Below are positions 1 to 64,000 of a stretch of DNA of 64,000 nt, in pieces; within the stretch, counting starts at the first letter, position 1; every line of letters begins with the position of its first letter. The notes beneath the pieces were generated by a model. The model was not told the origin of the DNA. It was given only the letters and a program-made list of their open reading frames with translations, and made no database searches. Origin of the DNA: Azolla caroliniana (Eukaryota > Plantae > Polypodiophyta); NCBI GenBank assembly GCA_043228905.1, contig JBHGNT010000020.1, forward strand, positions 10,044,001-10,108,000, given 5' to 3'. The position numbers and the translations under genes are program-made.

Positions 1-3000
1 TAACGACAACCGTCGTCGGGACCCCCCGCAAAATGAACCGCGCAGCTCGAACGCGCCCTGGACCAACCCACCAACACACGAGGCCGAGAATCAACCACAC
101 CCCCCCACACACACAGATCGGGCTGGCACCAACAACTCGGCTGCCGTTACCTGCTTCAAGTGCAACCAACTCGGTCACTACGCTACGCAATGCCAAACAA
201 TAGACCGTGGAAAGGCTCCTGCCGTGAATAGTATTATGGCCGACATGCAAAACGTCACAACACGCAGTAAAGCCCAGGCTACCCCATGGCAAGTACAAGA
301 TGAAGTCCAGCAAGTAGCCAAAGAATGGATGGATACGGCCAACAAAAACAATGTGGTGTGCATGCAAACAGAAATGGGAGACGCGACCATTGGAGCAACA
401 CAATCCTCGGCACCATCCACGTCGACAGAAGATGACCAGTTGTGGGACGCCCTTACCAGTTCCAGGATCTCCTTGCTTCTGCATAAACTCTTACCACTCA
501 TGCCGTGTTTTCGGGACACCTTGGCTACACTCACGGCCAACACCCATTCCACCGCGCCACCTGTGCACCTGACCGAGCCAGGAACGGGTCTACCCCTCAT
601 GGTTGCGCAGAATCCAGCCATAAAAATTATGATTAAAGGAAGGGACTTGCACGGGTGCATAATCGACGACGACTCTGGCGTGAATGTCATCAGCGAGGCT
701 ACCTGTCATAAACTCGGCCTGAATCAATGGGAACCTTGCCCCTTTTGGCTTCGGATGGCCAACATACGATCGGTTCGCCCCATCAGATTAATCCGCCACC
801 TCGACTTTACTCTAGGAGGGCACATGTTCACTATCTCGACCGTTGTATTACTACTCGAAGCAGAGGGGGCTTACCCAATGTTACTGTGCATACCATGGTT
901 GCACACAACAAATATCAAACAACATTGGCAGCGCAACATGATCTCGTTTCGCCGAGGAAAGACCAAGGTCTGGATCATAACCGAAGAATGCGTAACCACG
1001 CCCCACAACACCTCGCCGTTATACGCGGAAGGGGTGCACATGCTCGACGAGTTAGCCAATGACAAGGTGGATGACTTCCTAGAAGACCATCCCACTGTCA
1101 TACCTCTCTTCGAAATCGACGCCATGACGGTCATCGACACACCTCTAGACGGGGAAGTCAAGGTGAATACACCTCCCCAGGATGAGCCCGATCCCACCAC
1201 CATCGCAGAATTACGACACACTCGGGACGCTTTTGAACGTGAACTCGCCATCTCCCAATGAGTGAAGGCATCAACGCTCGAAACACTGAACCTCGGTTCG
1301 GACGAGAACCCTTGCACCCTACAGATTGCTAATAACTTACCAGCCGGCGAACGAGCAGCCCTCATACATTTACTCACCGATTACCAATATGTATTCGCAT
1401 GGTCTTACACGGATATGAAGGGTTTGGACCCACAATACTACCAACACCAGATCCATCTTCTCCCGGACGCTCGGCCGGTTCAGCAAAGACGGTACCGGAT
1501 GAACCCCAATAATGCAGCTAAGGTCAAGGAAGAAATAGACAAGCTCCTCTGAGTCAGGTTCATACGACATGTAAAACGCGCCACATGGTTAAGCCCAATC
1601 ATAGTCGTCCCTAAGAAAAACGGGAAAATCCAAGTTTGTGTCGACTACCGCAAGCTTAATGCTGCAACGGTCACAGATGGATTCCCTCTCCTGTTCACGG
1701 ATAACGTTCTCGACACGGTGGCAGGTCACGAATGCTACAACTTTCTAGACGGGTTTAGTGGTTACAACCAAATTAGAATGCACCCAGATGATTAGGAGAA
1801 AACAACATTTGTCACGGAATGGGGTGTTTTCGTGGCAGAAGTAATGATGTTTGGTTTTAAAATGGCGCCGGCCACATTCCAGTGCATCATCACCGAAATT
1901 TTTAACGAGTATATCCCGGCGTTCATGCAAGTCTTTCTCGATGACTTCGCCGTATATGGTCAGCGACTGGAACACATGACCCAGTTACGTCTCTGTCTTG
2001 ATCGATGTCGCCAGGCTCGGTTAAGTTTAAACCCGGCAAAATGCGTGTTCTTGGTCACAAGCGGCAACCTACTCGGGCACATTGTCAGTCAAGAAGGTAT
2101 CGCCATGGACCCGGATAAAGTACAAGCCATCCTAAACGCCCCCGCACCCTCGAACGCAAAAGGCCTCAGCCGATTTCTGGGACAAATCAGATGGCACAGC
2201 CGGATGATACGCCACCTGGCCGATTTCGCGACAACACTACACGCGGCGGTGCATCGACTTCCCTTTCAATGGACTTCAATCAAGGATGAGGCTTACCAAG
2301 GATTAAAATTAATGCTCTTGCATGCCCCTAATTGTACAACCCCCGATATGGTCAGAACCTTTTCACGTCTTCGTGGACGCATCAGCTATCGCCATCGGGA
2401 GCGCACTTATGCAATGACGCCCCCAAATTGGTATCGACCAGTGTATTATGCTAGCCGACGTCTCTCGGCCGCGGAAAAGAACTATTCAACCACCGAACGG
2501 GACGCCCTCGGTATGATCTACAGCATCAGTAAATTTCGGCATTACTACCCTCATGCAAATGGATTGGCAGAATCAACTAACAAAATTCTCCAAACAATCC
2601 TGAAGAAGATCTTCAACGAGAACCGCACTGATTGGGATGACAAGCTCCATAGTGCACTATGGGCTTATCACACTACATTCAAAACGAGCATTCAATCCAC
2701 CCCCTTTCGGATGGCTTTTGGTCTCGAAGCCGTTATGCCCATCGAGTTCCAAGTTTTGAGTCTCCGAGTTCAAGTTAAAGCACGGCTCCCCGAGGCCCAA
2801 TTCGAACAATTGAGGCTGGAACAACTCCTCGAACTTGGCGAGGACCGAGTAGCGAGCATGGCCCAACTTGAACAACGCCAACAACAACGGAAAGCCCTTG
2901 TGGACCGACATCGGAAAGGATTGGAACAAGAACTGACCATAGGCAAACTGGTCCTCATTTTCCAGATGCGACTCGGTGCTATGCCAGGAAAGTTACGATT

Positions 3001-3187
3001 TCGATGGACCAGCCCCTTTTGGATTATTGACGAGTTTAACGGCACGTTCCAGCTCAGCACCCTCACCGGGGAAATTGTCAAAAGCTGGGTGAATGGATTC
3101 CGACTGCGACCATACCAAGGAAATACCCCAGCCAACCCTTTCGTCGAGTCCCTCGGCACGAACAATCCCACGAAGGAGGCCACGCGT
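1..3187 (+). pseudogene. Degenerate gag-pol polyprotein of the old gypsy element
   Basis: CFKCNQLGHYATQC knuckle at 152-193; protease IIDDDSGVNVIS; RT ...QVFLDDFAVYG; RNase H RPVYYASRRLSAAEKNYSTTE; integrase YPHANGLAES...LWAY. In-frame stops at 1259, 1550 and ~1794 fit C>T changes (CGA/CAG). With the insert removed, the frame ends CCC CCT CGG TAA at 10550-10561. Confidence 0.93.
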
Positions 3188-4007
3188 TGTCGTGAAGAAA
3201 ACCGTCCATAGGCGGAATCGGCGCACCTAGGCGTGGGAACCGGTTCTTCACGCGCGCAAGCTCCAAGTAGTACGAAGAAGCGAGTTAGGGGGATAATCGG
3301 CAGGAACGGGCCCTAACATAGGTAGAGACAAAGACCGCGCGAACAGTCTTTTCGGTCGCGCGCGCGAGCTAAGGGACGGCACGAGTCGGCGGCGTAACTA
3401 CGCGGATGCGCGAAGAACGGAGCGGATCCCTGTTCGAAAGGGACAGGGAATAAAGATGACAGGACGGCCTGCTCGTCGGGCTATATAAGAGCAGGAAAGA
3501 GCTGTTGCAGGGGATCTCGCGCGGAGAGGACGAAGTGCTGTCGGACCGTTTCTGGACGCTTCTCTCTCTCTGTTTCCTTCCTTCTTGAGCTCCATAGCTT
3601 TCTGTGCAGGGTTCCGAGGAGGCTCGCGCTGTTTCGAGGAACGCCCGAGTGCTTCCGGCAGCGCCTCCAACCGGCTACCCCCCCCCCCCCCCCCCTTTTT
3701 GCCCGTTTTGTGCGTCGAAGCGAGCAGGCATCGGCATCTGTTCGCCGGCCTGTTCGGTTGTAACCAACCTGTGCCCCATCGAGGGTTGTAGTAGTGTTAG
3801 CCATTTTCTTAATATACATATTAAGTCATTCGCATCTGTCTGTGTCGGTCTCTATTCGCGTTCTCCGTGCTGAAGGGCCGTGTCCCTGTGTATCCCCGGT
3901 CCTGCGTAGCCGGTTCTCTCTCTTTCTCCCCCCCCACGCTTGCTCTTTGGTTCGAGACCCCCGCGGTCCCGCCTCGATTCCACACGCACTTGCGTAATAT
4001 CTCGACA
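3188..4007 (+). repeat. 5' LTR of the young gypsy element
   Basis: Direct repeat of 9729-10545; TGTCG/CGACA termini; TATA box CTATATAAG at 3481-3489; C18 tract. Confidence 0.97.
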
Positions 4008-4011
4008 TCTT

Positions 4012-4029
4012 TGGTGAACCCGACGTGAA
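4012..4029 (+). promoter_or_regulatory. Primer-binding site complementary to the tRNA-Trp 3' end
   Basis: TGGTGAACCCGACGTGAA lies 4 nt after the LTR CA. It is the reverse complement of ...TTCACGTCGGGTTCACCA, the plant cytosolic tRNA-Trp 3' end (from memory). Confidence 0.9.
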
Positions 4030-4051
4030 AGAGGCGGCAGAAGAGCAGAAG

Positions 4052-6178
4052 ATGAGGGGGTCGGATCTTGCAGAAGCCATGGCTTCGGCCGTGGATCGGA
4101 TTGTAAACGCGCGCGAGGGCACCGGTGCCCTCGACAGAGCTATTGAGGCGGTCGTCGGCACGATCGGCCGGTTCGATGGGAGGGATGCCACGAAGTATCT
4201 GGCGTCCTACGGTGCAGAAATGTTGATGCGGGACATTCCGGAAGAGAGGCGTCTTGCCGGATTTCCCCGAGTGGCAATGCCGAGCATCCATGCGGAGGTG
4301 CTCGAGGTGCGGGCGGAGAGCCGTACCTGGGAGGAGTTCGAAGGCCGGCTCCTAGAGAAATACGGGCTGGACGACGCGCTCCGGCTTTCGAAGCGAAGGT
4401 TCATGGAATGGGTGGAGTCCCCGGGGAAGGGAAGAAACGCGACGGCACTCCTCCGGGAGTTCGAGGAAAACTTTGCGCGCCTTTCGGCGCTCGACCGAAC
4501 CATCCTGGACACGAGCCGGGTCTTGCTGTTCGTCAAGTCGGTCGACGAGCGGGATCGGGAGCACGTGGGCCTCTTGCTGGAAACCGAAGACGGGCTCACC
4601 ACCGACTGGGCGGCTGTCAAGAAAGTCTGTGGCCGTTTCGACAAACGGCGAGAATGGGCGGATAACGGGGCGGCCGGGTCGGGCTCGGTCGCAGCAAGGA
4701 AGTTCGAACCAGCGCCACAGGTGCGGAAGGAAGAGACCCGAGAGTGGTTGGAAACCGGTTCGGCTTCGACCGGCGTAGTCAGAGGCTCAACCGGAGGAGC
4801 GGCGCTGGAGGAATTGACGAGGGCGGTAAAGGACCTCCAAATCGCGCAAGCCCGAAGGGAAGGTGGCGAACCGGCTCGTGACCGACGGCCGGCGGCAGGA
4901 AACAGGTGCATGTGGTGCGATGAAGTCGGCCACATTCGGAAGGACTGCGGCGACTTCGCGGAGGCGCTAAGGGACAGGGTGGTGTACCTGTGGGAAGGGC
5001 GGGTGCATGCCAGCGACACCCGAAGGGCCCTGAGCCGAAACGACGGGCGAGGTGGTATGAAAAGGTTGATGGAAGAGGCAGCGGCCCGACACGCGGAAAC
5101 CGTCCACTACTCGGCGTCGGCCGGCATTCGAGTCGGGGGCGGCGAGGCCCAAAAGGAAAGCAAAGCCGGATTCTGGCCGACGATGCTGGGAGGCCTTGCC
5201 GGTGCAAGGCTTGAAGGGGAGGAATCGGACCGCGCGGAGAAACGAGTACGGGAGATAACCGGGTGGAGCGACCCGGTCGAGGAAAGGACGGGCTTCGTGG
5301 AAGCCGCTTGCCAGAACTACGGGGCTCTGGTAGAAGAGAAGCGGGTGGGGAAGCCCGGGACGACCGGGCCCTCACAACGATACGAGACCCGGTCCGGGCC
5401 ACGACGGGACGAAGCCGGCGGGCCCGGTACGAAAGATAAACCCCAGAAGGGCGGGTACCGTCTGGGGACGGAGATAGAAAGGACCACGGACTTACGAAAG
5501 GTCCTGGAGGAACGGATCCTCGACAGCAAGGTGGAGCTGTCGTTACGAGAGGTGCTGGGAATCGCCAAGAAGGAGTTCCACGACTCCATCGTGGACTTGG
5601 TGAAACGGAAGAGGCTGTCAACGGAGACAGAACCGGAAAGACCAGTGGAAGTGCGGACGACGCACCTAGACGACATGGCGCTGGGAGACGAGTGGGCGGA
5701 AAGCCACTATTCGAGACCACACTGGGCCCAAGCGACCACGGAAACCCCGGTGAAGATCGGCGATGTCCAGGAACCGGTGATAGCTTTGGTGGACCACGGA
5801 TCGGAGATCAACTTGATGTCCATGGACTTCTATAAAAAGGGCAAATGGCCGATCAACACCAAGCACGGGTGGAAAATAAGGGCGGCAACGCGTGCCACCG
5901 AGGAGCTGCACGGGGCCTGTCCGAATGTGCGAGTCAAGATCGGCGACGTCGAGATTGACCAGCACTTCTTCGTGCAGGAGACATCTTCGCATCCGGTCAT
6001 ACTGGGGGAGCCGTACATCACGGCGGCGCGAATGGAGACCAAGGTGCTGGACAACGGTTCGGCCTACGCGAGGGTCAAAAGCCAAGACGGGCGCCATTCG
6101 GTCCAGTTTCTGACGGTACGGCCGAACCACGAACGTAACCGCGACTCCCTCGGTTCCGAAAACCGAGAGGATTTTTAG
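4052..6178 (+). CDS. ORF1: Gag (CCHC knuckle) plus aspartic protease
   Basis: First ATG of the 4025-6178 ORF is at 4052; CMWCDEVGHIRKDC knuckle; protease motif ALVDHGSEINLM and flap motif VILGEP. Confidence 0.92.
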   Translation: MRGSDLAEAMASAVDRIVNAREGTGALDRAIEAVVGTIGRFDGRDATKYLASYGAEMLMRDIPEERRLAGFPRVAMPSIHAEVLEVRAESRTWEEFEGRLLEKYGLDDALRLSKRRFMEWVESPGKGRNATALLREFEENFARLSALDRTILDTSRVLLFVKSVDERDREHVGLLLETEDGLTTDWAAVKKVCGRFDKRREWADNGAAGSGSVAARKFEPAPQVRKEETREWLETGSASTGVVRGSTGGAALEELTRAVKDLQIAQARREGGEPARDRRPAAGNRCMWCDEVGHIRKDCGDFAEALRDRVVYLWEGRVHASDTRRALSRNDGRGGMKRLMEEAAARHAETVHYSASAGIRVGGGEAQKESKAGFWPTMLGGLAGARLEGEESDRAEKRVREITGWSDPVEERTGFVEAACQNYGALVEEKRVGKPGTTGPSQRYETRSGPRRDEAGGPGTKDKPQKGGYRLGTEIERTTDLRKVLEERILDSKVELSLREVLGIAKKEFHDSIVDLVKRKRLSTETEPERPVEVRTTHLDDMALGDEWAESHYSRPHWAQATTETPVKIGDVQEPVIALVDHGSEINLMSMDFYKKGKWPINTKHGWKIRAATRATEELHGACPNVRVKIGDVEIDQHFFVQETSSHPVILGEPYITAARMETKVLDNGSAYARVKSQDGRHSVQFLTVRPNHERNRDSLGSENREDF

Positions 6179-6234
6179 AGAGGACTGCCAAGGCGTGGGG
6201 CCGCGACAGTCCGGATGCTCCGGGAAAACCCCAC
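6169..6234 (+). promoter_or_regulatory. Putative -1 programmed ribosomal frameshift signal (G GAU UUU plus pseudoknot)
   Basis: Heptamer 6169-6175; 6-nt spacer; stem 1 GGACTG 6182-6187 / CAGTCC 6207-6212; loop GTGGGG 6195-6200 pairs with CCCCAC 6229-6234. Confidence 0.75.
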
Positions 6235-9200
6235 ATCTGTACAAAAAAAACGTGTACAATAGGTAGGAAATTTTGCTTCTCCGACAGCGGAGCATGTGCG
6301 TCGGTCGGCATCACCGGCCGAGAGAAAACCAAGGCGGAGGGGAGACTTCGGGCGTGCGGAGTTCTCGGCCCTGACGAAGAAATCAACGGAGCCGTGGAGG
6401 CAGTCTCCTTCGACGACACCTTGGGAATGCTGGGGAGGGTAGTCGAAGAAGACCTTATCGAGGACCGGGCGATACCGGTATGTTCAGAAAAAATGTACGA
6501 AGTCATCGCGGACTTCGGTCGAGGGCTCGAGTCGGAACGGACGGCCCGAGTTAGCACCAAGTACAAGACTGTGGACCGGAAGGTGAGGCCAGTTGCGGCG
6601 CCCCTACCGGAGGGCAGCGAATCCCGAATCAAAGGGGTTGCATCGGACCCCAGCTTACGGAATCCGGCCTGCATAGGACACACCTTCACCAACGAGACGC
6701 TCCGTGAGCTGAAGATCGGTGGGGGCGGGTTCCTACTGCCGGCGGAGGAAGACCGGTTCCGGAGAATGCTCGGAAGGCACGGGAAAGCCTTCGCATTCTC
6801 ACCGGAGGAAATCGGGTGCGTAGACCCGACGACCGTAGAGCCGATGGTGATATTCACGGTACCGCATGTACCGTGGAATCTCAAGCCAATTCCGGTTCCG
6901 AGAGCTCACATCCCGAAGTTGATGGAGCTGTTGAAGCAGAAAGTCGATATGGGCATTCTCGAGCCATCGAGCGCCCCGTACTCGAACCGGTGGTTTACCG
7001 TACCAAAGAAAAACGGATCGTTGCGCTTCATTCAGGACCTGCAACCGGTCAATAGGGTGACCATTCGGAACGCAGGGATCGGACCGACCATAGATGAGTT
7101 CGCGGAGGCCTTCGCCGGAAGGTCGATTTACTCGGTCGGTGATCTATATTCAGGGTACGACCAGTTCCAGCTAGCCGTGGAGAGCAGAGACATTACGACG
7201 ATGCGAACTCCCCTCGGCCTAGTGCGGATGTGTACGCTGCCGCAAGGAGGGACCAACTCGGTGGCCCACATGGTGAATGCAATGAACAAGGTGCTGAGGG
7301 ACTGCATCCCGGACATCACCATGCCGTTTCTAGACGACATCCCGATCAAGGGATGCCCGGTAGAAGAGAAGGACGAGACGATCGGGCCGGACGGATGCCG
7401 GCGATTCGTGGTAACGCACATCGACGACTGCGAGAAGGTGCTGCAAAGGCTAGAGGATGCGAGGCTAACCTTCTCGGGGGAGAAATCAGCCTTCGGGCAG
7501 TCGGAAATCATGGTGGTCGGACACTTATGTGGGCCGTATGGCCGGAAACCGTCTCCGGCAAAGGTAGAAGCCATCTCCGCGATGAAGCCCGACTGCAGCT
7601 CGGTCACGGAAGTACGAAGATTCCTGGGGGCATGCGCATTCTACCACATATGGATCCCGCATTACGCGCACGTCGCGGAGCCGCTGTACGGGTTATTGAA
7701 GAAAGGGCGAAGATTCGAATGGCTAGACAAGCACACGGAGTCGGTCCGGAAGCTGAAGGAGGCTCTTTCGGCAGCACCGGCGCTCCGAAAGGCCGTCTAC
7801 AGGAAGGGCACCCCAGTGTACATAACGGTTGACACGAGTCCGACCGGAATCGGGTGGGTCGTCAACCAAGAAGATGAGGACGGCAATCGGTTTCCGGTCC
7901 GATTCGGTGCGAAGGTCCTCAGCGAACGGCAGCGAGGATACGCCCAGGTTAAACGCGAGCTCTGGGGTATCGTTTCGGTGGTGAAGGCCGACAAGGACTA
8001 TCTGATCGGGACAGAGGTAATTATAGAGACGGATTGCATGCCGATTCTCGGCATGATTTCCGGATGCGCGACGCCGGACCTGGCAATGCTCAGGTGGATA
8101 GCGTACATCAAGTCCCTGGACCCGGAAATACGACACATTTCCGGGAAAGACAACGCCATGGCCGACATGCTTTCAAGGGCAAGATTCGATGACGAGGGCG
8201 GCATGGTTTCGGAGGACGAAGACGTCGGCGTGGACTTCTTCGAGACTGCGTATGTAGCAACCGACGGAACAAGCACTCCGGCGCTTAACGACTTCGACGC
8301 GAGCAAGTACGACGGGGAGTGGCTGCAGATCGGTGGGTTTCTGAAGACAATGACGCCCGATGCGTCATGGACGAAGGACGAGGCCAACCGGATCCGGAAG
8401 AAAGCGTACCGGTTCTTTCTCCGGGATGGCTATCTATGGAAGCACCCGAAGAAGAAGGACGGCGTTCCGCTCCGGGTGGTGGCGATGAAGGAAGAACAGG
8501 AGGAGCTGCTGACGGCCTACCACGACAGCCCTTGGGCTGGACACCGTGGAACATGGGCTACGTTTGAGAAACTGAAGGGGAAGTATTGGTGGCCGGGGCA
8601 GTACCAGGACGTGCATCGGTTCGTGACAACTTGCGAGAGCTGCCAGATGCACTCCGTAGTCCGACATCGAGACGAGCTTCACCCTACGTACCCTCCGGCC
8701 ATCCATTTCAAATGGATGGTAGATCTAGTAACGATGCCAATGGGAGTAGGACAGATGCGGTACCTGGTCCTAGCGCGGGAGGATCTGACGAACCAGGTGG
8801 AAGGTCGGGCCCTTCCGAACAAAACGACCGCGGCCGTATGCCGGTTCCTAATCGAGGACGTGATATGCCGGTACGGGTGCGTCGGGAAGATCGTGGCTGA
8901 CCGAGGGGAGTTGGACGCCGAAGAAGCCGCGGAGCTGTTCGACCGGCTGGGAGTCAAGCTCTCGCTCACCACTGCGTACAATCCAGAGGCGAATGGAAAG
9001 GTGGAGCGAGGACACGGACCGATCGTCAAGGCGTTGGTTCGGGCATGCGGAGGCCGAGTCGGTGACTGGCCGCGGCTGCTACCTTATGCTTTGTGGGCAG
9101 ACCGGACCACGCACAGTTCGGTAACCGGGTACATGCCGACAGAGCTCATGTTCGGCCAGAAGCCGATCATGCCGATGGAACGGACGATCTCCTCGTGGGC

Positions 9201-9657
9201 AACGGTCGACTGGAGGGACGAGATGAGCCGGGAGGAGTTGTTGGCCGCGCGCATACGACAGCTCGAGCGGAGACCGGAGGACGTGGAACTGGCTACGGAG
9301 AAGCTCCGAGTAGCGAGGAAAAAGAACAAAGCCAGGTTCGACCGAACGCACCGGCTCCGACCGAAGAAAATCGAAGAAGGTGACTGGGTGCTCGTCTACG
9401 ATAGCAGCCTCGACAACCAGCACCGAGCTACACGGAAGTTCGCACGAAGGTGGTTCGGGCCTTACGTGGTACAGAGCGCCAATGACAACGGGACATACCA
9501 CCTGGCGGAACTCGACGGCACGAGAATGACGATACCGGTTGCAGGGAAGCGGATCAAAGCGTTCAAGAAGCGACACGACGACGAGCCAGACCCGGCTCTC
9601 CTGGTCAGCAGTGACGAACGATCCGAAAACGAGGATGAACCGACGGGCGAGGAATGA
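6169..9657 (+). CDS. ORF2: RT-RNase H-integrase, probably expressed by -1 frameshift from ORF1
   Basis: Frame is open from 6139 to the TGA at 9655-9657. RT GDLYSGYDQ...PFLDDIPI; RNase H TVDTSP...ETD; integrase H-H-C-C and DDE core (MVDL, VADRGE, NGKVER). Confidence 0.93.
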   Translation, partial: GFLERTAKAWGRDSPDAPGKPHICTKKTCTIGRKFCFSDSGACASVGITGREKTKAEGRLRACGVLGPDEEINGAVEAVSFDDTLGMLGRVVEEDLIEDRAIPVCSEKMYEVIADFGRGLESERTARVSTKYKTVDRKVRPVAAPLPEGSESRIKGVASDPSLRNPACIGHTFTNETLRELKIGGGGFLLPAEEDRFRRMLGRHGKAFAFSPEEIGCVDPTTVEPMVIFTVPHVPWNLKPIPVPRAHIPKLMELLKQKVDMGILEPSSAPYSNRWFTVPKKNGSLRFIQDLQPVNRVTIRNAGIGPTIDEFAEAFAGRSIYSVGDLYSGYDQFQLAVESRDITTMRTPLGLVRMCTLPQGGTNSVAHMVNAMNKVLRDCIPDITMPFLDDIPIKGCPVEEKDETIGPDGCRRFVVTHIDDCEKVLQRLEDARLTFSGEKSAFGQSEIMVVGHLCGPYGRKPSPAKVEAISAMKPDCSSVTEVRRFLGACAFYHIWIPHYAHVAEPLYGLLKKGRRFEWLDKHTESVRKLKEALSAAPALRKAVYRKGTPVYITVDTSPTGIGWVVNQEDEDGNRFPVRFGAKVLSERQRGYAQVKRELWGIVSVVKADKDYLIGTEVIIETDCMPILGMISGCATPDLAMLRWIAYIKSLDPEIRHISGKDNAMADMLSRARFDDEGGMVSEDEDVGVDFFETAYVATDGTSTPALNDFDASKYDGEWLQIGGFLKTMTPDASWTKDEANRIRKKAYRFFLRDGYLWKHPKKKDGVPLRVVAMKEEQEELLTAYHDSPWAGHRGTWATFEKLKGKYWWPGQYQDVHRFVTTCESCQMHSVVRHRDELHPTYPPAIHFKWMVDLVTMPMGVGQMRYLVLAREDLTNQVEGRALPNKTTAAVCRFLIEDVICRYGCVGKIVADRGELDAEEAAELFDRLGVKLSLTTAYNPEANGKVERGHGPIVKALVRACGGRVGDWPRLLPYALWADRTTHSSVTGYMPTELMFGQKPIMPMERTISSWATVDWRDEMSREELLAARIRQLERRPEDVELATEKLRVARKKNKARFDRTHRLRPKKIEEGDWVLVYDSSLDNQHRATRKFARRWFGPYVVQSANDNGTYHLAELDGTRMTIPVAGKRIKAFKKRHDDEPDPALLVSSDERSENEDEPTGEE

Positions 9658-9715
9658 AGACGGGCCGGTTTTCTCAGTCCCAACTCTCTTGGCGCATACC
9701 GGAGGATGCGCGGTT

Positions 9716-9728
9716 AGGTGGGGGCGGA
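9716..9728 (+). promoter_or_regulatory. Polypurine tract of the young gypsy element
   Basis: AGGTGGGGGCGGA directly before the TG of the 3' LTR. Confidence 0.75.
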
Positions 9729-10545
9729 TGTCGTGAAGAAAACCGTCCATAGGCGGAATCGGCGCACCTAGGCGTGGGAACCGGTTCTTCACGCGCGCAA
9801 GCTCCAAGTAGTACGAAGAAGCGAGTTAGGGGGATAATCGGCAGGAACGGGCCCTAACATAGGTAGAGACAAAGACCGCGCGAACAGTCTTTTCGGTCGC
9901 GCGCGCGAGCTAAGGGACGGCACGAGTCGGCGGCGTAACTACGCAGATGCGCGAAGAACGGAGCGGATCCCTGTTCGAAAGGGACAGGGAATAAAGATGA
10001 CAGGACGGCCTGCTCGTCGGGCTATATAAGAGCAGGAAAGAGCTGTTGCAGGGGATCTCGCGCGGAGAGGACGAAGTGCTGTCGGACCGTTTCTGGACGC
10101 TTCTCTCTCTCTGTTTCCTTCCTTCTTGAGCTCCATAGCTTTCTGTGCAGGGTTCCGAGGAGGCTCGCGCTGTTTCGAGGAACGCCCGAGTGCTTCCGGC
10201 AGCGCCTCCAACCGGCTACCCCCCCCCCCCCCTTTTTGCCCGTTTTGTGCGTCGAAGCGAGCAGGCATCGGCATCTGTTCGCCGGCCTGTTCGGTTGTAA
10301 CCAACCTGTGCCCCATCGAGGGTTGTAGTAGTGTTAGCCATTTTCTTAATATACATATTAAGTCATTCGCATCTGTCTGTGTCGGTCTCTGTTCGCGTTC
10401 TCCGTGCTGAAGGGCCGTGTCCCTGTGTATCCCCGGTCCTGCGTAGCCGGTTCTCTCTCTTTCTCCCCCCCCCACGCTTGCTCTTTGGTTCGAGACCCCC
10501 GCGGTCCCGCCTCGATTCCACACGCACTTGCGTAATATCTCGACA
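9729..10545 (+). repeat. 3' LTR of the young gypsy element
   Basis: Near-identical to 3188-4007; followed by TSD GCGT. Confidence 0.97.
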
Positions 10546-11091
10546 GCGTCCCCCTCGGTAAGAACCCACCAACATTCCAAAGTAGACATTAGGTAGGATT
10601 AGGCATAGTTTTAGCAATTAGTTAGTTCCACCTACACCACCTACCACATCACCCAAATCACGTCATGTTTAGAGGCACACATTAGTCACTTTCACATTCA
10701 CTTAAGTATTTAAAGGCACATGCACAGCATCCAAGGCAAAGCACTAACTCCCTAGGACACGTGGCCATAATATCCTATTATGGCATCCACGCTCAAGAAT
10801 CTCCAGGCTCCTCTTCATGCACAAAACCCTAGGCGTTCGTTAAAAAACAGTTACCCCAAGCCCACCCCACACACAAACGTTTTCTTGCACACCCAGCTTT
10901 CATCGCTCCCACGCTCTCAAGCCTCCTCTCGCTCTCAGCGCGTTCATCGCTCCCACCACTCTTGCTCACAAGCCCTCTCTTGTCCTCGTAGCCCCTCTGC
11001 CACACCACAACCATCTCCTTCCCTCACTCTGTCTCGGCCTGGTCGAATCCTCCTTCCCCAATCTTCCACACAGCAGAACCCCAAGTCCATT

Positions 11092-14000
11092 ATGCCTCTT
11101 GCAGCTTCACAGGAAACCCGCTCCTGGCTTCAGGAACGAGGATTAGGTGGTTATTTAAAGGTGATCGATGCCCCTGCACACCCTGATGCCCAAACGATCA
11201 CACGCCGAATCCACCCAGACACAGTCACCAACAATATGATTCGTACTACCTTGGACCTGAAGCGAGGAGGTGATCATGAGGTCGAGATTCCCCCTTCCAC
11301 GACCCTGAAGGAATACTTTGGTGTGTATTCCATATCTGGTAAAGCCTACGGCACCTACGGTGGATTCAACAAGGCATTCGGAGAACTCGCTCGCATCCTG
11401 ATGGAGTGCATACCAACCCTACAAGTATGCCATAGAGCAAAGCGGCGATCATTATCAGTGCCTACGAGGGAAACAAAATCGACTGGGGAATCATCACAGG
11501 CGAAGGAATCCGGTAAACGTTTGTTGCCTGTGATCAATCACTTCCTTACAGTCCTCTACCCACCTCCTTTCAGTTTCCCCTCGTCGCATCCTGACCCCTC
11601 CACCACCACCAAGGAAACAACGGGAGAAGATTTTGGAGATAACTCAGGAAGAATGGGAAGACTCCTCGTCTTCTCCGCCTCCCTCAGGCCTTGGAACCCT
11701 GCTTCCGCCTCGGCCCCACCCCCACCAAAAACACAAAGACAACGGGCGGTAACAGCAACCCGTGTCGAATGGGATGAGGCCGAGGAGGCCATCCCCGAGG
11801 ATGTCACCATACGCTAGAGGCCACCAAGGACATCAATGACCTCTCCACAACCGAGCCCACGGCCCACAAGCTAGCAGCCCTCGGCCATCCGGCAGCAAAA
11901 GAGGAAACAGGCCAAGGAGCCAACACCACCGGCCCCAGACGCACAGGATCAGCCGCCAAAATGACGTTGCATCATTTGAGAGGCAACCACAAAAACCGAA
12001 GGCGACCAACATCAGAAATCAAAAGAGGCCAGCCCCACCTCCACGGACATAGTACCAACGGAGTCATGGCTCCAAGTCGGTACGATCGAGCATGGACAAA
12101 CCACACAGATATCAGAGGAGGAAGTCCTCGGTTACAAAGATCTCCCCGCAGAGGCATACGAGTTTAGTGCACTAGTTCGACTGGGCACAACTTACGAGTT
12201 AATGCATTTCCTCACGCACGCCCAAGTAGCTACCGCCGCTTGTATGGCCGAGGAGCACTCCGAAACAAAGATGATTCAATGCGATCTAATGGGTGAAATC
12301 GAACCTCATGAAGATCGAGCCTTACAGAAGATAGGACGGAAGAAGCAAGTACAAAATGCTTCGCTCCTCATGGAACTACCGGATCTGAACATGGCCTTAG
12401 TCGAGGCATATCGCAATCTACACCACACTACTCAGGCAGCCAAGGACATGGCCCGATGTATCAAAACGACGCATCAGCAAGCCAAATGGGCTACCGACCT
12501 ATGGCAAGCCGCAGAGGAGAAACTGACGACATTCACACAACAACAACTGCCCTTAATCCTCCCTACGCCGAGTGACGTTGTCTCACCAGCCGCTCTTCCG
12601 AACCCGAGCTCGAGTGTTGACGGTACCGTCGCACACAAAGACAACATCGTCCACCCCAAGATAGCCACAGCCGAGGCTAACACAATGACGAACTCGGTAC
12701 AGACAAGTGAGCCAATGTCACGGGCAGATATCAGCCCGCACCCCCAAACCAGCCAAGCCTCCACGCAAACACCACCACCTCCGGTCGTCATGGAACGAGT
12801 GACACAAACAGATAGGGAGTCCTCGGCCCAAATCCAGCAAGCGGCAACCCAAACAGGGCCTCCCCTTAGGGACTACCAAGAGGAGCTTCAAGCCCAGATC
12901 ACTCTGGCCGAGTTGGCAGAATAGAACCACGACAACATTCTTGGCCAGCTACAGGAACAAGCCGTGAGCCGCAAAGCGAACCTCAAGCGACTGCTTGCTG
13001 AAAGGTCGGTCGCGCTTGAAGCACGAGAACGGGAGGTGATGACCCTCCAGGTCTCTATCACTGAGGCTAAAGAACGTTTCATCAAAGAAACCGAATGGAA
13101 TAGCCAACGGGAACAGGAGCTCTTCACAGACAACCAGGAATTACGACGTCATCAAAGAGCCTTCCAGGACATGGCCAACGAACATATGCAAAAGTGAAGG
13201 ATCTCGGAGGAGCAACGAACAAAATTTTCCGATGCATATCACCAGTTGCAAACCGAGCACATTGCCATCAAAGAACAACACCGGGACGCTTGGCAACAGG
13301 AAAGGGACAAAACTGTAGCTCACCTCACCCAGCGTTATGAGCAGACCATCGCGCTCATCACTGGAAAAGCAAAAGATAATCAAGCTACTTTAGCACTCTT
13401 CGCCCACAAAAGCCAAGCCGAAGCCAAGGCCGCAAGGGAGGCACTGGAAGTTCACCGCGCGAGCATCGGCATGGACGATACCAAAATCAAGACCCTAATC
13501 AACAAGTATCGCCAACAATTCACCACGAAGATCAAAGAAACGCTTGACCATGTCTGGCAGGGGTGGTCAGCCCAAGCTGTAGACCTACACATACTACGCG
13601 CGGATGCCGAGAACCGATGGAAGGAGGCCCAAGGGTTTTACAAGATGGATGACACCAGCATCCAGACCCTCCGTGAAGACTTAATGGAAGAATATCATAC
13701 CTTGGCAACATCCCACATCGCGGCCATCGAGCAACTCTTGGAGGAATTCAACGACGTTCTAATGGTGTTTCGTTTAGAAGCCGAAGCATACGAGGAGGAA
13801 CGACTCGCTACCGGGAGTCACAGAGCTCCCACAAACACCGAGCAAGGAACCGAGTCACTCCCCACGGCAGCTCGATCGAAAGAACCTGCCCTTACCAACC
13901 TCCACATCCCAACCGAGCCACTCACCACGGCAGTTAGACCGGAAGAACCTGCCCCTACAGATGTCCACATCCCACCGGAGCCACATACTATAACCCCAAC

Positions 14001-14154
14001 CCTGACTGAATCGGTCCCAACAAAGGAGGGCACACACGACGACACCGTCATCCCCGACTCGGCAACACAACCTCCATCACCAACCCCACCTGTTGAGCAG
14101 CCAACCCAACTCCACGCCCCCGAGGATATCCTCGGCATATTGGAAGAGGAATAA
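11092..14154 (+). pseudogene. Large degenerate extra ORF downstream of pol in the old gypsy element (Pro/Thr-rich linkers, long coiled coil)
   Basis: Track ORFs at 12202, 12964 and 13246 share one frame, broken only by TAG (12922) and TGA (13195). The N-terminal part from MPLAASQETRSWLQERGLGG has probable frameshifts. E/Q/K/A heptad-like composition at 12870-13800. Confidence 0.65.
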
Positions 14155-14251
14155 AACCAACCTATAAGCCCTCGTAGGAACGGGCAATTTTTGTAATTTG
14201 TGTTGTTTTGCCAAATCCATGGTGAACCGTGGGTCCGATGAACAAAGTCCT

Positions 14252-14268
14252 GTCCCACGGGCGTGCCA
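14252..14268 (-). promoter_or_regulatory. PBS-like sequence (tRNA-Arg type) on the minus strand, at the position where the PPT is expected
   Basis: Plus strand reads GTCCCACGGGCGTGCCA-GG-TGTTG; minus strand reads ...CAACA-CC-TGGCACGCCCGTGGGAC. This matches the tRNA-Arg(UCU)-type PBS TGGCACGCCC(A/G)GTGGGAC with one gap. Confidence 0.65.
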
Positions 14269-14270
14269 GG

Positions 14271-14750
14271 TGTTGTCCATAGGACAAAAATATAAATTAA
14301 TTAAATGTAATACGTCGGTGGGTAAGGCGAGTAGGTAAGGTAGAGTTAGGTAAACGCTGAGTTTCGAGCCTCACAGTCAACCGACCGCTCGGCTCTGTAT
14401 GAAGAAAAAGAAAAAGTATATAAACGGAGGTTTGCGTACCTTGGCAGGAGAGAGATATCCAGAGCCTAGGCGAGGTCTTTTCATAGTTATAAGAGCTTTG
14501 TAAGGTCACCGGTTGTGGGTCGTGCTTTTGTAATCATAGCTAATTGTTTGCAGTGATACATATCTATTAGCTCTTGTTGTTTTCATATGTGTGCCGTTGT
14601 TTCTAAGGTCTCAACTACGTATACGACCCGGGCTCTATTCCGGGTATGCTCTCCATTTTCTTCCCCTAACGACACCTCTGTGCGCAAGTCTTCACGTTAC
14701 ACTTCCCTTGATACCGATAGCTTGTAGGCATATCGAAGGTGTTTCCAACA
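14271..14750 (+). repeat. Putative 3' LTR of the old gypsy element (480 bp)
   Basis: TGTTG...CAACA termini; TATA-like GTATATAAAC at ~14416 on +; follows the extra ORF. The partner LTR is outside the window, so it cannot be confirmed. Confidence 0.65.
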
Positions 14751-15098
14751 GAACGGTTAACACCCCACACCCTCTATTATGGGCATGACCATAAATTATC
14801 ACGTGGTAAGATTGTACCATAGTATTCTATACACATGGATAAAGTGTGAGGGTTAAATGAGAGTATAAAGAAAGGATGATTTCTTTTAATCCTAGAAATT
14901 GGGACAACCCATAAGGGCCAAGCGTGAACTTGCATGGGGTCCTTAGGTCTGGCTATAAATACGAGGGCTAGATACCCTCATTAACACATCATTCAACTAC
15001 ATTGAGACTTGCTTAAGTGGTGATCAAACTCTTGTAAGCGAGTGCGTCAGTACCAGGTACAACTCGATGCCATTGACGGTGGTATAAGACGTCGATTG

Positions 15099-15538
15099 TG
15101 TCATGATATGGCAAGACTCGAACCCATGACCTTAGGTTATATGGGTCGAGCTCTTGACCATTAGACCATCTATTGTAATACGTAGGATATTATTTTCATT
15201 TACATTTTATTATAGGAAATTAGTGTATATTCCAGATTTCTCTGGAACATTCTAGAAGCTTCAGGATTACTCCTGAAAACACTATAAAAGAGGGCACTAG
15301 GCATTATGTTGAACCAAATTGGTTCAACGCCAGTCTTAAGCCTTTTAGCCACCATTGTATATTCTCTTCATATAATACATATCTTTCTTATCATCACACA
15401 CACACTCTCTCTCTCGATCTCTCTCTTTCTCTCTGTCTCGCTCACTTCTTCCTTCTCTCGAAGAAGTTCCACACCTCTCATAGTACTAATCCTTCGTTTA
15501 GTACTAATTCCTTCTCTGTCTCAGTACTGTTCATGACA
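15099..15538 (+). repeat. 5' LTR of the chromovirus (440 bp)
   Basis: Repeat of 20342-20716 plus 21187-21253; TATAAAA at 15283-15289. Confidence 0.96.
15115..15168 (-). promoter_or_regulatory. tRNA-derived Pol III-type A box/B box module, antisense, at the LTR start (repeated in the 3' LTR at ~20358-20411)
   Basis: Minus strand reads TGGTCTAATGG - 33 nt - GGTTCGAGTC. Confidence 0.6.
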
Positions 15539-15540
15539 GT

Positions 15541-15552
15541 TTGAACCAATTT
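15541..15552 (+). promoter_or_regulatory. Self-priming PBS
   Basis: TTGAACCAATTT lies 2 nt after the LTR and is exactly complementary to AAATTGGTTCAA at 15316-15327, ~30 nt downstream of the TATA box. No TGG tRNA-type PBS is present. Confidence 0.85.
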
Positions 15553-15612
15553 TCCCTACCTTCTGTCTCTCTCATTTCCTACTAATCTTTTATTCATCTT
15601 TTCTTTCATCCC

Positions 15613-16764
15613 ATGGCCACTGTTAGCGCTGAAGAATATCAATCTGTTTTCTCGGAATTTCAATGCTTGAAGGAGAAGTTCCATGCTTTGGAACAAGAAA
15701 ACCAACGGTTGCTGGGGGATCTTCAGCAAATCTCCTTAGAAAAGCAGCAAACGCAACAACAGCATGGGGAACTTGCGTTACGCGTGCAACAACTCGAAGC
15801 CACCATCGTAGCGATGCAACAACAAGGGCCCGGAACACAAGGGATTCATAAAGAACCTAAGATTGGCCTTCCCACGAAGTTCGATGGAACGTGATTGCAG
15901 TTTAGAGGGTTCCTTAACCAGGTACGATTAGTTATTCAAATGCATCCTTCCCAATATCCCACCGATGCATCACGAGTGGGTTTAGTAGGCACTTTGTTAA
16001 GTGGCTCAGCGTTGTCATGGTTCGCTCCACTATTAGAAAAGGAATCTCCGTTACTCAACAATTTTGAAGAGTTTCTAGGTGAGTTTAAAGCATGTTTCGG
16101 AGATACTGACAGCATCAGGACCGCAATCAACAAAATCCGGCGATTACGCCAAGGTGACCGTCCAGCCTCCGCATACGCTGCAGATTTTCGCCTACTCGCC
16201 GCCGATATCCCTTGGGATGATCAAGCGTTGATGGAGCAATTTCGTTATGGTTTACGCAACGACGTCAAGGATTTACTCTTGACCTTCCCCGAAGAGCCAA
16301 AGTCCTTAACAGAAGCAATCAGTCGCGCGGTGAGATGTGACAACCGCCTCTTTGAGCGACGTTCGGAACGACAGCTACAGATGTCGAGGGCAAGATCAGA
16401 GCCCACCTACGCCTCTGTGGTAGCAAGACCTTTTCCGAGGGAGTCATATAATGCGCCTCCAGCGAATACTCCGACTCCGATGGAGATTGACACTACATGT
16501 CGTCGAGGGCCATTATCCAAAGAAGAAAAGCAGCGACGCCGTACAAATCGACTATGTCTTTACTACAGTGGACCAAGACATATCGCAATAAATTGCCCCC
16601 ATAGGCCAAGAAGACAAGTAAACCAAATAGTCGCTAGTTCTAATTGTACTAAATCCGAGCCTATTTCAGTAGGGATATCTGATAGTCCTAATAGTACTAA
16701 TATCCCAGATCTAGCAAACAAATTTGATGTCCTTAGTCAGTTAGAAGAAGAGTTAAACGACTAA
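15613..16764 (+). pseudogene. Chromovirus gag with one premature stop
   Basis: Coiled-coil N-terminus; KFDGT-TGA (15892-15894, probably CGA>TGA); retrotransposon gag core (LRQG, PMEID); degenerate knuckle CLYYSGPRHIAINC. Confidence 0.9.
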
Positions 16765-16803
16765 GTCCAGCCAAAATAGGAGTTGTTTGGTTGGACAGCC
16801 CTA
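16752..16803 (+). promoter_or_regulatory. Putative -1 frameshift signal (G UUA AAC plus 11-bp stem)
   Basis: Heptamer 16752-16758; 6-nt spacer; GTCCAGCCAAA 16765-16775 pairs with TTTGGTTGGAC 16786-16796. The -1 frame is the pol frame. Confidence 0.75.
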
Positions 16804-19800
16804 GATCTGTGCAGCCCATTAGTGGTTCCATTCCCTCTAAGCAAGTTAGTGATGTGTTCGTAGCCCAAGTAATAGTTAGTACTAAAAGTACCCCTCCAGT
16901 ACATGTCCTAGCACTCCTAGATTCCGGAGCTAACTCTTGCTTTATGGATAAGAAATTTGCTCAAGCTCATAAGATATCCCTAAGAAAACTCCAATGTCCA
17001 GCCTCTATAGTAGTCATTGATGGACGTCCCATTGCTTCCGGAAATATCATAGAAGAGTCGGAGCCCATTAATATTGTCCTAGATAACTTAGCATGTGTAG
17101 TATCATTTAATATTATTAGTATCCCAGAACATCCTATAGTTTTAGGACTACCGTGGTTCAAGTTACATAACCCAGACATAGATTGGAGAACAAGAGAAAT
17201 CCGGTGTCGACAAACCCAAGGGTCAAATCAGAAGATGGCAACCATTTCGCTACGTCAGTTGCGTAAAGAAGGGCACAAGGAGGAAATGTTCCTCTTTGCA
17301 ATATCAGTAAACCCCTCCAACACTACTAAAGAAGAATCCACCGTTCAACTTCCCGAGAAGTATTGTCATTACGCCGATGTGTTCGATAAAGTACAAGCCA
17401 ACACACTTCCTCATCATCGACCGTACGATTGCCCCATCGATTTACAACCTGGAAAAGAGCTGCCATGGGGACCGATCTACAATTTGTCACCAACCGAGCT
17501 GGAAGTCCTTCGGGCCTATATAGAGGAGAATTTGGAAAATGGTTTCATTCGGCATTCGAAATCTCCAGCCGGCGCGCCCATTTTCTTCGTCAAGAAAAAA
17601 GATGGATCGCTTCGTCTCGTTGTAGATTACCGTGGCTTGAATAAGGTTACAATCAAGAATAGGTATGCTCTTCCCCTTATCTCAAGTCTTTTAGAATGGA
17701 TCAATGGTGCCAGGTTCTTCACGAAGATCGACTTACGGGGAGCATATAACCTCGTACGGATCCGACCAGGAGACGAATGGAAGACCGCGTTTCGCACCAG
17801 ATATGGGCACTTCGAATATACTGTCATGCCGTTCGGCCTCACTAATGCGCCGACAGTCTTCCAGCACATGGCTAATGATATATTCCGAGATCTATTGGAT
17901 GATTGTTTGATCATCTATTTGGATGATCTACTGGTTTATTCACAGACCCAAGAAGAACATGATTCTCATGTACTATTAGTACTAAAACGACTTCGAGAAC
18001 ATGGTCTGTATGCAAAGCTGGAAAAATGTAGTTTCGGGTGCAACCAAGTGGAATTTCTCGGCTACATCATTTCGTCAGAAGGCATCTCCATGGACCCAGC
18101 TAAGGTCAAAACGGTGGTAGAATGGCAGACTCCGCGTTCGGTGCGGGATGTGCAATGCTTCTTAGGCTTTGCCAATTTTTACCGGAAGTTCATACAAGAT
18201 TACTCAAAGATCGTTCTACCTCTCACACAACTTACCAGGAAGGGACAACCGTTCATCTGGTCTGAAGAAACGGACATGGCTTTCGAGAGTCTTAAAAAGG
18301 CATTTACATTGGCTCCAATTCTAGCTCATGTCGATCCAGAAAAACCATTCATTATCGAAGCTGACGCATCGGATGTTGCATTGGGGAGCATTCTGTCACA
18401 ACAGGGGAATGATGAGAAGCTACATCCTATGGCTTTTCACTCACGCAAGTTTGATGCCGCCGAAATCAACTACGAAATTCATGATAAGGAGCTATTGGCA
18501 ATAGTGGACTCTTTTATGCAATGGAGGCACTTTCTGGAGGGATCCTCTCATCCAGTCACCGTATTTAGTGACCACAAGAATCTTGCCTACTTTCAGGATG
18601 CTCGTGTGTTGAATCGACGTCAAGCTCGGTGGGCCCACTTCCTCACGCGTTTCGACTTCAAAATTACATATCGTCCGGGGAGGCACCAAGGGAAGGCAGA
18701 TGCATTATCACGGCGTTCGTATCTAGCACCCCGTCCCGGCGAGCCAGCTTTCGATAACCAAAAACAAGTCATCTTGGGACCGGCACAACTACAAGCAACA
18801 CAGATCTTTGACATGCCTATGGATTCCCGCGTTATCGATACCATACGTGAAGACTTGAAGACAGATGTGTTCGCTCAAGCTATACTATCACAAATTGATC
18901 CCTCTCGAGCGTCGTGTTCACAGTCGCAACCACCAGGTACGGACTATCGGCAATTCAAATACCATGATGGATTACTCTTCTTTAAAGAACTTTTGTATGT
19001 TCCTAATGGTTCTTGCCGCCTTCGAGTAGTACAAAACTGTCATGACACATATACAGCTGGGCATTTTGGTAGTACTAAAACATTACATTTAGTACAACGA
19101 TCATTCTGGTGGCCCTGTATGCAACAATTTGTCGAGGATTTTGTTCGGACTTTGTGATACATGTTGCAGAGCGAAAATGCCAAGGCAGCATCCATATGGT
19201 TTATTAGAACCATTACCAATTCCAAGCAAGCCATGGCAATCCATTGCTCTAGACTTCATCACAGATCTTCCAGTCTCTAAGGGGTTCAATGCGATTCTAA
19301 CAGTGGTCGATCGATATACGAAGATGGCTCATTTCTTGCCATGTACTAAGGAGATCTCCAGTGAAGACACTGCCAAAATTGTCATGCGTGAAGTATGTCG
19401 GCATCATGGACTTCCCGATAGTATCATCAGCGACCGTGGACCCCAGTTCGTGTCAAAATTCTGGAAGCACCTTTTTAACATGCTCAAGGTCACTTGTAAC
19501 CTCTCCTCCGGCTACCACCCACAAACCGACGGCCAAGCTGAACGAACAAATCAAACGTTGGAGCAATATCTGCGGTGCTTTCTCAGCTATCATCAGGACG
19601 ACTGGGCAGATATTCTCCACTTCGCCGAATTTGCCTATAACAACTCTATCCACGCATCCACTAAAGTTACGCCATTTTATGCTTATACGGGATGTCACCC
19701 CCGGTGGAGTGTACTTGAAACCCCAGAGGTGTCCAAAAATCCGTGTGCGGAGGATCGTTTGGAGCGGTTACGCAAGATACAAGCGGATTTATCTACTCAT

Positions 19801-20349
19801 CTCCAGCAAGCTCAACAAACACACAAGGTCTACGCGGATCGTCATCGACTTCCATCCAGTTTTAATATTGGAGATCGGGTGTGGCTGCTACGACGACACA
19901 TCAAGACTACTCGCCCATGTGAGAAATTGGATTATCGGCGATTAGGTCCTTTCCGTATTATTGGAAAGATTAATGATGTCGCTTTTCGTCTCGATCTACC
20001 TCCTCAACTTCGGATACATCCGGTGTTTCATAGTTCTCTCCTCGAACCCTACCACGAGAGCACCATCCTAGGACGTCTTATCCAACCTCCACCCCCGATC
20101 GAGCTTGAAGATGGGCCGGAGTACGAGGTTGCCGCCATCCTTGATTCCAAGATTGTTCACAACAAGCTCTACTATCTAGTCGATTGGCTAGGCTATAGCC
20201 CCAGCGAACGTACTTGGGAACCGATCGAGAATGTAACCAATGCCCGTGCTCTTCTTGAAGACTTCCATCGTCAATATCCACACAAACCGGGTCCTCAATC
20301 CAAGACGACTCGTGACACTCGTCGTTTTAAAGGGGGGATAGTGTCATGA
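16752..20349 (+). pseudogene. Chromovirus pol (PR-RT-RH-INT-chromodomain) with a frameshift lesion at ~19152
   Basis: LLDSGA; YLDDLL; EADASD; SDRGPQF; GQAER; chromodomain YEVAAILDS...YLVDWLGYSPSERTWEP. An extra T in ACTTTGTGAT splits the integrase Zn finger between ORFs 16791-19157 and 19129-20349. Confidence 0.93.
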
Positions 20350-21253
20350 TATGGCAAGACTCGAACCCATGACCTTAGGTTATATGGGTCGAGCTCTTGA
20401 CCATTAGACCATCTATTGTAATACGTAGGATATTATTTTCATTTACATTTTATTATAGGAAATTAGTGTATATTCCAGATTTCTCTGGAACATTCTAGAA
20501 GCTTCAGGATTACTCCTGAAAACACTATAAAAGAGGGCACTAGGCATTATGTTGAACCAAATTGGTTCAACGCCAGTCTTAAGCCTTTTAGCCACCATTG
20601 TATATTCTCTTCATATAATACATATCTTTCTTATCATCACACACACACACTCTCACTCTCTCTCTCTCTCTTTCTCTCTGTCTCGCTCACTTCTTCCTTC
20701 TCTCGAAGAAGTTCCATGTTACGGGCATGACCATATAATATCCCGTGGTGAGAATTGTCGTAGTATTCTATACACGTGGATAAGTGTGAGGGTTAAACAA
20801 AGAGTCTAAAGAAGGGGAGGATTACTTTTAATCCTCGGGATTGAGACAACCCATGAGGCCAAGTGTGAACATGGCTGGGGACCTTGAGAATTACTATAAA
20901 TAAGAGGCCTAGCTACCCTCATTTGGGCATGCATTGACTACGTCGAGACTCTGTCCGTGAGTGGAACGACTCTTGTAGCAAGCGCGCTATCGTCCAGGTA
21001 CGACTCGACGCCAAGGCGGTGGTATGGGACGCCGATCGAGGCTCGAGTCCGTCTCGATCCCTTCGCTCGGGGGTGGTCGGGTGGATCGGCACCCTTCTTT
21101 CTCTCTTTTCTCTCTATTCTTTCTAGATCTATCATTGATATATCCTTATTTTATGCTTACTTTAGTACCTAATCTCTAATATTCCACACCTCTCATAGTA
21201 CTAATCCTTCGTTTAGTACTAATTCCTTCTCTGTCTCAGTACTGTTCATGACA
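20342..21253 (+). repeat. 3' LTR of the chromovirus, interrupted by a solo LTR
   Basis: Matches the 5' LTR on both sides of the 20717-21181 insert. Confidence 0.95.
20717..21181 (+). mobile_element. Solo LTR of family A (465 bp)
   Basis: TSD TTCCA (20712-20716, 21182-21186); the empty site is visible in the 5' LTR. Starts TGTTACGGGCATGACC, ends TCTAATA; TATA CTATAAATA. Confidence 0.92.
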
Positions 21254-24200
21254 GATTGAGGCTCGAGTCCGTCTTGATCCCTTCTCTCGGGGATGGTCGA
21301 GTGGATCGGCACTCTCTTTCTGTCTCTCCTCTCTATTTTCTAATAATATATTTCCTTGTTTCATGCTTACATTAGGATCTAGCTTTAACACCCTCACAAA
21401 CATTGTACTAGTCATCCTAATATGTATTCGTCGCTATGGGTCATTGGTGGTAGATTGTTTATGTCTTTATCATATATCAGGAGTGGTTGGGAGGTTTGGG
21501 TTCCTTTATCCAAACTATCTACCTTTTGTTACTTCAAATCACACTATTGTTTAATAAGAGGTTCCTAACATGTAAAGTTATAATGTAATGCTTTTGTGAT
21601 TTCCCACAATGACCTAGTTTTGTGGTTTTATAGTTTCCCACGACAAGCCTTACACTTGCAATGCTCCTTGATCTTCTAACCACTCAAAATCACAAAAGTT
21701 GTATACCCATACTTATTGTTAAATTTATTCATACAAATGTAGGAACTTGCCAAGGATATGGATAATAATATCAAAACACTAACAAACTCTCGTTCTTGTT
21801 AATGCCTCTTGTTTATGCAATTCTCAACTTCTTTTGGTATTAATTACCTTGATCACACCATTCATAACATCCTTAAATTGAGATATTTGAATTCTATGCC
21901 ATGGCCCATAAACATATAATAGAACTCTACTAATATGAAGCCATGCATGTCCCTACCAATGCCTCCGCCTAGGAAGATGCGTTTTCCTCAACCAAAGTAC
22001 ATATTGTGGGCACCATGGCAATAATGAATACTATTTGAACCCATACCACCCTAACTCAACATGGAAACATCATGTGTTGCCAAGTAGTATGCCATATGCA
22101 GGTTGTCGATTGGTTAATATAAAATCCTTTATTTGTGTTGGGAAACTTGTGCTGTGAAGAGATGCCAAATGTTGATGTTCTTTCTAGTAGGAAGATAAAG
22201 TATCGTTATCACATTTCATATGGTGCGAATAACCTTTGTATTTGTGGGTCCACTTCAATTTAATTCACGTGCACTTGAAAAACATCTCGAAGTTCGTTCA
22301 TACGAAACAAAAGCCGAGTTGGGCTTTATTAGAACTTAAGACTTAGAGAAATTTAAACAAATAGGAAGAAGTTGTTTAGCAATAGGCAACAAATATTAAA
22401 TTCCCCTAGCTTTTCTAAGACTTTTACCATCATTACTCAACAAAATTGGTGAAGACATTCTTGACAATCGTCATTGTCATCATCTTCTTTCTTTCTTCTT
22501 CTAGAATATGGACACATATTCATCCTCATCTTTCCCTTTCCTTCGAATAATAGTAGTAGTTGTTGTTGTATTCATTGTGCTTGTTGGAACAAAAGACTCG
22601 GGTGGGTCATTTGGCCTTTCATGCTCACCAAAGCAACAACTGAACATATTTGTATGCACGTATGCATATATTATGGATAAGGTTGAATTTGGGAAACCTC
22701 AATAACCACTTTCCAACTCCATGTTAAAATGTGGATCATGATGTCCACGTTATCTTATCAACACTCTCGCAAGGTTGTAATCATCATCCCTTAAGTTTCC
22801 ATTATTTCCAAATGCCCCCAATGAACCCCCTAAATAGAGCACAAAATTATCATATATAGCATACATAATCAAGATAAAGGGATTAAATTAATCATACAAT
22901 TACCCAAATACCAAACTTGATTGATCAAGGGTACTTTTACAAACAAGAAGCACAATTTAAAAACATGAAAGCATTATTTTATTTTTATTGGAAAACCATA
23001 AAAACATTTGTGTTTAGTAGATGAGATAATCCAATGATTATGAGCTCAATTAAATTTATTTTGATTTTGAATATCTTGCTTGTGTCTAGTGTATTGTAGA
23101 AAACAATACTATTTTTTGATAAATGCCAAAAGGCTTCACTTAACCTCGTCTCAAGCACTTAATGGTATGGCTAGGAATGCTTGGTCAAACATGGGACACA
23201 AAGGTATTGATGATCATGGGTTATGTCAAGGATGCCATGCTTAATTGTGTGATTAAGAGAATACATGGTTAGACATGGAATGTAAAGGTGTTCATTGATG
23301 TGTATAGAATCTAGCATGATAGCGATATGATTAGGATAATGCAAGGTTTTATATTGTGCATGTGGAATGGGTATAGGTAGCATGGGTATTTATTTCATGG
23401 ATGGTAATGCATGGATCATAGGGAGGAAAAGGCAAGGTTTTAAAAGTCTGCATTCAAATGAAAAAATATCTCACTTGCCTAATGACGAACCTCACCCACC
23501 ACTTGATTACCAAATGAACACACCCAACTTATTCTCTCGTGGTTTATTTACAATTCTATGACATTATAATATTGTAGGTGACTCGTATTTGGTACACCAA
23601 GTACACAATATTAAGGGTTTGATCGATGCATCACATATGTGTGTTATTTTGGATACTCGTGATTAGTCTAGGCTAGAAAAGGTTAATTGAGTATCAATTA
23701 TTTAGTTTCCAAATAAAACATGTATTCTTGGGAGTTTGCTATGTTTCCTTAAAACATTCCATATAAGCTTCTTTATTTCCTTTTTTTTCTTGTTTATTTT
23801 ATTTTAACATAAACTACACCATAGTTTCCATTACCAATGCAATAAGCTAGCTTCTTTATTTCCTTAACATAATTGTCATCATATAAACAATTATTATGGC
23901 ATTGATCATGTCATATAGTTCTCAAAAGCCAATGTTCTATCATAATGTGTTGTGAGCTCAAACTCTTAGATATCTATCAATTTTTAATGCCCCAATGATT
24001 CGATGACCATAAACGTGCATAGTAATCCCAATCAAAATGTTGGACATATTACATGATGCATTTGGCCAATTGATAATCCTTAACTCATTTGATATATGTT
24101 TGGGTGTAAAGACGCAACTATATGAGGATATATGTAGCTTTGGGATCAAAGAACATGACATCATTGTAACTTTATTCCTATCCATGTGACATTGGCAACT

Positions 24201-27200
24201 TAGTTCACCTAGTTATACATTGGCTCCCTTAACCATGTCAATGATCAACTAGAAAGGCATTCTCATTGGCCTCTTAACATTATATAGTTTTACACCACTA
24301 CATACATAAGAGATACCATGGTACATTGTCTCTTACGATGATAATCAAGGCACAAAGCTTATAGATTTCTTAGCGCATAACGTGTTAGTTACAATTGTAC
24401 ACATTGTTTTTGCCCCTAGACTACATTCTAATGTTGTCTATAATTTGTTCATATGTAATTCATGCATTGATCCTAGGGTAGAAAGTAGACACCACGATGA
24501 CTTAGTATGGGATGTGTCCTCATGTCTATATTGAAAGCTAATTTTAAAGAAAGTCTAATCCATCAACCATGGTGATAGGATGGGTTGGGTATAATTAGGA
24601 TCCGTGAAGAATTGCAACTACATTTATTGTAGTCGACATAAGTATCCTAATATTATGATAAAAATCCATTCTATTGCATGTAAGATACAACCAATATTAT
24701 TATGATAAGCAATAGCTTTAGTAAAAGGTGTCTATGTTCCTTCAAACGCCGGATATTCAATTCTTATCAGTTGGAAACATTTATTAAGGGAATAAAATGC
24801 AACAACATCATACAAAATTGCTACCAAGTTTCAATTAAATGTAAAGATGTTGTATTATAAATAATTGTAAGTTTCAATAACACATGCAATTGTGTTTTTA
24901 TACGTGTTTGACATGAATATACCCATTGATGAATGCATGCCATGGTTCTTAAGGATCCACACATGAATATGTGGCCAAATATTCGGATGACAATGTTGGG
25001 AGGAGCGTGTATTGTAACCACCAATCATCGACTATGAAAATTTAATGAGAAGGTCATAAAGTAATCATTGTTGTTCCACGTAGAAGTCATAATTATTTAT
25101 ACTTGACAAGTAATTGGGTATACTCATTGAAAATAATCGTGTTAACAAAAACTATGTTGCATATATCATATTTGTCATTACGCATTGTGATAATTTTGGT
25201 AAAATTTGTATAATTGATACAATCATTATTTAAAATGCAAACACTTCAATCAGTCTAAGCATGTAATAACATGTACAACTTTAGTTGCATACACATGTCA
25301 GATTCCATAATTTCGATGGACATAGACCAACCATGAAAACACGTTATGATTAAATTAGTACAAATTGCAATTCTCTTAACTTTAAAGCAAACATAGGCAT
25401 GATAACAATAGTAATACATGTTGGTTTTATCAACTTAACTAATTCTCGTACATATTTGATTAGGATTGGAATTTTGCAATTCCTTTCCAATACTACCCTT
25501 TCTTTCATTTACTTGACCAATATTAATTAGATCACAAGAACACTACTGTTATGAATTGTCATGATAACATTAAGGATTTTACTTATAGCTGGAGCCTTGA
25601 AACCTCATATCGATACATTAATCTTCAAAGAAACCTATGATGTAATTCCTTTATCATTTGAACTATCCGATTGCATACTTTTTGTTTATTTTGGGCATGG
25701 CATAGCCATAAACACAGGGTAGATAGATTCTAGTTGTTACATGAACACTTTTTTTAGAAATGCTTCACATTATCTTTGGGACACATGAAAGTGAAGTAAT
25801 AACTCACAAAGAATCTAGAAAACCGAGGAGAGTGCAAACACTAGCAATATGCTATATTAATGACGTCAATACCCATGCATCATATTCTACGAATATGCTA
25901 TACAAGTCTTCTCATGTGTGTGTAAATGCAAATAAGCCTCGTGGTATTGTATGGAACTTGATAATACTTAAGAAGGAAACTTCATTTTCAAACTAAGCTA
26001 TAAATGTACTTTTAGAAGTTCGGTTTTATTCTTCCTAGATATAAAAGTTAATTCAAACATTGTAAACATATATAGCTATGACACCTACAATATGGATAGA
26101 CGAACAAAGACAAAACTTGTAAACATTCTTAAAATGTGTCACCTTTAATTTACAATGCGCCACCATCAAATCTTGTCTTCCACAATCACTTTATATGTCT
26201 CTAAATTATGATACGAGTGCATGTCACAATAGAAACAATGCTCAAATATAAGGGTGACCTTAATAGAAATGGATTCCTAAAGCAATCTCGAAATTACAGC
26301 TTTCTTATGATTTTTTAGATTACTTTTTTGAGTGGAATGGTGTCTCAATGAGAAATAGGAAGTCAATATTCAACCTAACACAATAACTATGACAACTTGC
26401 ACATGCTCGGTTATTCCTCCCATTTGCTCTTCGTGTTAAGATGAATGTTTGGAACATATGTTGATGTAAATTGCATAATGAAGTGTGGATGATCTCCAAA
26501 TCACCATTTTCATGAAACTCATGTGTGATCTTGATGATCATACAAGCCAGGGATTATACAAAGGGGCTTGACATTGTTCTTTAAAAGGCACTTGCATGCA
26601 TACATTTTAGTTTTAACATTGAGAATTCATCAATCTTTGACAACATTTAAAATATATATCAAGTCAATCTAAACTTGACTAAGTAGGGAACATGTAACTA
26701 GTTTTAAACCATACTTGAGTTTCAACTCAATAATGTCGTATCGAATATAAAAAATCAAAACATCTATTGTTATCAATCCATCGCGTACAGAGGAACTGTT
26801 GATTTGTATAATCTGTCATTGCATTTGGTTGAAAAGCATGTGGTGTGAAGCTACCATGTCTTGTAACATCTGACCTTTCTTTTGTGGTAGTGAATGCGAA
26901 TAATTGAATACATCTAAAAATGCATTCCATGGCCGAGTGTAAGAGTTTGAAGTTGACAGGTTATCAAATGCAATGAAAACACGACCAATAAATCACATGA
27001 TTACAATGACATAGAGGCATGTCACTACTTTTATTCTTGCAACAAATATCTATAAATAAAATAGACATTTTATTAGTGATGTGAGGAATTCAATTTAATA
27101 TCATAAAATCGAAGCTAATGGGCTCGTGGATTGTGGTGCAAAAGTGGGGAGGCACAAAAATGAAGTGCATTGGCAAGGGAAAGAAGATGGGAATTGGTAT

Positions 27201-27974
27201 ACATGCCTAACATGTACGTACTACAATATCAAACAAATGTTCTAGGCTTTAAGATAAAAACTATTAATCAAGTTATCTAATGGCAACCAAACCTCTCAAC
27301 ATCGTCACAATATTCATTCAATCTCGAGCGGTAACATGTCATGTCACTTTAATCGTAAATGTTTCAGGATTGAATGAATTAGAGATGAGATGAAATTGTA
27401 GCCATGTTCATGGCCCTCACAAGGGATGTGTAAAACTCGCCAACGAATTGTAGCCATTTTTCCACGACCAAATTTGATGACCCATGGCGAAGTTTCGAAA
27501 AGAAGAAGTAGGAGATAAAATCTGATCAATCCATAACAAACTTTTTGGGCAGTTTTGGACTTGGCATGTAAAAAGAAGACCAAACTTGGTATGTAAAAAA
27601 GAAGAAGAAAAAACAGAGATTCATGAAAAGACAACAAACTGTGTGTCTAATCCATATACAATATCTAACCTAGATCCCCCTCAAAAGATAACTAGGAATA
27701 TTCATGCCTCATACATTTTTTAATCACATATACGAAAATATGCTGCTGTTTTTTAAATTTTTTGCTAATTAGTTAATTAGCTACCAATTATTTGTAGATG
27801 GTGGTATGTGGCTAGACATTAAATACTTATTATTATTATGTTACTCATTTTTTCTTTCAATAAAACAATAGCAATAAAAAAATCTGAGTGGGATGTGGAT
27901 GTGGTGGCTCCATGCAAATTTTCTTAAAGCCCACCAATTTTATAGTTTGAAAGCTTTTTTTGACAACTTTTAAT

Positions 27975-28460
27975 GCAGTAGTAGTAACAGTCCTCCTCTG
28001 ATTCAATGCAGTAAGTATACTTTACATACAACATAACAGACACATACATATGATAGATACATTACATACATACATACATACATACATACAGTAGTAGTAA
28101 GTTGTAACAGTCCTCTGATTCAATGCAGTATACTTTGCATACATATAAAGTACACATACATACATACATGCATACACATACCATACAGCAGTAGTAACAG
28201 TCTTCTGATTCAATGCAGTATACTTTGCATACACATAACATACACACACATGCATACATACATACATACATACATTTGCATAACCTACATGTGTGTATGT
28301 GTAGCAATGGTAAAGCTGTCCATGTATATAGCATACACACACACACACACGTGCAGTGTACGGATTCAGTACATCATTATGCATATGTATGTGAGTGTAT
28401 AGATACATATATGTATGTATGTATGTGTAAGTGTACATTTTCATGTGTGCATAGTTAGTG
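27975..28460. repeat. Three imperfect ~100-bp repeats interleaved with (TACA)n/(TATG)n microsatellites, upstream of the BOR gene
   Basis: Core GTAACAGTCCTCTGATTCAATGCAGTATACTTT(G)CATAC recurs at ~27984, ~28104 and ~28194. Confidence 0.8.
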
Positions 28461-28771
28461 GGCATGTATGTCTCTATTTAGTCAGTTCTGAATATGAACA
28501 ATGGGCTGCACTGAGATTTGCAGAGCTTTTCCATGTTCAAATCAATCTGTCACCAGCCATCATCATCATCATCATTGTCATCATCATCTTCTTCTTCTTC
28601 TTAAGTAATCTAGTTAACATTGAAGTGTTTTTTTTGTTTGTTTTAGTTTCAAGCCTCTACATCAACATCCTCTGTTCCTCCTATAACTAGATTTCTATCA
28701 CTCTTTCATCCTACCCTGTTTCAACATTCTGTTGTGTATAGGTAAGTGGCTCTGATAGCCATCATCACATA

Positions 28772-28791
28772 ATGTAAGGCTCATGAACTGA
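28772..28791 (+). promoter_or_regulatory. Minimal uORFs (ATG-TAA and ATG-AAC-TGA) in the putative BOR 5' leader
   Basis: ATGTAA at 28772-28777 and ATGAACTGA at 28783-28791, ~230 nt before the BOR start. The transcript structure is unknown. Confidence 0.45.
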
Positions 28792-29003
28792 TGATAATAT
28801 GCACAGATATAAACCATCAATTCGAACAAAGCATTTAGTTAGAAGCAGGATCAATATATGTATGCCATAATCAATCATCCAATGACTCTGCAATAGCTTA
28901 GATAAAACCACAAGTTTGGAAGCGTTGTGAAGTGTGTATAAGAGGCACAGAGTGTCTATAATAGATTGAAGAGGTATATGAGAAAAAGAAGTATCTTCAT
29001 ATC

Positions 29004-32000
29004 ATGAATATAGAAGATCATCGTGCTCCCTTCGATGGGATAAAGAAGGACATAAAAGGAAGGTTAAAATTCTACAAGGCGGATTGGACTAGTGGATTTT
29101 CCTCTGGTTTCAGGTAATTATGGATGCATGCTGTTTCTTTCTTTACCTTTTGCCTGGTTTTCTGACACCCAGAAGGTTGTAAGTACGATAGCTATGTCTT
29201 ATGTGTCGTCTTCAAATGCAGAATCTTTGCTCCAACAACATACATATTCTTTGCATCTGCCATTCCAGTTATCTCATTCGGAGAACAGCTCGATCGAGAC
29301 ACAAGTAAGACCTTTTTTCTTGTGTCTACTCTGTCTGCTCATTAAAACTTCTACAAGTACGGTATACACGTATTATACATAAACCCATACGTATATGCCT
29401 GATTGTGTATGTGTATACATGTATGTATACAAGCATATATCTACTTATTTATGTATGTGAGCATGTATGCATCATACAAATATACGTATATATGTCTGTA
29501 TGATGCTTGCACACATACATATATCCCCTAACTGTGCTTATAAATATGAGCGTTTAGAAGGAAACCCCTCCATGTCCATGTTCCAGAGTTTAGGGCAATT
29601 TGCAGTCCATAAAATCTGAATCCATGGTGTCTTCAAATGGCCAACGTTATTCATGTGTCATTGATATCTTTGACAGATGGACTCATCACTGCTGTTCACA
29701 CATTGGTTTCTACTTCATTGTGTGGGATCATACATTCTATCATCGGAGGACAGCCATTATTGGTTCTTGGTGTTGCTGAGCCTACAGTCATTATGTATAC
29801 ATTCATGTACAGCTTTATAAAGGATAGGAGTGACATTGGGCCGAGACTGTTTCTAGCTTGGTGTGGATGGTAACAAACCTCAGGACTTTGTTTTCCATTT
29901 ATTCGTTAACTTGGGCCACAAATTTGTAATCTAATTTGAAAATTGTGGCGTGCTGTTGTTTTCCGAGGGAAAAACTCACCAATAACTTTGAATTTCTTAT
30001 TTATTTCCCAAATGCCCCCAGTTTCTCTTTATTTCACCCAATTTCGTTGGTCAATGCCGTCTCGAGAAATTATATGTTCTATTTGAGAAATTCTTTGATC
30101 AATTCATGTCCTTCTTCTCTTTTCAGGGGTTAGTTAACTAGGGGGTTTTGTGGAAATGATGAATCTCATGGACGTTTGGATTAATAAAGAAAAAATCGGG
30201 TACTGCTGAGTTTTTCTCTGTTATTATCATGTAACCCTAAAGGCATATGAACTGTTGACATATAGGGTTTGCATTTGGACATCAGCATCACTATTCTTAA
30301 TGGCGATACTTGGTGCATGTTCCATCATAAATCAGTTTACTAGAGTGGCAGGAGAACTTTTTGGATTTTTAATAGCTATTTTGTTCATGCAACAAGCTAT
30401 CAAGGTGTCACTTCCTTTCTTTCTATATGATATTTATAGTCATTTCAATTTGGCCATTCAAAATATGATTTGGGCTTACCATAAGCTAGGTCTCAGGGTA
30501 TTATAGAAGAGTTTCAAATCCCAAAGCTTGCTGATAAGTCATTGGATGAGTATAAGCCTGCATGGCTCTTTGCCAATGGCATGTTTGGTATGGTGCTTTC
30601 TTTTGGATTGCTTTGGACAGCGTTGAAAAGCCGAAAAGCTCGATCGTGGAGATATGGCACAGGTAAGGAGTTATTTCAAACAAATATATATAGATTATAT
30701 ATGTATTGAACCTAGATATCTTCACATGGATATCTGTATTGAACCTAGAAAAAACACCTAAATATGCTTGTTTCAATCAAAAAATGTAAAAGTATGCTTG
30801 CTTATTTGCGAACGTTACCTATATGCGCATCACTCAAAGTTGAGGCCCCTAATTGCATGAAAAGGAAGATTAAGCTGACTTTTTTTATTAAAATGGTTAT
30901 CAGGTAAATTTAGAGGAATTATAGCTGACTATGGAGTACCATTAATGGTTCTCGTGTGGACGGCATTATCATATTCATCCTCGAAGAATGTACCGTCTGG
31001 CATTCCAAGGCGACTTTTCAGCCCAAATCCATGGTCACATAGTGCTTCAAGAAACTGGACTGTTATTAAGGTGAGTCTTTATGTCAAAATCTTTGATGCG
31101 TTTTTTTTCCTCATTTCATTTGGGGAATATGTTAGAATTTAAGTTGTGGAATAATTCAAAGAGGGTCTCTTGTGGTTTTTTAGGAAATGGGGGAAGTTCC
31201 GATAATTTACATTTTTGGTGCCTTCATCCCAGCTACCATGATAGCTGTTCTCTACTACTTTGATCACAGTATTGCATCTCAACTGGCTCAACAAAAGGAG
31301 TTTAACTTGACAAAACCATCAGCATTCCACTATGATTTATTTCTTCTAGGCTTTCTGGTAGTATGTTGGCCTCAAGCATGATCCAATCAATTATCACTAT
31401 CATATTTGATGCAAAATTAGAGTGACCCTTTTCTTTTTGGACAGGTAATGATATGTGGATTAATTGGGATACCTCCTTCAAATGGTGTTATTCCCCAGTC
31501 TCCAATGCATACAAAAAGCTTAGCAACACTAAAACATCAGGTCTAAAGAGACATGCTCAATGAAAATTTCCTAAAACACATGTTCTAAGTTCTGTAGATG
31601 TATGAATAGACATATGTATCCATCCTGCAACGTATGCATCATGTGATTCTGGTTAGGTATGTGCACACGTGATGCACATCAAGTTCAGAAACAGATTAGA
31701 ACTATGAATTTCTCTATGCGTATGCATAATTTAATATATATCAAAGGATCTTATGTACTAACTTTGTTAAATAAAATCTGTAGCTCGTTCGTAAGAAGAT
31801 TGTCAAAGCAGCAAGAAGAAGTATTGATCATAATGTAACTCTGGCTGAGCTTTATGAGAACATGAAAGAAGCTTTTAAGCAGACAGGGACTCCATTGGAC
31901 TTGCACACCCCATCCTTCCGGGTAAATAATATGTTCAAATTCAGCAGTTACATTTTAATATATTTGGAATCAAGATTTGGTGCATTTCGTACAATATTTG

Positions 32001-33598
32001 GTGGTTAGTTGATCTAGTTGGATATATACACCGATCAGATTATTATGTAAGAAGTAAAAGGACATATTATAGCTAAGTGTTCTTTTTGCGCTTCATAAAT
32101 TGGAAATGTGCAGGCATTGAAAGAACTAAAAAGAAGCACATTACAACTGGCTGCAAGCAATGGGTGTCTTCACACTCCGGTTGATGCTAGCATCTTCGAT
32201 CCCGAGAAGGATGTTGATGACCTGTTGCCTGTGGAGGTAAAAGAGCAAAGGCTAAGCAATTTGTTGCAGTCATTGATGGTTGGAGGGTGTGTCGGAGCAA
32301 TGCCACTATTGAAAAAGATCCCGACCTCTGTTTTGTGGGGTTACTTTGCTTATATGGCTATAGATAGTCTACATGGAAGCCAATTCTGGGAAAGGATACT
32401 CCTCCTTTTCACCCCACCCAGTCGCCGATATAAGTATGAATACCATCTATGCTTCAAATTAAATGTATATTTTGAGTTATGTGTTATGAGCATATTTATA
32501 ATCATATACCCATCATGTGGAGCACATTGTATTCAGTGCTTGCAGAAAAACTTCAGCTTAAAAGGAAAAAATGAAAAGAGGCAGATGGGATTCAAACTAT
32601 TATGCTTTAGGGAAGTATCAAGTAACATTCCTCTAGGGATGCAAATACCTAATATTAACTATCTAAATCAAATTATACAAATCCATTAACCCTCCAGCCA
32701 TGCTCCCAGATGTTCCTCATCTGCATGGCAGGGACTCATGAGAGATAGAGCTGAGGATCATTCTGTAATGAGAATGGTTTATGCATTTGTTAAAAAAAAA
32801 AGGGAAATTAATGATATGTTAAATAGTAATTTAGGTCAGAGATAATGGATTAACTTGAACACAATAACCTCCATTGACATATATGCTTATATAAAACTTC
32901 GGCTAGAAAACCGATGATTCGTAATCAGCCTTATGACTATTCTTCCTTATGTATAGGGTTCTTGAAGAATCGCATGGTTCATTCGTCGAGGCTGTTCCAT
33001 TCAAGGTAATCAGCACTTTCACTTTATTTCAGCTTGTGTACCTATCCGCGTGCTTCGGAATCACTTGGATTCCTTTGGCTGGAGTACTATTTCCTCTGCT
33101 CATCATGCTTCTAGTTCCGGTGAGGCGATACATCTTACCGAGATTCTTCAAAGCTGCTCATTTACAAGAACTGGATCGGGCCGAGTATGAAGAAGCTGCT
33201 CCAATGAATCATGACATGGCAATGAGGGTATGTATATCATGAATTCATTTCCAATGCATACATGTGCTATCTATATCATTGTTCATTTCTGATTCTGTAC
33301 AGAAGAGAAATATTCACTAAAATTGTTGAGTAATTTGCATACAAAGAATTTGCATTTTGCATCAATTAACTTGATGGTTCTTTCTTTTTCCTTTTTATAG
33401 GAGGCCAATGAAACCGGATTAGGAAGGGCATGTTGGTTGGATGATGAATATGACGAGGGTGAGGTGTTTGATGAGATGATGACGAGTGGTCGTGGTGAAA
33501 TTCGTCATTGTCTTAGCTATACCTCTGATGTGATCGACAATGAAAATATGAATGAGGTTTCATGTGGGGCACAACCAGTTCAAGGACCGTGCCCCTAG
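29004..33598 (+). CDS. BOR1: Boron (borate) efflux transporter, BOR1/SLC4 family; 12 coding exons, ~684 aa
   Basis: Exons 29004-29113, 29222-29304, 29677-29869, 30266-30404, 30497-30662, 30904-31070, 31184-31357, 31445-31540, 31784-31921, 32114-32433, 32957-33227, 33401-33598; all introns GT-AG and in phase. Motifs [54 protein letters not shown]. Exact orthology is uncertain. Confidence 0.95.
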
Positions 33599-35054
33599 TC
33601 TTAATTAATATACTGCTCATACAAATGGGAAAATAGGCGGTATAAACAAACTACTGCCCCGATGACTGCGCCCTTTGTCTTAATTTAACATATGCTCCTA
33701 TTAATGAGAGAATAGGTGATAGAAACAACTAACAACAATATCGTCGTAGTTCTTGACCAATTTTACAATTGAAAACTGCCCATTGAACAATTAGTGTCCA
33801 TCGTGTGAACTAAAAATAAATTGAGCATCGGTGAGCACATCCAGCAAGTTATTTTTTTTGAGATAGTGTCCATAATGTATAAGTTGAAACATTATTAAAA
33901 TTCCTATGGATGGCTTGACATAATCAGAGATTTGTCTCTCCTCTCCCGGAAGGCCTATGTTTAAAACCAAATTATGACTTTGATATAGACATATCAGTTT
34001 GTGTTGTATGAAAACAGAAAGTGAATTTCTAGTTAGTGTTGTTACTAGCATAAACATCACTCAGAACAAATTGATGCATTGCTGATCCTTCTATTTGTAA
34101 AGGCACCATGTTTTTTATGTATATATTTTTTACTTATTTACAAAATAATGATCAATTATTAAGTTGAATCCTAAGGTATCTTTATCAAAATGAGCTATTA
34201 TAAGTAATTCTACACATTGAATCAGGTTGTTGAAGAGCTATACCTAATTACACCATGGTTTTTATATCATCGGCTGTATTTCTCATCAAAAGGATGATCA
34301 ACAATGAAGTTAAATCCTATAGGCCGTTTCGATCTGAATACCTACAACCGAATTTCTTATTTAGTAATTTCTACAATTTGATCGTGATTGGTGAATGTTT
34401 AACTAATTACGTTATATTTTAAGATGTGGATAATGTTTATTTAGATCATGATTACCCACTCCAATAGTAGTAAATATTGGTAGTCTTGGTTAAGCCTAAT
34501 GAAAAAACCCTTCAAAAGAGTGATTGGAATAATTGGCTTGTAACCCATGGAATTTGAAACACCAAGTTGAAACACTTAAAAAAAACAAATTGAATGTTAA
34601 CAAAGCACACACATGATTTGTCTCGAATGTATGAGGAAAGTTCATATTGATGTTGAGATAATTATATTCAAATTTTGATGATGATGAGTGATATCCATTG
34701 ATTACTGGTACTAATAAATGAGGTGATTGGGAAGGAAGTGGAGTGATTAGTTGGAACCAACATGGGATTGAGTAGGGATTGATGGATTAATTTCAATAGA
34801 TGATTCATTAGCGATCATATATTGGAGTTATTAGTAAATGAGTTATTGGAGTAGTTAATTAACAAGCAATCTCATGCTGAGATGGATTGGATTAGTGAAT
34901 AATCGCTAGACTAGATGGGAATTAATGAGTGATTAGACTTAAGATTAACCTTATAATGTGTTATGGGGCACTATAAATTAAGTTTTGCAACTAGTCTTAT
35001 AACATAGTATATGCATAAAAGATTGTTGGCTATATGGTAATGATAATTGTTATT

Positions 35055-38000
35055 TTTTTTTTCCAAAAAAAAAACTTCTTCCATTAGTTATAAAATTTTA
35101 CAAATGAGACGATTATGTACAAATCCTTGTAGGGACGCGATAGTTCCATCTTATGTGGATGCCCACTAACTCAAGAAAGGGAGAGGACGACCATTGTTGG
35201 ATGAAGGCTATTTGTTGTCTTTCAACTCCATCGGAGCTGCCCTTGAGGTCATCATATTGGCTCTTTAGAGTAGCTACAATTTCACTCCATATCTCTTGCA
35301 GTAACCTTGTTGGATGCACGGTTTGGTTGGAGAAGACTCGTCTACACCGTTGTTTCCATAGAATCCAAAGAGTTATTGGGTTGACCAATTCCAACACAAC
35401 TTGAGATTTGTCATTAAGAGGAGTTGAGTGGACATTGTCACTGGAGGAGAAAAAAACCTCTTGTGCTTTTCTCACCAAAGTCATCCCCTCCTCTTGATGC
35501 CCGTATCTGTCAACTGCGGTCTGCCATGATAGCCAACATATATTTCCCCACTTGATTGAGCCTTGCACCTAGCATAATTGCAACAAGCGGCCAATCCCCC
35601 GCCATATTCGATGGGACGTTGGGCAGTCCCACAGAGCGTGTCGTATTGATTCTACTGCATATGGGCACTCTACACAATTAGGAGAGCTAAGGTTCCCACG
35701 TTGCCATGCTCCCACCGGTAGGGACTTATGTATGAATAACCATTGGAACGTGGTAATTCGCCTTGTGTGTTGTTGTTTCTAGATTTTCTGCCAAAACTTG
35801 GTGATTATTGTGGGAGGAACTTGAAATGTGTGCCAGACCTTCGCAACAATCGGCTCTCGGGCGGTTTGAGCAGCTAGAAGGTGGCGATCCAATCTAGTTG
35901 TGAATTGGAATAAAGGGATGAGTTTGCTTCATTGCCCCACGTAAGGATCACGCCATGTCCATTGCAAAGGGTCCTAACTGACCTTACGTAGCCATGTGTT
36001 TTCATGAGTACATATGTACCAATCGGGTTGTACTTTGATCAGATCAGGATCTACAATCCATTTATCACCAGTATATGCGAGTACTGGAATTGTGTTATTC
36101 TGTGTTGGTGTTTCAGTGTCTCGCAATTCAGAGCCTTCGAGCCTGTCTGGTGGTCCCCTACCTCTCGGGATCAGAGATCCCTCCTCGTGGCCTATCCATT
36201 TCTCCATTGTCATCTTTTGAGTAGCAGTTTCCCTAATCAGTAGAGCGCTAATGATTTCCGATCTCATAGTCCATCTGCCTATGATTCCATGGAGTATGTT
36301 GGCTTGATCTTGTAGTGGCAGTGACATAAACCGTCGCTAGCATTTTATACTTTTTCCTGGACCTTCTGCAATGTATCCCCATGACAACCCCTTACGTGAT
36401 CCCACTAGTTGATTAGATTCATCCTTGATACATGGGTTCCATAGGATACGTTGATTGAGCCAGGCAGGTTCAAATCTCTGTTGATCACACTTGAGCCCTT
36501 GCCTAATGTCACATCATGCCTTCCACATGGATGCACTGAATCTATCCTCCAATTGGCGGGAGAAACTAGGTTTGAGATCCATGTTTAGAATCCATCCCGT
36601 TTGGGGGGCCCAATTGACCCCTTTTCGTGGCCTAAAGTAAGAGAAACGTAACCGTAGTAGCATTTTCCAACAGACATTTTCTAGTTGGAGTCCACGCACC
36701 ACAAATTTGGCAAGTAAGGCTTTTGATTGTGAAAGGGGATCAATAAGACGCAATCCCCCTCTCGACTTAGGCGTTGTGAGTATAGACCACACCACCTTGG
36801 CGCGAGCTACATGGTCTTCCTTACCAGACCAAATGTACTTGCGGACCAGTCGTTGAATCTGATGTATACTTTCCTTGGAGATTGTCCACCATGATAGATT
36901 GTACCATGCTGTTGCGAGTAGTACCTAGTTTGCCACTATGATGCAACCCGCTAGCGACAGTTTTTTTGAGCTCCAATGTATCAACTTTTGTCAAATGGAA
37001 TGGATAACGGGTGCAATTATAGTCTCCGGCGGTATGTTGAAACCAATTTGGAAACCCAAATATTTGGTGCTCACTCCTTGATTGATCCATTTGAAAGCGG
37101 GATGTGGGTGCCACGCCGGATGTGTTTCATGAGAAAGCCATATTGCGCAGGATTTGTGCCAATTGATCATGGCATTGGATCTCTTGCAAAATACAGCAAG
37201 CCCATTTTTTAGCTTTTGGAGGTTTCCCAAGTCCCCTTGCAGGTAGATCGTTGTGTCATTTGCAAATTCTATATCCAGGATGCTTTGGTGAGAATGAGGT
37301 ACGGGAAGACCATGTAGGTTGAGATGCCGCGAGTTGAGAAAGCAAGAGAGTGCTTCGGCGTATAATAGAAATAAGGATGGAGCTAGTAGGCATCCTTGTC
37401 GTACAGATCGAGATATTCGAAAAAAGGGGCCCCTTTCACCTGCCAATGAAATGCAACTACTGTCATTCCTATAAAGTCCTGCAATGCCTTTGATCCATGT
37501 CTCTTGAAAGCCGAGTTTCCCCATCACACTTTCTAGAAAGTTCCAGCATACCCTGTCATATGCTTTCTCAAAATCTAGTAGCACCACCGCGACATTGTTG
37601 TTGGTACGCTTGGCAAGGGCTACTGCTTCACAGAATGAGAAGAGGTTGTCTAGGATGCTCCGATTTCTAACGAACCCTGTCTGGGGCGGATGAATGAGTT
37701 GAGGGAGAAGTGGTGTTAAACGGCGTGCCACGATTTTTGCGAGCAACTTATAGACAATATTGAGAAGAGTTATGGGCCGTCACTTGCTAATGTCGTTGCC
37801 ACTCCCACCACTTTTAGGAATGAGATGTATCATCCCTTGTCCAAATTCCTCCGGAATGCTTCCAGAGGTGATGATCTCCTCATATGCCCGGAGGAGGTCT
37901 TCTTTAATAGTGTCCAAAGGCATGTGAAAAAGTGCGGGGTGAGGCCGTCGATTTCGGGGCAACTATCGGCATCCAAATCAGAGAGGGCCTCCCATATCTC

Positions 38001-38159
38001 GATGATTGACAGGGGACGCACAAGCCATGTATTCATTTCCGATGTGACTTTCTCAGGTATGCTCTGGAGGATAATATCTTCTCTTATGTCTTCCCCTATA
38101 GCCATAATATCTTCGGTAAATAGGCAGTCATAGTAACTTGTGGCAATATTCCTCATTTC
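35055..38159 (-). mobile_element. 5'-truncated, degenerate L1-clade LINE (ORF2 RT and C-terminal Cys-rich region)
   Basis: TSD AATGATAATTGTTATT at 35039-35054 and 38160-38175; poly(T) on + at 35053-35062 is the poly(A) tail. RT motifs QTGFVRNRSILDN, LDFEKAYDRV, VRQGC, FANDT; CVEC...HALWDC near 35630-35680. Confidence 0.92.
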
Positions 38160-41100
38160 AATGATAATTGTTATTGTTATTGGGGAATTACACCACAAAT
38201 AAATGGAAGAGTAATGGAAGTAAAATGACACTAACCATGTTAAGGGCATACTACATATAGGTTTACCATATAATTAGTGAGATTTTCCCCTGCTATTCAT
38301 GACATTATAATATATGGCAAAAGATGTGAGGGGGAGTGGGTACTTTTTTTATTTTTATTTTTGGATGATTGAGTATATTGAGTATAACCCATTATTTTAA
38401 GACATCACTAAATGTATTTCTTTTAGAACAAATATAAATGGTTATGGTTTTGTTAAGGAATATTGTGTGAAGGAAGTGAGAAAGATAATGTGTGTGTGTG
38501 TGTGTGTGTTTTCCAAAAAGAAGCTATTTTCCCATAAGTTAGGACTCAGGAGAAAAGATAATGTGTGTTATTTTTATTCTTTTCATAATTGCCTAAACCC
38601 CAATCTTTCGATATGGTGCCCCATTGAGCATATTTAGATTAAATGTGGAAGAACTCGAAGTACGAAGTTGAATATATGCGTGCGAATTCCTCAAATCCAT
38701 GTCAAGGTGAGACATTGTGCGTTTACATAAAACATCAATGAATCGGAAGAAATGGTTGATGAGTTTGTAAAACACAATGACATTGATGAGGTTACCATTT
38801 TGGGAATGTGGCCATCGTGCTTTTGTTATTCCTAGATAGGGTGGTGCCTTTAGCATAAACTTTAGAGGTTAATAAGTTGAGTGTCAATTGTTGAAAAGCA
38901 AAGCTTATGCTTGTGAAGACGTAACACCATACATTGTGTACAATAATGAATCACTTGAGATGGTAGAAAGCTTTTAAATACCATTGACCTGTGGTTCTGA
39001 CAAATCGTAGATTGAATGAATGTCTTGCTCAATGCTTGGGGACAAGAAAGAAAACTTCCTATCATCTATGCATTTGAGAACTTACGCAATAAATGAGAAG
39101 GGTGAAAGCGTGGGAATGGGAACAATTAGTTGTCCTTGACATAACTAATTAGCTATGCAAAACGTTGCATGTAATTTGCATATTTTGGCATTTTTACGGA
39201 TTATCAAAATATGATCTCAAATAAAGGTTGACTAAAATGTGCACCATAAATGGTTATATTTCTCTCCCCACAATAAATGATATGTATCTTTAGGATTTTC
39301 TCACTAAATATTAGCTAAAAAAACTACTTAACTGTGATAATTTTAGCTACATATTACCTATAATAGTGTTTCCATTCACATGCTTTTACTCTGAAATCAA
39401 ATGTTGGGTTCCAAAAAAATGTTTCCTTGATACTGTGGTGACGTTGGTGCTTCTCTAAGGGGTTGTAGGTTGTATGGTAGCTTCCTTAAGTCTACAATGT
39501 ACACGGAAAGATATTGAAATCTCTACAAGCAATTTCTCATCATACAACATTTTTGAACATGGTTCTTATTCCTCATGACCAAATCAATCAATTTTGATTG
39601 AGATCAAGGAATGAAAAGGGTTGTTGTCAATTTTGAATTGCTTCTTTTGCACCGTTCAAGTGGAAGATATTACTCATTGTTTCATACAATGTTTGATTTC
39701 TTGTCAAATTTGGATTACATTTCTCAAATTTGGCAAGTTTTATTACGATGTTATTTGACGCCAAGACAATGGGTGTTTGCACAATTCACATAAGAAACTC
39801 AAAATCAGAGTTAGAGATTATTTTCCTATTTCTGAGGTATTAGGGATTGTGGCACAATTGGGATATGAACAATGCTTTCATATTTGATAGTAGCCATGGA
39901 GGCAAAGCATATCTATGAAAGTTGAAGGGAGTATTAATGTGGCAATTTTCTTTATTGGACCAAGTAAAGATTCTTTCCTCGGTGGAGTGTTCAACTTGCT
40001 TATTTGGCAAATTTGTTCCACCACAAGTAGTGTTTTTCACACACATTTATTAATATAATTATGTGTTTCACCAAGAGAAAGAGAGATCTATGGGACCAAA
40101 AGTGTAACATTTTCTTGTATTATGTGGAGTAGCGACTCTCAATGTTCAAGAATTTTACTAATGAAAATCACAATATAGAGAACATTAGATTGTGCGAAAA
40201 ATGTGTACAGAGATAACGTTGGGTTCACAATTTGTGGAAACCAAACTCTAATGTGATTGAAGGGGGGCACTGCAATAAAGTACAATACTTGAATTGACAA
40301 ACTTGTTTAGAACGAAAATATGTGTGATGCGTCTACTTGCATGTGCCTCAATGTTGTCTCACACCAAAGAGAACGTGAGCAAGTATGGAAGCAATGGTGT
40401 AAATGGGAAATAAAAGAATGGGCTACATGATTTATAATAGGTGAGTGGGTTTTTTTGTCTGAAGAAGAAGATGGTTTTATAGTTTGGTGCAACATATGTA
40501 ATGCCATGTCTAAAACATGAGTATGTGTATCTCTCCTACCAGGTTATTGAAAAGCCCCATTCATAAAGGAATCTTTTGGGCATCATGAAGCGAGTGGCAT
40601 GCATTTGATATTCTAAACCATTCTTCTTCCATGTGGACCTATCAGACCCATTTCCTAAAATAATAAGGTTCATTTGATGTCTCTCTAGTAGTGTATACTA
40701 CCAATGATTTATTTTTTGCTTGACATTTTCCTTGTAATCAATCATATGGTGTATCATGTCTCATTGTTGTGATTAAGATGCCAACAAAGATTCCTTTCTC
40801 GTCATTTTCAACCGTTAATCTAATGATTCATAGTGCGAGAAAATAACCCCTTCAAGGGTAATTGATGGCTAATCAATGTTCACCTTGCATTGTAGTGTAG
40901 CAAGCAAGGTTGGTCTCAAAACAATATGGAACCCCACATATTTTGCATGGCATTAAAATTCCTCCATGATTTTTAGGGCATTCATATAATTGGAAAGGTT
41001 GCAATATAACCAACACTTGGTTTAACCAATGTGTTCTTCTTACCAAGAATAATGTTGATTTTATAACATGCTCATTTAGTTGTTATAGGCATAATCTTAC

Positions 41101-42234
41101 AAACCAATTATTTAGCTAATTTTAATGGGTAGGAGTGTTGAGCTATGTAATGGGGACAAACTACCCCTCCATTACGACATCTTCAGATGTTGGGACTCTA
41201 TTGGTGAGGCTTAGCTCTCATCTTCAAATCTGTTATTCAACATCCATGGTATAACATAAGGTAATATTCAATGGTATAGACACCAACGGTTATTATTGTT
41301 AATCACATCTCCTTCACTCATGGGCACTGTTAATCTATTGTTCTCCTTAGTCTCTCAGTCTTTTGCTCATCATTGGTTCAACTTGTCATACTAACTTTAG
41401 AGCAACCTATAAATTGGCGAAGGAGAAAGACTTGAACACTTCCCATCCTTTGAAATCTGCTAAACCTTCATTGGCTAGAGAAATGTGGGAATATCACTTT
41501 GTATGAAACAGAGGTACAACTGATTTGAAACTAAGCAAATCTAGTCCAAACATCTCACTACTTTTTTGTCCACAGAAAATGAATTCTAGTTCCACTTTAT
41601 TCAATGGTCTCCTTGATTACAATTTGCTCCTTGACATGAAATACCAGAGATCTATAAGCAAACTGACAAGGATGTCGCATCAATCAGAATACAGAAATTT
41701 GATGAGAATATTAAACTTTAATCTTATATCAATCAGAGTAACAGTTTTACCACATTTTAACTACCATCACATACATAACCTATTCAATCCTCTCCCCCAA
41801 AACCAAACTAATTTTCATGATTTCAACAAAAATAATGGCCTGCTAATTTTGACTGCCCAAGACACAACCACCACAAAAGATCAAAGTTTCTGGAATGTCC
41901 ATCAACTCCCGGACATCAATCAGTGTTGCGAAATTACTAAAAATGAAGAAACAAATTATCAGTGAAACAAAAAGGAAGGAAAGAATAAATAGAAAAAGAA
42001 CTCTTGAATTGAATGTACAGAAAATTATCTTTTTCCTCTTAAAACATTTTAAAGAGGTTTTCCATCGACAAATTTTGCTAAGACAGCTATTACATTTAGA
42101 TTTGCATGTCAGTGATATGAGATATCGATATGATGATATGTGCCCCCCCTCCAAATAACGAGAGGAAAAAAAGAAAAGCATCAATCAATCACCTACATGA
42201 TGAAAACCATGGCTCTATGATATTTAACTCTACA

Positions 42235-45200
42235 CTAGCTAAGGGTAACACCATCGAGTGCCAATGCCAATCCATCAAAGCCAGTATCAGATTTGCTCTC
42301 CCCCTGCATATCCAAGGAGACAATGTCATTTAAGTCAGATATAGAGCTTCAACACATTCCTTGCAAGTCGAAATATGAAAAACTCTAGCCTTCTTAGGTG
42401 ACATACCACCAAGTATTTTTCTCTTTACTTCCGTAAGGACTTCTGCTTACACTTCTCATCCCAGTCTTAAATCATATATACCTTAATCAAATTTTTTATT
42501 TATTCACGGAATCGTTTTTGAGCTTGGTTCCGAAAACTATAATTGTAACGATTGTCAAATTTTACTAATATCTCACCTCTTGGTTTAATCTCTGTTCCTC
42601 TGCCCGAGCAGCAGCCTCAGCTTGCGCTATTCTTTGACGGAATGTCTGAGCCATCTCTTCAGCCTGGAAGTCACAAGTCCATTTAAGCTCACTCCAAATC
42701 TTAGGTTCCTTTTTGTGTTATAAGTCACGTGTATACAACTTATGCATATACACCTTATGTGTGTTCCATTTTGTGTGTAAATCAAAAGCATCAAATCTGA
42801 GCAATGATGAAAATGCATTAACAAAGCTCACCGATTCATATACAAGAGCAGGATTGCGGAGCATGTCTCCAGGCGTTGGTTCAAGCTTCTTGGTTGAGAG
42901 ACTTATTCTTCCTCTTTCACGATCTTGACTCACAATCATAACCTGTTGATTTTTTAATCATATGGTATCAGACCCTGAAACTTCATGCACTTGGAAAACT
43001 ACATCCCCTTTGCACAACCCAAAAATGTAACGCTCATAATAATCACCTTGAGTTTATCCCCTGGTTGTAGAACATTTTCAACATTTGTGATCCTATCATG
43101 GCTGATCTGACTAATGTGAAGCAAACCACTTATCCCTCCAATGTCTATGAATGCTCCATAAGGTTTCACAGTTTGCACCACACCTTCCACTACAGAGCCA
43201 ATGCCAAGTGAAGTTTGACTCTCCACTCGTGCCTTCTTGTTGCTTAACACTAGACGTTCTTGCTCCTCATCGACCTCCATAAATTTGAGTGGTATGATCT
43301 TGTCAAGAAGATTCTCAAATGCCGTTTTCTATTTTCAAAAAAGAAAAATTGAAGAAAAAAGAGGATCATGAATTAGCTTATTATCAAGAGAAATCCCTAA
43401 ACAATAAATAGTAGCTTCTGAATAGAGATATCTCAACTGAAGTCACATGGGAGAAGGGCACAAAACCCCTCAAACCCTCAATATCCACAACAACACCACC
43501 TCTGTTCTCTGCAACTACCTGCAATCCATGTAAGTAGAGTCAGCGAATAACTAATAACCAGAAAATACAAAAACTTCTGATCCTAATGAATATCAGAAGA
43601 AAGAGGCAATTAAACAGACTCATGAAACAATTCATTTTCTTCTTTTCTTTGAAGTAATTTTGAGAGATTGTATGTGGTATGCGTCATGTGCATTGTACAT
43701 ATATGCATGCTACATGCACATCTGTATGAGATCAAAACATTTGGAACTCTATAAAGCAACAAACTGGGAATTCCCATTCTGAAATGCATTATAGAGATAA
43801 AATTTACACAATTATACTCCTCCATACAGAGGTTAATCTCTACAAACAAGAATAGTCCCTCGGAAAGGTGGTACTAGAATTCAATGATCAATTTCCGAGC
43901 ACTTTTCAAACTGGTTTTTACAATGATCCCACAACCCAATTCATTTATGAAATTCACAAACACATGGAAAAGAACCATGAAACAATTTTGTCACTTTATG
44001 CATCTTAAGTGTAGATGTGGATCCTCCACAACCTTTCATATGGAACCCTGTTTTTCCATTTGTACCCAAAGCATTTGATGAACAGAAATTTTCTTGGGGT
44101 CAAATACTTCAAGATGAAGATTGCTTATCCTTGAAATGAAGTTTTCGTAGAATGTATGTACATCAGCATATCCACATCGACTGTGTATTTGTATATACAA
44201 GAAATGAAAAACAAATTGCCTCCAAATAAAAAATTCACCAAGATGAAAATTTTCAATAGCAAATGTTCAGGCTTCAGTTTTGTAATTCTCTATATCTGTT
44301 CATGTAGTAATTCAGTCTACAATGCAGTGATATCCTCAACAAGACACATACAAGTGTGGTATAACATATCTTACAGGTAAATCGTTTGCATTGTGCCCAT
44401 GCTTGTTGTATGTTTCTTGTCAAAACATTTATTTGTCTCATATACTTTACTAACGTAATATATCAGGGAGTATATCGGTTGTACTTACAGGTGCCTTTAC
44501 AACTGCATCCTCAGCCTGTAACTGTCTACACCGCTCCCATGCTAAGTCAAACTGAAGTTTCCTCAAGCTCAAAATCATCCGACCATTCTCATCATCACTC
44601 CTAGAAATGTAGAAATCCTCCTCAACGCCTGGTCTAAGGCCGATCTCTTCTACATGTTTTAGCTTAAGAATGGATGCCTCATTCGTAGGCAAAAAGGCAG
44701 GTGCTTTAGCACCAATATCAACCAAGGCCCCATTGTTATCAGCTAGAAACACAACCCCCTTCACCTGGAAAAAACACAACATTTATTTATGCTGATTTTG
44801 TATAGATTTGTAAAACCAAAAATATTTTATTGAAAAAACACAAAGAGATGATGCAAGAAAATAACGCTGGAAGAAACTAACAGATTGTAACATCATCGTA
44901 GCATGACAATGCACCCTAGTTTAGAGTAAGTTTTTTATTCAAAGAGTTAAAGTAGAAGATAAGAAAGATGATTAGATACAAGAGAGAAGAGCATTGCAAA
45001 AAATATCTTCCTGCTTCTAATGCCATGGAATCCCTACCATACTCAAGCATACTGAATAAAGCGGTAAATTTTGCTGAAACCATATCATCAAACAGTATTT
45101 TACAAGTCTCCCTTTTTCTACATATTTGGTTTTTATAGTTACATGATGGAGGTCAAAATACGAAGCAAACTGTCTTTTTTATATTTTGACAAATCTTACG

Positions 45201-45906
45201 AACAACCTGTATATTAAACAAACCCTATGCATATACCAAATAAAATTCTATCAACCATGTTATATATAGACCCAGTGAACAACATACACTATGAACAACC
45301 TACATACCCAACAAAAGCCTATAAAGTTACTATGTATATATACACCAAACAAATCCTATAAATATGCTATATACACCAAACAAATCCATTGAACATATTA
45401 TGTATAAAATAAACCTCATGAACAACCTATATCACAAGTAAAACTCTATCGACATATTATGTGGAAAGAAAACATATGAATTACCTGTATATCAAGTTAA
45501 AAAACTATGAAAGCAAAAACTGAATAAAAAGAAGAAGAATAGAGGAAATCCGACTCACTGTTTGACCGAGCTCAAAATTGAAGTCGAATTTCGAGAGGGC
45601 TTGAGAGAAATCATTCTGTGTGAAATTAAGACCTTCGAGGGGGTTCTCCATGGCACGAAGCCATCTCTCCTCAGCAGCAGCAAGAAGGTTGTCTTTCTTC
45701 TTAGGAACCACAGCTAATGCACACTGCACTCTACTACCATTGGAAGAAGAAGAAGAAGAAGAAGAAGAAGAAGAAGAAGAAGAAGACGGGAATACTCTGT
45801 TCAATCTCTTTCCTCCTAACCCACATCCTCCAACAAACCCCAAGTGAGGGTTGGGTAGAGGATCCTTTAAAACGGAGCCTGATATGCACTGTGCTACTGC
45901 AGCCAT
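42235..45906 (-). CDS. PRPS1: Nuclear-encoded plastid 30S ribosomal protein S1; 7 coding exons, ~417 aa
   Basis: Exons 45906-45559, 44764-44489, 43518-43438, 43328-43047, 42942-42832, 42663-42577, 42303-42235; all GT-AG, phase 0. Ser-rich transit peptide; three S1 domains ([37 protein letters not shown]); [16 protein letters not shown]. The last exon is less certain. Confidence 0.93.
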
Positions 45907-45975
45907 GGAAGAAGAAGAAGAAGAAGAAGAAGAAGACTGAATGAATGAAGGGATGAATGAAGAAGAAGAAGAAGA
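45743..45975. repeat. (GAA)n microsatellites in the PRPS1 transit-peptide region and 5' UTR
   Basis: Pure GAA runs at ~45743-45787, 45908-45935 and 45959-45975. Confidence 0.9.
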
Positions 45976-48900
45976 AAAATGAATGATTGAATGATGATGA
46001 ATGATCGATCACCTTCCACACAACACTTCTTCTTCAGATAAGCTTTCCTCCTCCTTCCATAATGTAATGTAATGGGCCATGGCCTTCTTTCCTTGTGTGT
46101 CTTCTTCTTGTCTTGTGTCTGTCTGTGTGTGTGTGTACACACATTCTGTTGCTATACTTCTCGGCCCATGACGGTGCCCACCACGAAAAGAAGAAGAAGG
46201 AAAAAACCTTTTGCCTCGGTTGCATGTTCTGCCCAACTGCCCCCGTCTGTCTGTCCGTTGTGGCTCTTATGAGTCGCGGTCGTCGCACATCAAGACTATA
46301 GGTAATGAATGTACGTGAGAGAAAGAGCTCGAGGAAGCCTTCGGGTGCTCCAGATGTGTTTGTGTCTATGTTCGTGTCTAGGTGTGTCTGTGTCTGTGTC
46401 TAGGTGTGTCTATGTCTGTGTTCGTTGTCTCTGTGCGCATTGAGAGGTTTGTCGCTTGTTGGGAACCCATAACCCTAAGGCTGAGAGAGAATGTTTCGTG
46501 GCGACATTAAAGTCGTGCCCATCGCATGTTGGGTGGGACTGGAGAGAGGAGGACCTCATAAAGCCAATTATGAGTGACATGTATGCGTCTTGTGCGAACA
46601 ACCATTTGAGTTTTCGTGACAAGTGTTAGTTGTAAGTACCAATGAGCCCATTGTTAGGGGAGGTTGCATACTATGATTGTATTTAAATAGTACAAGGGTT
46701 GCAAGATCAAGACATGACCCATTAGTATATCATTGATGGAGGGTGCGCACAACACATCTCATTCGAGTTGTGACCTTTGCCTATTCTTACAAGAAAGAGG
46801 ACCTTGATGAAGCTCATGGGGGCACCATGTGCATATGTGCACTTGCAAAGATTTTTAGAAGATTAGCCCATAATCCATTTGTTGGTGTAGAGTGTATAAT
46901 GGCTCTTAAGAGTTGTGATTGTCACATGATGAGAGAGGAGGGTCTACGAAGAGGGATCTATGGGATTAGGAGAATGCCCATAAACCCAAGGCTTATGTTC
47001 ATAGTCTTGACCATCTCACCTACGGTCCACGGAGTTACAAACTTGAGGTAGGAACTCAAGGAGGCATGTGAAAGTGCCATATATAAACATGCATGAGTAC
47101 ATAGGATTTTATGGGATCATGATATGGTTCATTAGTTGAAATCTAACGACAGATATGTGGTGCACATCTCTTGAGAGTCTCGTCGATTTGGGTGTTCAAG
47201 GGAAAATCAAAGTTATGAGCACCATAATTTTAGATTCATCATTATTATTTCTTATTATTTATCAAAAACTCTAATGCATCATGTTTTTGTGTGGGCTTTA
47301 ATGTGTGGGCCAGAATATCACATTATATTGTTTCTTCAAAATTTGGGTTTCCAATCACATATATATACACTTATATGATGATGATTGCATACCATTCTCA
47401 AGCTTAAATAGTTGCAAACACCTTATCGAATAAGTCTAGTTTTTGGCCAAATTAGTGACATTTACCCGAAAAATACGTGACATTCCGCATGTCTATGTGT
47501 GTATAGGATTTGGTCCATGAATTGAAGGTTGACGAAGGATGTGTAGTGTGGCTCTTGATAGTCTTGACCACTACATGTCAAAAATCAAGAGAGAATAAAC
47601 AAGTTTGCTAAAGAGTCATGTGTATGTGATGAGTTTCCAAAGTGAAGGTTGATGGAGGGTGTAATAACTCTTGAGAGGTGTAACTATCACATGTTGGCTG
47701 AGGTGAGGCAACTTCAAGCAAGCCTTTGAGATATGATGTACATGTGTGTGTGTGTATGTAAATCAATTTACATGACAATGACGAAAACATACAATGGTAA
47801 ATTGGTGGAGGGCATGTAGTCCAAATCCAAATTGCCTTTTTATGGATACTGCTTTGCGATTATAGATATCAAATCTCTTTTGGCATTTGGTTGTCAACTC
47901 CACTATGAGATAAGAAAGACATGGGCACACTTCATGGCCATTGATGGCTCATGAGTCATAACTTGTGAGCTAATTGTTTGGGATCGAAATTCATTTTTGG
48001 TCTCTTTCTTCTCATTTTATCCACATTGATAGGCATATGTCCAAGGGCCTACTTGGCCTTATCCACATTGCATTGGGATATTTGTCATCTAACCAAACTC
48101 ACAAACCTTTGTCCTAGGAAAGTGCTTGGTTGAAGTTTCTCTTGAAATGCAATGCTTTGCTCTTACTAAATCTCCAAGTGCTTGACTTTTTTTATCATTT
48201 AGATTAATGCACTCTTGTTTCTTGATTTTATTGTTCTTTATCAATCCTTCTTGTTGCTACTTGCCATATGAAAATATTGATTTCTTGAAATGTCACATCT
48301 CTTGAGGGGCCTAAATTTGATGTTCAACGTGCGTACAACATCCACTTTATATATTGGGGTCAAACTATTTAGAACACGTAACCCTCTTTACTCTTTTTTC
48401 TTGCTTTGTCTTGATATATTGTGTAATAGGATCTTGTGGATGAATTTAAGATAAAATTCATTACATAATTGGCACCTCCCAGGAATGGAAAGGCTCTTCA
48501 AGGGTTCATGGGTTAATCCGATTATTATAGCAAATTCATAAGCATAAAAGACAATATTCTCATATGAACTCTTGAAGGAATTCAAATGGTAGACAAATGC
48601 ACAAATCTATTTGAACTTATAAGAGAAATGCCTCGTGACAACTTGAGTCCTTGTGAATTGGAATACAAAAACAAATTCACATTCATGCAATTACTTTGAC
48701 TTTTGCCAATGGTGTGATGCTTTCCCAATGATGAAGTATAATTTCATCACATTGTCTTAATAACACTTAACACTAATCACTCACAAGTATGAGAGAGCTC
48801 TAGCTTGAATTACAAGGGGAAGACAAGAAGTGCATTCATACGTATACACCCCTTTCTTCTTTTGGTTTTATGTTTGTTTGTATATTCATTTTTTCATCAT

Positions 48901-49679
48901 ATCCCCCTTGTGCATCATGCTCGCTTTTTGTTTTGTCTTTATACACACATAAACTTCGATAGCTAGGTTCCATTGTTGAATGTATTCACTTATTGTGCAC
49001 ATAGCATTCTTCACTCAAGCATTTGTGTACGTGTTCCACATCCACTCTCTCCCCATTTCCAGGTGTTGAACCTCCACTCCCCTTTCCTCCCTGTTTCCTT
49101 TAGCTCTCATTCATATTCTCCTTTCCCTTCTATTTCACTTTTGTCCCCTTCACACCTCTACTTTTCCCACGGTAATGGTAGGAATACACTACATAGAAAG
49201 CCAAATGCATTGAAAGATCCATGCTCGGTGTGTGAAGAGACCATTTATCTTCGAGAATCGGATGCCATCAACATGCAAATCCTGTTCTCCAAACTCTTTA
49301 CCTGATGGGGAGGGTATATTCATGGACCACAACACTTCGTGAGCTCACCGGAGCACTTGCACCTCACGTTATTTCATCGACTTGAGTACCTTGGAGTTTT
49401 TTTTCAAATCTCCATTTGTGCTCAGTGATTATGCAAGGCACTTTTCCAAAGAGGACACTTGAACACATCATCTCCCAAGAACTTTCCGTGAACCAAACAC
49501 ACAAGGCGTTCAATCGAAGCTAAATCTCGAAAGGATTTTGACATTCATACCCTCGAAAGGATTGTGCAAAATCAATCCCTGAAGAGAACATGTGAGGTGT
49601 GGTCCCAAACACATCATTCAAGAACTCATCTCCTTACAAAAAATTCCAATGGCTCTTGAAAATATGTGATAGGTGGCGA

Positions 49680-49681
49680 AA

Positions 49682-49741
<60 letters not shown>
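49680..49741. repeat. (AAAT)n microsatellite
   Basis: About 15 perfect AAAT units. Confidence 0.95.
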
Positions 49742-51377
49742 GTTCGTAATAATAACAGTCATAGGGATAATCACCAATTAAATGATCATACTAATGCTAA
49801 ACAATATCTCCATAAATAAGTGATCATACTAATCATAAATAAATAAATAATCAACAACCAACAATGCCACTAATAATTCATAACAATTTTAATACCAAAC
49901 TATTAATAAGCCTAATAATTCCATCCCTTTTACCATACTACTCACTATATAATTGTAATCATATTAATAAATTACCAACAAAAAACAAGAGAATGTCCTT
50001 GTCTATATTCATGATATGCGTACATTGCCTACCAAAAATCCCCTCAGGTCTTGGCATTGGTTCGATGATATGCACTTTCGATAGAGTGGCGACTCATGGC
50101 TCCTCATCACACACTCACATGTCAGTTGAACCTTGTTCACTACCCTATCCCATCCCATTTCCTCCAACATACACACATACATGCATATCATACATACATA
50201 CATACATACATACATACATACATACATACATAGAACGTAATATTCGTGTTCGTGGAAGCATTCAAACGTTTGGAAACGAACACGTTTGAAAAGGGAAAAG
50301 TATGTGTTCATTTTTTTAAAACTTTTTTTACTTTTTTTGTAACTTTTTTTTACCTCTCTCTCCTCCTCCTCATGAATCTTCTTTTGCTACTCATGATCAG
50401 ATGCCACTCATCCGCCATATCTTGGTGGCCACGATTTCTTCAACCATTATGTTGTGTTTCTTGATCCTCCTTCCCACCTACTCTACAGGTATGGCTATGG
50501 AGATATTCTTTACCATGATTCTGCCGCCAGGCCATGGATGCAATGCTCCATGACTTCTGCTACATCTCAGCCCCCTCAATATAATTCATGGGGAGCGATG
50601 TGGAGCTTTGGGAAGTAGGTGTAGCTCATGATCGTGGAGAGGATGAGGGAGGAGATCCTTAGAGCCAGGGCATGCTCAAAACCAACATTAATCTCAAGAA
50701 CAACATGATGATGAGCAAGAAGAACAGAAGCTTGATCCACCATGTCAATGAGAATCAGATGCCAGAACCAGATGAAGCATAGTCATGGTGATCCTCAAAA
50801 TTAGATGAATCATAATCATGGACCATGGTGATCCTCAGAAACAAAAACAGAACCAGAGTCATCATGATGATGGCGATGATCAAAACAATAGGAAGAATCT
50901 GAGGGGGATGAAGAGAAGGAAGGTGAATGGTCTTGGTAATACTGCCATAGAAGTTGAAGCTTTAGCTGATAGCTCATAACACCTGCCACTCTCTTGCTCT
51001 CTGTCCCTCTTTCTCTCTCTTTCTAATGTTTAGTACTTTAATAATTTCTAAACAATTGAAACTTGATGACATGTGATTCAATCAATACCATTCTTATCTA
51101 TCCAATCCAACGTTGAGATGATTTACCATACACGTATGATTAAATCATTCTCGAATGCAAATGCATGTATGATATGTATGGTTCATTCTATGCATGCATA
51201 CATACATACATACATATATACATACATGTTGAATATGATATGCGAAAGAATAAGCGAGGACCTGCAAGAAGATGTGTACAACAAGAAACATAGGCAAAAT
51301 ATAGATAATATGCAAGAAGGTAGAAGATAAGATAGACATGATTTAGCTCTAATGGAGGCTATGTTATTCTCTTCTGT

Positions 51378-51431
<54 letters not shown>

Positions 51432-51450
51432 GGTAGGGTTTGTCCCTACA

Positions 51451-51882
51451 ATGGCAAACACTCGTAAATCCACCACAAAGTTTGGGGGTATGATTGATAA
51501 TGAGCCGAGATCACCAACAAATCTTGATTCCAATGCAATGAACAAAATGCTTATGAGTCACTTGATTTCTCTTCAAGAAACCATAAACAAGCAAGGTGAA
51601 GAGATTAGGACGTTAATGAAAGAGAATGTTAAGCTCCAAATTGTTGTCATTGAGAATGAAAGTCTTAAGCAAATGGTTGCAAAACTTGAAGAAGAGATTC
51701 AAGAATGTAAAAGTGCTTCTTTTGAAACAAATGAGCGCCTTAACAAGATTGAGTTAAAGGAAGCATTAAAAGAAGAAAAATTAGACATGATCAGGCGGGA
51801 TGTAAGTGAGATGAAAAATGTATGTAAAACGAAGTCATGGAACCAATGTATGTGGTATCAAACTCGTCTAATATGCATGTGA
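51451..51882 (+). pseudogene. Coiled-coil ORF, probably the N-terminal part of a LINE ORF1
   Basis: Follows (CT)n; heptad-rich LQETINKQGEEIRTLMKEN...KLEEEIQE; ends near a KSW motif; same strand as the LINE ORF2 relic at 60120-62000. Confidence 0.45.
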
Positions 51883-51935
51883 TGCATCAAGAGAAGAATA
51901 TAGAAAGCATAGATGTTTGAGAATGGAAAGAATGT

Positions 51936-53059
51936 TGTCGTAGTGTATTTCGTACACTACATGAAAAATGTATATAGTACTAGATTCAATAAATATAAAG
52001 AAATAGAAGAAAATATAAAAATATATATTACATGCATAAGGCAAGATTCAAACCTTGTACCTCCATGTTAATAATTTGGAGTCTTACCATTATACTAAAA
52101 CATCATGAGTGTGTAAAAAGTAGATATCCCATATAGAAAGCCTATATCACGCATATTTTCTAGGAAAAAGCTTTAGTTAGAAGAAAATGCATGATAAAAG
52201 AAAAAGCTACACATGCACATCTAGCGTGCATGAACACTATAGTTAATAAAAAACGTTGTCGTGAAGATCCGTCACTAGGCGCGGATCGTGAGGCGGAACC
52301 ACCGGGGTTCTGGATCGGAAGGACTTGAAGTTTGCACTAGCTTTAGCGAGAAAGGATTTAAGATAGATTGAAAGAGAGAGATTGAGATAAGATAAAACAC
52401 TTGACTTTAGATTGAGAGAGAGATTAAGATTGAGCTCTTGACTTTAGATTTGAAGAACAAGATTAATACATCAATTGGATAACGAATTTTTTTCTTACCA
52501 TTAATTTTGATATAAAGTACAAAGCTCTCCCTTTGATCTTTTTCATCCCACCCTTTTATAGATGCTCCCATGCATATAATGCATGTGAGGGTACATGCAT
52601 ACAATGCATGGAATGCATGTGATGTATGCATGTTTGCCATTTGGTGCTTATGCATCACATGTCACTCAATCAAGCTCTAATATAAGAATTTCCATGTAAA
52701 GCTATAATGATAAAAATATAATACCTAAAGAAATGATTTGGCTTAATGGTAAGCTTATTGCTTCTTATCTTGGAGGTGCAAAGTTCGAATCTTGCTTACA
52801 TCTTTTTCTTTTATGCACAAAATACTATTAGGCTTTTGGACCAAATATCTTTAAGACACCATGCACCGTGATCAACCACTCGACCGATCCGTCCAATTTG
52901 CATCTGTTTGGTCCAACCACTCGACCGATCCGTCCAATTTGCATTTGTTTGGTCCAGCCTAGTCCGTATCCCGAGTCGCTGCTTACCGGCCACCGGCTAA
53001 CCGGTTCACCGGCTCCGTCACCGGTTGCCACCGGTTTTGGTTGGCCCAAAACTTTTACA
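51936..53059. mobile_element. LTR-like fragments (TGTCGT starts at 51936 and 52257), each associated with a tRNA-like A/B-box module
   Basis: 52257 begins TGTCGTGAAGATCCGTCACTAGGCG, resembling the 3188 LTR terminus. Minus-strand TATA (CCCTTTTATAG on +) at ~52552; 41-bp tandem duplication at 52873-52955. No TSD found. Confidence 0.45.
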
Positions 53060-53693
53060 AGTAGCTAAGCCACACCCACTTATCCAATTAGTTTGGTTCA
53101 AGTCACCTTGAACTCTCTATGCTCCACACATAGATACAAAGATAATAGCTTTTGCTTTGCCTTATATATGGTGAGATCCTTATTTGTCTTGTCTATATGG
53201 GATATCTCACAGTTTTATCTTTCTCTTATCCTTTGCAAACTTCCTACTCACATAACTTGAGACTTAGATGTCCGTTTGTTATGTAGTAAAGTGCATTCGA
53301 AAGCTCTTGAAGACCTCCATCTTTTTGTACTAAGATATTAAACTTATTTAAAATAGTATTTTCACTATTATTGTTTTATATGATTCATACTCGATTTCGT
53401 ATGTTTTATGTGATTTTCACACCATTGCTGAAAATCTTCAGGACAACCCATGATCACTTTTAGAAAAAGCATGTTAGAGAAAGCATGGCATCCATAATTA
53501 GAGAAAAAGAATGGATTGCTAAGACTCTCTCATCACTATATAAGGATGTGGAGCATAATGTAGTAAGGGAAAAATAAATAAATAAATAAATTATGGGGTG
53601 AAAATATTTGGAAATTGGATATGTTTCTAAGTACCGATTAATAAACTATACTCGTGGGATTCACGAGGTTTCAATATTCTTCTCTTTCAATCT

Positions 53694-56600
53694 TGTAATG
53701 AATCGGGTATGATTCTTGTGTAGCGGATAAGATATGTGTTATGTGTATGTGTGAGAGGAAATAGAGAAGAGAAGAGACCACACAAGATGGATAGATAGAA
53801 TGGAAAATAGAATACTCAAGTAGAAGAAGATGTATATTCACAAGGAGAATATGAAATACAAAAATGTAGCATTACAAGGAGTCATAACTGACTTAGTATG
53901 AAGTATGAGGAGGGTGCTTTGTATATAGTAACCCTCTCTCTTCATTAACTAACTACAACAACCCCTCTCTCTTGGGGAATGTGAAGACTCATAGTCATGT
54001 GGAATATGTAACTCATTTATTATGATTCTATGACACATAGTTAATGTGTAGAGAGTAATGGTGTGACTCTTGACCTTTGAGTAATCACAGATTCTCAAAA
54101 GGTGTGTTCACACATTGCACTATGTTGAGCTTGATTCTCAACACGCCCCCTCAAGCTCAACTTGGGTTGGTTCCTTTCGATTGATGTTCGCTTCGGCTGG
54201 TATCCGGTTCAGACGATCTCCGGTGTCCACGTTGGCTCGTACCTAGTTCAGACGGTATCTGGTTTTTGCTTGAACTCCCCCTTAAGCTTGTCAAGTCAGG
54301 GATCGTCAATCCAAGATCTGACATGAATTGCCGAAGCTTGTCGGCTCCTAGGGCCTTGGTGAAGATGTAGGTTGTCTAAAGATTCGTGTTGATGTGTAGA
54401 AGATCGACATCTTCGGCCTGAACACGCTTTCGAATGAAGTAGTAGTGCACTTCGATATGCTTTGTGCGTGTGTGGAACACTGAGTTCTGAGCCAGATATA
54501 TACGGCTCATGTTGTTGTAGCAAATGGGAGTCAAATCCTTCATAATCCTCTTGAACCATACGACTTCACATGCAACTATGGTTACGCCCCTTTATTTGGC
54601 CTCCGTACTCGATAGTGCGACGGTAGGCTGCTTCTTACTACTCCAAGATATTGCTCCACTATCGAGCAAGAAGACAAATTTGGAGGTTGATCGTGGATAA
54701 GCTCTACAACTGGCCTAGTCGGCATCCATGTACCCTTCGAGTCGAATTGGTGTGACTGATGCGTAGAGGATGCCGTAATCCATTGTGCCACTCACGTAAC
54801 GTAATACTTGCTTAGCGCAATTGAAATGGATATCTCGCAGAGTTTGCCTGAATTGGCTAAGGAGGTCGACCAGATAGTTGAGGTCGGGTCGAGTGATCGT
54901 GAGATAGATGAGGCTCCCGACCAGTTGACGATATTGAGTCGGCTCGTACTCGTTTGTGCCGGAGTCGGCATCTAGTTTGAGGTTTTGATTGAGAGGGGTT
55001 GCCACAGATTTGCACTCTATCATCCCGAACTTGTATAATAAGTTGAGAATGTAGTGTTGTTGAGAGATCATAATGCCGGTCGGAATCTGAATTACTTCAA
55101 TGCCTAGGAAGTAATGAAGTTCCTTCATGTCCGTCATCTCGAATTTGTTGGAGAGGAGGGATTTCACCTTGTTGATATCGACTAAAATTTCTCCTCCAAT
55201 GACCAAATCATCCACGTATAGGATGATGACAATCGAGTTTCTAGAGTCGTTTTATATGTAGAGGGAGTTGTCGGATTTCGGCATTCAAAGCCAATTTGAT
55301 GAAGATATTGCATAATCTTCGAATGCCAAGCACACGGTGCTTGCTTGAGGCCGTAGAGTGGCTTCTTGAGTCGACACACAGCTTTCGGATGATTACGCGA
55401 TTCGAAGCCGGGTGGTTGTACCATGTATACCTCCTCTTCTAATTCGCCTTGAAGAAAGGTGTTCTTTATGTCCATTTGATGAAGGTGCCACCCTTTTGCT
55501 CCTGCGAGTGCAATTACGGTATGCACAATCGTCATCTTTGCCACCAGGGCAAATGTCTCTTCGTAGTTGACTCCATGCGTTCGTGCGTATCCTTTTGCTA
55601 CGAGTCGAGCTTTGTAGTGGTTTATGGTGCCATCGACGTTGTACTTCACCTTGTAGATCCATCTGCAGCCAATCGCCTTCTTGTGCGGTGAGTGGGGGAC
55701 AAGATCCCACGTCTTGTTTTTGGAGAGTGCTTGCATCTCCTCATTCATCGCTTCAACCCATCTGGGGTCCTTCGCGGATTCGGCAAATGTTTCCGGCTCC
55801 CGTACTATGGCTACCTTCATCATAAAGGCGTAATGGTATGCCATATAATCGTAGTAGCAGAATTGGCTTACAGGGTTCTTTTCACAGGTGGATCGACGGA
55901 GCTTCTCGTTTGCGGATACTAAGGCTTTCTTCGCTCCATTTTTCTGGATGTTAAGGTCGTTGAACTCACTATCGGGGGAGTAAGTCAATTTGTTGCTGTC
56001 GAAGTGATCGTCTTCATACTTTGACATTTTCGCCTTCCCTTTGTCCAGCTTCGGACTCGACCGAGATGTGCTTTGATCGCTCGGAGGCTCTTGTGGCCCA
56101 CTAAGCCTTGTCATAATTGGGCTTTCTTCGAACATGCGCGTGAGCCAATCTTCGGCTTCTATCTCTATTTCGGCAGATTCCGGGTCGAGCGGAATTAGAG
56201 TTGAAGTTGTCTCTGGTGCGTACTAGGATGCAGACTCGTCGAAAACGACGTCTTGACTTACTCGAGATTTTCGAGTTGAGGGGTTATAGCACTTGTACCC
56301 CTTTTTCTCTAGTGAGTATCCTACGAGGATACATTTCTCCGAATTCGGGTCGAGCTTTTGTCGCTTCTCGTCGGGGATGTGCACGTACGCAATGGAGCTA
56401 AATATCTGAACATGTGATAGGTTCGGCTTCTTTCCGAAAAAATTCTTGTGTGGAGTAAGTTCGTGCACACCGATGTCGGACACCAATTCATGAGGTATAC
56501 GACTGTGTTAGCTGCTTCTGCCCAATACGACTTCGGCATGTGCTTTTCATTCATCATGGTTCGTGCTACTTCGAGGATGTGCCGTTTCTTTCATTCAACG

Positions 56601-57730
56601 ATTCCATTTTGTTGTGGCGTATGTTGACACGAAAACTCTCGCCGAATTCCTTCTTTTCGTAGAAAAGCCGAAAATTCGTCGGAGAAGTACTCCTTGCCTC
56701 CATCCGACCGAAGACAACGTACATGTTGGCCTGTGGCTTTCTTGACTTCATTCTTAAAGTTTTGGAAGTGTCCGAACACTTCACTCTCTTGCCACATGGG
56801 GTAGATCCAGGTGTGCCTAGAGAAGTCGTGGATGAAGGCCACGTAGTCTCAGCATCCGCTGAATGTAGCCGTTTGAGCCGGACCCCATACATCGGAATGA
56901 ATTACGTCGAGTAGGCCTTTGCTCATGTTCCACTCCTTTGGAAATGGGTGCCGATGTTGCTCGCCGAATTGGCAAGCGGCACACACACCTTCAATCTCTT
57001 TCTCCTTGAATGTCAGGAGCATGATGGCGACTCCTTTCGGTTGCATTGCCTTGAGCTTTTGGAGGTTGATATGGCCAATTCGCTTGTGCCATAACTATAT
57101 GTCGGAATTGGCTTTCGTGCCCTTTGCGAACATGGACGATTTCATCTCGTGCAAGTTGAGAATGAACATCCAGCCCTCTCTTCGTCCGCAAGCGATGAGT
57201 CGGCCCTCTTTTTTGATGAAGCAATCACCTTGATTAAATCATAGTTGCATCCCTTGCTCAACAATTTGACCGACGGAAACCAAATTCTTCGTAATGGTTG
57301 GTACATGCAAGACATTCTTAATAAAAGTTTGGTTACCTTCTTTGCAGAATTAGATGCGTAGTGTCATCTCCAGCTCCGACATAGCCGGGTCGTTCCGGCT
57401 CTCAAAGTTCGTGGAACCATTCTTGATGAGACGTCATATGGTTCGAGCCATCGGAGTCAACGAACCATACGTCTTCCGGACTAGATGCGTTATTCGAAGT
57501 AGAAGCTGACATAGAATTTACTCTATGTCTCATCACAAACATTTCGCCACGATCGTCATAGTCGGAGTTGGTGGCATAGTTGGTGAGTTGTCAACTAGTG
57601 GAAGCCGACTCACGTATCTTCTTACGACACTCTTCTTCGTGGTGATCGACTTTTCAGCAATATTCGCATTTGATCGAGTTTTGTCGACTCAGACTGGAAT
57701 GGAAGCTCCCCCTTCTTCCGAAGGTTCCTA
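53694..57730 (-). mobile_element. Degenerate Ty1/copia element, 5'-truncated; 3' LTR at 54143-53694
   Basis: On minus: protease WFVDS...HMT (~57470), WHKRIGHIN, integrase (LRSDGGKEY, TPQQNG), RT (WIYKVK, YKARLVAKGY, LYGLKQAP), RNase H, PPT GAGGGGGCG then TGTTGAG at 54143. Many stops and frameshifts. Confidence 0.92.
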
Positions 57731-60085
57731 GTACCTAATTAACTATCATGGTAGCTAATTAGCTTTCCTAGTAGCTAATTAGCTGGTAATAACTAGAGTA
57801 GCTAACTATCATAGTAGCTAATTAGCTATCATGGTAGCTAATTAGCTAATTTCCTATTCTAATTAGCTATTCTAGTAGCTATTTAGCTATCATGGTAGCT
57901 AAAACCCTATTCTAATAGCTAATTAGCTATCCTAAAAGCTAATTAGCTATTCTGGTAGCTAATTATCTGGTAATAACTAAATTAGCTATTGAGAATAGCT
58001 AATTAGCTATCATGGTAGCTAGTTAGCTATTTTGGTAGCTAATTATCTGGTAATAACTAAATTAGCTATTGAGAATAGCTAATTAGCTATCATGGTAGTA
58101 GCTATTGAGAGTAGCCAGTTACCTATGTAGTAGCTATCCTAGTAGCTAACTGAGGTAAATGTAACTGATAAGCTAATTAGCTTTTCTGCTAATTGAGCTA
58201 ATTAACTTTCCGTGTAGAGTCAAAACAAATGTTGAGATAAATGTAAATACCTGAGGTACATCAAGAAGATGAATGGGATGCTCCTCGTATTGATTTCTTC
58301 CAACACATTTCCTGCATAAATCCTTTTTATTGGGTGAAACCCTACTCTCATTAGTCCAAAACATTGTGATTACATCCTTGATTTTAAATGTTATGGGTGT
58401 CATTGGCTTACATCTTGTAGTTAGCTTTAATAGACTAGTTCCTTCACCCGAGGAAATTATACGGTTCATTGTATTGTACATTGTTTTTCTACTAACACCA
58501 ATTACCTTAGATAGCTCACTGATGTTTATATCATCAACATCACTATTAAGTAACATCATTAGACTAGACCTTTTTAAGACAAGATCATCTTCTAACCTGC
58601 TCATGGATACGAAACTATTACGAAGATTATTTACTAAAATAGATGATATGTTTGCATTAAGACCATCACAATCAACTAAGTCCTTTATCGATGGATCATT
58701 ACATATTCCATAAAGTACTACCTTATTTTCTTCATTGCTAATGTGCTTGGTTTGAACATTGAAATAGTCTACAACCTTTCTCTCTATGATGGTAGTCGCA
58801 TTACTTACATTCTCAGCTAAACTATCCTTACCTTTACTGAGTGTGGCTTTCGTATCCTTCAACAATTGACGATGTTTCCTTTTTTTTTTTCTGCCCAATA
58901 ATTTCGTATGGCTTGTTGTGTCCTGATAGCATCATCCCTATCCTTATGATCATTGAGGGGTAATTCTAAACACCCTTCTTCCCCTTCCATTTGGCTAGAC
59001 ATATTAAAACCCTAAATTTCTAGAAGAAAAAACAAGTATTTAAGATGGCTATGGGCAACAACAATACACAAAAATATTCCACAATACACAAGATTAGACA
59101 CAACAATACACAAGATAATCAATAGACAGAAAAGTTATTGCAATCCAAGACCGAACACTAGAGGAGTTCACTCTGTTGGATCGAACAGTTGAGGAGGCGA
59201 TCCAGGACCGACCAATGGCGACAACTGAGTGTAGAATGTTGCCGTTGGATGAGTGAACTCCGTCAAATCGAAATGTGGAAGCAATCCAGGACTGGACAGT
59301 AGCGGCAACTGAGTGTAGAATGATGGCAATGGAGGAGAGAACCCCGTCAGATTGAACAGTTACCGATGATGCTTGTAACGCACAGAGAAGGCACCTAAGA
59401 GTAGAATGGCGGCAGTGGAGTTGTTAACGCCGTCGGGTCGAAAAATGGCAGCAATACACGACCTTGACAGTAGCGGCCCCTGAGTGTAGAGTGGCACAGA
59501 GAAGAGAACCCCGTCAGATTGAAAAGTTACCGATGATGCTTGGAACGCACAGTAGCGGCCCTTGAGTGTAGAGTGGCACAGAGAAGAAAACCCCGTCAGA
59601 TTGAACAACTCTTTGATGATGCTTGGAACGCACAGTAGCGGCCCCTAAGTGTAGAGTGGCACAAAGAAGAGAACCCCGTCAGATTGAACAACTCTTTGAT
59701 GATGCTTGGAACGCACAGTAGCGGCCCCTGAGTGTAGAGTGGCGGTAGGTGGACTCGATAGGGTTTAGCAACAGTGGTAGCAACTAACACAATACACAAC
59801 TAGAGATGGCCTACATGATGTGGCAAAGGATCATGCATAATGGACCTAGGAATTCGATATATAATTTATGGTACACATTTATGGTGCACATATCAATTTA
59901 TGTTGCACGTTTATGTTGCACATTTATGACACTCATTTACATATGTAATTAAAACACTCTAGTATTTTCAATGGTAGTTTTTTGCATAGTTAATTTATTA
60001 ATGATGGCTTTTTACTAAAATGACTATTTATCAATGGTAGCTTTTTGCATAGCTAATTAGCTATGTCAAGGACATAGCTAATTGT
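57730..60085 (-). mobile_element. Probable DNA-transposon relic with AGCTAATTAGCT subterminal repeats and a 241-aa ORF fragment (58898-58173)
   Basis: Dense palindromic AGCTAATTAGCT motifs at 57730-58200 and again at 60050-60085. The ORF has an HTH-like segment (ISELSKVIGVSRKTMY) and ends at a CAG|GTATTT donor near 58250. No catalytic motif, TIR or TSD resolved. Confidence 0.4.
59150..59745. repeat. ~83-bp tandem repeat, ~7 progressively diverged copies
   Basis: CCCCGTCAGATTGAA recurs at 59342, 59509, 59591 and 59674; GAGTGTAGA occurs in most units. Confidence 0.85.
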
Positions 60086-60119
60086 TTCCACTCTCATGCT
60101 TTCACCCATAACTACTCTT

Positions 60120-62000
60120 CTAGCGATGAAAAAGATTTGGGAAGTTACTCCTACAAATTTGCAATAATACCGGATTGCTTATTGCGAATGATATTTCCTT
60201 ATGGCCCAACACTAATGGTTTTACATGTATAAACACAACAGAAATAGTGTGATTGACTATGTGCTACTTTCCGAAGGTATTTTGGATCATATACATAAAT
60301 TCTCACTTGGGGAATGGACACCAGAATCCGATCATAGGCCTTTATGTATTGATCTCAAATGTATGCATAGGTTTCATTGTGAGAAGGCTATTGAAAATAA
60401 TAAACAACTGCACTTGAGCATGGACCTTAAGCGAGCGCCCATGTATTCCAAGATGGTTGAGGATATGTTACAAATGACAAAGATACAACATGGTGCCACA
60501 CTAGAATGCAAATGGGAAGCTTTCAAGAAAGTAATTCTCTCCTGTACAAACAAATGTTTTTTGACCAACCGCACATCTTGGAAATGCACCAAGAAACTTA
60601 GGAAAAAATGGTTTGATAAAGAATGTCGTGAAGCTCGAAAATGCGTTATGGTTTTGGATGTAGTTAAGGATAAAGAGAATTACCAAAAGCATTTGCATGA
60701 GTATAAAAGGCTTATTCAAAGAAAGAGAAGAATATGGGAAGTTACTCAACAATTTATCCAAACACAAGAGAAAGCACATGCATGTGCTAAATTTTTGGGG
60801 AAATCTAAAGGGGAAACATGTTGAGAGTTATGGTGACTTAACTCTTCACGACTTGTCTATGCATTGTAAGAATTTATATGAGTCATCTCTTGCTGGAAAG
60901 ATGATGTGTTATGGTTCTCTTTCACATATGTCTCCCTTCTTTCACATATGCATAGGACTTAAGAAATTGGCCTCTCGAAAGGCAAGCGATCTTCAATGTA
61001 TAAAGGCTGAAATGCTCAAATGGACGGGAAAGGAAGCATATGCATGGATAAGCGATATGTTTAATGATGCATTGCAACATGGTATGCCGTATGATTGGAC
61101 TACAAATTAGATCAAACCTTTACATAAAGGTGGAGATGCAAATAATGTAAACAACTATCGAACCATCATGGTTGGCTCATTAATGGCAAAACTATTTGGA
61201 TGTATAATGGAATCAAAGATGAGTGTATGGACTGAAAAAAATGGTAAGAGAGATTATGGACAAGCTGGCTTTCGAAAACACCATAGCACCATTGATCACC
61301 TTGTCATGCTTCGAGTATTAATGGAGGAAAGTCGCCTTAGAGGTAAAGGTTTATTTTGTTGCTTTGTAGAATTCAAGAAACTTTTGATATGGTACCTTGT
61401 GAGCATCTTTGGAGGCGAATGGAAGAAGGTGCCAAGTGAATATATGCTTGCAATTTCCCGAATTTATGAGAAGGTTATATGTTGTGTGCGTATGAGAGAT
61501 AGACTTTCAGATTTTTTCAATAGCACTATTGGTGTTAAGCAAGGATGCCCACTCTCACCAACACTATTTGGTCTATGCATTGATGAATTGGATGAAATGG
61601 TTACCAAGTTTGCAAAGGAAGAATATGTTGAAGAAGTTGTCATTGGGAATGTTGTGATTATACTTTTGTTATATGCAGATGATGTAGTGCTTTTTGCAAA
61701 TACTTAAGGAGATGCACAAAAGCTTATGAAGGCATTGGAAAAATTTTGCATGCCTAAATTAAGTGTCAATAGCTCTAAAACAAAGATTATGCTTGTGAAG
61801 AGCCAAAAAAGAGATAAACCATACATTATATATACCAATGAGCCACTTGAATGTATGGAACGCTTCAAATATCTTGGCCTTGAAGATCCTTCAAATCATA
61901 GATGGAATGAATGTGCTACACGTTGATTAGAGGCGGGTAAGCGAGCATACTATGCATTTGAGAACACATGCAATCTCGGAGATATTAAGTGTTGGGTCCT
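60120..62000 (+). mobile_element. Degenerate non-L1 LINE ORF2 (APE C-terminus plus RT; RTE/RTEX-like)
   Basis: SVIDYVL...SDHRPL (end of APE); NYRTIM, QAGFRKHHSTIDH, GVKQGCPLSPTLFG, LLYADDVVL, FKYLG; stops and frameshifts present. Confidence 0.88.
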
Positions 62001-62404
62001 CGTGCCCACACAAGAGAACATTGCAGACCTCTTCACAAAGGCTCTACCTAGGGAGAAGTTTGAAGCTTTCCGCAATGCTTTAGGCCTAATCCCATTTGTG
62101 GATTCATCTCTATCCACATAGCTTGGCACTTGTTTAACCATGAGTGTCAACTCCTTGTTCACTGCATCACTCCCAAGGGGGATTTGTTGACATATTTTGG
62201 TAGTGATGTGTGAACACACTTAGGATAGTGATGTGTGTGAACACACTTAGGATAGTGATGTGTGTGAACACACTTAGGATAGTGATGTGTGTGAACACAT
62301 TTAGGACAGTAATGTGTGAACACACTTAGGACAATGATGTGTGTGAACACACTTAGGACTACAAGGGCATTTTTTCCCTCTGTCTAAAAATACTCTTAGA
62401 ACCA
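62000..62404 (+). mobile_element. Ty1/copia 3' fragment (end of RNase H, PPT, start of LTR with 25-27-bp tandem repeats)
   Basis: VPTQENIADLFTKALPREKFEAFRNALGL; AAGGGGGA then TGTTGACA at 62185; six copies of TAGTGATGTGTGTGAACACACTTAGGA at 62201-62358. Confidence 0.8.
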
Positions 62405-62405
62405 T

Positions 62406-62535
62406 TGTAAAGAATTGGGTATGATTCTTGTGAAGCGGAATAGGTGTGAACTGTGTGTGTATGAGAGAGAGAGTGTGTGACAATGAAAAGGGGGCAATAG
62501 AAAAAAGAGATGTTCTACTTGTAGAAGAAGACATT
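62406..62535 (-). repeat. LTR end fragment related to the copia LTR at 53694
   Basis: TGTAAAGAATTGGGTATGATTCTTGTGAAGCGGA versus TGTAATGAATCGGGTATGATTCTTGTGTAGCGGA at 53694. Confidence 0.7.
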
Positions 62536-62831
62536 TGAGGGAGTCTAACTGTATTCTAAAACCTTCTTTTGAGAAAATTAAGGAATGCTGAAGCCTAACT
62601 ATATAACTACCCGAACACTTAGATTAACTATATTATTTTCTGAAATTTTCCTAAAAAACAAATAATTAAAAATTATTTTTTATTTTAAAAATAATGCTAA
62701 AGTCTTCTATATAAGGAGGTTAGAAATTTCATTTTCATTATCACGTGAAAGAATCCATCGAGCTCAGAGCACAGGCCAATTTTCGAGCACTCAGAAGCAC
62801 ATCGTGGACAGCACTACCTCCGGCACGAACC

Positions 62832-64000
62832 ATGAACAAGGGAAAGAAAATCGTCAGGTTAGTAATATTCATTACATTTTTTAAGATTCCTAAAGATTCC
62901 TTAAAGATTCCTTTCCTCAACACATAGAAATTTTATTTTATTTTGTACAATGAACTTGGAAAGCAATTCTGAAAGCCAGGACCTTCAACCAAAATCCGAT
63001 GCAGTGCATCGGATTTTGGTTGAAGGTTCTGCCTTTCAACCGAAATCCGATGCACTGCATCGGATTTTGGTTGAAAAAAATGTTGTTTTTGCGATAAAAA
63101 ACTATCGCATGGGACCATAAAATTGACGTAATTTAAATGATAATTTGCGTGATTTAGATGAAATTGTACGTTGTTTCTATGTTTTCACCAACGTTTTTAA
63201 TTTCAGTGAACCCAGACAAAAAGTTCCTTCATTTAGATTGAAGATTCGATCTCCGACAAAACGAGATTCTGGCTCCTTCATGAAGGACACGATTAAAAAG
63301 AATTTATTTGACTCAACGGGGGAAGGAGGATCCAAGTCATCTGTGGCTACTACCAAAATCAACAAAGGTAGTACGCAAGAGGAGAAAACGGTTGAGGTGA
63401 AATATAAGGATTACCCCGAACTTGAATGGTGTCTCTCTTATGTCGAGGAGGATGGGGTGCTGTTATTGATAACGGCAAAATCGGACGGGGAAGGGAAACT
63501 TCAGCTTGGAAAAACATTTAATTACGGGCATGTAACCAAGCTAGAGTACGAAGACATTGATTCTACATGTATTTTAATCGACGTCTCGAGCTCAGTTGGC
63601 GATAGGCGATTGCGACTTGATGAGGGAAACCTAGTACCCGAATCTTGCAATCCCAAGGCTTTGCGTAAAGACCTGCAAACAAAAAATAACTTGTTGGTAG
63701 CTCTTCGGCCGTATGTGACAGGAGAGATGATGACCGGTGAAGCAGAAACTCCACCGAAAAAGTCTAGGAAGACAAATCCTGTTCAAAAGAAATATACTAA
63801 ACGACCACGACCCGAAGAAGAAGAAGAAGAAATATTAGAGTTCGTGGAAGAAGAAGACGACCAACAAGTTGACGTCGTGGCTCCAGGCGGACAACTATCT
63901 TCTGGTGTCCTGACGTCAGAACAAAATAAAATAAGAGAAAATATTGTGAAGACTAAACTTGTGCGCAGGGGCCAGCTATTTCATTTGCCCATTACTTCTA
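62832..64000 (+). CDS. Spliced ORF of unknown function, 3'-incomplete (exon 1 62832-62857, exon 2 63207 to the window end)
   Basis: TATA-like CTATATAAG at ~62706. ATG...GTCAG|GTTAGT donor and TTTCAG| acceptor join in phase (AG|T). About 265 stop-free codons to the window end, with basic NLS-like and acidic tracts. Confidence 0.6.
62981..63076. repeat. Two adjacent near-perfect palindromes
   Basis: 23-bp perfect arms around position 63004; 21-bp arms with one mismatch around 63055; the two share essentially the same sequence. Confidence 0.9.

Follow-up and report, generated by a model that had tools for sequence, protein, structure and literature searches.

Plus-strand DNA synthesis in a clade of plant LTR retrotransposons is likely primed by host tRNA-Arg(UCU), at a site that replaces the polypurine tract (PPT). 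From sequence comparison, the probability of this reading was estimated at approximately 78%. The reading rests on the missing PPT, the conservation of the site, the covariation of a hairpin beside it, and fossil junctions where exact tRNA is joined to U3. In a broader form, held with nearly the same confidence, the clade gave up the PPT, and host tRNAs, often two isoacceptors, would prime both strands via a three-way DNA-tRNA junction at modified position 58, in young high-copy families that would still be active. The element is of a known kind, and its second-strand start is apparently undescribed. No description of a tRNA site replacing the PPT was found in the accessible portions of the open full texts of PubMed Central and bioRxiv, a corpus outside which lie subscription papers, Repbase reports and theses.

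A complete Ty3/gypsy element reaches with its 3' part into the window, i.e., the whole analysed stretch of 64,000 nt. Extension to the left located the partner LTR 1.8 kb outside the window, from G000:C20:10042156 onward, and the 5' LTR, the PBS and the start of gag lie there. The target site duplication (TSD) flanks the element on both sides, left of the 5' LTR and right of the 3' LTR (14763..14767, +). It reads CCCCA and not GAACG or GAAC, which the sequence-only reading had expected. The 3' part of gag-pol, i.e., zinc knuckle, protease, RT, RNase H and the C-terminus of integrase, was found at 1..3187 (+), and its RT was placed in the clade of intact relatives. In this copy gag-pol is degraded by stops and frameshifts, and an internal deletion joins RNase H to late integrase sequence near 2545. 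ORF2, an extra sense-strand ORF, lies in pieces at 10771..14154 (+). Its homology to the ORF2 of sister families, where the frame is open over 877-1001 aa, was judged by eye. No Pfam match was found for ORF2 of the window copy; for this ORF and its counterpart at L182:7021-9651, only a sub-threshold leucine-zipper match was seen. The 3' LTR, delimited by alignment of 30 genomic matches, is 492 bp long (14271..14762, +; TG...CA). Its existence and start were as first read, but the end is not 14750, since the terminus ...GGTTAACA was located at 14762. The LTR pair shows 20 differences in 492 bp, i.e., 95.9% identity and a K2P distance of 0.042.

An unrelated, younger gypsy element of Phygy type is nested at 3188..10545 (+), with the 4-bp NCGN TSD GCGT and an ordinary PBS and PPT. 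It was used as an internal control. It has near-identical LTRs of ~820 bp, a gag with DUF4100, and an open pol frame of 1,172 aa.

The 17-mer GTCCCACGGGCGTGCCA at 14252..14268 (+) is identical to positions 59-76 of host tRNA-Arg(UCU) except that a single C (C66) is absent. It ends in CCA and is followed by the spacer GG (14269..14270, +) and the LTR start at 14271, which bears out the claim of a tRNA-like 3' end 2 nt before the LTR. Within the window it is the sole match at two or fewer mismatches, where 0.01 are expected by chance on average. The absence of a PPT, also claimed earlier, was verified before the 3' LTR of the window copy: only 10 of the 20 nt upstream are purines, and the closest purine-rich 13-mers lie ~115 nt upstream of the LTR, at the end of the ORF. 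By its complement on minus-strand DNA, 14252..14268 is a predicted primer-binding site directed into U3. The 5' PBS of the element is an ordinary plus-strand TGG sequence with a 13-nt match to the 3' end of tRNA-Arg(UCU).

A host tRNA ending in the sequence of the site, as the sequence-only reading supposed, exists apart from the missing C66. Genes for tRNA-Arg(UCU) were recognized at four of eight loci examined, out of 13 pattern matches. Inside the window no tRNA gene was detected by ARAGORN, and an Rfam search of 14000-14800 gave no match. As minor observations, a degenerate tRNA-Arg(UCU) cluster and an array of six tRNA-Lys(UUU) genes within 3 kb were seen at L368 and L369.

The site is a family feature. 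In family A, to which the window copy belongs, the 17-mer was found within two mismatches at 28 of 29 3'-LTR junctions, the window copy included, and the remaining one carries a short deletion. None of the 29 has a PPT, whereas control elements of the same genome do. All 30 5' junctions show a 5-nt gap followed by plus-strand PBS-type sequence, some with substitutions, and a TSD was present in each of the six full elements checked (four exact, two with one mismatch). A local rearrangement, one of three options offered by the sequence-only reading, is refuted by these junctions and TSDs. Across the genome (523 Mb, 1,503 contigs), the exact 17-mer occurs 1,340 times and the reversed control never. 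Thirty sampled loci span several LTR families, all with 2 nt ahead of the LTR.

Upstream of the 17-mer, the likeness to the tRNA continues. The stretch at 14229..14238 (+) matches tRNA-Arg(UCU) positions 49-58, i.e., the 5' side of the T stem and the T loop, at 9 of 10 positions. Here (-23 to -14), 75 of 102 distinct upstream contexts of 25 nt agree with the tRNA at eight positions or more out of 10. Between tRNA positions 58 and 59 lies a 4-bp hairpin (14240..14250, no strand assigned; positions -12 to -2), which splits the tRNA match precisely at 58/59; one of its pairs is broken in the window copy. Pairing was seen in 360 of 408 cells, compared with 160-180 of 408 (and 100 of 306) in slid controls. 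Four fully paired haplotypes account for 37, 17, 14 and 5 of 115 contexts. The contexts share descent, and the covariation is to be read as about three independent compensatory changes, not 102. This hairpin differs from the bracketing stem first proposed (14247-53/14279-85), which can form here but is not conserved, with 7/7 pairs in 12 of 115 distinct contexts.

By its complement on minus-strand DNA, the T-arm match would pair with the T arm of the tRNA. Cofolding with the host tRNA, in which RNA parameters served as proxy for the RNA-DNA hybrid, gave -14 to -24 kcal/mol for the minus strand of six sites versus -4 to -10 kcal/mol for the plus strand. In the minus-strand cofold the hairpin is looped out and C66 bulged; the plus-strand RNA can form a stem of its own that encloses the hairpin. 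Mismatches to the tRNA occur at 59-60 or 67-70 in some families, and in some subfamilies of family B the T-arm match is altered in favour of self-pairing, which makes the extended pairing less certain than that of the 3' terminus.

Sister families share the site with different partners. Family B is young, with copies ~98% identical and open gag-pol and ORF2 frames, and family D is non-coding. Both have a 5' PBS for tRNA-Arg(UCG), genes of which were found in the genome (13-nt match in family B), and yet carry an Arg(UCU) site at the 3' LTR. The site thus does not act as a partner to the PBS of the same element. Family C has a degenerate site, with two substitutions and the missing C relative to the tRNA, in all 20 junctions examined out of 100. 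The spacer between CCA and LTR is family-specific, i.e., GG, TG, AG, TA or TATG, and is retained in junction fossils; in every family CCA lies 2-5 nt from the left end of the LTR. Family-D-like non-coding elements were also noticed (L134, L141 and metagenome L222, L226, L227 and L250), in which the 5' PBS apparently alternates between the UCG and UCU types of tRNA-Arg, with the 3' site retained.

A metagenome scan gave 112 stretches with the site, which appear to come from one assembly series and were counted as one source. Mostly they are 67-95% identical to loci of this genome, and thus come from related plant DNA. One contig, filed in a bacterial MAG, holds a full element (L379) with RT-RNase H 67% identical. 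Before its 3' LTR were found a GGGTT motif, a hairpin, an 18-mer ending in CCA, and AG, followed by TG. The 18-mer agrees with the tRNA of this genome at only 14 of 18 positions, which counts against the reading; the tRNA of its own host may differ. Its PBS is of a third kind unlike those of the other families, which we take to be the tRNA-Arg(ACG) type. No clean TSD was found for L379. Its pol frame continues ~1,000 aa beyond integrase, with no clear match to ORF2. No match was obtained in a viral contig collection by pattern or protein, or in a genome contig collection by site pattern. Plant-type LTR retrotransposons in contigs placed under bacterial MAGs in GTDB (L379-L382, L391) are probably misbinned or chimeric assembly.

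Fossil junctions with exact tRNA were searched by the mature tRNA 18-mer with CCA, and all of its 27 genomic occurrences were examined. Sixteen are on the U5 side. Eight of these are conversions and read-throughs in families with a shorter native PBS, and the other eight were placed there solely on the likeness of their spacer and neighbours. Three of the 27 are chimeras (L131, L132, L140) in which a PBS copy is annealed on the 3' site. One (L149) joins the 18-mer to pol via a match of only 2 nt, which suggests that RT may switch onto tRNA as a template. The U3 side accounts for seven sites from four events, i.e., two clean, one ambiguous and one mosaic, and these few events form the fossil support for tRNA priming.

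The cleanest U3-side case is the C16 element of family C (TSD AATAG), which has two extra LTRs at its 5' end. Both extra junctions read as the U5 end, exact tRNA 59-76, spacer AG and U3. The element's own 3' site has two substitutions and the missing C compared with the tRNA, and family-C RNA is perfect against it over the last 7 nt only. In the standard scheme, an LTR abutting a PBS can only be copied from plus-strand DNA (as described in PMC13191261), so that RT must have encountered the tRNA at the 5' end of this DNA. Copying ended next to tRNA position 58, and an RT stop there is described as a known mark of copying modified tRNA (PMC13191261). The AG before the outermost C16 LTR was considered as a retained spacer and was ruled out, because it belongs to the TSD.

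At L130, in family D, ~46 nt of tRNA, in which A58 appears as T, are followed by the spacer TATG and a 5' LTR with a UCG PBS; the right flank is hidden by an assembly gap. In the C2 cluster of family B, which is one duplicated event, ~56 nt of exact tRNA precede TG, the LTR, and then PBS and gag. This case is ambiguous, since its left flank lies within a non-coding element that has LTRs of the same type. L133 is the mosaic, with the tRNA copy ahead of a 3' LTR. The U3-side copies have the exact host sequence, including the C missing from the element, and stop after position 59 or extend towards the D arm. They are copies of tRNA-Arg(UCU), whereas read-through copies of tRNA-Arg(UCG) in families B and D were seen on the U5 side only (3/3 non-gene matches). 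Exact tRNA joined via the family spacer to U3 is the footprint expected from tRNA attached to the plus strand.

Several by-products of the site were also observed. The tRNA-like 3' site captures PBS copies of other families at L131, L132/L133 (G000:C3:8087109-8094713) and L140. The C3 capture product is an element with TSD CTTCA, in which an inverted family-B inside lies between family-D-like LTRs. The 3' site yields inverted and tandem-LTR products, and several of these have become fixed in the genome. L142 (G000:C10, ~14171000-14180800; TSD GTATG) and L375 show extra-LTR or inverted junctions with read-through tRNA copies and RT stutters. The L142 junction was considered as a sign of precise primer removal, and this was ruled out because AAGT is also tRNA-derived microhomology.

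Among the options of the sequence-only reading, priming of the plus strand by a host tRNA is the one supported, by the 5' LTR followed by a plus-strand TGG PBS and by the fossils that join exact tRNA to U3. From the two sites, their geometry and conservation, and the aberrant U3-joined copies, all present in the genome, we infer annealing, extension and removal of the tRNA as follows. A tRNA-Arg, i.e., UCU, UCG or another by family, would prime the minus strand on the sense RNA. After the first strand transfer, RNase H would strip the RNA and expose the complement of the 3' site on minus-strand DNA. There tRNA-Arg(UCU) would anneal via 67-76 and 59-65 with C66 bulged, and 49-58 would probably pair too, with the hairpin of the element looped out at 58/59. 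RT would then extend A76 through the spacer, U3, R and U5. Normally RNase H would remove the primer and integrase would trim the spacer. If primer removal failed, the finishing minus strand would copy the attached tRNA and leave the fossils.

To our knowledge, retroviruses and LTR retrotransposons are regarded as sharing plus-strand priming from the PPT, a purine tract that resists RNase H. The priming variety described in PMC6317226 and PMC5371799, i.e., half-tRNA, self-priming and bipartite PBS, concerns the minus strand. If the reading is true, a successful clade with more than 1,300 copies would show that the PPT rule is not obligatory, and it would be the first LTR retroelement to receive its plus-strand primer in trans. 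The way in which RT and RNase H distinguish primer from substrate would become testable, and tRNA supply and tRNA fragments would gain a second control point on elements. Annotation is affected as well: software that uses PPT and PBS to orient or score elements can misorient the clade.

Other explanations of the site were weighed against these data. In the main alternative, the primer may be the element's own tRNA-like RNA, captured once, which would survive RNase H and be cut after CCA as a non-purine PPT; the fossils would then come from RT switching from the leftover primer to free tRNA. This explanation needs no new priming chemistry and agrees with the self-folding of the plus-strand RNA around the hairpin, with the tRNA switching at 2 nt of homology suggested by L149, and with the position of the L133 copy before a 3' LTR. 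It is nevertheless unlikely, for it leaves unexplained the match to tRNA, T loop included, across families with diverged LTRs and different 5' primers. The C16 junctions are exact tRNA in spite of the 7-nt limit of the family RNA, and in the loci retrieved no 5' LTR was seen with an element-type site on its left side. A further explanation, very unlikely, gives the site another job, i.e., RNA circularisation with the PBS, packaging or a small-RNA decoy, with the plus strand starting elsewhere, or takes the locus as rearranged. The complementarity of the site to the own PBS in families A and C and the PBS copies annealed to it in L131, L132 and L140 speak for such a job. However, B, D and L379 have a different PBS with the same kind of site, and PBS-to-3'-end circularisation as the purpose of the site was rejected for this reason. 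The plus-strand primer sets the left end of the LTR, as described in PMC5371799, and CCA stands within a few nucleotides of that end in all families. Rearrangement is excluded by copy number and TSDs.

The third option of the sequence-only reading, that the reverse-transcribed RNA is antisense to gag-pol, or that both strands are used, would make the 3' site an ordinary minus-strand PBS. The site has the standard PBS geometry on that strand, the design is symmetric, and the copies of the C2 cluster and L133 are readable as PBS read-through on an antisense template. Even so, this option is hardly credible. The sense-strand PBS is demonstrably used, as shown at U5 by read-through copies and by PBSs converted to all 18 nt, whereas the 3' site is essentially never converted in its native context. 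Simple conversions number four versus 321 native 5' PBSs and zero versus 1,340 native 3' sites (Fisher p = 0.0014), in a comparison where the family mixes differ between the 5' and 3' sets and counting the mosaic L133 would weaken p. The copies at L130 and C16 stand on the left side of 5' LTRs and not at the 3' junction, and the far end of an antisense template would still be without a PPT.

Priming by host tRNA at this site resembles known systems in part. As in canonical PPT priming (HIV-1, Ty1, Ty3, Tf1), the primer would be RNA on minus-strand DNA, with its end a few nucleotides before U3. Unlike the canonical tract, the site is not purine-rich but identical to a host tRNA, and the primer would act in trans. 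In Ty3 and Ty1 the PBS is described as not perpetuated from the tRNA (PMC5371799), and the rare conversion of the 5' PBS in the clade resembles this. The bipartite PBS of Ty3, the 3' part of which is complementary to the tRNA on the RNA and serves minus-strand priming (PMC5371799), is similar in that a tRNA-related sequence lies close to the element's 3' end and the T arm is involved. In contrast, the site of the clade is tRNA-identical on the RNA and can bind tRNA only once copied into DNA. Read-through copies of tRNA at the PBS were reported for Culex cqgypsy_1 (PMC3286476) and as minor HIV strong-stop products (PMC13191261). Those copies are likewise made by RT, have a CCA end and adjoin the LTR, but they belong to the U5/PBS side, whereas copies in the clade occur on the U3 side too, with a tRNA that differs from the PBS type in families B and D.

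The domain order GAG-PR-RT-RH-INT was obtained by Pfam on the open family-C frame and on L379, and RT and RH were also recognized in the window copy. A zinc knuckle is present in the family-C polyprotein. Pfam detected no aRH (RVT_3/RNase_H) in the polyprotein or ORF2 and no chromodomain at the C-terminus of integrase, which indicates that the element is not a chromovirus. The native RT_RNaseH matched strongly across the whole profile, and its catalytic residues were judged by eye. Families A-C and L379 form one 100/100 clade, which also holds unnamed proteins known from protein sequence alone. Elements of this genome with aRH, i.e., aRH-Tat, are a separate branch of the tree outside this clade and have normal PPTs. 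In two short contigs of aRH-less relatives outside the clade, a purine run comes straight after pol, with putative LTR boundaries. The tRNA site looks derived and clade-specific in this comparison.

The closest named proteins come from the liverworts Riccia (51-55%) and Marchantia (49%), followed by angiosperm proteins (40-43%). The latter, labelled Athila-like from their domain content, form their own 100/100 branch within an open polytomy at the base of Athila/Tat. Athila PBSs are described as 72% Asp (PMC6317226), and the tRNA-Arg PBS of the clade differs from the dominant tRNA-Asp/Asn of Athila. Phygy, with a 4-bp NCGN TSD and a tRNA-Trp PBS (PMC6317226), does not fit the 5-bp TSD and Arg PBS; the nested element does fit Phygy. 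The element is a non-chromovirus without aRH and thus not a classical aRH Tat of the TatI-III, Ogre or Retand kind. Within OTA, i.e., the Ogre/Tat/Athila superclade (PMC6317226), aRH-less Tat Z1/Z2 elements are reported from non-seed plants and gymnosperms (PMC10508981; PMC13468544). The element probably belongs to this group, with which it was compared by published description; it may instead fall in a non-seed-plant Athila branch. The shared features are the domain order GAG-PR-RT-RH-INT, the lack of aRH and chromodomain, the 5-bp TSD, the tRNA-Arg PBS and the extra 3' ORF. The clade differs, with the Tat side compared by description, in having no PPT and an inverted tRNA site. In the main texts of PMC10508981 and PMC13468544, as far as available, the terms PBS and PPT are unmentioned.

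Farther right in the window, a chromovirus with gag, pol and chromodomain was found at ~15094-21259, its right LTR apparently in pieces (20337-20716, 21182-21259); it is presumably Tcn1-like. Arrays of a self-complementary 20-bp unit, 83-bp and 27-bp tandem repeats and a palindromic repeat were observed at 57700-58100, 59190-59780, 62207-62366 and 62970-63075.
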